A stretch of DNA of 64,000 bases, taken from the NCBI GenBank assembly GCA_026770705.1, contig JANJGN010000039.1, positions 8,680,001-8,744,000 on the forward strand. The letters run 5' to 3'. The position numbers and the translations under genes were made by a program. The stretch is from Isurus oxyrinchus. Its lineage: Eukaryota. This document shows positions 1-64,000 of the stretch, one piece after another. How positions within the stretch are numbered: position 1 is the first letter of the stretch; every line of letters begins with the position of its first letter. The notes beneath the pieces were generated by a model that had not been told where the DNA came from, searched no databases, and saw only the letters and a program-made list of their open reading frames with translations.

Positions 1-780
1 ATCTCAATATTTCACGGTGTCTTCTTTTTCACTGGTGATGTTGCCGTCCCTGGAAATTTCGGAAGCGAGATGCAGAATTTCATTTGTAGTTGAGAGAAGT
101 GCGAGACATGTATTCTACAAACACATTGAATTTATTTAATACGTTTGCAGATGGATGTGTTTTAGAGTATTTAGTGAATTTAGGATTATGGTCACAGTAC
201 GGGAAGATCGATTTGAGATAGAAGATCACTTGATTGGTGGAGGAGGCTCGAAAGGACAATGACTTTCTCCAGCTCATGTTTTATATGTTCTCTCAATGTA
301 CATGCCGTCCTGGTTCTTATACGTCGTGAAGATTGCTCGTTTGGAATGTTCTATCAAGCTTTTAGCCACCACTGCAGTGCATCCTGTTGATTGTAGAGAC
401 GAGCAGCTATGTTCCCCGATTTTGTAGAGGGTCGTTTTTATTGCTGGTGGTTTGGGTGCCATCAATAGAATGTTTTGTTATTTGTCCTGTCCTTCCTCTT
501 GCTGAGTGTATTCCATAATAATTGACCTGCATGTTGCTGATATTTGAGAGGTTTAGGGAACGTCCAAAGCAAGGAAGCATTGATAGGTCTGGGTAGAATG
601 CTGTTCGGCTACAACTAGTGTATATGTCCACTGCAGACCAAAATTATGCAGGAAGTATGCAAAGGCACGAGGGCTGCTGTAGACAGTTCCACGGCAAAGG
701 TCCAAAGATGACAACATCTTTCATGTGGACTGAATGCGAAGTTGGGACAGTTTTCCTTGGAGAAGAAAAGCCAAACATGA
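1..780 (+). mobile_element. Possible very old piggyBac-like transposase remnant
   Basis: Degenerate motifs in the expected order: NLFNTF..LEYLVNLGL, TVREDR, IKLLATT, GGLGAINRM, and a C-terminal CCRQFHGKG..TSFMWTECEV. The catalytic Asp residues are not retained. Confidence 0.3.
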
Positions 781-1231
781 GGTCAAGAGGCTGTCAAAAA
801 ATGATCGGTCTGGAATGAGTACAAATGAAGAAATTACACCTTATTGTGGAGCTATCGAGAACCAATTTAAGGTGATTGAGCCAAGAAGCAAAATTGACAT
901 GAAGCACGCCTTCATTACACAGCAATTGCTCAGGAACTGGGATGGTCAGCAGAGAATCTCTTGGAAGCACATTCAACCTAGAAGACAATGTTCAAAAAGA
1001 CAAATGGATCATCGTTTGAAGAGGAAATGGTTGAAGGGCTACAGGGGGAAAGACTGATAATGGCACAGCATGTGCTGTTGTTGCAGAGGGCTGACACAGG
1101 CATGCTGGGCCGAATGCACTCCCGTGTTTTAAGCGATATAAGTTTCTATGATTTTTGAACTTTCAGAGGTTCATCCTGATCTACCGTTCACACAGAGACT
1201 GCTCTACGTTTTGCTTCCCTTTGCACTTCAC

Positions 1232-1241
1232 CCTCTCTCGC

Positions 1242-1275
<34 letters not shown>

Positions 1276-1286
1276 GCTCTCTCCCT
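1232..1286. repeat. (CT)n microsatellite
   Basis: Visible directly. Confidence 0.9.
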
Positions 1287-1764
1287 TTATATTTTCCTCT
1301 CTTATCCATCTTGTTCCTTCTTGCTTTCTCTCCACAAATCAATGTCACTAACCCACCATAGTCCCCAATCGCTTCCTGAATTCTGAACGTTACACCTGAT
1401 TAATTGTTTTCACCCGCCCGTCTCCTCTTGAACCATCCCCTTGCTGCTGCCATCCAACTTCCTGTGTTACTTTGTTGAATGATGAGATGCTTTGAAAAAA
1501 AAGCCAACATGTCTCTAAACAAGCATCCAGGCCTCCAGCCTGCTTCCATTTGGAAAAATGCAGCATATAATTATTCAATTTCAAGTACCAATGTACAAGA
1601 ATATCAAATGTAATGACACAAAAGCAATTTTTAATTGAACATTACACATCATTCCAGTTTGTTAAGCTATAGCTGTCTCGGTTTGCACAGTTTAAGGGGA
1701 GTACATGAGGTGCTGGAGGCCGGCTATGCTGAAGTCCTTTTGGAAGGTCTAATATACCTTTTAT

Positions 1765-2520
1765 AGAGTAAGTGACAGAACCCTTAATTGCATCCACGGG
1801 CAGAGGGATCTGGGTGTACAGGTCTACAGGTCACTGAAAGTGACAACGCAACTGGATAAGGTAGTCAGGAAGGCATATGGCATGCTTGCCTTCAATGGCA
1901 GGGGTATTGAGTATAAAAGCTCACAAGTCACGTTGCTGCTGTATAGAACCTTGGTGAGGGCACATTTGGAATATCGCGTGCAATTCTGGTCACCACGTTA
2001 CCAGAAGTATATGGAGGCGTTGGACAGGGTGCAGAGAGGTCTACCAGGCTTCTCCCTGTGCTTGAGGTTACTAGCTATGACGGGAATGTCGACAAACTAG
2101 GATTGTTCTCACTACAGCGACGGAGATGGAGGGGTGGCTTGACATAAGTTTACAAAATTATGACTGGCTTGGACAGAGTAGATAGTCAGAAGCTTTTTCC
2201 CGGGGTGGAAGAGTCAATTACTAGGTGACATAGATTTAAGGTGTGAGGAGAATACTACAACTGAGATGTGCGGGGCAAGTTGTTTTACACAGAGGGTATT
2301 CAATGTCTGGAATCTGCTGCCAGAGGAGGTGGTGGAAGTAGGTACGATAGGAGTGTTAAAGAGGCAGCTTGACAAATACATGAATAGGATGTGAATAGAG
2401 ATATTCGGACCCCAGAAGTTCAAAATATTTTAGTTGACGGGCTATATGATCGGTGCAGGCTTGGATGGCCGAAGTGCCTGTTGCTGTGCTGTACTTTTCT
2501 TTGTTCTTTGTTCTTTGTCC
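1765..2520 (+). mobile_element. CR1-type LINE, 3' end of ORF2 and tail
   Basis: RDLGVQV..KAYGMLAF.GRGIEYKS..LYRTLVR.HLEY.VQFWSP; FTQRV..WNLLPEEVVE; ends in ttctttg repeats. Confidence 0.88.
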
Positions 2521-2589
2521 TTTGAGTGTGCAGCATTGATCCATTGTCTCTGATATCTCATGACAGGTGGGAAAACAAGGGAAGGGAAA

Positions 2590-3185
2590 CGCCAGCTGAC
2601 TCCCACATACCACTGTCCAGAATCTGACCAGTGTTTAGTCCTGCATGTTAAGCACCACATGGAAGAAGAACTGTGCTTAGCAAGGGCACATAATGTTCTC
2701 TGCTTTGGGTCTGCATGTTCATCACTAATAGTGACTCATGGTCACTGTTACTGACCAAGGAGACCGAGCCTTGAAAGCCGGAATAGGCCTGAGGCAGATG
2801 AACCAACACGAAGGAACCTTCTACTCAACATCATCCTCACCAATATACCTCCTGCCGATGCATGTGTCCCTGACATTCTGTGACCTTGTGACGACGGGAT
2901 ACTGTCTTCTCAATGAAGACACGCTCCGTTGTGTTCTCTTGCACCCATTTCTTTCAAAAGGTTGGATTCAGAACAGACCAGACAGCTCAAATCTCAACTT
3001 CCACAAGGAACACTGGGTCATCTGCAGCAGTAACATTAACTTCAAACGCAACCTGCAGGGCCTTGGTCTGGCATATTCCTGACACCACCATAACCTTGAA
3101 GGCAAGGGATCAAGCCTGACTCACTGACGAATGCAGGAGAGAGTTTCAAGAGCAAAACCAGGCATATCGAAAAGATAATGATGTT
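2590..3185 (+). mobile_element. Highly decayed Penelope-like element 3' end (GIY-YIG C-terminus and hammerhead-like core)
   Basis: ESDQCLVLHVKHH..SACSS..HGH and RALKAGIGLRQMNQHEGTFY resemble the GETxRxLxxRxKEH..SA..H and KEAIxI..MNRDEG motifs. These are followed by CTGACGA-ATGC..GCAT..GAAA at 3124-3172. Confidence 0.35.
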
Positions 3186-3739
3186 CTAACCTTTTTGTTG
3201 CTTAAGATAGCATTTCTACTGTACATAATGTTAGTGATGAAATTCCTCGATAGGTATGTATTATTGTATTATTGATAAGATGCCTTTGAATTGGCATCTC
3301 TTTAACAGTAAAACTGTTTTCAAGTATCTTTTAGGAGATGACAAAGAGGAGGTATGAACTGAGAGCGCATTTGGCCACACTTTTCAGTTGGTCTCCAATG
3401 GGTCCAGCATCAGCATTATGCAGGAGCCAGAAAGTGAATGCTGACCGGATGGAAGAATAGCCTGAGGAATCCATTTGTAAGGATTGGGCGCATGTGATGG
3501 GGAATTCGTTGCAGGACAGTCGGGAACACTCTGCACCTGGAGAAGAATGAAAATACCAGGTACAAGCTAACGTTAGTTTGCTGAAGGGAAGCCAGATGCA
3601 TTGTTCCCATTGCTTAAGAATCTTAAATATTCGGGTAGAATAGAATGAAACTGGAAATGCATAAGATATTCTCGCTGCTTAGTGAGACTCGCAAAGTGAC
3701 ACACAGACCCACAAAGGGTGGCAGAGTGTATGCATCTTA

Positions 3740-4480
3740 TGGTGCAGGCAGAACACGTTGCTTTTAGCAAGGTGGTGTCAGGACCCCATGTACTGGGACC
3801 CAGCTTGCAATCTCTGAGTTTGGCTTTGAGATTTCAGACATTCCATAGTGGAGCTTCCTGTGCTCACCGACTGTGGCGTTTTATTGCGTAGGCATTATCC
3901 AGATGAACCACATGACTTGCCCAGGCAACCGGGGCACTAATGAACATATTTACAATGTCAGGCATGCTGCACTTTACAAGATTATCGGTTTTGCGGATTT
4001 GGTCCTGCCAACAACCGTTGGAAATGGTTCATGGACAGCGAAGTAGGCAAGTTTTCATTAGCTTTGAAAGAGGCCAAAAAGTTATGCAAGTTTCGCACTG
4101 ATATGAAAGTGATTTAAAAAACATTGCCTGGAACGACTTGATCTTCCATCTGAGGGAAATTCCTTGTTTTCTTTGCAGAAGTCAGTGAGTGAAGCCTGCC
4201 AAGTGCCGAGCTTGTTTATGTCAGGCGATGGGTAATTTGCCCATCCAGTTAGTGCCCTTGGATTGCATGCTGCCAAGTTAGCAACACTTCCGCAAAGAAC
4301 AGAGGAGCGTGCTGTTCAAAGCGGCTGTGGCGTCTTGGAGCACGTGACCAGCAACAGTTTGATACAGCATTTCTATCCTCAGATATATTGTCAATGGAAA
4401 GCATTCTGAGTTTGCAGCAAAGCTCTCAGCATGCAGCAAAATGTATACTGATCCTGTGCTACAAGTGCACAATGGTCCGT
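3740..4480 (-). mobile_element. Decayed RTE-type LINE, reverse transcriptase C-terminal region
   Basis: The minus strand reads LSYQCET..LLRC..WQDQI..MPDI..WASHVVHL, resembling LLYGCETW..RCLR..WQDxI..WAGHVVRM. Paralog at about 42900-43650. Confidence 0.6.
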
Positions 4481-6661
4481 GAATAAGGCATCCACCTGTA
4501 GCTTTCCAGTAACCTCTGTGCTAGGATTTAATTTTGGCTCTTTGAAAAGGCTGCCTGTGGTCCTGAAATGAATGTGTAATCCTGTGTCAAGCTCTTTGAG
4601 TGCATGCCTGGAGATTGACCGGCAAATGTATGAAAAACCGAGCTGGAGCTACTAAACACCCTTATCTGGTGCCGCAAGTGACATGAAATGGGTTCCCACT
4701 GATCAGCGACTTTGCATCGATCTGATTATGACACCATCACCAAAGAGCGAATGACACTGATCATCTGTTCAGGGCTGTCACATATTCATGGCTGTGTTGG
4801 ATAGTTTATTGACCAATACGGGAGACTAGGGTCATAAGGATATAAGTGTGTGATGTGACGGAGGTGGCGGACGGGGGCGGTGTACAGCGTTGGTTGGGGG
4901 AGAGCAGGCACGAGAGCGGGACTGAGGCCACGATCAGATAAACCATGAGCTTTCCGAGTTGCAGAACAGGCTCAATGGGCCGAATGACCTACTGACCTTA
5001 ACTATTCTGTTTTTGGTGCGGGTTTGAAATGCGCCCCACACAAAAGCTGGATGCGCCGTCGATTCTGAGACATTATAATCACTGCATCCATCTGCTAATG
5101 ATTATCTGCTGAAGAAATTTGAGGGCCAGGAGTTAAATGTTAAGCATGGAATACACTGCCAACCATGTACTCTCGATATCCCATTAATTTATTCAAAACA
5201 TTGTTTTTCATTCAGTTCAAGCATCACTCTGGATGGAGTATGTGAGTGAGTGAGCAGGAGGATTGCATGGCATGGGGAATCGTTAGTGAGAGTGTATGGG
5301 TGCGGATTGACTTGAACGCATTATTTGTACATCTTTCAGTTGAGAAAACAAAAGCCTTCTCCATACACTTTCTATTGCGCATCAGGTTACCACCAACACA
5401 AACCTTCCTGGCCCTGTGGTTGTGTTTATAATTTCCAGGCAGAATGTTGCACATTTATGTACAACGACACAGAATGTAGGTCAAGTCACTGATGGAACTG
5501 TCATTGCCAGAGAAATCCACGGGGATATATGTGCAGTGTATCAGTGCCCCCTGGAAGATTAAATGAAAAAGACATCCCTCAGTCATGTGCCCTGTTGGAA
5601 CATAGAATGGGTACCGAAACACAAAACGGTGGTGAACATATGAAATTTTCCCACTACTTCTCCTAGTGGTTCAGGCCGATTATGTTTCCTCGAATCATTT
5701 TGATATAAATTAATAGCGATTTGATCTATCCGTTGCACGGTAAAATATAGCCCCTTCAACTGTATTGTCCGAACATTTCAATGTTTGTCGTTTCACTTCG
5801 AAACGGTTCCTTAGAGAGAGAGAGCGACTGACATAACCTGTTTATTCAATGATTGAAACTAATTGATTTATTTAAGGTAATGCGCTCAAGGGGATTTATC
5901 TCCTGTGTACATAATAGTTTCTCTGATTGCCACATTTCATGTTTCCCAACGGGCTCGGTGCATCTGTTTCAACAGGAGTTTGTGCTTCTCACTGAACATA
6001 TAATTGGTTGTACTTCATCAGATACGGGCCAATTACAAACTCATTCTCGAAGCTCTCGTTTTCCGATGTACGTTTAAAAGACTCTCTGACTAAGTACTTA
6101 ATTTTATAGCTTTCTTTCCATTCGTGGATTAGGGCAACGCTGGCAAGGCCAACATTTATTGCCCATCTCTAACTCCCCTTGTGAAGTGGGTGGTGAGCTG
6201 CTGCGGTCTTTATGATGCAGTTACATCCACGGTATTTTTTTTTGTGGGGTGGGGGGGTGGGTCGGGTTCCATTGATTTGATACAGAGACATTGAAGGAAC
6301 GGCGATATTTTTCTGAACCAGGACGATGAGTGGCTGGGGGAGGGACGTTCAGCTAATTTCGTTCCCATGTTCTTGTTGCCTTTGTCTTTCTGGATCGTAG
6401 CGGCCGTGGGTTTGATTAGTTAACTAAGCGGCTTAATGTTGCCTTTGTCTGTTCCCTGCTACGAATGCTGTCCTGGCAGTTTTACCCGGGTGCTCTAGAT
6501 TAATTGATGTGACATCTCCTTCTGATTCTCCTGCGATTTTAACTTTCTTCTCTTATTTTCCTGAAATGAATTTAAAGAGGAAGAGGATTCCCACGTTTCA
6601 GCTCACACATTCATTCCATCTTGTGCATCCATCTCTGCAGCAAAGTCATCTCCTCATAAAG

Positions 6662-6731
6662 ATGGGAGAACAGATACTTCGGCAGATAAAAACCATTTCC
6701 TATCCTATTCTCGCGGCTATTGGTGTTCCTG
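6662..6731 (+). pseudogene. GPR139/GPR142-like GPCR pseudogene: exon 1
   Basis: MGEQILRQIKTISYPILAAIGVP then G|GTAAAA donor at 6732; direct paralog of 45860-45929. Confidence 0.85.
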
Positions 6732-7899
6732 GTAAAAGCCTAAATGCAATCATTACCCGAGTAAATGGATGTTCACGTTCTTCTCAAACGCCAGTCCCAA
6801 TAACATGGAGTTGATTCTTTACTGTTGGGGAGTCATCAAAGCAGGGATGTATGTTTAACCATAACGTTAACGGATTTCTTCCTGTTGTTGTATCTTACAC
6901 TCCGTGGTCACCACTGCTGACACCTTATTCTTGCTTTACGGAATGTCATGTAACAAGCTGGTCTCTGCAATAATTATAATTATCAAGTGCAAACCGAGTA
7001 TGAGCTTGTAGAAAACACAATCTGTGAAAATCAGTGCAGAAGCAAATACGCATTATGCAAAATTCTGCTTAAAATACTTGAAGCCGTTGCCAATGGTTTT
7101 CATTTATTTTCCAATATTTAAAGGAACTGAATCCCTGTGAAATCACATATTTGTTACTACAACGATACTTTTACAAATCTGTATGCAGAGAGGATCTCTG
7201 GAAGTCTGGCTGAAACAGATTACTGTGTGTGCTGAAGGCATTCCGATGTCTTAGTCACTTGTCTCTTGAAATACATGCATTTCCACAACCTCATTTATCG
7301 ACCACCTTAATGAATTTACATGTAGTGTAGTCACTGACGTAACGCAAAAGGGGACAGGCAATTTGTGGTCGGGAAGCTTCCACAAGCAGCAAGATGGCAA
7401 TGACCAAATTATACGTTTTGTGGGATTTAACAGAGGTGTAAATAGTTGTTAGGACGCACGGGGTCACGACAGTCTCGATCTTCGAAATAGGGGCATGGAA
7501 TCTTTGACGTTTACCCTGTGAAACAATTTGACATCTGTTCTGAAAGTTATTACATCCGATAGTGTAGAACAACTTCACTACGGCAAAGGCACATTAGCTG
7601 AGACTTTTGTCCTCAAGTACTGAAGCCGGACATAAGTATTGAAACATTTATCCCAGCACGGAGATTGTGAACTGAGCCATAAGTGATCCGATTTTGGAAC
7701 AACTATGCTCCCTGGGTAGCTATATGGTTCTCATTATTCTGCTCATTTCAATTTCTAGCCTTACACTTCCTGCTGTTGTAAACCCTGCTTCTAAATCTAA
7801 CTTAATTACAATGAGAATTGCAGTAGATTGATATTAACCATTGTCCGAATCCCCTGTAGCTTTGGAAAACTCACATTGCCACGTTTCATGGTGGCACTG

Positions 7900-8420
7900 A
7901 CAGAAGGACATAAGAGCACAGGAAATATCAGTAGAAGTTGATCATTTGGCCGCACGAATGAGCTCCACTACTCAAGTCTATCATGGCTGAAATTATGTCT
8001 CCACGACATTCCATGCACTATCTCATATATTTCGATGCATTTTATATTGAGAAATTGCTTCATCAGCACCTTCATCATACTCAATGACTGCCCATCTGCC
8101 GAGGTTGCAGTACATAATTTCGAACATTTACCCCTCCCTCAGTGATTAAATTATTCCTCATCATAATCCTAAATGCAGTCCTCTTATTGTGATATTGCTT
8201 TTCCTGCTTTTAGACACACCAGCCAGCGGAATGATCCATCCAATATCGACATCACCAAAATTTATAAGAAGGGTGAATGCTTCAGTGAGATCACTTCTCA
8301 TTTGCCAATGCTCCAGAAAGCCGAGGATTAGTCTCGTCAATGTCTCCATATTGGACAATCCCAGCTAAATCCCCGTAATGCGATAAGTAATTTGTTGAAC
8401 ATTCCTTGTCGCAGAGCTAC
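7900..8420 (-). mobile_element. Decayed CR1 3' fragment
   Basis: RLILGFLEHWQMRSDLTEAFTLL resembles RLGLFSLExRRxRGDLIExxKI. Paralog at about 47070-47580. Confidence 0.6.
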
Positions 8421-8692
8421 ACTAAAGGAGCAAAGTAGAATGTTTGACTGGCATCAGAAACATCACCATAAACAGTCCAGATGAAAATTGCAGAGTTGCG
8501 GATAGACTGGGCTTGGCGTTACAAGTTAAGGGTGTGCACAAATCAGCTGCAGCTAATGGTCCACAATGCCTCGTGAATGCCCATTTTTGAGTTGTTAATC
8601 AAGGGGAAACCTACCCCATTCAGGACAATGGTTGTCTCACACAATACGATGGAGGGAAGCCCCATTGTGAAGGCGGAATTCATTTGTACAAG

Positions 8693-8921
8693 ACAAAAAC
8701 AGAATTAACTGGAAAAACTCAGCAGGTCTGGCAGCATCGGCGGAGAAGAAAAGAGTTGACGTTTCGAGTCCTCATGATCCTTCGACAAGTTCAGTCGAAG
8801 GATCATGAGGACTCGAAACGTCAACTCTTTTCTTCTCCGCCGATGCTGCCAGACCTGCTGAGTTTTTCCAGGTAATTCTGTTTTTGTTTTGGATTTCCAG
8901 CATCCGCAGTTTATTGTTTTT
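8693..8921 (+). mobile_element. Young palindromic Penelope-type non-autonomous insertion
   Basis: 94-bp inverted arms (8693-8786 and 8794-8887, one mismatch), a 7-nt loop and a T-rich tail. A 15-bp TSD ATTCATTTGTACAAG lies at 8678-8692 and 8922-8936. The element is absent from the paralogous site near 47870. Confidence 0.8.
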
Positions 8922-9559
8922 ATTCATTTGTACAAGGACGTGCAGTGGTCCATCATATCAATTCTTAAATAGACAGATGCACCTTTTGGTGGCTAGGTTT
9001 GTGGAGCGAATTCACGTAGAGTTTTGCAGCTGGTTGGTTCCCTGACCACCTACCAAAGTCCTAATCTAGCATTTATCTTTATGACTCTGCCAGCTCGGAC
9101 ATTATTGATGCTACCGATCCTCTCTTGCTCACAGACTTCGAGGTCCCCGATGGAAAGCTTTTTTTAATTCTGTCTCCCTAAAACGTCGGCCATTGATGAT
9201 CATTGATTCATCCGCTGAGGTGACCGTGTCAGTTGAAGCGGACATTCATTACTCATGTGTTACGTGATGTCATGAGATGTCACTTAAGTACCTCGTGTAC
9301 TGAAGGATATGGAAAGTGGTGCACGCTGAAAGTGTTGCAAAATGGTATTTAGGAAAGCAGTAATAGAGTTGAGCGTACCGACAAATTGGGTGGATATATT
9401 ATGTTTTAGATAAGATAATTCCACTCAGATGTTTGCTGAAGATTCGTATGAACTTTAAAAACAGGAAGATGAATTATTCAGATAAGGATAAACAGCTCGA
9501 ATCATTAAATTTATAGAATGATTGCAAATCAAGCAATCAGCTTTGTTCTGGGTTAAGTC

Positions 9560-11090
9560 AATATCCTTGAATTCTACTGGAGGGTAAATCATCCAGACAG
9601 GTGTAGCATATCCCATCACATTCCTGATTTGTGCATTTTAGATGGAGGTAAGGTTTTGGAGAGTCAGGGGTGTGTTGCTCACTACAACATTTTCAGATTC
9701 TGACCTGCCCTTCGAGTCACAGATTCCTGTCAATGGTTTGTCCAAGGATGTTGAAAACGGGGGCTTAAGCGCTGGCAATGCCAGTAAATTTCAAGGTATT
9801 TTGTTGGCTGTTCTTTTCGTGCAGATGGTCATTTCCTGTCAATTTTGCGGGGCGAATATTACTTGTCATTTTTCAGCACAAGTCTGGCTGTTGCCCAGGA
9901 CTTGATGCACATGGGCACGGATTTGATCAGCATCTGTTGAGTCGTGAACGATGCAGAACGTTGAACAATTTTCAGCGGATATAACCTCCCCTCACTTTCC
10001 CACACACTCCCCACTACATCAGCCTCCTACTGTGTTTCAAATGGAGAGAACAGAATTGATGCAGCAGCTTAAGATGGAAGGTCTCAGGACACTGCCCTCA
10101 GTCTGTCGTCCAGTTATCTCATGGGGCTGAGATGATGCACCTGCAAAAGAAAATAAAAATTAAAAAATAAATTATTTTTGCTTGGTATGAGTTCACTCAG
10201 TAGGGAAGTTGCCGCTTATTCTTATTGACCACAATTCTTATACCCCTCCTTGATATCTCAGTGTGATAACTGATGTGTTGATATAATACACAGCCACTCA
10301 TTCCTCATCTTATAAGTACGGCACCTGTGTCCATGCTTCGAGGAAGGCCGAACCAGGAGTTGGAGCTCGCACGAAGCAAAAAGTGAGCATCAGTGAACAG
10401 TTTGCTGCTGAGTATTTGGCGATTGAACGCATTTTCTATGATGCTTTTCATCACATTGATCCTGATGAAATGTAGGCTGATGGGGCTGTACTTAGATTGG
10501 TTGGATTTGTCGTGATTATTTTTGGATAGGCATACCTGTGAAAATTCTCAAAGTTTCTCATAGATGCCAAAGGTTTAGATGCGCCATACCAGCATCGATA
10601 GGAAGGCTTATTCAGGAGCAGTGATCCGCCGTACTATTGGCATTATGTAAAAGGACCTGTAACCTCTTCATCATCCAGTTCCTTCAGTCATTCCTTAAAT
10701 CCGAGTGCTGAGAATCACATTGTATGAAGACTGGCATCTGTGATGCTTGTCATCCGTAAGAGGAGGCCGGATGGTTCATCCACCCGTCACTTCAGGGTGA
10801 ATGTGGCTGCAAATTCTTCTGTCATGTATATGCACTGGTGTGCTGCGCTCCACAGTCATTGCCGATGGGGATATTGGTGGAGAGCCGTCCACCAGTGAGG
10901 TGCAGAATTTTCCACAACCATTAAAGGTGACTGTGACAGGACTTCAGAGCTGAGCTTTCGTTATTTTGTAGGGGGATCAATGAGCCCTGTCTTTCTCATG
11001 CTGAATACGCTGTTTTGCTTGCAAGTAGCCCCGGCTTGAAATTCACCAGGTTAAGCCATGTTGTTAGCTTTGCTTGCTGCTGTTTTAGAC
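9560..11090 (-). mobile_element. Decayed LINE ORF2 (CR1/L2 group), same family as 24720-26260
   Basis: Reverse-complement similarity to 24720-25850 and 60780-62050. Mostly missing from duplication copy 2. Confidence 0.6.
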
Positions 11091-14000
11091 ATAGGGCAGA
11101 TGTCGGCAATATTCCTTCGTTTGTGCATTTGATCTCAAAATCCTGGAAGGGCAACAATAGAAGTGTCATGGGAACGCTATGAATTACAAAATCCTTTCCG
11201 AGTCACGCACCAAGCTGACTTGCAGATACATCACAGTTCCTTTATTGTCACTGGATCAAAAACCTGGAAATCAATCGCTCGCAGCATTGTGTGTGCACCC
11301 GTTTCACATGGACCGCAATACTAGAAAACCCTTATTTTCAAGAAGAATTAGTGAAAACGGAAATAAAAGTGCTAATCTTGACAATATAGCCAAAGAAAAT
11401 AAAACGTTGCATGATGACGATTCTATGAATATTGATGTCCTTTTGTTATTGAAATCGCGGCCCTGGCTCTTTCTTTTGTCCGGCTCAACAAAGAATAACT
11501 AGGAAATGCATGTTTAAATGTAAATTATTTCGGAGAACACTGGCCCCTAACTGAGAACGTATATTTCGAATTCGCTCCTGAATATTAAATCCTGAACCAA
11601 AAAGATTGGCTGAAAATTTCGTCTGAAACTCGCACCACCTCACCTCACCACCCCAAACCCTCATTCCCCACCTTACACCTCCCTCAAAAATGCCGAACAC
11701 GCACGAAGATCAATGACATGCATCGGGTATAATGACGCCACGTACATGAATCTCCCAGTTGCAGATAGAGAACGGGTCGGCCCACCTTTTAAAACTTCCT
11801 AATTAGCAAGTTATTGAGTTTGTGAGCGACACAATGGTATGATTTCTTGATTCGTGCTTTGCACTTACCGTGGCCCAGACGAAAGAAAAAGAATGTTTCT
11901 GTGCACCTACCATCAGGCAACCATCCTGCGGAACAGAGGACCCGGGACCATGATTAACTGTGGCAACAGATTGTGCTGGGGAACGTGCCAGCGCGTTCAT
12001 GTTTACTTTTCACTTTTTTGTTTCTTGCCTGAACTTACAACTAAAAATATTTTTGGATAAACAGTTTCTGAGAGCATGTCATCTTGAGCTTTCAGTTATA
12101 ACGACTTTCTGTTCACAGCATTGCATTCTGCCGCACGATGTTCAGGCTTTCACTGCCGATTGGATGCGGATCCCATTTCACATCACTCCATGCCTCCTCC
12201 CCTTGGGAATTTAAAGAAATTGTGGAAGGGGAGGTGGTCTAAGGGAGGGTGAATAGGAAAAGGGCTAATTTTACATTTCACCATCTCACGTTGCCGAAAA
12301 ACGTATAATCCAGGCCACTGTCTACTTACTGTAATGTTTCTTTATGATCTTAAATCACGATTAGCGTTTTGAACCTGCACCACAGGATTTGTCTCACTTT
12401 TCTAGTGTAACTGCTGCTATGGAGCCTGCAGCAATGTGCCATAACCACAATCACAATTCAGTGGATCACACTCTGCGGTGCGTTCGCCACAACATTCACA
12501 AATTCACTGAAATGAATTAGCCCTTCAGGATCTGTTTTGCATGCAAAAGATGCCATAGAAAATTGATATTTGGTAATTACATTGCGAATAGAACAATGCT
12601 GTTGAAGTGATATGGATGTGGGACGGTGAAGGAAACTCTGCAGTTCTTCAGACTCGGGTGTTTGTAGAAACGACACCAAGAGGCACATTTTCCAAAGTGC
12701 ACTGCACCTGCTCCTTGTTGCTTTTCCCAAACAGCAAATCAATAACAGGTCAGAAGCAGATTGCAGTTGCAGAGAGCAATCGATAATTCTGTAGCATATA
12801 TATATGTTCATTTCTCCAATTTATTTAGCAGGGAATAATGTTGATAATATATTTGATGACTGTACACTTAATTTGTTAGCTGAATAGTGGATAATAGCTT
12901 GTATAAGTCACTATTTCATTCGGTAGATAATTGGGTGGTTCATTCCTGGGGCATTTCAAATTTAATTCGAAGGAAAATTCTGCAAGCATACTGATTATTT
13001 ATTGGATAATCGTTTTGATAATTAATGAGTTCAAATATTGGCTGCTTTATTATATAATTGTTTCAATTACAATATTTTTAAGCTGCTTGCTTATTTGCAG
13101 TTCTGGTCGGTACTCTTTCAAGTGCTGATAATTTGGCTAACAATCTTTGTATAATTCATAACAGTGCACAGATAATTATGTCTCTCAGTTGAAATGCATG
13201 TCATTGTAGGAATATATATATTACCTTTGCTCAAATCATAATAGGTATCGGGTAAAGTAAGGTCAATTTTCATTTTTGACATTTATTTTAAGATGCAATT
13301 GAGTGAAAATAACTTTGATTAATAATGCTTCCAGCTTTTCCAGTGAATCCTACATGGTTCACAGAAAATCAAACTTTAATTTTTATCCATTGCCTGGCGT
13401 TCTCACGGCTATTTGTGATTAGCTTTGACAGCTCCATTAAGTCAATCGATGTTTGGTGCTTGCATTTGGGTTAGAGAATTGCGAATGGGAGGCTGCCAAC
13501 TGGCTGTGTATGTAACTCAAATAGATATTTTCTTTGTTTGTGTGGTCAAAGCTTGCCAACTTGTAATCGGATACAAAAATTTTAAAAAGCTTTATCTGAC
13601 TCATTCGCCTTACTTCATTCAACGTTCATCTGAAACATAAAACAATAACTTACTGAAATAACATGATCCAAAATGTTACTTCACCACCCAATTAATAGAC
13701 GTTCACTGCATTGTTGTTTCCCTAAGTTCAAGTTTGCGAAAAATCTACGTTCAATCTGCACCATATTGCATAGCCATGAAGCCAGTTGGTACTTGAAAAA
13801 ACTCTCTGTCTACTCATCCCATAATTTTGAGAATGTGCATTTTCCATTCCCTAATCGGTGCCTGCCGAATCTGACGGGAGATTTCAGTCGGAAAGTTGTT
13901 CTGCACGTTGCCAGAGCCATGAATCCGATCCTACAGCATCGCCACCAGAACGACAAACAAAATTTTCGCAGTGAGCCGATTACTTACTTTCAATAATAAT

Positions 14001-14838
14001 TCAGGCTAAAGTTATTTAACTTGCTTTGAAATGCAGGAAATAATTTAATAAACGTGCGCATCACATTATCACATATCTGGCAGTTACAAATTAGTTCAGT
14101 GAGATTCACTTGCAAAGCCGCTTCTTCAAAATGCAAATGGAACTTTACTAACTAAACAACAAAAATCATAATGCAACCGTGATTAACTGAGGCTCAGGTC
14201 AATTTCACTTGACTTATATAGAACATTTAATTTGACCAGTAATCGGTGTAAGTGTCTGAAGTTAATCAACTGTATAATAATGCAGCATTGAATAACCGCT
14301 AATTCTCTAAAAAGGATCCTGCATTTTCAAAAAAAGAAATATGCATTTTAACAAATAATGCTAAAATTCATGGGTTTACGAGCCTGGCCAATTTGAAGTG
14401 AATTAAGCTGTAAAAGATATTAATTTAAACATGAGTGTGTTAGAAACTAGATCTTTATCGTCAGGTAATCGACAATTCGTGATTTCACTTTTCTGAACAT
14501 ATATTAGTCTACAGACTCAAATCTTTGTGCCCATCACGGTCAATCTTTATCACGATTTTATGCACTTGGTGCCCAGAAAAAAAAAGCTCCAGCTTTCAAA
14601 GCATGGATGTTGTCAATGAGACGCAACCGAGTCCCTTCTGCCCTTTCGGCAACAAAGTGATTTGTTCTGCAGCCAGTTAATTAATGGGAACTCCGTCCTG
14701 TCTACTCGGTAGTTATAACCTCACTAGAATCGAATCTTTGAATTGCTCATTCACATTGATTTGCAAGATATGTGCCTCTTTGGCCAAAAGATATTGCCCA
14801 CTCAATCTCATTGCAATATCTCCTTTCCCAGTCCGCTA

Positions 14839-14980
14839 GTTCTATCGAAGGGTCAAGAGGACTCGAATCGTCAACTCTTTTCTTCTCCGCCGATGCTGCC
14901 AGACCTGCTGAGTTTTTCCAGGTAATTCTGTTTTTGTTTTTGTTTAGGATTTCCAGCATCCGCGGTTTTTTTTGTTTTTA
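14839..14980 (+). mobile_element. Single-arm insertion of the same family as 8693-8921
   Basis: Near-identical to 8788-8921, with 6-bp TSD CCGCTA at 14833-14838 and 14981-14986. Empty site near 51870. Confidence 0.8.
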
Positions 14981-15906
14981 CCGCTATTAAACTGCCCTTT
15001 TGATCAGCACTGACTGCACCCATTCTGCATAGCAATGTGTCTTTACCTCTTTCTGCAATGAATTAGCGATGCATTCATCTGAAATAATCCTGCACAATGC
15101 CCAGCCAGCAAATCAATCTCATGTTACTCAATCTGACTTAAAGCTCATGATTGATCAGTTCTTATCTCTGAATAAAAGTTCTCCCTGGGAAACTGCATAA
15201 GAACATCACCTTTTACTGATTGTCATTGTAATGCCACTGTGATGACGCCGGTATAAGCTTGAAATCGGGCTCATCTATGCTGGTCTTTTTTTGTAGCTCA
15301 GTGACCATTGCATGTTCCTGCGTTCTTATCATTCCATCTTTTCCCTCACAAGCGTTCAGAGTATGTTCGTGCCACTGGGCAATGTTTTACCTTCAAGCTG
15401 TAAGTTCTGCAGCCCAGTAATCCTTCCAATTACTTATTTACATCTATAGATCACCCAGCACGCATTGCACCACTACCTCTTCCTGAGTGTAACTCTACAT
15501 GGCCCAGATTCTATTTTGCCCATTAACTTCCCACTTCACGTTGTGCCAACACAAGTGAATTGACTCTTTACACCTCCTATTTAACTTTTTAATGTTCACG
15601 ATGCCTAGCTGCTTGTTTGCATTCAAATTGTCCAGGTCAAATTCGCCCTCAGCAATATCAATCCTTATTGAAAATTAGTTGTCCAGTTTACGTTGAAGAA
15701 ATTCGTTTCAAAAGACGAATTATCAATTGATGTTTTTCTATCCTATCTACTTTCACTAGGTCCAGTTTACATTTAGAACATGCTCACCTCAGAAAGCAGT
15801 CTGTGCATACTTGGGTCAAGTGCACGATCCTGTGCTGCAACAGGAAGAAAATAATCATGTTCATCTGTGTCGTCTATCTTCTGCTATCTCTATCCCTCTC
15901 TTACAG

Positions 15907-16761
15907 TTAATGTTGTTGCAATTGTGATCCTTTCCCGAGGAAAGTGTGGCCTCTCCAAATGTATTACCCACTATATGATCGCCATTGCCGTGTCGGATCT
16001 CCTGGTTGTTTGTGCTGAAGTCATTCTGAAGAATACGCTGGATATGTATTTTCGTGTTTTGTTCTTGACCATGGGCACAGTGTGCCATCTCTCTGTAACA
16101 CTGATTTATGTAGTCCCATCAGCCTCTGTGTGGTCAACAGTGGTGTTTCCCTTCAATCGTTTTGTGGCCATATGTTGTAAGAAACTGCGAAAAAATATTG
16201 CACTGAAACAACAGCGGTAGCTGTCATAACAGTGGTGAGTGTATATAATGGACAATGTAAATCGTGGTTGTGTCCTAATAGAGACATTTTTCATTTCTGC
16301 TGAATGGGCCGCATTTGATTTTTTTTACCCTTACCTTGACCCCATGTGTTCCTTTCATTCTAATCTTGTTGCTAAATGTTTTGACGGTGAGACGTATTTT
16401 GGCAGACAGTAAAATTCACAGGGGTCTCATCGGATGCAGTAATGGAGAACACCACAAGGACTCTGAAATTGAAATCCAAAGATAGTCCATTATTTTACTC
16501 CTCAGTATAACTGACAGCTATATATTGCCCTGGACAACTCCTGTTATATATATTATCTCTCTGCATGTAGCAATCACTTCAAATTCTGACGCAAATGAGC
16601 TTAAGTCAGTTGGATTCATGCTAGGGGACCTCAGTTGCTGCACAAATGCATTCATTTATGTGCTGACACAGGCTAGGTTTAGGGTGGAGCTGAAGAGCGG
16701 AATGCAGTACCTTGTGAAACTGAACGCAAAACTATGCAATTTACACCTCAAAACCCATTGA
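15907..16761 (+). pseudogene. GPR139/GPR142-like GPCR pseudogene: exon 2
   Basis: Collinear with 52796-53700, but has a 1-nt deletion in the A run at 16191-16195, a 50-nt deletion near 16240 removing most of TM4, an extra T near 16320, an in-frame TAG at 16483-16485 (AAG in the intact copy), and DRF changed to NRF. Confidence 0.92.
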
Positions 16762-18339
16762 CCCTTACAGGCGGACATAAACATTGTGCCCTGAACACCT
16801 CATGTTAGAATAACACTTGTACCAACGTCTAATATCCTACTAAAAAAGGTATCCAACTTAAAATGCTCTGTTAAAATATAATGAACTCTTTTTGATAGTA
16901 CACACTACTCAACGGTGAATTGTAAGTTGTGATAACAATAATAGTAAATAATAATAATAATAATACTGAACAGCTCCTGTTAGTGTTGCAGAGTTTGAAA
17001 GGATGAATTGTGATGCCAGATTTTTACAGCCTTGTGTTCATTGGAACAGTTGTTCTGATCAACAAGGGAAGACCCAAGCATCAGCAGCTGGATCACGACA
17101 AGTCGACAAATGCAACTTAGACAAACATGGCAAATTTTCTACAACGTCTATTCTGGGGCAATTGGTACATAGAGGGAATTTTCAGAACATGTTTCACGAA
17201 GTCTGGCACCCTCCAAATATCAAACAGTTGCGCAATGAGCTGCTTCTCAGATTTCCATTTACCTCACCTGATTGAAATAAGGAAGGCCTGGTCATCACGT
17301 GATTTAGGAAAGGACAGGCAGTGGCACAATTGATCACTCATTAACATGATCCAATGGGCTGAAAGACGACTCCATGTATTGGATTCTGAACTTTTAAATC
17401 CGATTTCCCTCCGATTTATTTGAAAGCGCAAATTGCTCATACTTGTTTTTTTCACGATTGCTGAGGCTATCTCCTCCCCACATGCTCATTCACAGCACTC
17501 TCTGTTCCATGTTATCCGGTCTTTTCACACACACACACCAAATGGCTGTTAACATAATTCTCGAATATTTCCATATGTATGACTTGATTCCATATGTATG
17601 ACTTGATATAGCGAGTGACGCTTCAACCAGGTGTCTGGACGAATTCCCAGCCAAGAAACGTCTGACTACACATGGCCCCAACATTAAATTCCTTCCCTGT
17701 ATACCTACACATATTGAATGTGAAAAATTATAATGTAATTTTTCTCGTCGCATATTCTTATAATTTACTGAACTTAAATGCCGTGCATAGAATGCAACCA
17801 TATACAGTCTACAGCACAGAAGCAGATCATTTGGCCCCTCCTTTCCTTATTGTCTCTCTTAAGGAAGATGCAGCCGGCAGTCACTATCCGGCTTCTTCCT
17901 GTTATGTGGGTCATTCGCTTTTCAAAGATATTAATACAATTACGTCTTGACGATTCCTAATTCACCACCCTAATCACCCGGTAAAATGATTGTCCAAAAA
18001 ACTGCCAATTAAAGTGGCATTAAATAGAAAACTACAACCACTGTCCTTGAATAAATGAACATTAAAAAGACGACAGGTTAGGTCATGGCATGAGGGGCAT
18101 AGTTGTCAAGAAAAACAATTATTGCCAATCTTTAATTACTCTTACAGAAAACCATACGTGATCCGTCTTTTTGAGCAGCTACCGTGTTTCTGACATCTTC
18201 ACACAGGCTGCTTAGGGCCTGAATTAATAAATGCCCACACCGCCAGCTCAGCTACAACTCTTTTCTAAATCTTTGCTCTTTCTTTTAGGCACGTGCACTT
18301 TCTAAATATACATCTCGACTGCTCAGCTCCAAGTCATTT

Positions 18340-19080
18340 TAGTTCCTGAGGGAACATCAGTTCCTCAGGGTAATGTCCAAGACACAACGATGTTTAGCTC
18401 CATCAACAATGACCTTCTCTCCACCTTAAGGTTGGAAATGGGGATGTTCGCTGATGATTACGCAATGCTCAACTCAATTCGTCACTCCTGAGATAATAAG
18501 GTTGTCCATGGCCAAATGCAGCATGTTCAGGCTTTGGCTGAGCAGAGGGAAAGGACATTGACACCATACAAGTACCAGACAATGAATATCTCCAAAAGAG
18601 AAAATCAAACCATCGACCATCTGCATTCAATGGCATTACCATCGCCGAAAGTCGCACTAACAGCATTGTAACGCTTATCAATGACCAGAAACAGAACTGG
18701 ATTGGCCATATAAACAGAACGTGTGTTTTAACTTAAAGGTGCACTGCCTGAATTTCCTAAGTAACCTTTGACATTACAGTCCAAACCCACAACCGGAACC
18801 ATCTGGAAGAATAATGGGCAGCAGACACATGGGAACACAACGATTTGGATGTTCCCCTCCAAGCTACACACCAGCCTGTTTGAAATGATATCCCTGTTCC
18901 ATCATTGTAGTTGGATCAAATTCCAGGATCTCCCTCCTTATGAGCATATTGGCTGTACGGTTACCTGCTGCGATTCAAGAAGGGAGCTCACCACCATATT
19001 CTCAAGGGTACTTACGTCTGGGCAATGAATGCTGTGAGAACGATTGATGCTAAAAGCCCCTAAATCAATAATAATAAATA
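18340..19080 (+). mobile_element. LINE 3' fragment (CR1/L2 group)
   Basis: VPQG..INNDL..GMFADD reverse transcriptase motifs and the family tail (gctcaccacca..ttctcaaggg..gggcaatgaatgctg). Confidence 0.7.
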
Positions 19081-20213
19081 AGTATTGTCTCTGTGGCTGC
19101 ACAGATAATGCGCTTCCCAGTCTGACAGCTCTGTTGTACTGCAGCAAAATCAATGTCCTAGACAATACTTCCTGCTTCTTATAAAGCTATGCTCTACCTA
19201 TTCAGCTTCCTTACTTTTATTAATCTCTGCTTTGGGAGAGGAGCGCCTTTTACTTTCCTATCTGTGTTTTGATTATCTAGCTCCCAATATTTTTAAATCT
19301 GTTATGGGGGAGCAGTGACTTTCTAATCCGTGCATTGAATATCTCGCTGTAGATCTTTTTAAATCTCTCCTCTGGCAGCTCAGCTCCCGCTCTTTTACCT
19401 TTCTGCCCTAGCAACTCAACTACTCCTCTTTAAAAAAAAAAAATAGCATCTGCTCGTGATCAGCTCCCCACTCTCTCTAAATCTCTGCTCTAACTCTTCA
19501 ACTGCAGCATTAAACGAATACTTTAACCTGCCCTGACTGCCAAGAGTCTAGCCGGGAATTAGAGACAGTTGAGTTTAATTAAGAATGGTCACTGGTTTGT
19601 AACACCATGCCTTAAAATAAGAATATGCTTGCACAAACTACTTGCATTTTGATATCACAACAGAGAAAATTAATGAATTAATGAAGTGGACTTTGAGATA
19701 TTAATTCACTACTAATCGCAGATAAGGCTGCTTAAGAACATTTACGCTCATTAAAAATGACAGAGATGCGAATTGTGGGAGGGGGAGTAGTCGCTTTCCA
19801 ATTGCATCAATTGCAGTAATGCACATAAAACAGGAACTGTTTATTATCGTTTTCCATCAGTCTGGATGATGGTAGCCATTGGCGTTCCAAAGAATCCGGG
19901 TTTGTTTTATTTTTGGTCGACATATACCAGTTGAATCTTGGATTACAGCACAACGTCTCAAAAAGTGTTAGTGATGCAGACATGGTGGGAGTTAAACATG
20001 TGAGGATGATACGAATCCGTTGCAATTGGACATGGAGAGACGACCAGAATGTGCACTGGATTAGCAGATGCAATTTAATGTATTGCAATGAAAATAATAG
20101 AATTTGGCACAAGTGGTAGTGAGGGGAAATAGAGATGGAATATCACTGTCCCAAAGAATGTGATAGAATGGAGGGACCAAAGTGCATGTGCTTCGATGTT
20201 AGAGTAAAGCAGA

Positions 20214-20505
20214 CAGAGCCGTGCCTCGGGTTTGGAAAATTGTGGCGACCGGGACTGGCACCGCACATTGAGGGCAGATATGGACTGCGCTGCAGTGACC
20301 TGTGAAAGGGGGTGGCCATTCCTATCCGGGTAAGTTTGAAGGAGACTGTTGAAGTGACACAAATGAGCGGCCCTATTTGCATTTAGGATTCAATGGCTAG
20401 CACGTGCAGAGACAAAGAAAATGGAGACAATATTGCTTGGATGCAAAGAAAAGACAGACAAAATAACGAGAGAATGATAAGACCTTGAAATATTCTCCGC
20501 AAAAC
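20214..20505 (+). mobile_element. Truncated left end of the same hAT element in duplication copy 1
   Basis: Paralog of 57406-57695, cut off by the CR1 ORF1 fragment. Confidence 0.6.
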
Positions 20506-20529
20506 TTCCGACATGTCCTGTGATTTCTG

Positions 20530-21620
20530 CTCTGGCTAGCACGTGACAAAAGTAGTAATCCTCAGATCAATCATTTGAGGTCCTACTTTTCAACACACTT
20601 CCTAATTCCTTGCATCCTGCTTTTAGAAGCTAATTCCGTCTTTGACCTATGTCGTTTGTAAGAACGAGTACCACGGCCATTGTATGTTCCCTTCAGGATG
20701 TCTTTTAGCCACTCTGAGACATCCTTCACCCCAGCATCAGGGAGGCTAGATACCAACCTAGAACATCGTTTGCAACCACATAAACGTCTATCTATTCCCC
20801 TTACAATTGAATCACCTTTTACAATTGCATCCCTACAATTTTTACTCATCCCCTGTGCAACAAAACCAACCGTGGGGCAACGAATTTGGCTGCTGCTGCT
20901 TTCTCCTGAGAGGCCACTACCTCCAAACGTTTCCATAGCAGCATATCTGTTTTGCAGTGGAATCGCCACAGGAGATTCCTGCACTCTCTGTCTAGTCTTC
21001 TTGCTATGACTGGTGGTTACCCCTTCCCTTCCTGTGTGAGGACACTAAGCCTGTGGTGTGACCACGTGCCATTCAAGATACTCTGCGCCTCATGGATGCA
21101 ACATAGTGTCCCTACACGCCGCTCCAGCTCCAAAACCCAGGCTTCTAATATATGCAGCTGGCGACACTTTGTGCACACATGCTGGACCCGGGCTTTGGAA
21201 GTATTCCAGGCTTCCCACAGAGAGCAGGAGGAACACACCATGGCTTTGAGCCCTCCTGCCAGGCTTACCCACTTAATTTAAATGAAACCTTTAGGAATAT
21301 ATTTAATATCACATAATATCAATTAATATAAGGCTCCTCGTTGTTACAGAATACAACCCTGACAAACGATGAACCACAAAATGAAACTTCAATAAGTATA
21401 TGCGATAAAAGTAGCAAATCGTTGCTTTACTGTACTCACAGGAAGATCTCGTTCCCTCGTCACTGAACTCCATTAGTCGCTAGTGCTCTCCCAACTCTTT
21501 TACAACCCACCACTCCTCCCAGCTTCTCTTCAACTCCGGACTCCTGTCGTGCATCTCATCAACTCCCAGCTCCTCTCGCGCTTCTTTTGAACTCCCGAAT
21601 ACCGCCGCGCTTCTCTGTTC
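20530..21620 (-). mobile_element. CR1 LINE 5' portion: 5' UTR and ORF1 (zinc finger/leucine zipper plus SGNH esterase)
   Basis: CSSC..CTKC..LEAWVLELERRV; IPLQNRYAAM; IVKGDSIVRGIDRRLCG..LPDAGVKDVSE (GDS-type esterase motif); short tandem repeats at about 21480-21620. Confidence 0.85.
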
Positions 21621-23699
21621 TTAGTTCAGCCCTTGCTTAAACACTTTTTTAGTAGCGGAGCATGCACACAAACCATATTTAACGCAAGAACATCAGCTTT
21701 CAAACCACTTTTTAAAATCAGCTTCTCTGGATGAGCCAGACTGCGACAGTGAAATTAGTTCCGAAATGATTTTGCAATTAATCAGGTGGATTTTGACTGA
21801 TTATGCTTAACATCCCCCTCAGATCTGCCTCCACGTCTGATCGACCATCTCTCCCAAATGTGATCTTTCATGAATTCATCTGCTGGCTGGATAATTGAGA
21901 ATTTGTAGGCGCAGAATAACTGACAGCAATTTAGTTCAAAATATATTCAAATTTCTTCAATTAAAAGTTTGAAAATCTTTGACATTCTCAACCGCAGAGA
22001 GCTGCTGATGCTCGGACTTTGAGTTTTTACAATAAAAAAGTCAAAGATGTTTTTGGTACAAAGTGGATTAAAGGTGTTGGGATTTTTTTTACAAGTGGAG
22101 CGAAGTTAAAAGATCAGGCATGTTGAATGTAAGTGGGAAAGTAAGCTGCAAGAAACAAGTAGCCTTCACTTCTCCAGAATTGAAGTTCATATGACATCAT
22201 GTCTGCAGTGCGTTTCGGCCTTTAACCTTTTCTCTCTTTCTACCTCATTCTATCAAAGCCTGTCCTTCTCTACATGAAGCTGTCTGGACTGTGTAGTGAC
22301 ACGGAAAATCGTGACAGGCAAGAGCAGAGTTGAAGTAGTCAGGATATTATTGATGGAGAAATGGTAATAGGGAAGCAGCAGGGAGATGGAACAGGTGGGG
22401 TATTTTCAACTTGTCAGGCTGGAACTTTGGATGCGCCAGAGGGATTTCTGCTTGCGACTCTGCCATTCGCAACTGGTATTAACGATCAGCTGATGGAGAC
22501 TAATGTATTTACATCTGGAAAGCGTCAACAGACGAAAAGAAATGTCAACTATAAGGAGAAAAGAAATAGACTCCAATTAGATACGCACATTTTAAATAAA
22601 GGGTGAAACAAGGAGTCAGATGCTGTCTGATATTAAAAAGTAAAATTTTTACTTATTAACAATAAAGTCAGTAAACAGAAGTATGTTCAAGTTTTGAAAC
22701 GCTTGAATATAGAAATGCACAGGGGCTTTGGTTTACCCAAACAGGAACAAGGAACGAGGACGCTTGCATGAAACAGCGCAAAACTATATTGGAAGCCAAT
22801 TGCCTGTCGTCAGTAAAATGACAATAAAGGAGAAGATGATGAAAACCAAATATATCTATTCCTTTATCTGACCTTTTGTCTTTTTGTTGGTAAAAATCTT
22901 CCTTTTGCTTTTAACCTCTGCCGCAGACCCACTTCAACACCTCACCCAATTCCAATCCTGAACTCGTTTTGTTACTGGGTTATGCATCTGTCGCTGATTA
23001 TTGAATGTAAATGGATAATCTAAACCCAGGAAAATCGCGGCAAGGGTTAGCCATTTATCAGTAAGATGTGAACAAATTTCTTCACTTAAAAGCGTTGGAA
23101 ATCTGTGGAATTTTCTCCACAGAAAGCAGCAGGTTGCTCGGTCTTTGAATATAATCAAAAATCTTTTGATCAAATATGTTGATGCTGGTGGAATGAAAGT
23201 TTACATGGAGAGTTCAACGTTTGGCAAAAAATGACGATATACAAGTAAATTGAACGGGGCTTCAAAGTATGTTAACAAAATAACCTAATTCTGCATCATT
23301 AGCACATGCGCTGATGATTACATGAGCTCAATGTGTTTCGCTCTGGTCATCTTCTCTGCTTCCCCTCCACCTCGACCCAACCTTAATTTCCACAGCCTGT
23401 CTCTGTAACTGAAACGATGTCGTCAGTTTCTAAATGTTCCTTCAGCATTAAAATAATTGGCAGCAAACGGTTCTTGCTACAAACTGTATTTCCATCTGGC
23501 AAACAGGTTGCTCGACGAAGGGAGGAACACAGACCGTTTAAGTAACGCTATGTGCATTCTACAGCCCAACTAACATTGGAGAAAATTGGAGCAAAATATG
23601 TGTGCAAAGTCATGAAATGTTTAAATGTCTCGCGTTCGGAAAGGGGCAAGTTGTAATTTCAAGCATTATGAGCCGGATTTAGAAATATGAATGTAATAA

Positions 23700-24720
23700 T
23701 AATATTAATATGTATAAAAATAATTATTACAAGTTCTACGAATAGATTGGAGAACCTGATATTAGTGATTATGGTTGATTTAATTAATAATTTGTTGGAA
23801 CAAATTTATTTGACGAAATCGCACATGGCTGATTGGTTAAAATATATGGAAGCCCATGTGTTCCAGGACAATGTAAAAAGCTGGATATGAAACTAATTCA
23901 TTGAAAACAAAGAATAGTTAATGACGGGTGCTTTTGTGACTCGAGAGCTGTTCCCATTGAGCTTCATCTGGACTTCTCAGTTGTGACTCTGCTTTGTATG
24001 ACGTTTATTAATGGTTTTAGTTACAAATGTCGCCGGACTGAGAAAGAAGTTGTAGGCCTGAAAAAAATTGACCGAGCGTTTGATAGCGAGAAGGAATTCT
24101 GTAGATTGCAGCAAGGTATTCACGGACTGGTCAGGTGGACAGAAACGTTTCAAGTGGAATTCAACCCACAGAACTGTGAGGCGATGCATTTAATAAGGCC
24201 AAACAAAGGAAATTATTGCGCAATAAATGGAATGATAATAAGAGGTCTTGAGGATTCTGGATCTTGAAGGGATAGCCCACTCGTGCCCGAAGGCAGGAGG
24301 AAAAGTTGGTGAGGCGGCTGAGAAGCTATCTGGAATGCTTCCATGTTTTTTAACCGAGACACATAATATAACAGTACGGAGGTTATGCTGGAACTATATA
24401 AAACATTACTTGAAAGTAAACCTTAATGCTGTGCGCAGGCCAGGTCGCCATATTACAGAAAGGATGCAATTGCATTAAAGAGGGTAGAGAAAATATTTCT
24501 AAGGATGTTGCTAGGACTGGAAAATTAAAGCTTTGAGGAAAGATTGAATCGGCTAGGGCTTCATCTCCTGGAAACTGAGGAGACTTGGTGAGATTTAATT
24601 GAGATGTACAAAACTGTGTGGAGCCAGGATAGAATGGGTGCAACCGTCTATTTGTACGAACAGAGAGGTCAGTAACGAGCGGACATATACTTACGATGTT
24701 TGTTCAAAGAGTAGAGGGGG
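23700..24720 (+). mobile_element. Decayed CR1 ORF2 (reverse transcriptase to C-terminus)
   Basis: RLQQGIHGLVRWTETFQVEFNPQNCEAMH and LELYKTL remnants. Confidence 0.75.
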
Positions 24721-26260
24721 ACATTCCTCTGCCAATACGATTCATTCCACGTGATATCACGAAATGACTGAAGGCAGAGGATACACAAGGACAATGGGTC
24801 TTAACAATATTCCAGCAATATCACTGAGGACCTGTGTTACAGTACTTGTCGCGCCCATTGCTAAGCCCTTCCAGTACAGCGGCAAAACTGGCATATACCT
24901 GGATACATGGGCAATTGCTCAGGTACGCTCTGTCGTAAAAAAAACTGGGCAAATCCAACCCAATCAATTGTTGTACCACCAGTTTGCTTTCCACATGAAG
25001 TGGTGATAGAAGGCGTTATGAATATATAATGAAGCAGCGTTTAATTAGCAATAACATATTCGCTGATGTGTTTTTTTCTGCCCGGATCACTCAGCCCTTG
25101 AGCACAATACAGCCTTAGTCAAAGCATAGATACTGATTAATATTCAGAGACGAAGTAAGAATTGCTGCCTCTAGCATCAAGGCAGCATTTGACAGAGTGT
25201 GACATCATGACGCCCGAGAATATTTGGAGTCAATACTAAAGAGGGAAAAATTCCCGGTGGTTTAATTCATACCTAGCTCAAAGCAAGATATTTGTGGTTT
25301 CTGGAGGTCAATGGTCCCAGCCCGAGTGCATCACTGCATAAGTTCCATATTGTTGTGTCCTCGGCCAGCCATCTCAGCTGCATCATCAATGTCCTTATTG
25401 CCATCATAAGGTTACAAGTGGAGATGTTCACTGCACAATGTTTAGTGCCATTCGTGAGTCCTCAGACACTGAAGCAATCCAGATACAAATATGCCATCAC
25501 TTGCACAATATGCAAGCTTTGGCTTTCAAGTGGCAAGTAGAATTCACCGCACACAGTTGACAGGCAATGTCCCGAATCTAACAATGCCTTTGACATTGAA
25601 TGGCACTGCCATCGCTGTAGTCCACACATTCAACAGCGTGGAATTTATCATTGATCAGTGACTGAATTGGCTGCCATATCAATACCTCGGCTTCAATTAC
25701 CGGCCAGAGGCTAATACTACTCCGGCCAACAGCTCCCAGATCCTTGTCCACAATCTTGCGGGCACACGAGAGGTTTCTTATGGAATGCGTTGAACTTGCC
25801 TGGAGATGGGCAGCTCCAACACGGAAGAAGCTTGAAACCATCCAGGACAAAACATTGATTGGCACTATATTCACATATACACTCTCCCTCCAACACTGAC
25901 CCATAGTTACAGAGCTGAGTACTATTGACAAGATGGATCCAAGAAGGCGCAAGACCCTTAGACAGCCACAACTAAATCCACAACTGCTAGCATTTAGACG
26001 GACAAGAAAAGCAGATGCACGGGAAAACCACCGCCTGTGAGTTCCCCTTCAATCCACACATCATCATCAATTTAAAACATGTCACCTTCCATTTGCTGCA
26101 GCTGGCGCAGGAGCTGGGCGTCTCCCAGAACAGCATTGTGGGTTTACACACATCACAAGGAATGTAGCCGTTCATGAGGGCAGCTCACCAGACACCATGC
26201 CAAGTGCATTTATGGGTCGGCAAAAGCTTGATAACTTGGCCAGCGACGCCCAGGTAAGAG
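24720..26260 (+). mobile_element. Decayed LINE ORF2 with 3' tail (CR1/L2 group)
   Basis: IKAAFDRV reverse transcriptase motif near 25175, APTRKKLETIQDK, and the family tail ending ggccagcgacgccc. Confidence 0.75.
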
Positions 26261-29234
26261 GATTGCTTTAAAAAAAGGCATGTTTTCTTCTTACCCAGAG
26301 GTATGTGGGTGCCTTGAACTTACTGCCCGGAAAGGCAGCAGAGGAACAAAACCCACAACCCAATTAATGTATTGATATACACCTCAAGTGCTGTAAACAG
26401 CAGGGCTACAGATTGAGTTTGAAATTGGGATGAAGCTGGACAATTCATTTTCGGCCGGTGCAGACGCCATGTTGTAATTTTCAACAATTCTACGAAAAGG
26501 TTAATGATGGGCTCCATTAGATGCAACATATGACGTTCAATTATTACATGTGGATGATCAGAGAGGGAGCACAGCAGTATGAAATACTAAAAAGATGATC
26601 AAAACAATGGAGGAGAAGTAATACATGGAGAACAGATTCAGCAACACAGAACTACCAGTGCAGAAGCATATTTGAAACTAAAAACACTGTCAAGCAAAAA
26701 GGCTTTTGAGCGTAAATGAGTACGTGCTAAAAAGCTGAACCATAGAGAACAGAATCGAAGACATTTTTTCAAGCAAATTAGGATTAATAACCATAATGAT
26801 TGTAAAATTATATTTAAAAAGGAGCAAGCTATTTCACGAGAACTTAGAAGGAAGGCTGGTCTCTACGAGATTGGATAGCCTAGAATTCAGGGCTTAAGGC
26901 AAAACTCAACAGTAAGTACAATGACAGGAAAAGCAGGAATGATAAAATGAAAGAAATAATTATGCTCGGGAATGGGTCGAAATGGAAGGAAAAATAAAGT
27001 ACACAATTAAATTATGAGCGAATATATAAAATGAAGTTAAAATGCTCTACAGACAAATAAAAGTTAAACCAGATGCAGGAGCTGGAAAATAAAGTTACAT
27101 TTGAAAAATCTTACTGCAAATGATAAAGTTACACTCCGTCTAGCGGTATTTCACTCTCTCTTTCTCTCCCCCCACCTCCCTCCTCAACAAAGGTCTACCG
27201 TCTTATGACAAGATTATTGTCGTCTCATTTCGTCCGAAGGCAAACACGATCTCACAATCCCAACAAGCATGCTGAACATGTTCAATGTCACTAACTCAGC
27301 AATTATAACCCCAGTTGTCACATGAGCCTCTCTGTGGTTTCTATTCCTGCTTGTGTTTGTCGCTAAACAAGGTGAAAACGTATTGGTGATTCCAAGTTTT
27401 GCAGCAGATTTCCCTCCCCATCACACAACACATGCGAACATATGAAGATACGAATTAGGAACAGTAGTCCACTCGGCCCCTCGTGACTTCTTCACAATTG
27501 ATAATATAATGACTGACCTGACCATATCTTCATCTCTAAATTCCCTCCTACCATTGATAAAATTTCAACCATCTTGCCTCCCAGCAATTTATCTTGTTCT
27601 GCCTTAAAATATTACTGAGAAGTTCTGCTTCCACTGGCCTTTAAGGAAGAAAACTCGAATGGTGCGTGTTTCTTTCAGTGAATAAAAAAGCCTCCTTATT
27701 TCTATCTTACGGGATTGCCCCGTCATTTTCCTTTTATGTGAAAGGAGTGGAGAAAAAATGTTACATTTATGATTAAGGCATCTACAACGTTCCCATTTAC
27801 TTCCTTTCACAACCTAGGATTCAAACTTCTGCTCTTTGAGATTTTCCTCTCCCATGTGTCTATAATTTGTCTATTAATATTATTGTTGTTCACATTAACT
27901 TTGTTGAATCCCTGCACCTGATTCAGGAATAGTTTCCATGGGATCTCTGACAGGCTGATCTATTCCTCAACTTCAATAACTGAAACATGGTTACCATTCA
28001 GCGTGTCCGCTACCTGATTAGTTTCATTGACAGGAACATCATTCTCAGTTTTGAACTGACCAACACTGCTTACGCCAACCGTGCTTTTCCTAATATAATT
28101 GTAACATATTTGCATGCTGATTCAAATATCACAAGCAGCTTTCGTACCACACTCCATCCTTGTGTATGTTCTCCTCAGTTTGACTTTAGGTGAAGAGCTA
28201 CTGAGGCGTAGGCATAGGGTGTGTGTAAGGGTGATGGGGACAATAACTTTGATGCAGCAGATGGTAATGATTGGGAATTTGCTGCTTTTAAATGTAGAAG
28301 CAGATATAGTTATGATATCAAATAAACATTGTTTGGTGGAAATTAACATGCAGGACATGGGAATAGGGCGGAGGATGGGGCTACATCTATTGCCCAGGAA
28401 CTTGCATTGATGGAAAATCCGTTTGTCTTCTTTCTCTGTCCTAGTGACTCTACAATGGTGTCTCACAACGAGCAACACGCTTTTAGTTCCTCGAGGAGAA
28501 ACTCTGCGAACATCCCTCCTTCGCCCCCTGCAATCCTTTCCTCCTGATCGTTCTGTTTCATGTTCTCCTGCACAGCCCACAACAGAAAGGTGGCCTCGGT
28601 CCTCCTGCAGAGCCCTGGACTAAAGAACTGCAACACTGCCGTCAGCGCCTTCACTCTTCCACATTGCTCCTTTTCCTTTTACAGACAATCCATACAAGGA
28701 AACTCAGATTCAGCCTCCTGCAATAAGTGCAGCTGCGGTTTCAGCTACACTGCACCACTTAAATACACCTCAAGGCCCCCTCGACGACGTTCAGCAAGCG
28801 GCCAGCGAGTGGAGCTCTGGCCTGAAGCCTTCACTCAGGTAAATGAGATGCAGCAGGAAGTGAAACGCCTTCTGCCCCAATAAGTTCAGTGAGTGATGTC
28901 ACTACCCGATTGTGTGTGAATATGAAAGCAGCACACTCTCGGAGATTAGAATAAGGACACTTCAACTCCAGCATCCTGATACTAACTCTCAGCAAATCCA
29001 CTGATAATAATGAAAAATCTCATCTTGCGGATCGTTTTAATGCTCATTCAGCCCAGTGCCATTGCTGGAGCGATGTCCCCATTGACTCACAGAGATATAT
29101 GCTTCCACATTTCTCCGAGGACTCAGCAGCCAGTATTCTTAAAGATTGATTTTTTAAAAAAATATTCATAATTGAAAATCATGTTTTCATCTGCTGAATT
29201 AAGATGACTGTGCGTGAGGCTGGAAGATTTAATA

Positions 29235-29336
29235 TTAAACAGTGGAGGCCTCTTCTTTCCGACTGAGGGCTTCCAGGTTCAACGATATATAGTCTATCTC
29301 CTCATTGTCATTCGCTAGCACTTCAGAATAGAGTCT
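29235..29336 (-). other. Duplicated ITIM exon (paralog of 30579-30704), possible alternative last exon
   Basis: Same TCATCGCAG acceptor. Reads RLYSEVLANDNEEIDYISLNLEALSRKEEASTV*, and IDYISL still fits the ITIM consensus. Confidence 0.7.
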
Positions 29337-29399
29337 CTGCGATGAATGACACACAGGGAATAATTCCGCTGTGTGTTCAAAACGAGGCGGCCTGGCGTT

Positions 29400-29555
29400 A
29401 GATGTGTGACTGCTGTGAGAGTTGGAGTATACATTATCACTCCTCCTTTCCTGTTGCTAATTTGTCACGAGCTATCCTGATGAGCGTAAGGCGAAAAGCT
29501 GTGACAGTGGGTCTATTTTAGCAGCAGTACTCCAGTCCTGTGCTACTAAATGAGC
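29400..29555 (+). mobile_element. Short Penelope-type terminal fragment with hammerhead-like core
   Basis: CTGATGA (29477-29483), GC-gtaag-GC stem, GAAA (29493-29496) and palindromic AGCT. Confidence 0.4.
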
Positions 29556-29740
29556 ATTTATTGTAAGAACCTAATTGCTAACTATTCTGCTGAGCCTATC
29601 AGATGGACAATTGCCGACGAAAAAATTATGCTTATGGTTCCAACTTGGATATTTGTATCAAAGCGACACTGAAATTGTAACTTTTTGAATAATTTCAATC
29701 TGGATTATTGCCACCAAATATAGAAAAAGTTCATTCAAAG

Positions 29741-29746
29741 TTTATT
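29741..29746 (-). promoter_or_regulatory. Candidate polyadenylation signal of the ITIM receptor gene
   Basis: TTTATT on the plus strand is AATAAA on the minus strand, about 205 nt after the stop codon. Confidence 0.35.
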
Positions 29747-29952
29747 ATAAACACATTCAATGAGCGTAGAATATATTGCAACATGAAAAAGTGCTTCAAG
29801 CTGATATACGTACAAATTTATAACCTCTCAAAAATCTTTAAGTACCACAGTTCATACAGGTCCCGTAAGTGACGAAATTCGCACTTAGTCAAAGTGTTTT
29901 GGGAACATGCAGGCGGAACAGCTTACAGAGTCTAACGCGGTGCAGTGTCCAT

Positions 29953-30036
29953 TCATTGCGGTTTATCCGAGTCAACTCTCACAGGTGCGTAGGTGACATC
30001 TTGAAACTCGCTCTTTGCTAATTCAGAACGCTTCTT
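29953..30036 (-). CDS. ITIM-bearing receptor: terminal exon with second ITIM
   Basis: tttctttccttgcag acceptor, phase 0. Encodes KKRSELAKSEFQDVTYAPVRVDSDKPQ*; VTYAPV is an ITIM. Confidence 0.75.
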   Translation of the reverse strand, partial: KKRSELAKSEFQDVTYAPVRVDSDKPQ

Positions 30037-30154
30037 CTGCAAGGAAAGAAACACAATGGCACAAGTGGGTAAGATCACCTTTCTCTCGATTCGCCTTTTA
30101 TCGACCTCATGCTCTCCTCCCTTCCTCTGGCAATCCATTCAACTTCACCCCGAT

Positions 30155-30410
30155 GTTCTCTCCCCGTCTCTCTCACTCACTTTCTCCCTCTCCCATGCTA
30201 TCTCTCGCTCTCGCTCCCCAAGCCTCATGTTCTGTCTCTGTCTCTCTCATTGATTCCCTCCCTCTCTCACTCTCACATCCTCGACACCCCACCTCCATGT
30301 TCTCTCGCTGTCTCTCTTACTCACCTTTTCCCTCTCCCACGCTCTGTCTCTGTCTCTCTCTCTCTCTCTGCGTCTCCATGTCCTCTGCGTTTTTTCTCTG
30401 TCTCTGCATC
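30155..30410. repeat. Degenerate CT-rich low-complexity tract within an intron of the ITIM receptor
   Basis: Visible directly; source of the spurious Ser/Leu-rich ORFs. Confidence 0.8.
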
Positions 30411-30578
30411 ATTTTTATTTTCTTTGTATTTCCTAGGGTCCTGCTCTATTTTCCTTTACCCCCAGCTACAAACTTTTTGACATTTCCCCCCTTTTAGTTT
30501 TCTTTCTGCCTCTTTACGCCCACTTTTTCATCACACAAATCAAGCACCCACAGAACAGAAATGTAATTTTTTCCCTAC

Positions 30579-30704
30579 TTTAGCTGGAAAGTTGGCGCCT
30601 GGTTCACAGGTGGAGGCCCCATCTTTCCAACTGAGGGCTTCCAGGTTCAACGATGCATAGTTTAACTCCCCATTGTCGTCCTCTAGCACTTCAGAATAGA
30701 ATCC
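30579..30704 (-). CDS. ITIM-bearing receptor: first ITIM exon
   Basis: TCGCAG acceptor, 126 nt, phase 0-0, GTAGGG donor. Encodes GFYSEVLEDDNGELNYASLNLEALSWKDGASTCEPGANFPAK; LNYASL fits the ITIM consensus (I/V/L/S)xYxx(L/V). Confidence 0.75.
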
Positions 30705-30949
30705 CTGCGATGAATAACACACAGGAAATAATAAAAGCAAAGGGAACAAGGTGATCGCAACAGGCGCAAGCTAAATTTAAATTCCTGAAAGCTATATGTT
30801 CTTTCCATGACACAGAGCAGTCTAATACATTGATTTGAACAACATATAATTTGGATTGAGTCATAAGGACATGACGGGAGGAATGTAACAACGAAGATGA
30901 CATTTTGCAGATTTATAATATCATTGGTTAGAGCACTGTGGGCAATTCT

Positions 30950-31300
30950 GGGGAGGCAGTGGCCTAGTGACCAAGTGCTTGGAAAGGTAATTCAGAAGCC
31001 TTGATTAACACTTACTGAATTAACTGATCAGGTTCATCCAAGTTCACTTAATAAATGTGGAAATGGAATATGGCCTCATGAAGCTACCATTGTTTGTTCT
31101 AGCAGCCCATCTGGTTCACGCATGTCCTCGAGGGAAGGAAATCTGACGCCCTCACCTGGTCTGGCCCACCTGTAAGTCCAGACCTAAAAGCAAAGTGATT
31201 GGCCCTTACCTGCCCTCTGAAATGGCCAAGCAAGCCGCTCATTTTAAGGGTGATTTCGGGAGACCTTCATAATGGCACCCACAACCCATGAAAAACTTAT
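30950..31300 (+). mobile_element. tRNA-derived SINE, probably Deu-domain (SacSINE1-like)
   Basis: A-box-like TGGCCTAGTG head, then the body cccatctggttcac..agggaaggaaatctg..cctggtctggcc..gccctctgaaatggcc..caagcc, then a LINE-derived tail. Confidence 0.65.
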
Positions 31301-32222
31301 TTCTGAAACCTAAACACCAGACTTCAGGAATGAGATAATGACCTCAGAAAAAGGGTAAAACATAAGTCCGTTCATTGGTAAATTAAGTGGACATGGGGCT
31401 TCCTTGGAGATAAAATAAACTAAAACAAATGAGTCATCGCTTCGAACTGAGTTTAACTGAGATATGTTTCCACGGCGATGACATTTTCAACATAGTCGAT
31501 AGAGGGAAGACAATATTCCCGCTAACTACTGGACCATCCTACAACAGGGAGTGGACATTATTTGGAGAATTAAATAAAACTGGAGGGCAGAAGAGCATAG
31601 ATTGTTTTTACCTTGTTTTTCATTCAGAGAGTTGTTAGAATCTGGAGCATATCATCTGATAACGTGATTGAAGGCAATCCCGTGCAATGTTTCAAAAAAT
31701 ATTTTGAATGAGGAATTTACAGTGATATGGGCACGGTTCTAGCATGGAGGAGTAAGTGAGGCTGCTAGCCATTGGACGATGGGCAGAACGGCCTCCTCCT
31801 TGGCGGTTCGCTTCAACAATGGTGCGATCATGCACTGACTTATTGTTTCATTTCTTCTACCGAATGTTCCCTTTGAATTTCACTCACCCTTCCTCAGCCT
31901 GCCCCCTGTTCTTTTGACCCTCCCTATGTCACTCTCTAAGTCACTCTCGCGCCTCCTGTCTTTCATTGTGTTTCCAAATTTCAGGCTTTTCATCTTTTTT
32001 CTCGCTCTTGCTCGCTCTCCCACCCTTTTCCTCTGTCTCAATATTCATTCTCTCTTCCTTGATCTGCAATTCCGGGGTTCCCTGTTCACTTTTTGCCCCC
32101 TATACCTCACTCTCGACCTCCCACTCAGAATATCATACCTCCCACTCAGAATATCATATGTTTGCGTCCATTTTTCCGTGAGTTGGCTGAGAATAATAGC
32201 AATATTCAAAATAGGTGCTTAC

Positions 32223-32260
32223 GTTCATCTCCAGGTTGGAGGAACCACTCTGGTTAAGAT
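32223..32260 (-). CDS. ITIM-bearing receptor: cytoplasmic exon
   Basis: tctttccttttcag acceptor, 38 nt, phase 1-0, GTAAGC donor. Encodes (Y)LNQSGSSNLEMN. Confidence 0.68.
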
Positions 32261-32447
32261 CTGAAAAGGAAAGACAAGTGCATTTCTATTCAATTGTTGC
32301 ATGCTTTCATGGAGGGTAAATGGTCTAGCAAGTTCCTTGTCTATTGACGTTAAGCGGTGTTACAGATGTGTTGTTGTTTATAGGAATGACGTGAATTTCA
32401 ATTCCATTTCAAACACATGACTTGCAGGCAGCCAAACACTCCTGCTC

Positions 32448-32653
32448 TGCGGATACTGGTAATCTGAAACAAGAATAGAAAATCCTTGACAAACACTGAG
32501 CAGGTCTGACAGTATCCAAGGAGAGAAAGAAAAAGCGAACCTTTCGAATGCGTGTGGCTCTTTCCAGAGCTCTGAAGAAGAGACATACTGACTCCAAACG
32601 TTAACTGTCCCTTTCTCTCCACAGATGCTGTCAGACCTGCAGAGTCTTTTCCA
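32448..32653. mobile_element. Older palindromic Penelope-type element, related subfamily
   Basis: Imperfect inverted arms (gcaggtctgacag / ctgtcagacctgc) around cagagctctg; contains CTGAAGA..stem..aaacgtt. Confidence 0.6.
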
Positions 32654-33037
32654 CTTTTAAATAGATCCCGTATGTTTGATGTGCCAGCCCACGAATAATT
32701 CGATTCCCATATCATCCAGTTTTCCTGTAACCACGACTTTAATAGAACAGAATACTGGGTGTGTAGTATAACACTGTAAAATGGATGCAGTTTGTTTGAT
32801 GACCCATGAAAAATTTGATCCCCAAAGACCCATGTTTCTTGCAACCAAGTGATCAACAATCTTTAGAAATGTTTCTAATTCTATACTAGGTCTACCAAAT
32901 AAATTCTATTTAAATATAGAAGGGAGAATATTGGAAATAACTACATAAGCCATTCAGACAACCGTGACGGACAGTGTCAGAAAGAGCAATGATCCTTGAT
33001 CAAGAAATACAGTCAATGTCAACATTACTATACTTAC

Positions 33038-33090
33038 ACAGGAGATCACCATCTTGCTGATTTGCCATTCCACTTGCAGACGCTGTACAC
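33038..33090 (-). CDS. ITIM-bearing receptor: cytoplasmic exon
   Basis: tttctttcattttaaag acceptor, 53 nt, phase 2-1, GTAAGT donor. Encodes CTASASGMANQQDGDLL(Y). Confidence 0.65.
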
Positions 33091-33262
33091 CTTTAAAATG
33101 AAAGAAAGTTACTGATTTGTTAGAAGTATTCCCCCCAAAATCATGTTTATTTTCCAATGCACAAGTTTAAGAAAATATTTAACTTTTACTGAATTGAGTA
33201 ATATCGTGTGGTACATTTTGCTCACAACTATAAATACTGGAGAACTAAAGCAATGTCATTAC

Positions 33263-33290
33263 CTCTCAATATTTAGTCTTTTTCTCTTTC
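33263..33290 (-). CDS. ITIM-bearing receptor: juxtamembrane basic micro-exon
   Basis: ttttgctttattgcag acceptor, 28 nt, phase 1-2, AG|GTAATG donor. Encodes (R)KRKRLNIE(R), a stop-transfer cluster. Confidence 0.68.
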
Positions 33291-34294
33291 CTGCAATAAA
33301 GCAAAAAGTGGGAAAAATGTAAAGAACTTGATAAAGTTTTCCAAATGCTCAATATTCTATGGATTTAATGCATTGAAAGGTTTTATGAATTTGCTCCTAA
33401 TGTAATGAGGATATATGACTAATACACATGCTATGGTGTAGGAAACCATGAAATTAACCGATAATATCCACCAACCCAGTTTCCTCTACTTGCGTCTCAG
33501 TATCAATAGCTTCCACTTACAAATTCAGTGCCTGAAGGCAGTAAAATATCCCGTGTGCTCCAGAGCACTTGGGCTACACACATAAATAGCGTTGAAACAC
33601 GTAATTTAGTGTTGGTGTTTATAATCCAGATCTTGACACCTCACGTGATCTAATTGCCTCTTTCTAGCCTTCCCACTTATCACTCTCTCTATTACCCCTT
33701 CGCTCTTGAACACATCAGGTCCGCCTTTATTAATGGTGTTATCAGTTTTGACAAGAAAAGTATAAAAAAACAGAGAGAAATAAAGAGAAGACTTCGAGTT
33801 CTCGCCTTTCTTTGGGTGATGGAAGTGCTCCTGAATTGTTTTACAGAAGGAATGGATCAAAAGCGTTCTCGAAGTGATGCATTTTGTAGATGGCTTTAAC
33901 TTTTCGGAAGCTTCCAGTTAGCTAGTTAAGTTCTGAAAACTTTCGCTGAAGCACCACCATCAGTGATGAAGGCGAATGGCATGGAGTGGATTCTGTAGTA
34001 GGCACAGCTGTGATATGTGGCTGTGCGACTAGGAATGTTTCAGTCTTCCGATTGTTGAAAATGGAACGTGGCACACCAACGTGAAACGACCGGATGAATA
34101 GGGGGAACAGTTTGACATCTGTATATTGGCGAATGGAACAAAGAGCTATCTGCAGTAGGGAAGGTCAAACAGCAGGATCAGTGTGCAAGATGAGTCATAT
34201 TCGACTCGAAATGTTATCTCTGTTTCTCTCTCCGCAGGTGAAATCACAAAAGGCCGTGAAGAGGAACAAAAGTGATGATTTGTATTAGGGTGTA

Positions 34295-34840
34295 GGACAG
34301 AACACAAAAAAGGAGCAGAGGTAGGCCATTCGGCCCCTCTAGCCACCCGAGCCATTAAATAATATTATGGATGATTAGCGCCAGGCCTCAACTCCTCTTT
34401 CGTGCCAGCTCCTCATAGCCCTCAACTCCCCAATATTTCTAAAATCTATCTACATCATCATTAAATACTTTCTACGGTTTAGACTCCACAACTCACTAGG
34501 CTAGAGAATTCCAAACATTCACTACCCTCTGAGAGAGGAAATCCACATGCAGCTCAGTTGTAATTGAGTGGCCCCTTATGCTGTAACTATGTCTCCTAGT
34601 TTGAGATTCTTCCACGAGTGGAAACATCTTCTCAACATTGAAACTGTCAAGCCCCCTCAAAATCTTGCAGGTCTCAATAAGATCACCCCTCATTCTTCTA
34701 AACTCGAATAAATAAAGGCTTAAACTCTTTAGCCGTTCTCGATGAGTCAACACTTCGATCCCAGGAATCAGCCCATTGAATCTCTTTTGAACTGCCTCCA
34801 ATGCCAGTGTATTTATTCATGAATAAAGGGGACAAAAGAT
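34295..34840 (-). mobile_element. CR1 LINE 3' end
   Basis: ORF 34496-34801 reads EAVQKRF..RERLKSLSLY..EFRRMRGDLIETCKILRGLD..SQRVVNVWNSL, followed by the tail gggccgaatggcctac. Confidence 0.88.
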
Positions 34841-35719
34841 TACTAAGTCCACTAACAATGCAACTATGCTATCGCCTCCTCTGCAAAACAGCGAAGTGAA
34901 GCTGTTGCTAGGTCCCACTCAGTGCCCAGAGCAACATGTTTAATTTGAAGGAGTTAAGTGGAGTGGAAGCAAATGTTGTTTAACGTCACGGCGATTTGTT
35001 GGTCCTCCACACAAGGAGAAAGAATGGGGAGGGCTCACAGGCCGCCCTGGTGGCGAATTGACCTACAGAGTGATTGGACGTCCATGGCGAAACGGAAGCA
35101 GAGCCAGAAACTGTTGAAGAGACGGCGGGCATCAGCAGAGCAATGGATGTAGGTAGGGAGTGATGTATAAGAAATAAATAGAATCGAGATAGGAATAATT
35201 AAGCACAGTTGGTTAGGAGTAGTTTGAAACAGTAGGATGAAACCAGATACGTCGCCTTTTTAGATTGGGGTAGAGGTAGATACTGACTATTTAGGGAGGT
35301 TGGGCCATGTGATTGGAAGGCATGGAGGGGAGATCTGCACAGGAGATCAGGTCAGTGACGGCCCTAGATCGGGTGGCTTCATTTTATGAAGGAGTGCCAT
35401 GATCCAGGGGGCGGTAGAAGGCAGTAGTGGAGAGTTGGCCTTTCAACTCTGATATCGATATCCTATCCTGATACAAGAAAATTTGTTACGAGCTTGGCCT
35501 AAATTTTTGACTTTTGGTTTGGAGCTGACAGACCGGAGTACTGCTTGTTCAGCTTAATATCCCTGCAGAGAAATTGAAAAAGCTGCTGTCAATACAACAC
35601 TTCCGAATGAGAAGCTCAATGCAATATTCGGCCAAGGGAAGGTGTCAGATGTAAGTTTGTATGTCCATTTGAATGTTGAGGTCAAAATATATTGAGGCTT
35701 CTTGTCAAATTTCTCCTTT

Positions 35720-36110
35720 CAACTCATCCTCCCATGGGATGTCGTTTTCCCTGGCAATGCCTGAGTTTGTTGCTCATGCCTCATTGCTCTTGAACCGAAT
35801 GTCTAAGCAATTTCAGAGGACATTTAAGCGTTAGCAATATTGCTGTGTGCAGGAGTCACATGTAGGCGAGATCAGGCAACGATGGCCGAGTTGCTTCCCT
35901 AAAGAGCATTACTGGACCATTTTAAAATATATACATATATAAATTGTATTCGATTGTAGATTCCTGGATAGCAGTACTGACACTGACTTAAAATTCTAAA
36001 ATTATTAATAGGTTTACCTCAAACTCCAGCAGCTGCCGTGGTGGAATCTGAGGCCGTGCCACAAGCCTGGGCGTGTGGTTTATGACCCCTGCCGCAAATT
36101 ACACTCTACG
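35720..36110 (-). mobile_element. Decayed SINE of the same type
   Basis: Reverse complement of the body at 31100-31250 (atttcagagg..gagtcacatgtaggc..cttccctaaag), with a B-box-like region near 36040. Confidence 0.55.
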
Positions 36111-36486
36111 CCGGTTTACCAGGAGTTGAAGCGGTGGCCGTTTCTGAAGACAAAGCCAGAGAGGGCAGGTGAGAGCAAACCGTAAGTACCCAAGGAGTGG
36201 GGACATTCGATGGGGTGAGACGAAAGGGAAGGGGCGTGGAATCGAGACGGTCACTGTTGTCCGCCAGTAATGAGGGTGATGTTCCAGTTGCTTTACTCAC
36301 ATCCTCTGCATGAAAGTGACCTTTCAATTAAGACAAGGCCTCATTCCTCAACATGTAGTCATCCATAGCTGCTGACAATTTTAATGCTGCAGTTGAGTTT
36401 AGGGTTGTTTGCAGGTTCCCGCCAACGTTTCCTCCTTTTTTCATGAAAAATGGTAGTTATTTTTTTTTTTCTTGACGAACACTTAC

Positions 36487-36582
36487 TTCTTCTGGCGAAC
36501 AAGCACGCCGTCATTGCCACAAACGTTGCCAGGATTATTTCGACTGCACTCCCCAGGACAGCAATTAGAGGGAAAGTGGTCC
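36487..36582 (-). CDS. ITIM-bearing type I membrane receptor: transmembrane exon
   Basis: CCAG acceptor, 96 nt, phase 1-1, GTAAGT donor. Encodes TTFPLIAVLGSAVEIILATFVAMTACLFARR, a hydrophobic helix followed by basic residues. Confidence 0.72.
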
Positions 36583-36892
36583 CTGGCCCGGGAGAGCAAT
36601 AAAACGTTGAACATGTGTAAGATTAAATACACAACCATGTGTGTGTTAATGTAATTAAGTACATCAATAGCTTTGGAAATTCTTCCCAGCTGATTGTGTG
36701 CTAAACGCCCCTTAGCCAGTGTAAAATCGTGCACCCTAACAGAATCCATTGGACATTTTTTCCGAACAACTTAATAAAATCAGTAGCAGGGGATGTTAAA
36801 CGGGCAGCGTTTAAAATTTCTTCCACGATTTTCCTCTTGGCTGCCTGACCTGGCGGTCTTAACGCCCACATGATAAAGGCTAAACCCACGAG

Positions 36893-37168
36893 AACTACCA
36901 TCTAGAAGGACAAGGGCAGCAGATAGATGGGAACACCGCCACCTGGAATTTCCCCTCCAAGTCACTCACCATCCTGACTGGGAAATATATCGGCCGTTCC
37001 TTCACTATCATCGGGTCAAAAACCTGGAACTCCCTCCTAACACCACACCAGCGGGAGTGCAACGGCTCAAGAAGGCAGCTCACCACCACCTTCTCAAGGG
37101 CAACTAGAGATGGGCAATAAATGCTGTGCCGACACAGCGAAGCCCACATACCCTGAATGAATGAAAAA
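36893..37168 (+). mobile_element. Well-preserved LINE 3' tail
   Basis: ccatctagaaggacaagggcagcaga..caagaaggcagctcaccaccaccttctcaagggcaa..gggcaataaatgctg; same tail as at about 26000-26250 and 62200-62480. Confidence 0.75.
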
Positions 37169-37604
37169 ACAATATTGACGGCAAATGTTCTGGGCTGGTT
37201 TTACTGTTTTTTTTTAATAACACACAGTCCCTAGACAACACAAAGTACTTCGTCTTCTCTTAATTCCGTGATGCAAATTATCAGTCTTGATCCTAGGATA
37301 TTCCTGATAAAGCAAGTGAAGGCAAGAAGCCACGTTATTTAGAAATGAACCAAAACTGGGGCTCAATCAGAATGTCTGCCTTAGATTGTGAAAGCATATA
37401 CAATAGCAGATGCTTCTGGAACTGTTCAGAAAAAGCCAAGTTTTAATTAGATGTTTTTGACAACAACACTTGCACACACACACACAAAAAAGGGACAAAA
37501 TGGTTTGGGACAGTGAAATGGCATGCTGTAGAGTCACGGTGAATTGTACTGTTGGAGTTGGGACAAATTAATTTCAGTGAAATTTTAATGAAATTTCATT
37601 TCAC

Positions 37605-38013
37605 TGCTAGGACGGGACAACAATTTCAATGTCTTTTGTAACAGAGCACCACAGAACCTGTTGTGTAAGCAGCCACATGGAAGTAAGCGATAATAGCGCC
37701 CTTGATGAACTCCAACATTATCGAGCATTACCAAGGCGTAAAGGTTAACAATCTGTGCAGAGACCATGAGAAGGGAAGGTCAGAGACCCGTCGGGCGAGA
37801 ACCAGGTCCCAGATGTACTTTTTAAATCGGAATAGAACTTAGAATACTGGAAGGAAACGAACATCCCCACTGCTTTCAAACCTCCACTGGAGGTGTCTGA
37901 ATGAGTTTGATAAAGCAACAGTCCATTTCTCACGGGTTGGGAGAACAGGCAGTTTGCAAGGAGCACTGTAGAGTCGAAGATAGCTGTGCCTGGGCTGATT
38001 TTGTGGTGAATTC
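37605..38013 (-). pseudogene. Decayed immunoglobulin V-like domain exon upstream of the TM exon
   Basis: ccccttcag acceptor, phase 1. B-strand-like STVLLANCLFSQP, C-strand-like HLQWRFES in another frame, and E/F-strand-like ALVMLDNVGVHQGRYYR (CGC where Cys TGC is expected). The possible phase-1 donor at 37604 gives 409 nt, not a multiple of 3. Confidence 0.5.
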
Positions 38014-38797
38014 CTGAAGGGGTATCATGGCATGCAGAAAATGGAGGAGTGCCTACGTGTGTGAGGAGGCGATTCAAATGCATCCACTAATAGGCAATGC
38101 TCCTTGGTGAACCTTAGTCCATGAGACTGCTCAGACTTGAATTGATGCGGCCAATTATCAGGAGCACGTGTCCTGTTTTGCGGGCATGTAGAGTCCGTTG
38201 GATGATATGCAAGGGGAATGGAAGGGGACAAAGGGAATTCTGCCAGTCCAGTGAGCATTATGGAAATGAGTCAAATAACGGTTTGTGGCGAATCAACCTG
38301 ACTGCTTACTCTCTGCAGTCCATGCAAAACGAACAGTAAGTAAAACGGATAATGAGACACAATGTCCCCAGTTGACGACATCAAATACATTTGGAGATGT
38401 CGACTGGGTTGCAACTAATTTATATTTAAAAAATTAAATTTATATCAGCGAGCGTGTCTTCAAGGTACTAGGGCTATGAAACGTTCATTAGTTGTGACTT
38501 GAGTATTATGTGCATTTCTGGTAACCTCTTTACAGAAAAGATGCAATTCCATTAGACATGGTACAGAGGAAATATAACGAGGATATTTCCAGACCTGGAC
38601 AATTGCAACAATGAAGAAAGACTGGATAGGCTGGAGTCGTTCTTCTTGCAAGAGAGGAGGCTGAGGGGAGATTACATTGAAATATACAGAATTGTGAGCA
38701 GCCTGGATCGAATGGATGTGACGGACCTATTTACTTCAACCAGTGACTAGGGGAATTGGGTTTAACGGGGTTGTTAGGAATTTTAGAGCAGAGAGTG

Positions 38798-39332
38798 TGT
38801 TGGGGAAGAAATTAAGTAAGACTTTATGGTAAGGGAAAATTTATTGAAAAGGAATTAATTACTTTAAATCTCCAGGCAGCCAGTGCTATCATGTATATTA
38901 ACACTTAAAGATTACCAGATGAACTTTGTTCAGGCTTAGGGCCTGTTACCAACAGAAAGGCCTCAGGAGCCACACTGGAGTCAGAGGATGGCTAAGACAT
39001 AGAGTAATTGTGCTCTTCAACAGATAGGGGAAGGACGGATGGTCCTAGTTCAGGTAGGACGGAAGGTCTCTGCCTGGGTAAAAATAGGGACATGCGATGA
39101 ATGTACCTGTTACCAGAGATGCCTGTTTAATGTAAACGGATATAGTGACGAGATGGGAATCTGGAAACTGTTCTTGTACGTGACCAATAATGTATAGATA
39201 TGTTGAACGCTTGTAATTTAGCAGAGTGTGATCTCAAGCTGTATTGAGATGACTCTCCCCTTGCAATTGCTGGAATAAACGTTCGTGACCTGTACCTGAG
39301 GCCCCTGTGGTCGGGTTGTCAAAGTGACAACA
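38798..39332 (+). mobile_element. LTR of an ERV or LTR retrotransposon (535 bp)
   Basis: TGTTG...CAACA terminal inverted repeat, AATAAA near 39275, a tRNA-complementary primer-binding site 3 nt downstream, and interruption of a CR1 fragment. Confidence 0.75.
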
Positions 39333-39335
39333 GAT

Positions 39336-39390
39336 TGGAATAGTCGGTAGGATTCGAACCATGTGGGGAAACCCCGCTTTGGATTTCAAG
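39336..39390 (-). tRNA. Partial, degenerate tRNA-Ser(UGA) copy (3' two-thirds including CCA); extended primer-binding site, not a functional gene
   Basis: The minus strand reads CTTGAAATCCA..GGGGTTTCCCC..GGTTCGAATCCTACCGACTA..CCA, matching the anticodon loop, long variable arm, T loop and acceptor strand of vertebrate tRNA-Ser. The D arm and 5' end are absent. Confidence 0.75.
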
Positions 39391-39914
39391 AAAAACCGCG
39401 GGTACTTGGAGTCAGGAACTCGCTGGGCAAAAGGGTAGCAGAGGCAGAGACCCTCAACTGACTGATTGAGTCACATATAGAAACTTCCAATGCAACATGC
39501 TGTTCTGACTTGATTGGAATATTTAATAGTGCGTGAAAATTGTTGGGTCTCAATGCATTTAAGTTCAATTGTCCTTGCTGTAATCACTATTACGAAATTG
39601 CTAATCATCGAGGACCATATTGACTTTTCAATTCTCATTCTTTCTTCCAATTACCCACAGCCCCATGATTCTCCAAGTTATCAGCGCTGGTCACAATCAG
39701 GTCTTTTGTGCTTTCCCGAGCAGAATTGCCCCAACTGTCATGACAGTACCTTTAGTTAGTTACCTATGCCTCAAGCTCCGGTATTTACCTCCATTGCCTC
39801 TCTAACTCGCTCCCCTCCTTCAAGGCACTGCTTGAACATTACTCCTTTCACCAAGTTGTTGTGCATCTTAACCATTTATCGTTAGCTTGTTGGTTAATCG
39901 TGAGGTTTAGTGTC

Positions 39915-40785
39915 TTGGTCAACAGGAAGATATAGATGGGATGATCAAATGGGCAGATAAGTGGGCGATGGTATTTAACCCTGAAAAATGTGAGGTGATA
40001 CACTTTGGAAGGAGCAATTTGACGAGGAAGTATTCAATGAATGGCATGGCACTAGGAGGTTCTGAGAAAAAATGGACGTTGGCATCTGTGTCCATATATT
40101 TCTGAAGATGGAGGGCATGTTAGTGGGGTGGGGAAAAGGACATATGGGACACCTGCACTTATCAATCGAGGCAGAGATTACGAAAGTAGGGTGGTAATGC
40201 TGAAGTTGTTTAGAACCTTGTTGAGGCCACAGCTGGAGTGTTGTTTGCAGTTCTGGTCGACACATTATAGGAAGGATGTGATTGCACTGGAGGGGGTGCT
40301 GAGGATATTCATCAGGATGTTGCCTGGGATGAAACAATTAAGTTGTGAAGAGAGGTTGGATAGAGTTGGGTTGTTTTCGTTGGAGCAGAGAAGACTGAGG
40401 GGTGACCTGAAAGAGGTGTACAAGTTTATGAGGGGCGTGGACAGGCTGGATAGGGAGCAGCTGTTCCCCTTATTAGAAGGGTCAGTCTTGAGGGGACACA
40501 ATTTCAAAATGGTGGGCAGGAGGTTTAGGGGGGATGCGAGGAAAGCCTTTTTACCCAGAGGGTGGTGAAGGTCTGGAAGATGCTGCCTGGGAAGATGTTG
40601 TATGCGGGTTGCCTCACATCCTTTAAAAAGTAACTGGATGAGCACCAGGCACGTCATAACATTCTTGACTATGGGCCAAATGGTGGCAAATGGGATTAGT
40701 TGGAAAGTCAGGTGTTTCTCACGTGTCGGTGCAGACTCGATAGGCTGAAGTGCCTTTTCTGCGCTTCCTGGTTCTGTGATTCTGT
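39915..40785 (+). mobile_element. CR1 LINE 3' end (relatively young)
   Basis: ORF 40128-40568 reads INRGRDYESRVVMLKLFRTLLRPQLECCLQFWS..ERLDRVGLFSLEQRRLRGDL; ends in ttctgtga repeats. Confidence 0.9.
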
Positions 40786-40914
40786 GAAAGAGGGAGAGAG
40801 AGAGAGAAAAAAATTGAGGCATGATCCGTGATCCTACGGTTACTTCAAAAGCTTGAATTGGGAGAGCGGCGACTCAAGGTGGAAATATATTGAATGATTT
40901 ATTCTGGACGTGTG

Positions 40915-41161
40915 CTCTGTGGAGAGGAAGACAGTTAACGTTTCAAGTCCGTATGACAGTGATCACTGGCCTTTTATCGAGCTCTACCTGTGCCTCACAA
41001 CATCCTTTAAACCAGCTTATATTTCACCTCTTTTCAATTTTTCCTGAGTTCCGTTGAAGAGTCATACGAACGCGAAACGTTAATTGTGTTTCTCTGTGCA
41101 GATGCTGTCGGACCTGCTGAGTTCTTCCACGTATTTTTGCTTTTGTTTAGGATTCCCAGCA
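40915..41161 (+). mobile_element. Penelope-type terminal repeat with partial inverted arm, running into the gap
   Basis: gaagagtcatacgaacgcgaaacgttaa..gatgctgtcggacctgctgagtt..ggattcccagca, with an inverted partial arm at about 40917-40957. Confidence 0.6.
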
Positions 41162-41662
41162 NNNNNNNNNNNNNNNNNNNNNNNNNNNNNNNNNNNNNNN
41201 NNNNNNNNNNNNNNNNNNNNNNNNNNNNNNNNNNNNNNNNNNNNNNNNNNNNNNNNNNNNNNNNNNNNNNNNNNNNNNNNNNNNNNNNNNNNNNNNNNNN
41301 NNNNNNNNNNNNNNNNNNNNNNNNNNNNNNNNNNNNNNNNNNNNNNNNNNNNNNNNNNNNNNNNNNNNNNNNNNNNNNNNNNNNNNNNNNNNNNNNNNNN
41401 NNNNNNNNNNNNNNNNNNNNNNNNNNNNNNNNNNNNNNNNNNNNNNNNNNNNNNNNNNNNNNNTCTCTANNNNNNNNNNNNNNNNNNNNNNNNNNNNNNN
41501 NNNNNNNNNNNNNNNNNNNNNNNNNNNNNNNNNNNNNNNNNNNNNNNNNNNNNNNNNNNNNNNNNNNNNNNNNNNNNNNNNNNNNNNNNNNNNNNNNNNN
41601 NNNNNNNNNNNNNNNNNNNNNNNNNNNNNNNNNNNNNNNNNNNNNNNNNNNNNNNNNNNNNN
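41162..41662. other. Assembly gap (N run with a 6-nt island)
   Basis: Visible directly. Confidence 0.99.
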
Positions 41663-41930
41663 CTATCCATCTATCCATCTATCTAGCTATCTACCTATCG
41701 ATCTGTCTGTATGTCAGTCTATCTATCTATCTATTTAAATATCTCTCTATCTATCCGTCCATCTCGCTCTCTCACTCTCTTGCTCTTTCACTCGGTCGGT
41801 CCATTTGTTGCACATTCTGTCTCGCTCTCTCTCTCTCGCGTTCAACTCTCTCTTCAAATCAGTCCATCCATTTGAAGGTCTGTCTATCTGTACATCTATG
41901 TGTCTGGCTATCCGTCTGTCGGTCTGCTTG
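41663..41930. repeat. (CTAT)n / (CT)n simple repeat
   Basis: Visible directly, abutting the gap. Confidence 0.88.
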
Positions 41931-44900
41931 ATTAATTCTCCCGGCCGTTCGACATGTGAGTGCGCTGCAAAAAAAAAAGTGCCAGTGTGCTATCACGTGA
42001 GAGGTTAGATCAGGTCTATCCTTGCACGATCGATTGCCAATTTCTGCATAAAATGTCTTTTGAGGCGGAATAAATTAACTTTGCATTCGCTTCCTTGTCT
42101 TTAATGTGCTTGACTCTGCTCTCCACACATGCTGAAATCACTGGATGATTCCTCCATTTGGTTGTGCCGATGGTTTGTTATTTTGTTCAGAATCATGTTT
42201 TCAGACGTATCCATTCATGTGGCAGGGATGTGGTTAGATCGGCCACAACTTGTTGCTCCACCCAAATTGCCCTTGAAGATGTGGAGGTGTCCTATCTTCC
42301 TGAAATTGTCTGTTTCATCTTATTGACGTCAGGGGCATTCCATCAGTACCGAGAAAGAAGCGTGTTAAGCTCAAGGTGATTTCAGATGACTGAGGATTCC
42401 AACTCAGGACAAATATGTTCTTCCGCCGTGGGACTGCTTTTTAGCACTAACTTTTGGAAATTAAAGGCCTTGGACGATTCAAATCTCCTTCCTGTGCCTC
42501 GGCCTTTTCAGCACTCTTTTGAGCCTCGAAGTGGTTTTCGATTTGATGGACAGTTTGGTGCCAGGCTGAGAGACTGGCAGCATTCTCCTCCCGTGCCCTG
42601 TTGTTAAGGCCTCATTGCTTTACGGAGACCTGCAGTGCAGCCTTACACCTTTCTCTTTGGCCGCCCTTTGGACGAGGAATGGTAAGTGACAGAGGCAGGT
42701 ACGGAAAGGCACCCCTTTCCTGAAAAATGTGCCCATTGACTGCCCCAAATCTGCCGCATTTGTGCAGGATTTTGACTGGGGGCCAACACAGGCTTGCCCC
42801 TTTCCCCAATCCTCCATCCCCACAGGGTTTTTCGCCAGAAGCCGGCCTGTGAACCCCCCATTTAAGTACCAGAATTCTGGAGCGCCGGAAGTATGCTTCA
42901 TATGGTGCAGGCACACCACGTTGTTTTTAGCAAGGTCGCATCAGGAATCCATGTACTGTGATCCAGCTTGCAATCTCTGAGTTTGGCCTTCAGATTTCAG
43001 ACATCCTGTAGTGGAGCTTCCTGTGCTCACCGAGTGTGGCGTTTGGTACGTAGGCATTTTCCAGATGAACCGCATGAACTACCCAGGGAACCGGGGCTGT
43101 AATGAACATATTTTCAATGTCAGTCATGCTGCACTTTGCAAGATTGTCGGTTTTGCGGATTTTGCCTTGCCAAGAACCGTTGGAAATGTTTTACGGGCAG
43201 TGAAGTTGTAAAGTTTTCATGAACTTTCTAAGAGGCCGAAAGGTTATGCAAGTCTCGCGCTGATATGAAAGTGATATAAAAAAAACAGTGCCTGGCAGGC
43301 CTTGATCTTCCATCTGCGGGAAAATCCGTGTTTTATTTGCAGAAGTCAGTGAGTGAAACTTGCCAAATGCCGAGCTAGTTTTTGTCAGGCGATGGGAAAT
43401 TTTCCCATCCAGTTAGTGTTCTTGGATTGCATGCTGCCAAGTTAGCAAAACTTCCGTAAAGAACAGAGGAGTGCGTTGTTCAAAGCGACTGTGGTATCTT
43501 GGAGCACGTGACCAGATTTGATGCAGCATCTCTATCCTCAGATATATTGTCAATCGAAGACATTCTGAGTTTGCAGCAAAGCGCTCAGAACGCAGCTGAA
43601 TGTCTCCGGATCCTGAACTATGAGTGTGCATTGGTCCGCGAATAAGACATTCCTCTGTAGCTTTCCAGTAACCTCTGTGCAAGGATTTAATTTTGGCTCT
43701 TTGGAAAGGCTGCCTGTGGTCCTGAAATATATGTGTAATCCTGTGTCAAGCGCTTTGACCGCATGCTTGGAGAATGACTGACAAATGTATGAAAAACAGA
43801 GCTGGGTTGCACATTAAAGTGTATTAAACAGCCTTATTTGGCGCCGCAAGTGACATGAAATAGGTTCACATTGACGACCCACTTTGCAAAAAGAGAGAAT
43901 TACACTGATCGTCTGTTCAGTTCTGTCGCATAATATTGGCTGAGTTGAAAAGTTTATTGACCAATAAGGGAGAGTAGGGTCATGAGCGTTTAAGTGTATG
44001 ATGTGCGGAAAGTGGCGCAAAGGGCCGGCGGAAGACGCTGATTGGCGGAGAGCGGGGCTGAGGCCACGATCAGATAAACCATGAGTTTTCCGAGTTGCAG
44101 AACATGCTCAAGGGGCCGAATGACCAACTGCCATTAAATACTCTGGTTTTGGTGGGTGTTTGAAATGCAGACCACACCAAAGCCGGAGGCGCCGTCGATT
44201 CGGGTTCATTGTAATCAGTGCATCCATGTGCTAATGATTGTCTGCAGAAGACGTTTGATGGTTAAGAGTTAAATGTTAAGAGTGGAACAGCCGCCGAGCA
44301 ATGTAGTCTATATATCCCATTCTTCTATTACAAAAAAAGCATTTTTCATTCATGTCAACCATCTCTCTGGATGCAGTATGTGAGAGGTTGAGCAGGAGCA
44401 TTGCATGGCGTGGGGAATCGTTACTGAGGGGGTATGGGGTCGGATTGTCTTCAACACATTATTTTGAAATATTTTGGTTGAGAAAAGAAAAGCCTACAGC
44501 ATACAATTTCTATTGCTCATCAGGTCACCACCAACACCAGCCTTCCCGGTCCTATGGTTACGTTTATAATTTCCAGGCAGAATGGTGCAAATTTATGTGC
44601 AACCACCCACAATGTAGGCCAAGAATCTGACCGAAATGTCAGTGCCCAAGGAATCCACGGAAAGATCTGGGCAGCGTATGAGTTCGCTCTGGAAGATTTA
44701 ATGAGAAAGACATCCATCAGACATGTGCCCAGTTTCAGCAAAGACTTGGTCCGGAATCACAAAACAGTGATGAACATTTACAATTGCCCCACTTCTTCTC
44801 GTGGCGGTTCAGGCTGATTGCGTTCTCTCGAATCATTTTGATATAAATTAGTAACGATTTGATTCCCAACATCGCCCTGTGGGTCAATCATTTCCCGCCG

Positions 44901-45859
44901 TGACTATCCAGTATGGGATCTACCCGTTGCTCATTAAAATATAGCCCCTTCAATTGTATTCCAATGTTGGCCGTTTCAGTTCGAAACGGTTCCTTTCAGA
45001 AGGAGAGCAACTGACGTAACCTGTTTGTTCAATGACTGAAACTAATTGATTTCTTTAGGGGACATGAATGCCCTCCTGGCGATTTAGCTGCTGTCTACTT
45101 AACAGTTCCTCTGAATGTCACATTTCATCTTTTCCAACAGGCTGGTGTATCTGTTTCAACGAGAGTTAGCGCTTCTCACCGAAGATATAATTTGCTGTAC
45201 TTCATCAGATACGGGCCATTTACAAACCCATTTTCGAAGCTCTCGTTTTCCGATGTACGTTTACTAAAATGCCCTCGGATGAACAATATAAATTTCTGTC
45301 CTTCTTTCAATTCATCAATGAGGGCAACGCTGGCAAGGCCAGAATTTATTGTCCAACTATAATTCCCCTTGTGAAGTGGGTGGTGAGCTGCTACGGTCTT
45401 TGTGGTGTTGTTACATTCACGTTATTATTAGCAGGGGTTGGGGGTTTGTGGTCCTTTAATTTGACACGGAGACAGTGAAGAAACGGCGATATTTTTGAGA
45501 ACCAGGGCGATGAGGGGCTGGGAGAGGAACCTTCAGCATGTGGCATTCCCATGATTATTTTACCTTTGTCTTTCTAGATCGCAGCGGCCGTGAGTATGAT
45601 TACTTAAATAAAGGGCTTCATGTTATCCACAGTTAACAGATTTTCTCTGTTCCCTGCTACGAATGCTGTCGCGCCAGTTTTACCCTGGTGCTCCAGATTA
45701 ATTAGTGTGGCAACTCCTTCCGAATCGCCTGTGATTTTGACGTGTTTCTCTTATTTTCCTGAAATGAATTTAAAGAAGAAGAGGATTTCTACCTTTCAGC
45801 TCACACGTTCATTCCATGTTGTGCATCCATCTCTGCAGGAAAGACATCTCCACATGAAG

Positions 45860-45929
45860 ATGGGAGAACTGATACTTCGGCAGATAGAAGCCATTTACTA
45901 TCCTATTCTCGCGGCTATTGGTGTTCCTG
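45860..45929 (+). CDS. Class A GPCR, GPR139/GPR142-like, intact copy: coding exon 1
   Basis: ATG at 45860 (in-frame alternative at 45854) reads MGELILRQIEAIYYPILAAIGVP, the first half of TM1, then G|GTAAGA phase-1 donor at 45930. It joins exon 2 as G|TT (Val), restoring the TM1 GxPxN motif (GVPVN). Confidence 0.88.
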
Positions 45930-48587
45930 GTAAGAGCCTAAATACAATCATTGCCTGAATAAATGGATGTTCTCAAACGCCGGTTCCGATAACATGGAAT
46001 CATTTATTTACAGATGGAAAGTTGTCAAAGCAGCAATGTATGTTTAACCATAACGTTAACACGGTCTTCCTGTTGCTCTCTCTTACTCTCCGTGGTCTCC
46101 ACTGCTGACACCTTATTCTTGCTTTACGGAATGTCATATAACAGGGTCGGCTCTGCAATAATTATCATTATCAGGTGCAAACCGAGTTTGAATTTGTAGA
46201 AAACACAAACTGTGAAAAATCTGTGCAGAAGCAAATTCGCATTCTGCAAAATTCTGCTTGAAATACTTGAAGCCGTTGCTAATTATTTTCATCCATCTTC
46301 CAATATTTAAAGGAACGGAATCCCTGTCAAATCACATACATCTTACCACAGCGATACTTTTACAAATCTGTATACAGAGAGGATATCTGGAAATCTGGGT
46401 GAAACAGATTACTATGTTTTCTGAAGACATTCCGATGTCTTAGTCACTTGTCTATTGAAATGCATGCATTTCTACACTCTCTAATATCGATCACCTTAAT
46501 GAATTTACATGAAGTGCAGTCACCGAAGTAACGCAAAAGGTGGCAGGCAATTTTTGGTCCGGAAGGTTCCACAAGCAGCAAGTTGACAATGACCAAATGA
46601 TATTTTTTGTAGGCTTTAGCAGGACGCAAGTGGCTACGACAATGTTGTACGAGGAAATAATCGCAAGCGTTCTTGCACGTTTACACTTTCAATCGATTTG
46701 ACATCTGTTCGAAAGTTATTACGTCTGATGGTGCAGAATTACTTCACTACGGCAATAGAGCATTAGCCGAGAATTCTGTACTCAACTACTGACGCCGGGC
46801 GTAAGTAGTCAAACATCTATCTCAGCACGCAGATTGCTAACTGAAACATACGTGGCCCGATTTCGGAACACCTGTGCTTCTCGAGTAGTTAACTGGTTCT
46901 CCTTATTCTGCTCATTTCAATTCCTAGCCCTCCACTTCCTGTTGTTGTAAAACCTGCTTCCTCTTCTAACTAATTTACATTCAGAATTGGAGTGAATTTA
47001 TAGTAAGCATTGTCGGACTCCCCTTTGGCTTTGGGAAAATCATATTGTCACACTAAATGGTGGCACTGGCAGAAAGACATAGAAGCATAGGAAATCCGAG
47101 TAGAAGTTGGCCACTTGGCCGCAAGGGGGGTGCTCCACAACTCAAGTATATCCCGGCTGAAATAATGCCTTCACGACATTCCATGCAATATCTCATATCT
47201 TCGGATGCATTGAATATTGAGAAATCAGTTCATAGGCGCCTTTAATATACTCAGTGACTGCCCATCTGCCGAGGGTGCAGGACATAATTTCGATCATTTA
47301 TCCCTCCCTGAGTGATGCAATTATCCTCATCTCATTTGTAAATGCAGTCCTCTTATTCTGATATTGTTTTTCCTGGTTTTAGACACACCCACCAGGGGAA
47401 ACATCCATGCAAGATCTACACCACCGAAACGTATAAGAACGGTGAATGCTTCAGTGAGATCATTTCTCATTTACCAGGGCGCCAGAAAGCAGAGGACGAG
47501 GGTCGTCAATGTCTCCACATAGGACAATCCCAGCTAAATACCAGTAATCCAAGAGGTAATCTGTTGAACATTCCTTGTCGCAGAGTTACAACATACCTAA
47601 TGAAATCTACACCAAAGCAGCAAAGTAGAATGCTTGACCAGCACCACAAACATCAGCATAAAGAGCTCACATGAAAATTGTAGAGTCGGGGATACGTTGG
47701 GCTTGGGGTTACAAATTATGGTTGTGCACAAATCAGCTCCAGCCAATGGTCCACAGTGCGTCGTGAATGTGCACTTTTGAGTTTTTGATCAAGGTGAAAC
47801 CGACCCCATTTAGCACAATGGTTGTCTCACACAAAACGATTGAGGGAAGCCCCAATGTGAAGGTGGAATTCGTCTGCACGAGGACCGTGCCCTGGTCAAT
47901 CATATCCATCATTGAATGGACACATGTATCTGTGGCGTGTAGGTTGGTAGAGCGAATTCAATTAGGTTTTTGCACCTGTTTGTTTTCCTGTCTTACAATT
48001 CACCAGGATAAGCCGTGTTGTTATGCATGATCGCTGCTGCTGAGACATATGACAGATGTTAGCAAAGTTCCTTCGTTTGTGCATTTGACCTCGAAAGCCT
48101 GGAACGGCAAGAGCAGGAGAGGCAGGAGAACACTCTTAATTACAAAATCCTTTCCAAGTCACACACCACTCTGACTTGGAGATAAATCACCGTTCCCTGA
48201 CTGTCACTAGACCAAAAACCTGGAAATCGTCACTCGTAGCATTGTGTTTGTATCCACTTCACATGGGCTGCAACACTTTAAAACCGTTACTGTCAAGAAG
48301 AATTAGTGCAAAAGGAAATAAAAGTGCTACTCTTGACAATATAAGCAAAGAAAATAAAATGTTGCATGGTGAAGAATCTATGAATGTTGATGTCCTTTTT
48401 CTATTGAAATGATGGCCCGGAAGATTCTTTTGTTCCGGCTCAACAAAGATTAACTACAAAATGCATATTTAAATGTAAATTATTTTGGAGAACACTGGTC
48501 CCAAACTGAGAACGTATGTTTTGAATTCACTTCTAAATATCTAAATATTTAAGCAAAAGGATTGGCTGGAAATTTCGACCGAAACTC

Positions 48588-48702
48588 GCACCCCTCCCCC
48601 TCACCCCCCCACCACCCCCCCCACTACCCCCCACCCACCCAACCCCCCCCCCCCCCACCACCGCCTGACTCCCCCAGAACTCCCACCTCCATCACCCACC
48701 CA
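48588..48702. repeat. C-rich low-complexity tract
   Basis: Expanded relative to the paralog at about 11632-11685. Confidence 0.8.
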
Positions 48703-51700
48703 CTTCAAAAATGCCGAATACGCACGAAGATCAATGACGTGCATCGGGTATAATGTCGTCACGTACCTGAATCTCCCAGTCGCAGATGGGGAACGGGAGG
48801 GCCCACCTTTTAAAAGTTGCTAATGAGCAAGTTATTGAGTTTGTCAATGACACAATGGCATCTTTTATTCATTCGTGACTTGCACTTACCGTGGCCCTGA
48901 CGAGAGAAAAAAAACTTTCCGGAAGCTACCATCTGACGGCAATCGCGCGGAAGAGACGTTCTGCCTCCGGGACCATGACTAAATGTAGCAACAGATTGTG
49001 CTGGGGAAGGTGGGATTGTGCTGCCTTCATGCCTACTTTTCTCTGTTTTGTTTCTTGCCTGAGTTTCCAACGAAAAATAGTTTTGCAAAAACAGTTTCTG
49101 AGACCAGGTGGTCTTGAGCTTGCAGCCGTATCGACTTTCTGTTCACTGCATTACATTCTGCCGCACGATGTTCAGGCTTTCACTACCGATTGGACGCGGA
49201 CCCCATTTTGGCTCCTTCATTGCCTCCTCCCCGAGAGAATTTAATGAATTGTGGGGCGGGAGATGGTCTAAGGGAGGTTGAGTAGGAAAAGTGCTAATTT
49301 TACATTTCTCTAATTTCACGCTGCCGAATAATGTAAAATCCAGGCCGCTGTCTACTTAATGTAATGTTTCTTTATGATCCAAAATCGGGATTAGCGTTTT
49401 GAACCTGCACCGGAGGATGTGTGTCACTTCTCTAGTGTAAATGCTGCTACCGACCCTCAACAATGCGTCAGAACCAAAAACACAGTTCAGTGAATCACAC
49501 TCGGTATTGCGTTCTCCACAACATTCAGATATCCACTGAAAAGAATTAGCCCTTAAGTTTCTGTTTTGCATGCAAAAGATGCCATAGGAAATTGTTATTT
49601 TGTACTTACATTGCGAATAGATCATTGTTGTTCAAGTGATATGGATTTGGGACCGTGGAGGAAACTTCACCGCTCTGCAGTTCTTCAGACTCGGATGGTT
49701 ACAGTAACCAAACCAAGAGGCACATAAACCAAAGTGCACTGCACCTGCTCCATTTTCCTTTCCCAAACAGCAAGTCAATAACACGTCAGAAGCAGACTGC
49801 ATTTGCAGGGAGCAATGGATAATTCTATAGCATGTATACATGTTCATATCTCTAGTTTATTTAGCAGGGAATAATGTTGATAATATATTTGATGTCTGTA
49901 TAATTAATTTGCTAGCTAAGTAGTGGATAATCTTTTGGATTGGGGACTATTTCATTCGGTAGATAATGGTTCGTTCATTCCTTGGGCATTTCAATGTTTA
50001 ATTCGGAGGAATATTCTGGGAATATAATGATAATTTATTGGATAATTGTTTTGAAAATTAATTTGTCCAAACATTAGCTGCTTCAATATATAATTGTTTA
50101 AATTACTGCACTGTTTACATTGTTTCCTTATTTACAGTGCTGACCAGTACAGTTTCAAGTGAGGATATTTTGGCTAACCATCTTATCATCACTCACAATA
50201 GCGCATAGTTAATGATTTTGGGTAAATGTTATCGGGTAAATGAAGTTCAATTTTCATTTTTGTTATTTATTTTAAGTTGTTTTATTTTGTTATTTATTTT
50301 CAGCTGCAATTGTGTCAAACTAGCTTTGATTAATAATGTTTCCACCTTTTCCAGTGATTCCTACATGGTCAACAGAAACTCAAACTTTAATTTTTATCCA
50401 TTACCTGGCGTTTCCAAGGCTGTTTGTGATTATCATTGACAGCTGCATTAAGGCAATCAATGTTTGCTGCTTGCATTCGAGTTAGAGAATTGTCAACAGG
50501 AGGCTACCAAACTGGGTTGTGTATGTAACACGAATAGATTTTTTTCGTGGTCAAAGCTTGCCAACTTGCAATCTGATTCAGAAATGTTAAAAACTGTTTA
50601 TCTTTATCCGGCTAATTCGCCTTACTTCATTTAGAGTTCATCTGAATTATTAACGAACAACTTACTGAAATAATATGATCCAAACTGTTACTTCACCACC
50701 CTGTTTATAGACATCAATGCATTTTTGTTTCCCTAAGTTCAATTTTGCGAAAAGTCTACGTTCAGTCTGCAACCATGTTGCATAGCCTTGAGAACAGCTG
50801 GTACTTGAAATAACTCTATATCTATTCATCCCATTATTTTGAGAATGTGCATTATCTTCTTTCCTAATCTGTGCCTCCCGAATCTCACCGGAGTTTTCAG
50901 TCGGAAACCAATTCTGCACCCTTTCCAGAGCCATGAATCCTATCCTCTATCATCGCCACCAGACGTACAAACAAAATTTCGGCAATGTGCTGATTACCTA
51001 CATTCGATAATAATTCAGGCTGGAGGTATTTAAAGTGCTTTGAAATGCAGTAAAGTAATTTAATAAACGTGTGCATCAAGTTATTACATATCTGGCAGCT
51101 ACAAATTCGTTCAGTGAGATTCACTTAGCAAATCTGTTCTTAAAAATTCAACTGGACCTTTACTAAGTAGACAACAGAATCATAATGCAACCGTGATTAT
51201 CTGAGTCTCAGGTCAATTTCATTTGACTTATATAGATCACATATTTTCATCAGTAATCAGTATAAATGTCTGAAGTTAATCTTCTGTATAGTGATTCAGC
51301 AGTGAATCACTTCGCTAATTCTCTGAAAAGGTTCCTGCATTTTGAAAAAAAAAAGAAACATGCATTTTATGAACAAATGCTAAAATTCATGGATTTTATG
51401 AGCCTGGCCAATCTGAAATGAAGTAAGCTTCAGAGGATATTAATTTAAACATGGATGTGTTAGGTGCTAGGTCTTTATCGTCAGGTAATCGACAATTTGT
51501 AATTTCACTTTTCTGAACACATATTAGTCTACAGACTGAAATCGATGTGCCCATCACAGTCAATCTTTACCACGATCTTCTGTACTTGGTGCCAAGCAAA
51601 ATTAAATTTTCAGCTTCACCTTTCAAATCACTGATACTGTCCTTGAAAGACAAGCAATTCCCTTCTGCCCTTTCCACAACAAAATGATTTGTTCTGCAGC

Positions 51701-52795
51701 CGTTCAATTAATGGGAACTCTGTCCTGCCTACTCAGAAGCAAAATGCTAGTTATGTCCTCACGAGAAGCACATCTTCGAATTGCTCATTCACTATGCTTT
51801 GCAAGAAATGTGCCCCTATGGCCAATAACTATTGCTCACTCAATCTGATAGCATGTCACCGGTCCTAGTCTGCCATTATACTGCCCTCTTGATCAGCACT
51901 GACTGTACCCATTCTGCATAGCAATGTTGCTTCACATTTTCTGCAATGCATTAGCAATGTGTTCATCTGAAATAATCCTGCACAATGCCCAGCCAGCATA
52001 TCAATCTCACGTTACTCAGCCTGACTTAAGACACTGGACTAATCAGCTCTCATCCTCAAATAAAACTTCTCACTGGGAACCTGCTTAAGAATGTCACCTT
52101 GTATTGATTCAAATTGTACTGCCACTGTGATGACACTTGTGAAAACTTGCATTTGGCCTCATCTATGCTGGTCTTTTATGTAGCTCAGTGGTCTTATATG
52201 TTCCTGTTTTTTTTTTACCTTTCCATCTTTGCTTTCACTTGCATTCACGGTATGTTCGTGTCCCTGGGCAATATTTAATCTTCAAACTGTAAGTCCTGTA
52301 GTACAGTAATCCTTCCCAGTGCCTATCGCATCTCTAGACTGCCCAGCACGAACTGCATGTCTACCTCTTCTGGAGTATAATTTTACTTGGCCCAGATTCT
52401 ATGTTGTGCATTCCTTTCACATTTCACGTTGCACCAACACACATGAATTGAATTTTTACACCACCCATTTTCCTTTTAATATTCACCATGCCAAGCCGTT
52501 TGTGTGCAGTCAAATTGTCCGGGTCAAATTCGCCCTCAGCAATCTTAATCTTTACTGTACAATAGTTGTCCAGTCTACATTGATGATTTTCATTCCAAAA
52601 GACGAATTATCATCTAATGTTTCTCTTCCCTAAGCACTTTCAGTAGGTCCAGTTTACATTTAGAACAACTTCACCTCGGAAAGCTAACTGTGGCATATTT
52701 GGGTCAAATGCACAATCCTTTGCTACAACAGGAAGAAAATTAATAAAGTTCTTCTGTGTCATCAATCTCCTGCTTTCTCTGTCCTTCTCTTACAG

Positions 52796-53700
52796 TTAAT
52801 GTGGTTGCGATTGTGATTCTTTCCCGAAAAAAGTGTGGCCTCTCCAAATGTATTACCCACTATATGATCGCCATGGCCATGGCAGATCTCCTGGTTGTTT
52901 GTGCTGAAGTCATACTGAAGAATACACTGGATATTTATTTCGCTGTTTCATTCTTGACCATGAGCACGCTGTGCCAGCTAAATGTGACACTGATTAATGT
53001 AGTCACATCAGCGTCTCTCTGGTTAACAGTGATGTTCACCTTCGATCGTTTTGTGGTTATATGTTGTAAGAAGCTACGAAAAAAATATTCCACGGAGACA
53101 ACAGCAGTAGCTGTCATATCAGTGGTGAGCATGTTGAGTTTTTTTATAAATATTCCCTGGTACTTTGCGCTTGAACCTGCAGAAATAATGGACAATGTAA
53201 ATCGTGGTTGTGTCCTAAAACAGACATTTTTCATTTCTGATGAATGGGCCGCATTTGCCTTTTTTACCCTTACCTTGAAACCATGCGTTCCATTCATTCT
53301 AATCTTGTTGCTAAATGTTTTGACGGCTAGACATATTTTGGCAGCCAGTAACATTCGCAGGGGTCTCCGCTGTTGCAGCAATGGAGAACATCACACGGAC
53401 TCTGAAATAGAAAGCCGAAGAAAGTCCATTATTTTACTCTTCAGTATAACCGGCTGCTTTATATTGCTCTGGACAACTCCGGTTATATATCTTATCTCTC
53501 TGCATGTAACAATTACATCGAATTCTGGCGCAAATCACCTTGAGTCAGTTGGATTCATGCTAGGGGACCTAAGTTGCTGCACAAATACATTCATTTATGT
53601 GCTGACACAGGCTAGGTTTAGGGAGGAGCTGAGGAGCGGAATGAAGTACCTTGTGAAACTGTGCGTAAAATTATGCAAATCACAGCTGAAAACCCATTGA
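52796..53700 (+). CDS. Class A GPCR, GPR139/GPR142-like, intact copy: coding exon 2 (spliced product about 324 aa)
   Basis: Pyrimidine tract plus TTACAG acceptor ending at 52795, open to TGA at 53700. Hydrophobic helices with class A motifs: AMADLL (TM2), TFDRF (DRY variant), IPWYF (TM4), ESRRKSIILL, CFILLWTTP (TM6), SCCTNTFIY (NPxxY variant) and FREEL (helix 8). Assignment is family-level only. Confidence 0.92.
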
Positions 53701-55269
53701 CCTTTACAGGAGGACATAAACATTGTACCCTGAAACAACTCATGTTAGAATAGCGCTTGTAACAACGTTTAATATCCTAAGAAATTAATATGCTGTTAAG
53801 AATTTCCGTTTATAATATAATGTCAAATCGAACTCCTTTTCACAGTATACTGTAATCAATGGTGAATTGCAATTGTGTTAACAATAAAAAAAATACTGAA
53901 CAGCCCCTTTTAGCGTTGCAGAGTTTGACAGAATGAATTGTGATGCCATGTTCTGACAGCCTTGTGTTCATTGGAACAGTTGTTCTGATCAACAGTACAA
54001 CACACAAAACATCACCATCTGGATCAGGATAACTCGACAAATGTAACATAGAGAAACGCCACAAATTACGTACAACCTACGTTCTTGGCCAAATAGTACA
54101 TAGAGGGAATTTTCAGAACATGCTTCATGAAGTCTGGCACCCTCCAAATATCAAACAGTTGCACAATGAGCTGCTTCTCAGATTTCCATTTACCTGACAT
54201 GATTAAAACAAGGAAGGCCTGGTTATCACGTGTTTTATGGAACGACGGGCATTGGCACAATTGATCAGTCATTCTCCTGATCCATAGGGCTGAGAGACGG
54301 CTCCATATCTAGGATTCAAAACTTTTAAATCCGATTCCCTCCGATTCAGTTGAAAGCGCAAATTGCTCACACTTGTTCTTTCCACGATTACGGGGGCCGC
54401 TTCATCCCGACAAGTGCATTCACAACCCTCTCTGTTTCATGTTATCCGGTCCTTTCACACACACAGCCACCAAATGGCTGTTATCATAATTCTCGAATGT
54501 TTTAATGTTTAACTTGATATCCACTCATCAATATAACGAGCGACACTTCAATCAGGTATTTGCACGTTTTCCCATCCAAATAAAGTCTGATCACACATTG
54601 CCCTACCATCAACTTCCTGCTATCTATACCTACGCAAACTGAATGTGGAAAAAAACGTAATGTAATTCTTCTCGTCGGATATTCGTATCATTTACTTAAC
54701 TTCAATGCTTTTTTAGCATGCAGTCATGGGCTACAGCACAGAAACGGACCATTTGGCCCCTCCTTTCCTTATTGTCTCTTTGAAGGAAGTTGCAGACGGC
54801 AGGCACTCCTCCGGTTTCTCCCTGTTATGTGGGTCATTCGCTTTTCTCAGATATTAATTTAAAATCGTCTTGACGATTCCTAATTAACCACCCTACTCAC
54901 CCGATGAAATGAATGGCCGGAACAACCGCCAATTAAAGTGGCATTAAATAGCAAACTACAACTGCTTCTCTTGAATAAATTAACATTAAAGACAAGACGG
55001 ATACGGTCATGGCATGAGGGGCATAACTGGCAAGAAAAAACAACTATTGCCAATCTTTAATTGCTCGTACAGCAATGCATACGTGCTCCGTCTTTTCGAG
55101 CAGCTGCAGTGTTTCTGATATCTTTGCCCTGGATGCTTAGGGCCTGAATTACTAAATGCCCACACCGCTTGCTCAGCTACCACTCTTTTCTAAATGTTTG
55201 CTCTGGCCTTTCGGCACGTGCACTTTATAAATATTCACCCGGCTGCTCAGCTCCCAGTCCTTTTAGCTC

Positions 55270-56230
55270 CTGAGGGATCCTGAGTTCCTCAGGGAAGTGT
55301 CCGAGTCTCAACGATGTTTAGCTCCATTATCACTGCCCTTCACTCCATCTTATGGTCGGAAATGGCGATGATCGCTGATGATTGCGCAATGGTCAGCATA
55401 ATTCGTGACTCCTGACATAATGAGGTTGTCCATCGCCAAATGCAGCATATTCAGGTTTTGGCTGACAAGTGGCAAAGGACATTCACACCATGCAAGTACC
55501 CGGAATGATTAACTCCAAAAGAGAAAATCAAACCATCGCCCGTTAACATTCAATGGCATTACCATCGCTGAACGTCGCACTATCAGCATTGCTACGGTTA
55601 TCATTGACCAGAAACAGAACTGGATTGGCCATATACACACAACGTCTACAAATGCGGTTCAGATGCAAGGAATCCTGCGGCGAGTAACACACCTCCTGAC
55701 ACCCCAATTCCTTTCCAACATCTACAAGGCAAAAGATAGGATTGTGATGGTATACTCTCCACTTGCTTGGATGCGGGCAGGTCCAATAGCAGTCAGGAAG
55801 CCTGATAGCATTTGGGACAAATCAGCCGTTAAACGTTGACTCCTTCGACCACCAACGACCAACAGCAGCAGTTTGTACTATTTGCAAGGTTACATGAAGG
55901 AATTTTCGAAGTTACCTTAGACAGTAGAGTCCAAACCCACGACCGGAATCATCTAGAAGGATAATGGGCAGCAGGTGCATGGGAATACAACGAACTGGAA
56001 GTTATCCTCAAAGCTACTCACCAGCCTGATTTGAAAATATATCCCTGTTCCTTCCTTGCCGTTGCTTCGAACTCCAGGAACTCCCGCCCTAACAGCACTA
56101 TGGGTGTAGGGTTAGCAGAGGGACTGCTGCGTTTCAAGAAGGAAGCTCACCACCACCTTCTCAAGCGTACCTACATCTGGGCAATAAATGCTGCGCGAAC
56201 GATTGACGCCAAAACACCCTTAATGAATAA
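55270..56230 (+). mobile_element. LINE 3' fragment, paralog of 18340-19080
   Basis: VPQGSV..IADDC motifs and the same tail; retains about 250 bp missing from copy 1. Confidence 0.7.
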
Positions 56231-57405
56231 CAATAAATTATCGTTGTCCTCTTTAGCTGCACAACTACTAGGCTAACCATTTCTCCATGCTCACAGCTCT
56301 GTTCTACTATAGTCAAAGCACTATCGTCCCAATACTTCGTCCTTCTTACAATACTATGCTCTAGCAATTAGCTTCCACACTTGTATAAATATCTGCTCTG
56401 GGGTAAGAGCGCCTTTTACTTTTCAATCTGTGCTTTGATTATCTAGCTCACACTATTTTAACATTGTTATGGAGGAGAAGCCCATTTCTAATCTGTGCTT
56501 TGAGTATCTAATTCTTGCTCTTTTTAAATATCTCCTCTGGCATCTCCGATCCCGCTATTTTTTACATTTCTTCTCTGGCGCCTCAACTCATCCTCTTTAT
56601 TTAAATATCATCTGTTCGTGCTCTACTAGCCGCTCTCTCTAAATCTCTGCTCTCACTGTTCAGCTGCAGCGCTAAAAAGACTAAATGAACCTGTGCTCAC
56701 TGCCAAGAGTCTACCCGGCAATTAGAGAATGTTGTGTTTAATTATGCATCATCACTGGTTTGTATCAAAGTGCCTTAAAATAAGAACATGCTCGAACAAA
56801 CTAGTTCCGTTTTGATATCATAGCAGAGGAGGTTAATGGGGAGAATAAATGGCGAAGTCTTTTGTGAGATATTAATTGGCAACTTATCACAGATAAGGCT
56901 GCTTAAGAACATTTAGGCTCATTAAAGAGGAAAGAGGCGCGAGTTCTAGGAGGGGGATGTGTTGCTTTCCAATTACAACAAATTTGGTAATGCACAGAAA
57001 ACCGCAACTGTTTGTTTACGTTTTGTTTCATTCTGGATGATGGAAGCCAGTGGTGTTCCTCACAAATCCGAGTTTGTTATATTTTTGCTCGATATAAACC
57101 GGTTGGATCTTGGAAAACAGCACAACGTTTCAAAATGTGTTCGTGATGCACACATGGCGTGGGGGGGGGTGGGGGGGGGGCAGGTTTACCAGTGATAATA
57201 ATATGAATCCGTTGCAATAGGACATGCAGTGAAGAGCAGAACAGGCAGAGAAATAGCAGATGCAATTTAAGGTATTGCATTGTAAAATAATACCATTTGG
57301 CAGAAGGCGTAGTGAGGGGAAGTTGAGCGGAATGTCACTGTCCCAAATAATGTGATAGAATGGAGGGACCAAGGTGCGTGTGCTTCGATGTTAGAGTATG
57401 ACAGA

Positions 57406-59420
57406 CAGAGCCGTGCCTCGGGTATGGAAAATTGTGGCGACCGGGCCTGGCACCGCACTTTGAGGGTGGGATATGCACTGCGCTGGGTGACCTGTGGATG
57501 CAGGAGACTTTTCCTATCTGGGTAAGTTTGAAGGCGTCTGTTTAAGTGACACAAGTGAGCGGCTCTATTCCTATTTATGATTTAATGGGTAGCACGATCA
57601 GAGAGAGAGAGAGCATTGGGGAAATATTGCTTGAGTGCGAAGCAAAGACAGAAAAACAACCAGAGAATGATAAGACCCTCAAATGTTCTCCAGAAATCTA
57701 GAAACATTTTAGAAGTCCTTCGACAAATCTGCAAAATATTGAATTAATGCACTCCAGCGAGTGTACCACCAAGGCTCAGGAAGTGCGCATTAGTGCAAAC
57801 CGTGCATAGTCTGATGAAATAGAGAATTCTTCCGGCGCGCTTTCCACTGAAGAAGTAATATATGTTACAGCGAATTGGCCAGAATTATTCACCAAGAAGA
57901 CGATAGACATTCCAGTGAGGAGTGGAAATGTGAAAATATTGGGCAGTGCCGGTGTCTTTCCAAACAATGATTAGATTGAAACTTTTCAGTAGATTTAAGC
58001 TCGCGGAACTGCCAAATGGAGAAACAAATTGCCTAGTGAACTCAAAAAAAGCGTTGATGTATCTTTTTGATTGTGCTGCAAATTGTACAGCTCAGAAACC
58101 GCACGGAAATTATGAAAGGAATGCTGCAGTGCCCGGAAATATCTCAATGACAGATTGCAATTTTATCGAGCTGTCTAAGGAGCATATTCAAAACGCAACA
58201 CAATGGATTGAAACAAAGTGAATGTTTCCAGAAATGAAGGCACTGGATGAGAAAGCAAATTGATAAATAAACAAGGTGAAGAAAATGACAATCAACGTTG
58301 ACAGGCATTATAGCAGCCGTTCAGCTCCAGTTGATCATAACTCACAATTTATTTGAACATATGCAAGACTATATGCGCACAAAAATGTCTCCTTTCTGGG
58401 ATTAATTGACATTTGAGCTAAATACGACCCTACGTTTCATGGATATGTCCCATGCATCAAAAACTAATACACTCCTGACCATATTCTTGGACTTTGTATT
58501 CAAAATGAACTATTTTGGACGATGACTTCGAAGGTGAAGAAAATAAAAGTTATTGTAAAGGTGAAGGCGTCAATAAACCTTGCGCTTATTCTTGTCTGTA
58601 CCCCTCTACTGAATAAGGAAGATCAGATATTCCTTGTGCTTCGTTAGCTTGATCTGACTTCTGAAGATATGAATCGAAGGGAGGATTTAACTCATTTTGT
58701 GCTGATTCAAGACAAAACTTGGCAAGGCCTGTCTGATTCTCTCCATGATGCGCCAGATGGGCTTGGCCTTTGGATCACTGACTGTAAGAGGCAGGGGCAC
58801 AACAGTCGGGTAAACATTAAGGATAAAAAAACAAGACGTACAATCGTGCCCCCTTCATCACAACCGTCGAGGGTTTTGAACTCCACGAGGCTGCCACAAC
58901 TTATATCTGGTACTGGATATGGTAAAGTGCAGTTCTAAAACAGTGATACTGTTTTGGAGTTGTGCTGCAAATTTACAGAATTATTTCGGTTTGAAATATC
59001 AGATGGCATATATTGAGAGCGGATGCTTCCTGTATAACGTTCAAGTCGTTGTCAGACTGTTGGTGGAATGTCGAGTCGAGAATGGAAATGCAATCTGTTA
59101 CCAAACAGCTGATATCAGGAAGGCATTGATTACAGTTACTGAAGAATGTGACAACCCAACTGTTAAAATTGAGTCTTAGTCCTCGATCAATGATGAAGTC
59201 GAAGCTTTCGAATTTCGCTTTGCAATGGTTGAATGGCACGACAGCATATTCGTCACAAGCAGCGTGACCCACAATATTCAATCCTTCGAAATGCAGCTTC
59301 ATGTGGCTTTAGCATTTCGAAGGGTTTGGCGAAAATGAAAAGCAGGCTGGGTAGCACTCTTAATAACGGAAGATATTAATGGTAATAGCGGATCTTACAA
59401 CAAACGATGATGGGCCAATT
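57406..59420 (+). mobile_element. Fossil hAT DNA transposon (Tip100/ZMYM1-like transposase), left end and most of the transposase
   Basis: CAGAGCCG.. GC-rich terminus and a TTF-zinc-finger remnant (VDVSF*LCCKL). Transposase remnants: SFLGLIDI*AKYDP, IQNEL, LILVCTP..DQIFLVLR, LGLWITDCKRQGHN, ECRVE..AICYQ and FEFRFAMVEWHDSIF. Many stops and frameshifts. Confidence 0.82.
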
Positions 59421-59559
59421 TGTGAAGAGCTGGGAATGACAAGGGGATCTGATGTTGGTGGGAGTTGTTTATAGGCCACCATACAACGGTGCTAATTTGT
59501 TGCACAGTATAAATCATGACTTTGGAGCTGAATGTAACATGCTTAAAGCAGGAAAATAG

Positions 59560-60775
59560 GAAACTTCGATTTGCAAAAAGACTGTGCTTAACCAAATCAG
59601 CACTAATAGCCTGGAAGAGGAATTAATTGAATATATACGAGATTGGTTTCAGAACCAGTACGTTCAAGAGCCAACTAATGATCGAGCTACTCAGGATTTA
59701 GTGCTATGCCAAGCAAAGGACTCAATGGATTTCCATGCTTTCAAGAAGCCTTTGGGAAATAGTGATGACAATGTGATATAGTTTCGCAATATGTATGACA
59801 GCGATATGCTGAATTCCAAAACTCGGTTCTTAAATCTGAAGAAAGGAAATTATGAATGTCAGAGAGCCAAGTTGGCTATGATTGTTTGCAAAAGATAGGA
59901 AAATGTTTCTCAGTGGACAGGCAATAGCGAGTATTTAAGGAAATAATGCAGTGTCTACATCAGACACGAATTCACGAAAGCTCAAGCACACACAGGGAAA
60001 GAAAACTCAAGCGTTGTTACCAAATGAAATTAAATATTGCATTACATGAAGTGGAATGATTTATCGTGGCACATGGGAAAAAGTGGTAAATCTGAGTTTT
60101 AGGTGAAATTTACATCCCAACACATAAGGACCAAGTAACTGATTTAGAAATGGGAAGAGTATGGAATGCTATCCGGCGAGGAACTTAAAGAGCAAATCTG
60201 GGCACTTTACATGTGGGTACGGGAATATTTAATGTGGAGAATACGGAAACAGCATAGCAAAGAAACAGCAACTTTTCACCTGTCGTCACGGAGAAACATA
60301 CAGAATATTTCCAAGATAAGCTAATCAACCAAGCGACTTGTAAGACAGGGGAGCGAAAATAAATAAATAGTTTCAGTTGAAAACGTAGTACTTGAAATGT
60401 GAACTGGATTGAATGTTAAATAAGTCGCTGGACTAGAATTGCTTCATCCCAAGAGTTCTGATGTAGGACGCTAAGTAGAAGAAGAAAGAAAGTACTGATG
60501 TATTGGTTGTTATCCTTCAGAATTCTTTAGATTCTGGAATGTCTCCAGCAGATTGCAAAGTATCAGACGTTACATCACTATTAAGAATGCAATAAACGGG
60601 ACGAAGGAGAACTGCAGACATGTCAGTTCGACATAAATGGTATGGAAAATGTCATAATCTATTAGTACGGATGCGGGAACTGTGTATTTAGTAAAAATGG
60701 TTACATTGTGCATTGTTAGGAAGGGTATATGAAAGGGGAATCGTGTTAGACTGAAAATTAAACAATTCACTGGAT
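59560..60775 (+). mobile_element. Decayed CR1 ORF2 (endonuclease end to pre-RT region)
   Basis: EELIEYIRDWFQNQYVQEPTNDRATQDLVL..PLGNSDDNVI, resembling the APE-domain SDH motif. Confidence 0.7.
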
Positions 60776-60779
60776 AAGC

Positions 60780-62490
60780 AGGCTCTACAAATATCCAGAC
60801 CTCCAATGCTGCGAGGGCCCAGCAAATCATTGGAAAATTTAAAGCTGAAGCATTCGCAAAGATCTTCCTCTAGATGTGCCGAGTGGATGACCCATCTTGG
60901 CCTCCTCAGTAGGTTCCCAACATCACAGCTGATAGACGTCAGCCAAGTGTCTTCACTCTCCATGGTATAAGGAACCGGCTGATCCTCTGGATACTGCAAC
61001 ACGAGGGGCATCAAAAATATTCCGACAATTGTACTGAAGGCTTGTGAACTCGATAGTGCCCCCTTCTATACCCTTGCTGCTCCAGTACAGATTCAACACT
61101 GGCATCTACCCAAATATGTGGAAAATTGCCTAGGGACGTGATACACAAAAACGCAGCACAAACACAAGCCGTTCATTAACAGTCACATCAGCCCACATTT
61201 CAACATCGGGAGGGTAATGGAAGGTTTGATCAATCGGCATCTGATCAGCAGTACTCTGCTCACTGAGGCTCTGTTTGTATTCCAAAAGTTTCAGCCTGTT
61301 TCCAATAGCATCATAGCTAAGGTCCATTCATGGGGATAAGAGGGGAACTCCAGATGTGACCTGACAGTGACTGCACTTACTATCAAGGCAGCATATCATC
61401 CGGTGTGGCATCAAGGCCCCCTCAAATAAGTGGAAACAATGCGAATCAAAGGGAACACTCTCTGTTGGATGGAGTCATATCTGGCACAAATCAATATTGT
61501 ACTGTTAGTTGCAGGTCATTCATCTCAGTTCAAGCATGTCACTGCAGGTGAAGCTCAGGAGTGTGCCTAGTCCTCAGCACCTTCAGCTGCTTCATCTATC
61601 ACCTTTCTTCCACAATAGGCTCAGAAGTGGCGATGCTTGATGAAGTTTGCTCAATGGACAGAACATATGCATCTTCTCACATACTGAGCCGTCCATGGCC
61701 AATTAGAGGAATGTCTGGGCATTGTCCAGCCTTGGGGAGAGAAGTTTCAAGTAACGTTCACGCCACATAAGGGCTAAGCAATGTTTATCTTCAAAAAAAT
61801 AATCTAAATATCGTCCCCTGGCATTCACTTATATAATGATTTCAGAAACCCCCGCTATCATCATCCTAGGAACAACCGTTGACAAGTAACTGTACTGGCC
61901 TAATGATACAAATATTGTGGCTACAAGAGCAGGCCAGACGCTAGGAAATCTGTGGCGAGTAACTCACGACCTGACTCCCCCAATGCTTGGCCACCATCTA
62001 CAATGCACAGCTCAGGACATGCCGGAGGAATGCTGCTCCAACAGCACTCAGGAACCCCAAAACCATCCACCACAAAGCTTGATTGGCAGCCTTCAATAAG
62101 CGTGCACACCCCGCACTACCGACAAAGAGAGACAGCAGTGCACACCAGCTACAACATTTTCCTCAGTAGCAGACCGCTCTATCTTAGACAGTAAATCCCG
62201 AATCCAGAACAGCTGCCATCTAGAATGACAAGAACAGCAGGCACATGGGAACACCAGCACTTGCAAGTTTTCCTCCCCGTCACTCACTGTCCTGGCTTGG
62301 GACTCTCACCTTTCCCTCATTATCGCTGGGTGAGACCATGGAGCTACCTCCCTAACTGAACTGTGGTTTTATCTGCACCACATGTAGAGCCATGGCTCAA
62401 GAATGTAGCTCCCCAGCAGCTTCTCAAGGGTAATTAGGACGGGCAGTAAATGGCTGCATACGCAGCGATGCCAAAATCCCGTAAAATAAT
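60780..62490 (+). mobile_element. Decayed LINE ORF2 with 3' tail (CR1/L2 group)
   Basis: Same family as 24720-26260: TIKAAY..VWHQG, WMESYLAQ, FSCFIYHL and the tail. Confidence 0.72.
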
Positions 62491-64000
62491 ATTACATATA
62501 TAGCATGTAAATGAGGTGCGTATTTTTTCCTACTTTTCGTCATCATGTGGCATTCTGGTAGTAAACCATGAAGCAAATGTCATGGAATTTATTCAACGTA
62601 GAGATAGAAAGATTTTTGGTAGAGCAATACGTTATGGGTTATGGACCATGTCTGAAGTTGGAGTACAGAGAGCTGGCAGGTCAGTTATGACCTTAATGAA
62701 GAGTGGAGCAGGATAGAAGCGACCTACTCCAGCCGCTAAGCGCTATATTCAAATCTTAATTTTTCCCTAATTAAAAACAATATATATATATACTCCTGTA
62801 CTCTAATCCACTTACAAATAATGTCAACGTGTCATCTGCCCTCTTAATTGATTTCTTTACACGCAAGCCTTCACGTTTCACACTTTTTAAATATTATGCT
62901 CTGCTTTCATTGTACTAGGGGGGAAGTCAATGACTTCACACCTCGACACATGACACTTCATCTAACATCATATGGACAGCAAAATTCAGCATTCTATATC
63001 TCTCCGCAACCTTTTTGTTCTCCCCCTCAGCTTACCTTTCTTCAAAGGTCTATATAATCAGCAAAGGTAGATGAATAATTGTTTTGTCTCTACTCTCGAG
63101 TCATTATATTGATTGTAAGAGCCATTCAGCAACTTTCAGCCTTTTACACAGGAACAGGACAAGGTCATTCTGAACGTCGGGTATTTTGAATTGAAATGTA
63201 ATAGGTATAGAATGCCTCGAGCCAGTTTCGCAGGAAATGAAGAAGTCTATTCAGTCCTTCTTGTGCTTGTTACAGACGAGCAGGAGGAAGGCATTCAGTC
63301 TCTGTCGATCCTCTTACACAGGGAAAGGGGGGACACAATTCATTCCATTTTCGACCCTGTCAGACAGGAGCAGGGGGATGTCATTTGGTACCCACAGCCT
63401 GTTGCCGTGGAACAGTGGGAAATGACTCTTTGGGAACAATAAGCACGTCGCTGGAATGTTCAATCCAGGCCTTAATGGATTACACAAGTTTGGAAAATTA
63501 TGCTTCTCTTGTAGAATTGCATATGTTGCAAGATATCGATGTTTTTTTTTTTTTGTTATTGGTAGTTTTTTATGACATGACAGTAACTAAGTGGAAGCTG
63601 TGCCGGGTGTCGCTGACACATACAACCATGAGGAATGGGTGATCCATGGTGCTGGAGTAAAGTTGTCAGAAGATAACAGGGGCTTCAGCACGCACATATA
63701 TATATATAGAGAGGCAGTGATATGTATACTTAGCAGCACATATTGGAAACAACAGGTTATATTAGATTTGTTTTTTGTTTGCATTTTCAAAGTTTCAGTT
63801 AATGGCTTCAGAGTTAAGGCACTCCTAGGTAGCAGCGAGCACAATATGATTGAAATTCACCTCCAGATTCGAATGGAGAAGAGTTGTCTAAGACTGGTAC
63901 TTAAGCTTCAATATGGACAAATAAGTTTGAATGCTGAGTGAGCTGAATTGAACGGTGATATTAGGCTAGTGGATAGATCAAATGGGAAGCACTGGCTGAC

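What the first reader, a model, noticed from the sequence alone, without database searches (positions are those of the whole stretch)
29953..36582. Hidden multi-exon gene for a two-ITIM inhibitory membrane receptor between the GPCR duplicates
Seen: six minus-strand exons (36582-36487, 33290-33263, 33090-33038, 32260-32223, 30704-30579, 30036-29953), all with canonical AG/GT sites. Their phases chain exactly (1-1, 1-2, 2-1, 1-0, 0-0, 0-stop) into one 425-nt open frame. The product is TM helix, RRRKRKR, DLLYLNQ, GFYSEV, ELNYASL and DVTYAPV-stop. Established: (I/V/L/S)xYxx(L/V) ITIMs recruit SHP-1/SHP-2 in Siglec, CD300, LILR, SIRP and NITR-type receptors; YxN and YxxQ are Grb2 and STAT3 docking consensus motifs, and YLNQ fits both. 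Inference: a lineage-specific inhibitory immune receptor that ORF-based annotation would miss.
Basis: partly seen in the sequence, partly recalled or inferred. Interest (0 to 1): 0.85.

Follow-up and report, generated by a model that had tools for sequence, protein, structure and literature searches.

The report
Shark inhibitory receptor gene, tail half
The six exons are real and encode the membrane anchor and inhibitory signalling tail of a little-known shark immune-type receptor family, but the outer ligand-binding half of the gene is nowhere in the 64 kb examined, so this copy may be a truncated leftover.

Summary
The six minus-strand exons have canonical splice sites and chaining phases and give 425 nt of open frame. 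They are not chance. They match, in order, the last 143 residues of an NCBI-annotated basking-shark protein (XP_078390326.1, "IGSF1-like", 371 aa). That protein has a signal peptide, two Ig domains, a TM helix and a tail. Spliced contigs from a roughly 90%-identical paralogue carry three of the five predicted junctions at the predicted places.

Two canonical ITIMs are present (LNYASL, VTYAPV). The YLNQ motif is specific to this copy. The stop lies eight codons after VTYAPV, not directly after it.

No signal-peptide or Ig exon was found in the window, including the 27 kb upstream. No contig from this locus itself was seen. The differences from its relatives are almost all amino-acid replacements.

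Most likely this is the intact TM and tail half of a family member that is a 5'-truncated copy (about 0.5). Alternatively its 5' exons lie outside the window or in the N stretch (about 0.35). It is a new member of a known kind, of moderate interest. The scan has noted other ITIM and LILR-like receptor loci on other DNA of this genome.

The parts
36487..36582 (-). Exon 1, phase 1-1: transmembrane helix, with a glutamate in mid-helix, then the start of the basic stop-transfer run.
   Evidence: Splice sites and phase. Hydropathy maximum 2.32. Matches P0003 residues 228-266, phmmer E 3e-10; tblastn 72% identity. P0003 has alanine where this copy has glutamate.
33263..33290 (-). Exon 2, 28 nt, phase 1-2: basic juxtamembrane stretch.
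   Evidence: Both split codons at its ends give arginine, the residue P0003 has at those places. It is too short for a significant score of its own (phmmer E 5.7, in the right place).
33038..33090 (-). Exon 3, 53 nt, phase 2-1.
   Evidence: 16 of its 17 whole codons are identical to P0003; phmmer E 4.1e-6. The joint 32260|33038 is in contigs of runs X1 and X2.
32223..32260 (-). Exon 4, 38 nt, phase 1-0. The split codon with exon 3 gives the Y of YLNQ.
   Evidence: 10 of 12 residues identical to P0003. Joints to exon 3 and exon 5 are in contigs of X1 and X2. P0003 has G where this copy has Y.
30579..30704 (-). Exon 5, 126 nt, phase 0-0: the YSEV motif and the first canonical ITIM (LNYASL).
   Evidence: 68% identity to P0003 over 41 of 42 residues; phmmer E 1.5e-12. 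Contigs of X1 and X2 lie on it with 10 of 110 and 12 of 119 letters different.
29953..30036 (-). Exon 6, phase 0: second canonical ITIM (VTYAPV), eight more codons, then the stop at 29955-29953.
   Evidence: Matches the C-terminus of P0003 to its last residue (tblastn 71% identity; phmmer E 3.5e-8). The joint to exon 5 is in one X2 contig.
29741..29746 (-). AATAAA polyadenylation signal, 209 nt after the stop.
   Evidence: A pattern match only; no 3' end data.
29242..29364 (-). Stray partial copy of exon 5 with about 28 nt of its upstream intron. It ends in an in-frame stop and lies downstream of the gene's poly(A) signal.
   Evidence: blastn 87.8% over 123 nt. Codon table: 12 replacements, 1 stop and 1 synonymous change in 34 codons. 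Matches P0003 residues 303-334, E 7.1e-9. No contig lay on it.

Best explanation
The six exons are the genuine transmembrane and cytoplasmic-tail exons of one member of a shark multigene family of type I receptors. The annotated relative (XP_078390326.1, basking shark) has a signal peptide, two C2-type Ig domains, this TM helix and this tail. In a complete member the mechanism is inferred from the ITIM paradigm (LILRB, KIR-L, FCRL, PECAM-1): ligand binding brings the tail near Src-family kinases, the ITIM tyrosines are phosphorylated, and the SH2 domains of SHP-1, SHP-2 or SHIP dock and damp ITAM-driven activation. The copy in this window has an intact frame, intact splice sites, the family's own stop position and a poly(A) signal. 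It has no leader or Ig exons within the 64 kb. I therefore read it as a 5'-truncated partial copy: a gene fragment or young pseudogene left among transposon insertions and a segmental duplication.

Shown: the exon structure, the homology, the splice junctions in a transcribed paralogue, and the absence of ectodomain exons in the window. Inferred: the inhibitory signalling and the non-functional status.
For: - Homology: exon 5 alone finds P0003 (68% identity, one stretch covering 1-41 of 42 residues). P0003 is XP_078390326.1, with Pfam Ig_2 (32.8 bits, cut-off 27) and Ig_3 (29.6 bits, just under cut-off 30).
- Collinearity: P0003 residues 228-371 match exons 1 to 6 in order, down to the same last residue. 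The split codons at the exon 1/2 and 2/3 junctions give the arginines that P0003 has.
- Junctions: contigs of 729 nt (X1) and 733 nt (X2) carry joint 32260|33038 exactly. They carry 30700|32222 and 30036|30582 with three replaced letters each, which equals the predicted exon 4/5 and 5/6 borders in a paralogue about 10% different. These contigs run on for about 365-400 nt upstream of the TM and exon 2 part, so the paralogue has an ectodomain.
- Truncation: P0003 residues 1-227 match nothing below E 0.3 in 2233 six-frame open stretches and nothing below E 1.8 by tblastn.
- Truncation: no leader-like stretch scored 30 or more.
- Truncation: 0 of 25 upstream minus-strand open stretches of 70 aa or more have an Ig family in Pfam.
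- Truncation: the other introns are 0.17-3.2 kb, while the upstream 27 kb holds transposon-like ORFs and the edge of a segmental duplication at 42891.
- Truncation: a stray partial exon 5 lies downstream.
- Relaxed constraint: the 7 listed differences from the transcribed paralogue fall in 6 codons, all replacements.
- Expression: no contig at or near 100% identity was listed on the exons in any of the 4 runs.
Against: - The copy is fully intact: 141 codons are open, all ten splice sites are canonical, the stop is conserved, and both ITIMs are canonical. P0003's second motif ends in M instead. For a dead fragment about 8-10% diverged from the only paralogue seen, this would be unlikely unless the truncation is recent or a closer source copy exists.
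- Shark introns can be long. The window ends 27.4 kb upstream of exon 1.
- 495 N at 41162-41662 cannot be read.
- An unchecked scan note (s1-898336) places a three-exon 'secreted cysteine-rich peptide' gene 11.9 kb beyond the window's end. Its strand is unknown, and it could be leader plus Ig exons.
- The four runs are small sets of contigs (48-116 million letters), and contigs drop rare transcripts, so no contig from this locus is weak evidence.
- Three upstream open stretches of 70 aa or more (49146-49355, 48929-49150, 42646-42861) were not put through Pfam.
- X1 and X2 are RNA only by the tool's guess. A processed retrocopy in DNA would give the same joints.
Confidence: 0.5

Rival explanations
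1. This is a complete, working inhibitory receptor gene. Its leader and Ig exons lie more than 27 kb upstream, beyond the window's end or in the unread N stretch. The intron before the TM exon would have been stretched by transposon insertions and the roughly 15-17 kb duplicated GPCR segment.
For: - The frame, splice sites, stop and poly(A) signal are intact.
- The ITIM tyrosines and the YSEV motif are kept in all four copies compared.
- The duplicated segment 42891-57699 sits exactly where that intron would be.
- Scan note s1-898336 places a three-exon secreted Cys-rich gene 11.9 kb past the window. P0003's first Ig domain is itself cysteine-rich.
Against: - An intron of more than 27 kb, holding an opposite-strand GPCR gene, contrasts with 0.17-3.2 kb for the other five introns.
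- No contig from this locus was seen, while a paralogue was seen in 2 of 4 runs.
- Differences from relatives are nearly all replacements.
Confidence: 0.35
2. This is an Ig-less signalling chain. A short leader exon would splice onto the TM exon, giving a small membrane protein with an acidic residue in its TM helix and an ITIM tail. It would pair with receptors that carry a basic TM residue, as an inhibitory mirror image of DAP12 or FcR-gamma.
For: A glutamate sits in mid-helix where P0003 has alanine. The tail is intact while no ectodomain is found.
Against: - Scanning 16 kb upstream for an ATG-started hydrophobic mini-exon with a phase-1 GTRAG donor gave 1 candidate. It lies inside a transposon-like ORF at 40657-40618.
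- No transcript data exist for this locus.
- One substitution in a possibly decaying copy explains the glutamate more simply.
Confidence: 0.05
3. This is a chance chain of splice-like sites and open frames in non-coding DNA.
For: Two ITIM-pattern matches in 141 residues have P of about 0.036 by chance alone. AG and GT dinucleotides are common.
Against: The exons are collinear with P0003 at E down to 1.5e-12. Three junctions are reproduced in spliced contigs of a paralogue.
Confidence: 0.01

Closest known systems
XP_078390326.1, 'immunoglobulin superfamily member 1-like' of Cetorhinus maximus (P0003; automatic NCBI name, no paper found)
   Same: The TM helix and the whole tail are collinear with the six exons, about 67-94% identical per exon. 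It has the same last residue, the same YSEV motif and both ITIM-position tyrosines.
   Different: It has a signal peptide and two Ig domains that have no counterpart in the window. It has alanine where the window copy has the TM glutamate, G where the window has the Y of YLNQ, and M at +3 of the last motif.
LILRB / KIR-L / FCRL type inhibitory receptors of the leukocyte receptor complex and FcR families (mammals), and teleost LITRs
   Same: This applies to the family, via P0003: type I topology, C2-type Ig domains, an uncharged-to-basic stop-transfer, and a tail with two ITIMs split over several small exons. The best but non-significant PDB sequence matches are LILRB4 (E 0.016) and FCRL4 (E 0.019). 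Language-model look-alikes are IGSF1, TARM1, LILRA2/B3 and FCRL5 clusters. That LILRB ITIMs recruit SHP-1, SHP-2 or SHIP is stated in the abstract of PMC4825776 (search listing).
   Different: There is no significant sequence similarity to any of them (0 PDB matches at E 0.01 or below). The tail has no detectable relative other than P0003 in 1.84 billion representatives. Synteny with the LRC or the FcR locus could not be tested. The window copy has no Ig exons.
PECAM-1 (recalled, not from a call)
   Same: Many small cytoplasmic exons and a YSEV-type tyrosine motif beside an ITIM. This is recalled from memory only.
   Different: It has six Ig domains and is an adhesion molecule. No sequence similarity was found in any search here.
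DAP12 / FcR-gamma transmembrane signalling chains
   Same: An acidic residue inside the TM helix, and no (or no found) sizeable ectodomain.
   Different: Those chains carry ITAMs, not ITIMs, and have their own leader exon and a cysteine-bearing stub. Neither was found here.

Membership tests
Shark two-Ig ITIM receptor family typified by XP_078390326.1 | TM plus tail homologous and collinear, with the same C-terminus | tested here: met
   phmmer E 3e-10 (exon 1), 4.1e-6 (exon 3), 1.5e-12 (exon 5) and 3.5e-8 (exon 6). Exons 2 and 4 are weak but in place. tblastn agrees.
Shark two-Ig ITIM receptor family typified by XP_078390326.1 | Signal peptide and two Ig domains (Pfam Ig_3, Ig_2) encoded upstream of the TM exon | tested here: not met
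   P0003 residues 1-227 have no match below E 0.3 in six frames of the window. No leader match was found. 0 of 25 upstream open stretches have an Ig family. Limits: 495 N, and the window ends 27.4 kb upstream.
Shark two-Ig ITIM receptor family typified by XP_078390326.1 | Same exon borders in transcripts | tested here: met
   3 of the 5 predicted junctions are seen in spliced contigs of a roughly 90%-identical paralogue. Exon 3/4 and 4/5 are in X1 and X2; exon 5/6 is in X2. Exon 1 lay outside the stretch laid. Exon 2 (28 nt) drew no contig.
ITIM-bearing inhibitory Ig-superfamily receptors (LILRB, KIR-L, FCRL, LITR, SIRP, CD300, Siglec type) | At least one (S/I/V/L)xYxx(I/V/L) motif in a cytoplasmic tail after a TM helix without a basic residue | tested here: met
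   LNYASL and VTYAPV, with the tyrosines 42 residues apart. The TM helix has no K or R but has one E.
ITIM-bearing inhibitory Ig-superfamily receptors (LILRB, KIR-L, FCRL, LITR, SIRP, CD300, Siglec type) | Extracellular ligand-binding Ig domain(s) in the same gene | tested here: not met
   None was found in the window.
ITIM-bearing inhibitory Ig-superfamily receptors (LILRB, KIR-L, FCRL, LITR, SIRP, CD300, Siglec type) | Phosphotyrosine-dependent binding of SHP-1, SHP-2 or SHIP, and inhibition of ITAM signalling | not testable with these tools
   This needs phosphopeptide pull-down or cell assays.
ITIM-bearing inhibitory Ig-superfamily receptors (LILRB, KIR-L, FCRL, LITR, SIRP, CD300, Siglec type) | Expression of this locus, in leukocytes | tested here: inconclusive
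   4 small contig sets were laid. Only paralogue contigs were seen (90-96% alike on the exons), and none was listed at or near identity. The tissue is unknown.
Leukocyte receptor complex (LILR/KIR) or FcR/FCRL family proper | Significant sequence or fold similarity of the Ig domains, and conserved synteny | tested here: inconclusive
   The best PDB matches are LILRB4 at E 0.016 and FCRL4 at E 0.019, neither significant. The AlphaFold model of P0003 was too poor to search with (pLDDT 46.6).
NITR (novel immune-type receptors) | N-terminal V-type Ig domain with a J-like motif | tested here: not met
   The family's full-length member has Ig_2 and Ig_3. Its only V-set hit is V-set_CD47 at E 0.04, below the cut-off. 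The window has no Ig exon at all.

The most novel reading that the evidence does not exclude
The Ig-less copy is not dead. It would be used as a small ITIM-bearing transmembrane chain whose mid-membrane glutamate pairs it with receptors that carry a basic TM residue. That would make it an inhibitory counterpart of DAP12 or FcR-gamma, born by truncation of a two-Ig receptor gene.
Probability: 0.04. Interest if true: 0.8.

Novelty: new member of a known kind. Interest (0 to 1): 0.33.

Why it matters
A 2014 survey stated that no FcRL genes and no LRC-type receptors with only C2 domains could be found in shark genomes, and that these families arose with bony fish (PMC4016189, passages read). A 2024 single-cell study does list automatically named fcgr1a-like, fcrl3 and fcrl5 genes in bamboo shark B cells (PMC11372145, one passage read).

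The family this tail belongs to has two C2-type Ig domains, a TM helix and a double-ITIM tail. It has no relative detectable by sequence other than one basking-shark protein. It is another unstudied candidate for early inhibitory receptors of jawed vertebrates.

The window copy itself adds mainly a gene structure: six small TM and tail exons, three junctions confirmed through a paralogue, and an example of how such families shed partial copies. If the copy is complete or used without Ig domains, it would be worth more.

My four paper searches listed no paper describing this family. Supplements were not consulted.

Tried and rejected
- Ig exons by pattern: a crude C..W..YxC pattern over all open stretches of 45 aa or more on both strands gave 1 match, at 4253-4483 on the plus strand. 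It is not Ig-like and lies far away.
- The other first-stage note, 'decayed Ig ectodomain' at 36487-38013 (s1-897069): the 113-aa open stretch 37748-38086 has 0 Pfam families. Nothing in 36583-38100 matches P0003's Ig domains; the best is E 40. I reject it on this evidence.
- Other hits of the exon 5 search: 5 proteins reached E 0.001 or better. Two scored better than P0003: P0001 at 8.9e-12 with 7 stretches, and P0002 at 9.5e-10 with 6 stretches. P0004 and P0005 also matched. All four are long repeat proteins in which a short repeat unit matches the same 16-31 residues of the query many times. I set them aside as repeat-driven. Only P0003 matches once, end to end.
- Relatives of P0003: the search restricted to residues 229-371 (458 candidates) and the search with the whole protein (3663 candidates) each found only P0003 itself. 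This covers proteins of 204-649 aa only.
- Structure route: a single-sequence AlphaFold model of P0003 had mean pLDDT 46.6, so no fold search was run.
Intron positions and dN/dS against P0003 could therefore not be obtained.
- RNA of this locus: the look-up of sequencing runs listed 5 runs, all with share 0.00. Laying 4 of the 5 gave paralogue contigs only.
- A leader exon for an Ig-less chain: 1 weak candidate in 16 kb, inside a transposon-like ORF.
- PMC4701786 was opened for 'shark'. All four hits were the surname Sharkey, so it is irrelevant.

Full report
**Observation**

I re-read the minus strand of 29,800-36,700 and checked each claimed exon with a script that kept the exons apart.
- All six exons follow an AG. 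The first five are followed by GT, in good donor contexts (GTAAGT, GTAATG, GTAAGT, GTAAGC, GTAGGG).
- Every acceptor has a pyrimidine-rich run before it.
- Exon 1 is a hydrophobic helix (Kyte-Doolittle maximum 2.32 over 19 residues) with one glutamate in the middle. A run of arginines and lysines follows, and it continues through exon 2.
- Exon 5 holds YSEV and LNYASL. Exon 6 holds VTYAPV.
Eight codons follow VTYAPV before the stop. The first tyrosine motif has glycine at -2, so it is not a canonical ITIM.
- An AATAAA lies 209 nt after the stop.

**Is it more than chance?**

The ITIM pattern alone is weak evidence. It occurs 188 times in 89,494 six-frame residues of the window, so two in 141 residues has P of about 0.036. 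The decisive evidence is homology and RNA.

- Exon 5 alone (42 residues) was scored against 1.84 billion representative proteins and gave five proteins at E 0.001 or better.
- Four of them are long repeat proteins in which a short repeat matches the same part of the query 4-7 times. Two of these have better E-values than the true hit. I set them aside as repeat-driven.
- The fifth, P0003, matches once, over residues 1-41 of 42, at 68% identity, near its C-terminus.
- P0003 is XP_078390326.1, 'immunoglobulin superfamily member 1-like' of Cetorhinus maximus, 371 aa.
- It has a leader and two Ig domains: Pfam Ig_2 at 32.8 bits (above its cut-off) and Ig_3 at 29.6 bits (just under its cut-off of 30). 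A TM helix and a tail follow.
- Compared with the unspliced window, its residues 228-371 hit exons 1, 3, 5 and 6 with phmmer E 3e-10, 4.1e-6, 1.5e-12 and 3.5e-8. Exons 4 and 2 score weakly but in the right places.
- The hits are in order, and the match ends at the protein's last residue, just before the window's stop.
- The split codons at the exon 1/2 and 2/3 junctions give arginine, which is what P0003 has there.

*RNA.*
- No listed run held the stretch (5 runs, share 0.00). I laid 4 of them on 29,200-35,190.
- One 729-nt contig of X1 and one 733-nt contig of X2 (the same sample) lie on exons 3, 4 and 5, and in X2 also on exon 6.
- Their joints are 32260|33038 (exactly the predicted exon 3/4 border), 30700|32222 and 30036|30582.
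- The last two each have three replaced letters. Counted through, they are the predicted exon 4/5 and 5/6 borders in a sequence that differs at those letters.
- These contigs differ from the window at 10 of 110 and 12 of 119 letters in exon 5. They therefore come from a paralogue, not from this locus.
- They continue for some 365-400 nt beyond the TM exon, so that paralogue has an ectodomain.
- Caveats. The runs are 'RNA' only by the tool's guess. A retrocopy in DNA would look the same. The run flagged as probably DNA (X4) shows no such joint.

**What is missing**

A receptor needs a leader and an ectodomain, and neither was found.
- P0003 residues 1-227 match nothing below E 0.3 among 2233 open stretches in six frames and nothing below E 1.8 by tblastn.
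- Its first 22 residues have no ungapped match scoring 30 or more.
- A crude Ig pattern finds nothing relevant.
- 0 of 25 upstream minus-strand open stretches of 70 aa or more have an Ig family in Pfam. Three further stretches were not scanned.
- The companion first-stage note of a 'decayed Ig ectodomain' at 36,487-38,013 finds no support in these tests.
- The 6 kb upstream of exon 1 holds transposon-like ORFs and the element of another scan note (s1-897035, unchecked).
- Beyond that come 495 N (41,162-41,662). At 42,891 lies the edge of a segmental duplication (3,728-20,506 against 42,891-57,699, about 80% identical). It carries an intact rhodopsin-type GPCR ORF on the other strand.
- A 123-nt partial copy of exon 5 with its acceptor lies downstream of the poly(A) signal and ends in a stop.

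**Constraint**
- The seven itemised differences from the transcribed paralogue fall in six codons, and all six change the residue.
- Against the stray exon 5 copy there are 12 replacements, one stop and one synonymous change in 34 codons.
- At exon 5 codons 12, 14 and 26, P0003, the paralogue and the stray copy agree with each other against the window copy.
- The samples are small and one comparator is dead. Still, there is no sign of purifying selection outside the motif cores.
- On the other side, the whole 141-codon frame, ten splice sites and the stop are intact, and both ITIMs are canonical. P0003's last motif ends in M instead.

**Reading**

That these are true TM and tail exons of a shark receptor family is, in my view, near certain. 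Whether this copy is a working gene is open.
- I put about 0.5 on a 5'-truncated copy, meaning a fragment or young pseudogene.
- I put about 0.35 on a complete gene whose 5' exons lie outside the window or in the N stretch. The unchecked note s1-898336 describes a three-exon 'secreted cysteine-rich peptide' gene 11.9 kb beyond the window's end. It is a concrete candidate, since P0003's first Ig domain is cysteine-rich.
- I put about 0.05 on an Ig-less chain that uses the TM glutamate.

The inhibitory mechanism is inferred from established ITIM biology, not shown. It would run from Src-kinase phosphorylation of the ITIM tyrosines to SHP-1, SHP-2 or SHIP docking and then to damping of ITAM signals. 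The Grb2/STAT3 reading of YLNQ is weak. Its tyrosine comes from the exon 3/4 split codon, and P0003 has glycine there.

**Comparison with known families**
- P0003 has no relative of 204-649 aa at E 0.001 or better in 5.8 billion clusters, either for its tail or as a whole.
- It has no PDB match at E 0.01 or better.
- Its best weak matches are LILRB4 (E 0.016) and FCRL4 (E 0.019).
- Its language-model look-alikes are IGSF1, TARM1, LILR and FCRL clusters. These are leads, not membership.
- So the family works like LILRB or FCRL-type inhibitory receptors. Membership of the LRC or FcR families proper is untested.

**Literature**
- PMC4016189 (passages read) states that no FcRL and no C2-only LRC homologues were found in sharks.
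- PMC11372145 (one passage read) lists auto-named fcrl and fcgr-like genes expressed in bamboo shark B cells.
- Four searches listed no paper on this family. Supplements were not consulted.
- The scan's own notes record several other ITIM receptor families and two LILR-like loci elsewhere in this genome. I did not check them.

**Verdict**

This is a new member of a known kind, of moderate interest.

Noticed in passing
window 3728-20506 and 42891-57699: A segmental duplication in four collinear blocks, about 78-82% identical. Copy B holds an intact 314-aa rhodopsin-family GPCR ORF (52756-53700 +, Pfam 7tm_1 E 1.8e-19). Copy A holds only a 117-aa open remnant (15867-16220 +, 26.9 bits, below the cut-off). 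The receptor tail exons lie in the unduplicated DNA between the two copies.
   Followed up: partly
window 29242-29364 (-): A stray 123-nt copy of exon 5 with its acceptor and an ITIM-like IDYISL. It ends in a stop and lies about 590 nt beyond the gene's stop codon. No other exon copies lie nearby.
   Followed up: yes
window 34496-34801 (-) and 40128-40568 (+): Two open stretches share a similar motif-rich sequence and look like C-terminal pieces of one retrotransposon family. One sits inside intron 1. Pfam gave nothing significant for the one scanned. Naming them as CR1/L2-like is my recollection only.
   Followed up: no
window 30100-30500: A GA-rich simple repeat in the intron between exons 5 and 6. 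It produces long spurious plus-strand ORFs and very deep but meaningless contig depth in X2 and X4.
   Followed up: no
window 41162-41463 and 41470-41662: Two N runs of 302 and 193 letters, flanked on the high side by low-complexity repeat. An exon hidden there cannot be excluded.
   Followed up: no
window 36541-36543 (-), mid-helix codon of exon 1: A glutamate in the middle of the TM helix, where the basking-shark homologue has alanine. This is unusual for an ITIM-tailed chain.
   Followed up: partly
11.9 kb beyond the window's high end (scan note s1-898336): A first-stage note describes a three-exon gene for a small secreted cysteine-rich peptide. By position and description it could be the missing leader and Ig exons, or those of the next family member. 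I could not read that DNA.
   Followed up: no

What the first reader, a model, noticed from the sequence alone, without database searches (positions are those of the whole stretch)
36487..38013. Decayed Ig ectodomain but intact signalling half, with an acidic residue in the TM helix
Seen: the only ectodomain candidate (38013-37605) needs frameshifts and has YYR in place of YYC, while all six downstream exons and their splice sites are clean. The TM helix contains a Glu (GSAVEIILA). Established: acidic TM residues mediate pairing in the ITAM adaptors DAP12, FcR-gamma and CD3. Inference, speculative: this is either a pseudogene decaying unevenly, a gene whose real ectodomain exon lies elsewhere (for example in the gap), or an ectodomain-less ITIM adaptor.
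Basis: partly seen in the sequence, partly recalled or inferred. Interest (0 to 1): 0.7.

Follow-up and report, generated by a model that had tools for sequence, protein, structure and literature searches.

The report
Headless duplicate of shark inhibitory receptor
This is a copy of only the back half of a shark immune 'brake' receptor gene, whose parent with signal peptide and outer domain lies elsewhere in the genome, so it is likely an ordinary pseudogene and not a new signalling adaptor.

Summary
The sequence facts hold, but the adaptor idea does not. Window 29,241-40,910 is an 11.7-kb piece (about 87% identical) of a LILR/LRC-like ITIM receptor gene on contig C48. It starts about 460 nt after the parent's only Ig exon, so leader and ectodomain are missing; three more such copies lie on C39. 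The TM Glu is derived: the parent and a basking-shark ortholog have Ala. Spliced contigs over the tail exons carry the parent's letters (31 of 40 listed differences). TM+tail diverge at intron rate (10.8% vs 12.2%; pN/pS 1.03), and sister copies show early decay. The 'V exon' is neither the ortholog's second domain nor a family domain; its breaks are shared by all five copies, and it is at best an old V-like fossil. Against my reading: clean exons by chance had P about 0.04. By-product: a shark C2-Ig receptor cluster, with TTYH1 on C39; this scan noted that family before on other DNA.

The parts
29241..40910 (-). Segment homologous to the C48 parent gene (from the intron after its Ig exon to a partial copy of exon c5); 5'-truncated duplicate
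   Evidence: blastn 85-87% in blocks 39270-40910, 37014-38987, 29241-37046
37605..38013 (-). V-like pseudo-exon candidate; broken in all 5 copies; not the gene's own ectodomain
36487..36582 (-). Transmembrane exon (phase 1-1)
   Evidence: 72% identical to the ortholog's TM region
36539..36541 (-). TM Glu codon; Ala in the parent and in the basking-shark ortholog; Glu in all four C39 copies
36120..36143 (-). 24-nt candidate exon c1; not in the ortholog protein, donor GA in the parent, GC in one C39 copy
33263..33290 (-). Cytoplasmic exon c2
   Evidence: matches ortholog residues 264-272
33038..33090 (-). Cytoplasmic exon c3
   Evidence: joint to c4
32223..32260 (-). Cytoplasmic exon c4
   Evidence: joints on both sides
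30579..30704 (-). Cytoplasmic exon c5 with first ITIM-type motif (30665-30648)
29953..30036 (-). Last coding exon c6 with second ITIM-type motif (29997-29980) and stop; AATAAA at about 29746
29241..29336 (-). Partial tandem copy of exon c5 behind the gene, also present in the parent; 3' end of the duplicated segment

Best explanation
The window holds a 5'-truncated genomic duplicate of a shark LILR/LRC-like ITIM receptor gene: it has the TM and tail exons but not the parent's leader and C2-Ig exons, and it is likely a non-functional, unprocessed pseudogene whose TM Glu probably arose by drift. Shown: the parent on C48 has a split leader (31 + 36 nt), a 297-nt C2-Ig exon, TM with Ala, and the same tail; homology to the window starts about 460 nt after that Ig exon; four such headless copies lie on C39 inside larger 97.5-99% identical duplicated blocks. 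Inferred order: the ortholog's second Ig domain was lost from the parent lineage; an 11.7-kb piece was copied into a GPCR array (or a whole copy lost its 5' end later); Ala became Glu; the block was then amplified. Inferred function of the parent: type I receptor whose phosphorylated ITIMs would recruit SHP-1/SHP-2 (established for LILRB/KIR, untested here). Without promoter and signal peptide the window copy would make no surface receptor.
For: Five copies of V-candidate and TM in the genome. Parent leader and Ig exon intact; Pfam Ig_3 E 2.5e-4, below the curated cut-off; best PDB match LILRB2, E 9e-4. Ig exon search: 34 matches on C48/C75/C197/C129/C215, none on C39 (213 candidates, 150 scored). 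Family HMM finds nothing at E<1 in 74, 47, 37 and 37 kb around the four C39 copies; the parent's 5' 5.8 kb matches them only in short repeat-like pieces. Ortholog XP_078390326.1 is leader-D1-D2-TM(Ala)-tail. Window vs parent: TM+c2-c6 46 of 425 nt differ (10.8%), introns 1208 of 9870 (12.2%); pN/pS 1.03 against an intron null of 0.85, where 28% of 149 overlapping null windows reach 1.03. Sister copies: distal ITIM Tyr to Cys in one, c1 donor GT to GC and a junction Tyr to Phe in another. Spliced contigs in 4 of 4 runs (at most 2 samples) join tail exons and carry parent letters: 31 of the 40 listed differences match C48, 2-3 match other C39 copies; three junction insert strings match C48, not the window. 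Chicken CHIR pseudogenes arose the same way, from duplication blocks cutting through genes (PMC1458963, passages).
Against: A neutral simulation over half the pairwise distance gave only P = 0.04 that TM+tail stay free of stops, frameshifts and GT/AG hits; this suggests the exons were under selection for part of that branch (for example a full-length copy truncated later). Amino-acid changes specific to the window (17) are not clearly more than those specific to the parent (12), and immune receptors often show pN/pS near 1 while functional. The Glu is present in all four C39 copies. Short ATG-initiated phase-1 exon candidates exist upstream (8 listed in 11.4 kb), none tested. The search for lost exons reached about 36 kb 5' of the TM exon in the window and less in two sister copies.
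Confidence: 0.86

Rival explanations
1. The C39 copies are expressed from a captured promoter as ectodomain-less ITIM adaptors whose TM Glu pairs with a basic TM residue of an activating receptor and damps it.
For: All TM and tail exons are open with canonical splice sites in the window; chance of that about 0.04; Glu lies inside the hydrophobic stretch, 16 residues before the stop-transfer Arg, and is shared by four copies.
Against: Glu is absent from parent and ortholog; no leader exon in the copied segment; no purifying selection signal; a sister copy lost an ITIM Tyr; the spliced contigs listed carry parent letters.
Confidence: 0.05
2. The C39 ancestor was a functional V-TM-ITIM receptor whose V exon (37605-38013) decayed recently.
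For: Phase-1 acceptor, 88 open codons, YYC and a J-like end in the C48 copy; the C48 copy scores 64 against one light-chain-type V (null mean 27.6, max 45 of 274); only one, in-frame, indel between copies and pN/pS 0.38-0.45 in the frames proposed (about 3% of null windows are that low, frames chosen after the fact).
Against: The same stops and frame breaks are in all five copies including the parent, so decay predates the duplication; no leader upstream; ortholog and three neighbouring family regions (170 kb) have only C2 domains; the window copy scores 33, and close relatives of that V score 24-42.
Confidence: 0.05
3. Some of the four C39 copies are uncollapsed haplotypes or assembly duplicates, and the real 5' exons lie further away on an unplaced piece.
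For: Copies are 97.5-99% identical over tens of kb; the contig is repeat-rich.
Against: All four share the same 5' breakpoint and flank; no close copy of the Ig exon exists anywhere but C48 (next best 44%).
Confidence: 0.04

Closest known systems
Inhibitory LRC receptors: human LILRB1/2, LAIR1, inhibitory KIR, mouse PIR-B, chicken CHIR-B
   Same: Parent and ortholog: type I, one or two C2 Ig domains with the PKP-L-S...Y-C...W...S-S-P signature, uncharged TM, ITIM tail; family profile matches PIR-B, LILR, KIR and OSCAR over the full domain; split leader with a 36-nt mini-exon (as LRC trait recalled, not from a call).
   Different: The window copy has no leader or Ig exon and has a TM Glu; the tail is split over 5-6 small exons; orthology to any mammalian gene was not tested; FCRL5 is the top summed-score hit of the profile, so FcR-like affinity is not excluded.
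Chicken CHIR pseudogenes made by block duplication (PMC1458963)
   Same: Incomplete receptor genes copied when duplication borders cut through a gene.
   Different: Here the fragment sits on another contig than the receptor cluster, inside a GPCR tandem array, and was amplified fourfold.
Basking shark 'immunoglobulin superfamily member 1-like' XP_078390326.1
   Same: 74% identical D1, same leader, TM and tail exons.
   Different: Has a second Ig domain and a stalk that were not found in the parent (best genome match 41%); lacks c1; Ala where the window has Glu.
ITAM adaptors DAP12, FcR-gamma, CD3 (acidic TM residue)
   Same: One acidic residue in the TM helix.
   Different: No signal peptide, no short Cys-bearing ectodomain, residue not conserved, ITIM-type tail.

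Membership tests
LRC Ig-like receptors (LILR/KIR/CHIR), window copy as a gene | 1-4 C2-type Ig domains (PMC6557307, passage) | tested here: not met
   No family-HMM hit in 74 kb; genome search shows none on C39
LRC Ig-like receptors, window copy as a gene | Signal peptide (type I receptor) | tested here: not met
   Parent leader exons have no homolog near any C39 copy
LRC Ig-like receptors, C48 parent | C2-type Ig domain of LRC type | tested here: met
   profile covers positions 1-97 of PIR-B/LILR/KIR/OSCAR but only about 3-79 of FcR-type chains
LRC Ig-like receptors, C48 parent | Signal peptide, uncharged TM, cytoplasmic ITIMs (inhibitory type) | tested here: met
   matches ortholog
LRC Ig-like receptors | Linkage to LRC marker genes (TTYH1, CNOT3, PRPF31; PMC6557307, passages) | tested here: inconclusive
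   TTYH1-type gene at the start of C39, 8.6 Mb from the window (human TTYH1 E 4e-13, TTYH2 6e-6); CNOT3 on C30; PRPF31 search rang nowhere; placement of C48 unknown
LRC Ig-like receptors | Activating partners with NxxR TM | tested here: inconclusive
   A rough scan of 170 kb of C48 listed 7 hydrophobic exon candidates, none with NxxR; most of the cluster was not scanned
LRC Ig-like receptors | Phylogenetic clustering of domains with LRC rather than FcR/FCRL | not tested
   No reference sequences were available as files
ITAM/ITIM transmembrane adaptors (DAP12, FcR-gamma, CD3) | Conserved acidic TM residue | tested here: not met
   Ala in parent and ortholog
ITAM/ITIM transmembrane adaptors | Signal peptide plus short ectodomain | tested here: not met
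ITAM/ITIM transmembrane adaptors | Pairing with a basic-TM receptor | not tested
   Needs expression and co-precipitation
V-set Ig domain (37605-38013) | Open frame with B-strand Cys, C-strand Trp, F-strand YxC | tested here: not met
   Motifs fall in different frames; stops in all three; YYR in the window
V-set Ig domain (37605-38013) | Similarity to V domains allowing frameshifts | tested here: inconclusive
   Profile of 9 Ig/TCR V: control level. Pairwise: 1 of 16 V queries gave the C48 copy a score (64) above all 274 nulls, the window copy none clearly; 12 further queries 24-42, DNA scores within controls

The most novel reading that the evidence does not exclude
The headless C39 copies are expressed as ectodomain-less ITIM stubs whose new TM Glu lets them dock on basic-TM activating receptors: an inhibitory adaptor caught at birth by truncation of an LRC-like receptor, with a fossil V(J) exon in the intron where the second Ig domain once was.
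Probability: 0.05. Interest if true: 0.8.

Novelty: new member of a known kind. Interest (0 to 1): 0.22.

Why it matters
As found it is ordinary birth-and-death evolution of a paired-receptor family, and a warning that a charged TM residue in a gene fragment means little without orthologs. The by-product matters more: a large cluster of C2-only, LILR-like receptor exons in a shark, with TTYH1 on the contig of the window, whereas Akula et al. 2014 (PMC4016189, passages) found no C2-only LRC homologs in sharks. That family was already noted by this scan on other DNA, and I recall (not retrievable) a 2021 Immunogenetics paper reporting an LRC-like gene in elephant shark. If the adaptor reading were true it would show how an inhibitory adaptor can arise from a receptor.

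Tried and rejected
Homolog searches with exon c5 and with the 88-codon open frame of the V candidate found nothing; the 1.84-billion-protein search returned 2 bacterial-type repeat proteins with summed weak hits, rejected as chance. The PDB search with the YYC piece hit only designed repeat proteins. The C27 match (E 5.1) is chance. CD28/PD-1 family membership was considered (PMC11599192, parts 1-2 of 6 read) and dropped when the C2 exon was found. A candidate exon at 35562-35534 has an in-frame stop in all copies. The ortholog's stalk micro-exon was not found in parent or window. No RNA holder was listed for the gene; this is no evidence on expression. In one search no contig with the window's own letters was listed over exons c5/c6, but tables were cut (40 of 130 differences, 32 of 2111 pieces shown), contigs drop rare variants and RNA status of the runs is the tool's guess, so silence of the C39 copies is not shown. 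PRPF31 search rang nowhere. Literature: 8 searches listed no paper describing this shark family; subscription papers and supplements were not seen.

Full report
Setting. The window is G000:C39:8,680,001-8,744,000 of a 4.98-Gb genome. Its Ig/TCR V genes and the closest named protein mark it as a shark.

Observation. On the minus strand lie a TM exon (36582-36487) and six small exons down to a stop at 29953, all open with AG/GT ends; c5 and c6 carry ITIM-type motifs. The TM Glu is at 36541-36539. The stretch 38013-37605 has an acceptor, 88 open codons, then stops in every frame, and YYR.

Paralogs. V candidate and TM each match five places: the window, three more on C39 (97-99%) and one on C48 (89-90%). 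All five share the V candidate's stops and frame breaks; only C48 keeps YYC. The lesions are therefore neither assembly errors nor recent. The four C39 copies have Glu; C48 has Ala. One sister copy has lost the distal ITIM Tyr, another has a GC donor at c1 and a junction Tyr changed to Phe.

The real ectodomain. Upstream of the C48 copy are a 31-nt ATG exon, a 36-nt mini-exon and a 297-nt phase 1-1 exon that encodes a C2 Ig domain. It hits Pfam Ig_3 weakly (E 2.5e-4, under the cut-off) and LILRB2 best in the PDB (E 9e-4). It found one named relative among 17 candidates, basking-shark XP_078390326.1 (74% identical), built as leader-D1-D2-stalk-TM-tail with Ala at the Glu position and without c1. 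Homology between window and C48 spans 29,241-40,910 and starts about 460 nt after the Ig exon. The Ig exon has 34 matches in the genome, on C48, C75, C197, C129 and C215, none on C39 (150 of 213 candidates scored). A family HMM finds nothing at E<1 around any of the four C39 copies, and the parent's 5' 5.8 kb matches them only in short repeat-like pieces. At the place of the window's N stretch two paralogs carry a GATA microsatellite. The ortholog's D2 has no close match in this genome (best 41%, none at the parent locus; 150 of 239 candidates scored), so the parent probably has one Ig domain.

The V candidate. It is not D2 and not a family domain (13-17 against controls 15 +/- 2, positive controls 88-138). 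Pfam, PDB and two large protein searches gave nothing credible, and a 9-sequence Ig/TCR V profile scored it at control level. In pairwise frameshift-aware alignment 1 of 16 V queries, a rearranging light-chain-type V on C12 (type named from recall), gave the C48 copy 64 against a null maximum of 45 in 274, with C, D-E and F strands in register across two frame breaks; the window copy scored 33. Twelve further V queries, among them six close relatives, scored 24-42 and DNA scores were within controls. pN/pS in the proposed frames is low (0.38-0.45) but on small counts and chosen frames. I put an old V(J) fossil at about even odds; either way it was dead before the duplication.

Selection. Window against parent: TM+c2-c6 differ at 46 of 425 sites, introns at 1208 of 9870; pN/pS is 1.03 (35 N, 10 S) against an intron null of 0.85. 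Polarised with the ortholog, 17 residues are window-specific, 12 parent-specific, 16 other, 95 shared. Against a purely neutral history, the chance that these exons stay clean over half the pairwise distance was 0.04; a full-length copy that lost its 5' end later would explain this.

RNA. Four runs with the same species label (at most two samples; RNA status guessed by the tool) were laid on 29,700-33,400. Contigs join c5/c6 in three runs, c4/c5 in three and c3/c4 in three, at the predicted borders. Of the 40 differences listed (of 130), 31 match the C48 copy and 2-3 match other C39 copies; 7 of the 9 others lie at indels where alignments differ and 2 match no copy; the c5 pieces differ from the window at 12 sites in three runs, the same number as C48; junction letters are C48's. 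The parent is thus spliced. Whether C39 copies are silent is not shown.

Mechanism. Shown: truncation, amplification, derived Glu, spliced parent. Inferred: loss of D2 in the parent lineage; copying of an 11.7-kb piece between two units of a GPCR tandem array (3728-20506 and 42891-57699, 78-82% alike); Ala to Glu before the fourfold amplification; no product. From established knowledge: the parent would act as an inhibitory receptor through SHP-1/2.

Comparison. A profile of 14 cluster domains matches PIR-B, LILR, KIR and OSCAR over the whole domain and FCRL5/FcR over part of it, FCRL5 having the top summed score. A TTYH1-type gene lies at the start of C39, CNOT3 on C30; both are LRC neighbours in mammals (PMC6557307, passages). 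So the parent is LRC-like; membership is likely but untested by tree. PMC4016189 (passages) reported no C2-only LRC homologs in sharks. PMC1458963 (passages) describes CHIR pseudogenes from duplication blocks. Three earlier notes of this scan describe the same kind of shark family on other DNA; nothing was noted near this window.

Verdict. An ordinary 5'-truncated pseudogene copy (0.86); adaptor reading 0.05; interest 0.22.

Noticed in passing
window 52747-53700 (+) and 15855-16761 (+): Two single-exon-type class A GPCR (7tm_1) copies in an old tandem duplication (3728-20506 vs 42891-57699, 78-82%); the first is an open 317-codon frame, the second is frameshifted. They resemble the shark-expanded 'GPR139-like' genes (name recalled).
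   Followed up: partly
G000:C48, C75, C197 (L067-L128): Large cluster of intact LILR-like C2 Ig exons: 34 and 77 matches to D1 and D2 queries; genes with 2-3 or more domains, at least two others with ITIM-type tails.
   Followed up: partly
G000:C48:2,494,100-2,511,300 (L006, L007): The parent seems to have lost the ortholog's second Ig exon and stalk, has Pro in the leader and Asn at the start of the TM, yet its tail exons are spliced in RNA contigs: a possible one-domain (LAIR1-like) receptor.
   Followed up: partly
G000:C39:1,500-78,000 and C56: TTYH1-type gene at the start of the window's contig, partly repeated on C56; TTYH3-type on C15, third paralog on C22. It is followed by at least 90 kb of a 36-nt minisatellite with very long open frames.
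   Followed up: partly
window 30698-30648: Exon c5 has two tyrosine motifs nine residues apart (YxxV then YxxL), an ITAM-like spacing, conserved in parent and ortholog.
   Followed up: no
G000:C12:45.80-45.92 Mb, C8:87.14 Mb, C13:46.90 Mb, C2:179.17 Mb (L148-L154): Small family of light-chain-type V segments with a 12-spacer signal; most copies carry stops and three are dispersed.
   Followed up: no
G000:C49, C38, C100, C326 (L129, L130, L138): Multicopy germline-joined VJ-type exons with FGxG ends, many near-identical copies.
   Followed up: no
window 40056-40800, 38450-38740, 34320-34820, 20583-21281: Remnants that read like CR1-type LINE pieces (recognised from translation, recalled; Pfam gave no hit for the two tested); a SINE-like repeat adjoins the 5' breakpoint at 40910.
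   Followed up: no

What the first reader, a model, noticed from the sequence alone, without database searches (positions are those of the whole stretch)
38798..39390. LTR plus 55 nt of reverse-transcribed tRNA-Ser: a possible fossil plus-strand strong-stop DNA
Seen: a complete LTR, a 3-nt spacer, then TGG (complement of CCA) and tRNA-Ser complementarity running through the T arm, variable arm and anticodon loop, ending at about C32. The host CR1 then resumes. There is no internal retroelement sequence, second LTR or evident TSD. Established: a PBS is normally about 18 nt because plus-strand synthesis stops at m1A58; CCA is added post-transcriptionally; tRNA-Ser carries the RT-blocking m3C32. 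Inference: an aberrant intermediate that read through m1A58, stalled near m3C32 and was captured without normal integrase action.
Basis: partly seen in the sequence, partly recalled or inferred. Interest (0 to 1): 0.72.

Follow-up and report, generated by a model that had tools for sequence, protein, structure and literature searches.

The report
Retroviral LTR with over-copied primer tRNA
A dead endogenous retrovirus end is followed by a 55-base reverse copy of its primer tRNA instead of the usual 18 bases, and three more such ends occur in the same genome, so a copying error known from test tubes likely reached the germline several times.

Summary
Observation confirmed. LTR 38798-39332, a 3-nt spacer, TGG, then antisense tRNA-Ser to position 34-32 (39390). 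The tail is far beyond chance and there is no TSD. The family's normal PBS is 18 nt: 207 normal junctions against 7 extended ones.

The window copy is one old event. It has five paralogues and is also in a second species label. Three further independent events exist. C21 and C5 join the tRNA tail to an inverted LTR and have 5-bp TSD-like repeats at two U3 ends; C19 is a rearranged provirus. Read-through past m1A58 is therefore well supported (about 0.9).

The U3 end starts exactly at TG, which favours one-ended integrase insertion over integrase-free capture. Missing internal sequence says little, because 14 of 22 insertions are solo LTRs. A stall at m3C32 is unproven: a 2-nt microhomology blurs the end, and the four tails end at four places.

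This is a replication-error fossil with no function. The scan noted a similar tRNA-Pro case in another genome (e1-7808317). I found no paper on genomic fossils of this kind.

The parts
38497..38797 (+). Host LINE fragment left of the insertion (CR1-type, label recalled)
   Evidence: 75-82% to other genomic copies, 2322 candidates; register
38798..39332 (+). Complete LTR (TG...CA) of an ERV-like family; U3 end starts exactly at TG
   Evidence: 85-87% to the best non-paralogous copies, 1935 candidates; ends compared
39333..39335 (+). 3-nt spacer at the family's LTR-PBS distance (unprocessed U5 end)
39336..39353 (+). 18 nt equivalent to the normal tRNA-Ser PBS (TGG plus complement of tRNA 73-59)
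39354..39388 (+). Over-extension: complement of tRNA-Ser positions 58 to 34 (T arm, variable arm, anticodon), best fit to TGA/AGA-type genes
   Evidence: 29 of 38 columns to L088 including the next 2 nt; random control maximum score 11 against 35
39389..39390 (+). 2-nt microhomology shared by tRNA positions 33-32 and the host LINE
39391..39460 (+). Host LINE resumes in register; no TSD; deletion of about 10 nt after about 39395

Best explanation
The LTR is followed by a 53-55-base reverse copy of its primer tRNA-Ser, likely made when reverse transcriptase failed to stop at m1A58, and this DNA was likely inserted one-ended: integrase at the intact U3 end, host repair at the tRNA-tailed end through a 2-base microhomology. 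Shown: the sequence anatomy, the 18-nt norm, the missing TSD, and four independent tails in the family. Inferred: an RNA template, one-ended integration, and repair by microhomology joining. Left open: whether the substrate was LTR-only strong-stop DNA or a full-length cDNA that later collapsed to a solo LTR, and whether the tail ended at m3C32. It has no evident function.
For: Tail far beyond chance. 207 normal junctions against 7 extended hits, which are 3 events; a fourth event came. The four tails end at different tRNA positions and fit different gene types (C21 fits CGA-type genes best), so they are independent. In C21 and C5 the tail lies inside an insertion with U3 at both outer ends and 5-bp repeats (C21 3 of 5, with a 5-nt gain confirmed by register; C5 4 of 5), so the tail existed before integration. 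The window's left end is at TG without the 2 post-PPT bases. Papers, read as passages: over-extended HIV-1 plus-strand products ending in the anticodon loop exist as minor dead-end species (PMC13191261). Proviruses with an intact 5' junction and PBS pieces plus microhomology at the 3' junction occur in cells (PMC2797772). One-ended insertion reaches up to 30% of the normal rate, whereas DNA is almost never inserted when integrase is fully blocked (PMC5041404).
Against: One-ended integrations in PMC5041404 usually leave large duplications or deletions, while this site loses only 0-2 nt, which also suits blunt-break capture. An exact TG start could arise from 3' processing or trimming followed by host joining. 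The flanks are about 20% diverged from other LINE copies, so a decayed TSD cannot be fully excluded. No empty allele was found. The C5 repeat could not be checked by register (no hits). PMC8599865 states that such over-extended cDNA cannot be integrated.
Confidence: 0.6

Rival explanations
1. One reading: free over-extended plus-strand strong-stop DNA was patched into a chromosome break without integrase.
For: No TSD, 0-2 nt target loss, 2-nt microhomology and a nearby deletion of about 10 nt; no internal sequence.
Against: U3 starts exactly at TG. Solo LTRs are 14 of 22 insertions. Sister events C21 and C5 show TSD-like repeats. Integrase-free insertion is rare (PMC5041404, passage).
Confidence: 0.22
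2. The copy was first an inverted LTR-tRNA-LTR insertion like C21, integrated normally through two U3 ends, and later lost its second arm and one TSD copy.
For: All 3 other events have an inverted element piece right after the tail; palindromes are deletion-prone (established knowledge); small deletion beside the junction.
Against: The deletion would have to end within 2 nt of the original target site. No trace of a second arm in five paralogues or in bridging contigs of organism B.
Confidence: 0.1
3. A normal 5' LTR plus PBS was joined at the DNA level, through 15 nt of PBS homology, to a genomic tRNA-Ser gene during break repair and then returned to the LINE.
For: The normal PBS supplies TGG; 207 tRNA-Ser-like 21-mer sites exist in the genome.
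Against: It needs two precise switches and clean loss of the whole provirus. None of four tails runs to the tRNA 5' end or gene flank. It cannot explain tails enclosed by TSD-like repeats (C21, C5).
Confidence: 0.05
4. A subfamily of this element routinely carries a long tRNA match.
For: Four events in one family.
Against: Normal 18-nt PBS plus leader in 207 hits and in 29 of 30 inspected loci. The C5 and C19 elements carry a normal PBS at their own 5' junction. No tail is followed by the leader.
Confidence: 0.02

Closest known systems
Over-extended plus-strand strong-stop products of HIV-1 (P3-P5, ending at psi55, m5U54, ms2t6A37; PMC13191261 and PMC8599865, passages)
   Same: LTR followed by primer-tRNA complement past position 58, reaching the anticodon loop
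   Different: Those are in vitro or cell-culture species held to be dead ends. Here they are fixed in a germline genome, use tRNA-Ser, and end at 34-32, 31 or 28, 45, and the 3' side of the variable loop.
One-ended (aberrant) retroviral integration: HIV-1/MLV junctions with PBS pieces and microhomology (PMC2797772, passages); ASLV/HIV one-end insertion (PMC5041404, passages)
   Same: Normal U3 junction, unprocessed U5 end plus primer-derived bases, microhomology, abnormal or missing TSD
   Different: The HIV-1 inserts in the passages read were 2-15 nt, within the PBS; here the tail is 35-37 nt longer than a PBS.
2-LTR circle junctions with PBS/tRNA inserts (PMC5618025, passages)
   Same: Unremoved primer copied at the U5 end
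   Different: Those are unintegrated circles with direct LTRs. C21 and C5 here are integrated and their LTRs are inverted.
Ordinary solo LTR of this ERV-like family
   Same: One TG...CA LTR without internal sequence
   Different: The 14 solos have 4-bp (12) or 5-bp (2) TSDs and no PBS or tRNA tail.

Membership tests
Over-extended plus-strand product of an LTR retroelement | Complete U3-R-U5 followed by the family's spacer and TGG at the PBS position | tested here: met
Over-extended plus-strand product of an LTR retroelement | Complementarity to the family's own primer tRNA continues past position 58 | tested here: met
Over-extended plus-strand product of an LTR retroelement | Normal members have an 18-nt PBS followed by leader | tested here: met
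   207 hits; 29 of 30 loci
Over-extended plus-strand product of an LTR retroelement | End lies at an RT-blocking modified base | tested here: inconclusive
   End 34-32 fits m3C32 (PMC11233606, human tRNA-Ser) but is blurred by microhomology; the other three tails end elsewhere; this host's modifications are unmeasured
Over-extended plus-strand product of an LTR retroelement | Template was RNA | not testable with these tools
   Inferred from position and from tails enclosed by TSD-like repeats in C21 and C5
LTR-only strong-stop DNA (as opposed to a collapsed full-length copy) | No internal sequence was ever present | not testable with these tools
   Both routes give the same sequence; 14 of 22 insertions are solos
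Ordinary solo LTR | 4-5 bp TSD | tested here: not met
   0-2 nt loss, no gain
Ordinary solo LTR | Host DNA directly after terminal CA | tested here: not met
   58 nt of spacer plus tRNA complement intervene
One-ended integrase product | One end joined exactly at TG/CA with the terminal extra bases removed | tested here: met
   Left end at TG in five paralogues; the 2 post-PPT bases are absent
One-ended integrase product | Other end unprocessed or rearranged, TSD abnormal | tested here: met
Endogenous retrovirus (family of the LTR) | Retrovirus-type Pol with RT, tether plus RNase H, and DDE integrase | tested here: inconclusive
   Own integrase fragments give sub-threshold rve/MLVIN_C hits and E 2e-4 to HIV IN. 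Four homologues (36-46%) carry RT, two RNase H-type families and IN; the best one ranks gammaretroviral-type RT first in PDB. The family's own RT was not identified.
Lokiretrovirus | Env similar to paramyxo/pneumovirus fusion protein | tested here: inconclusive
   No PF00523 hit on broken fragments; no homologue; fragments are short

The most novel reading that the evidence does not exclude
Over-copying the primer tRNA is not always a dead end. The tRNA tail can join an LTR end of the same element through a few matching bases, giving an inverted molecule with two U3 ends that integrase inserts with a normal TSD (C21, C5). The tail ends and isodecoders across a genome would then record which bases of the primer tRNA were modified in an ancient germline (m3C32, variable-arm m3C, Um44, m2,2G26).
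Probability: 0.3. Interest if true: 0.72.

Novelty: new variant of a known kind. Interest (0 to 1): 0.5.

Why it matters
The m1A58 stop is central to retroviral replication, and products that overrun it are described as minor and not integrable (PMC8599865, PMC13191261). Four independent germline-fixed tails in one family show that such molecules likely do reach chromosomes, by one-ended insertion or as inverted two-U3 molecules. They give a simple genome-wide signature (LTR, spacer, TGG, tRNA past base 58) for measuring how often the stop fails in natural hosts, and possibly where primer tRNAs were modified. The element itself is dead, and no host function is indicated.

Tried and rejected
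ARAGORN on the window found no gene and Rfam gave no tRNA hit: the fragment is too short and decayed. An Rfam tRNA search of the genome gave only Lys and Cys genes in the 12 of 30 loci I scanned. tRNA-Ser genes came from a pattern search instead (26 of 30 loci called Ser). A BLAST-type search with the tail found only the four C39 copies.

A strict search for LTR plus 18-nt PBS without leader gave 2 hits: C5, and a normal element with a small leader deletion. Tails that stop at base 58 were therefore not found, but the pattern allowed no mismatch.

Of 31 hits I inspected 21: 5 extended tails (4 events), 3 tRNA pseudogene-like copies, 1 unexplained, and 12 PBS-like sites of 18-20 nt, mostly other element leaders. 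Six known tRNA genes and three paralogues were left out, and one hit had no locus.

The automatic classes mislabelled L012, L015 and L024. I corrected them by eye (6 5' LTRs, 5 3' LTRs, 14 solos; L016 dropped because its end was not found; the 11 proviral LTRs belong to 8 proviruses).

Family naming by env failed (the Atlas gave no answer). The register test of the C5 TSD gave no hits. A LINE-made tRNA retrocopy landing by chance at the PBS position was rejected. The link between tail ends and modified bases was judged by hand only: tRNA-Ser has many modified sites and three of four joints have microhomology, so it is not evidence. The position labels printed are off by one past the variable arm; I renumbered by hand. 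Three papers were not held (PMC23794, PMC1317513, PMC2224596) and may describe longer tRNA inserts.

Full report
Observation. The window holds an LTR from 38798 (TG) to 39332 (CA), 3 nt, TGG at 39336-39338 and a tRNA-like stretch to 39390. The LTR has 1935 candidates in a 4.98-Gb genome; the best non-paralogous copies are 85-87% alike. tRNA-Ser genes of the same genome were found by pattern (207 matches, 30 loci fetched, 26 called Ser). Against L088 (Ser-TGA) the stretch after TGG matches at 41 of 53 columns. The part beyond an 18-nt PBS matches at 29 of 38 columns, score 35, against a maximum of 11 in up to 20,000 random window 37-mers. A diverged paralogue (C48) and contigs of organism B read closer to the tRNA in the variable arm, so several mismatches are later decay.

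What is normal. Proviral 5' LTRs of the family carry an 18-nt tRNA-Ser PBS and then a leader. An anchored pattern finds 207 such junctions, against 7 hits when the same anchor is followed by the tRNA T arm. Of 30 junction loci inspected, 29 continue into the leader and 1 is an extended tail. Among 26 non-paralogous LTR loci there are 14 solos with 4-bp (12) or 5-bp (2) TSDs, 11 LTRs from 8 proviruses, and 1 unresolved (three automatic labels corrected by eye). The family is retrovirus-like. Its integrase fragments give weak rve/MLVIN_C hits, and four homologues are Pol proteins with RT, two RNase H-type families and integrase. Its lineage was not settled; lokiretrovirus could be neither shown nor excluded (PMC7947760, passages).

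The window copy. It is one event multiplied by segmental duplication: four copies on C39 (about 97-98% over 10 kb) and one on C48 (89%). Two raw reads of organism A cover the tail without listed differences. Contigs from three runs of organism B bridge the LTR-end/tRNA/host junction, and no joint skipping exactly the insertion was listed (contigs show presence, not absence). Intact copies of the host LINE show that the insertion sits in register with 0-2 nt lost and no 4-5 nt gain. The last 2 nt fit both tRNA and LINE, so the tail ends at tRNA position 34-32. The left end starts at TG and lacks the two bases that stand between PPT and LTR in 3' LTRs.

Three more events. C21:91066700: LTR, spacer, TGG, a tail fitting CGA-type tRNA-Ser genes to position 31 (perhaps 28), about 15 nt of unclear origin, then an inverted second LTR (509 of 568 columns identical to the first). 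The outer ends are both U3; the host repeat gains 5 nt, 3 of 5 matching. C5:123383900: LTR, a tail to the 3' side of the variable loop with A instead of T opposite base 58, a 2-3 nt microhomology, then a whole 3'-deleted element in inverted orientation with its own normal PBS. The outer ends are both U3, with a 5-bp repeat matching 4 of 5. C19:107837969: a rearranged provirus in which internal sequence is followed by 50 nt of U5, a tail to position 45, a 4-nt microhomology and the inverted U3 start and PPT. Both outer ends are U5 and there is no TSD. These searches are pattern-limited, so four events is a lower bound.

Mechanism. Shown: anatomy, 18-nt norm, independence of four tails, TSD status. 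Inferred: reverse transcriptase copied the still-attached primer past m1A58. HIV-1 makes such minor products, up to the anticodon loop, and they are called dead ends (PMC13191261, PMC8599865; passages). Tails enclosed by TSD-like repeats (C21, C5) must predate integration, which argues against DNA-level switches to tRNA genes. For the window copy I favour integrase joining the U3 end and host repair joining the tailed end (0.6). This pattern is described for HIV-1/MLV junctions with PBS pieces and microhomology (PMC2797772), and one-ended insertion is far commoner than integrase-free insertion (PMC5041404). Against it, such events usually leave larger duplications or deletions, and the near-flush site here also suits break capture (0.22). 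Loss of a second arm from a C21-like insertion is possible (0.1). Whether the substrate was LTR-only cannot be told, since solo-LTR collapse gives the same sequence.

The m3C32 stall. Human tRNA-Ser carries m3C32, m3C47d and i6A37 (PMC11233606, passages); Um44 and m2,2G26 are recalled. The window tail ends next to C32. The C21 tail passes 32 and fits genes that have T there. C19 and the window pass a variable loop without C. This pattern is coherent but rests on four cases; three joints have microhomology, and the host's modifications are unmeasured. I count it as inconclusive.

Novelty. Five searches of the held library listed no paper on genomic LTRs with primer-tRNA copies past base 58; subscription papers are missing, and three relevant ones were not held. 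PMC5618025 and PMC7472051 were read as passages; the first describes PBS inserts in circles, the second added nothing. No supplements were read. This scan has an unchecked note of the same kind in another genome (e1-7808317, tRNA-Pro, 51 nt) and notes on inverted-LTR integrants (e1-8025847, e1-7271599); I saw them after my own reading was set. Verdict: a real, recurrent replication-error fossil, a new variant of known aberrant products, without function. Interest 0.5.

Noticed in passing
G000:C21:91066120-91067360 (L061:921-2157; L110): Two LTRs tail to tail, joined by a 55-58 nt tRNA-Ser(CGA-type) copy plus about 15 nt of filler; both outer ends U3, 5-nt target gain. The filler resembles both a tRNA-Ser variable arm and a stretch of the window-type LTR; origin unresolved.
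   Followed up: yes
G000:C5 around 123383900 (L100, L145-L147): LTR plus 35-nt tRNA tail joined to an inverted, 3'-deleted whole element; A instead of T opposite tRNA base 58, which may be m1A misincorporation or the leader's own base.
   Followed up: yes
G000:C19 around 107837969 (L152, L179, L180): Rearranged provirus with U5 at both outer ends, four U5 pieces, a 41-nt tRNA tail and an inverted PPT region; no TSD.
   Followed up: partly
window 38798-39390 and G000:C39:8.83, 10.50, 10.62 Mb; C48:2.50 Mb: The region is a segmental duplication (four copies at about 97-98%, one at about 89%); contig depths suggest several copies in organism B too.
   Followed up: partly
L165:1500 region (G000:C8:93787703, minus strand): Decayed full-length tRNA-Ser copy preceded by TGG and without an LTR of this family: possibly a processed (CCA-bearing) tRNA retrocopy.
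   Followed up: no
L151 and L169 (G000:C4:104227901; C13:89815159): A related LTR family whose PBS matches tRNA-Ser for 20 nt (two bases past the usual end), like a short primer over-extension sequence.
   Followed up: no
L090-L097 (G000:C26): Dispersed tRNA-Ser(CGA)-type genes with T at position 32 and a distinct variable arm (L092 has a changed anticodon).
   Followed up: partly
L108:6355-6508; L107:7567-7754: Near-perfect 150-190 nt palindromic inserts (MITE-like) inside proviral copies.
   Followed up: no
L150 (G000:C3:22792686, minus strand): TGG plus about 22 nt of tRNA-Ser-like complement without a family LTR; unexplained.
   Followed up: no
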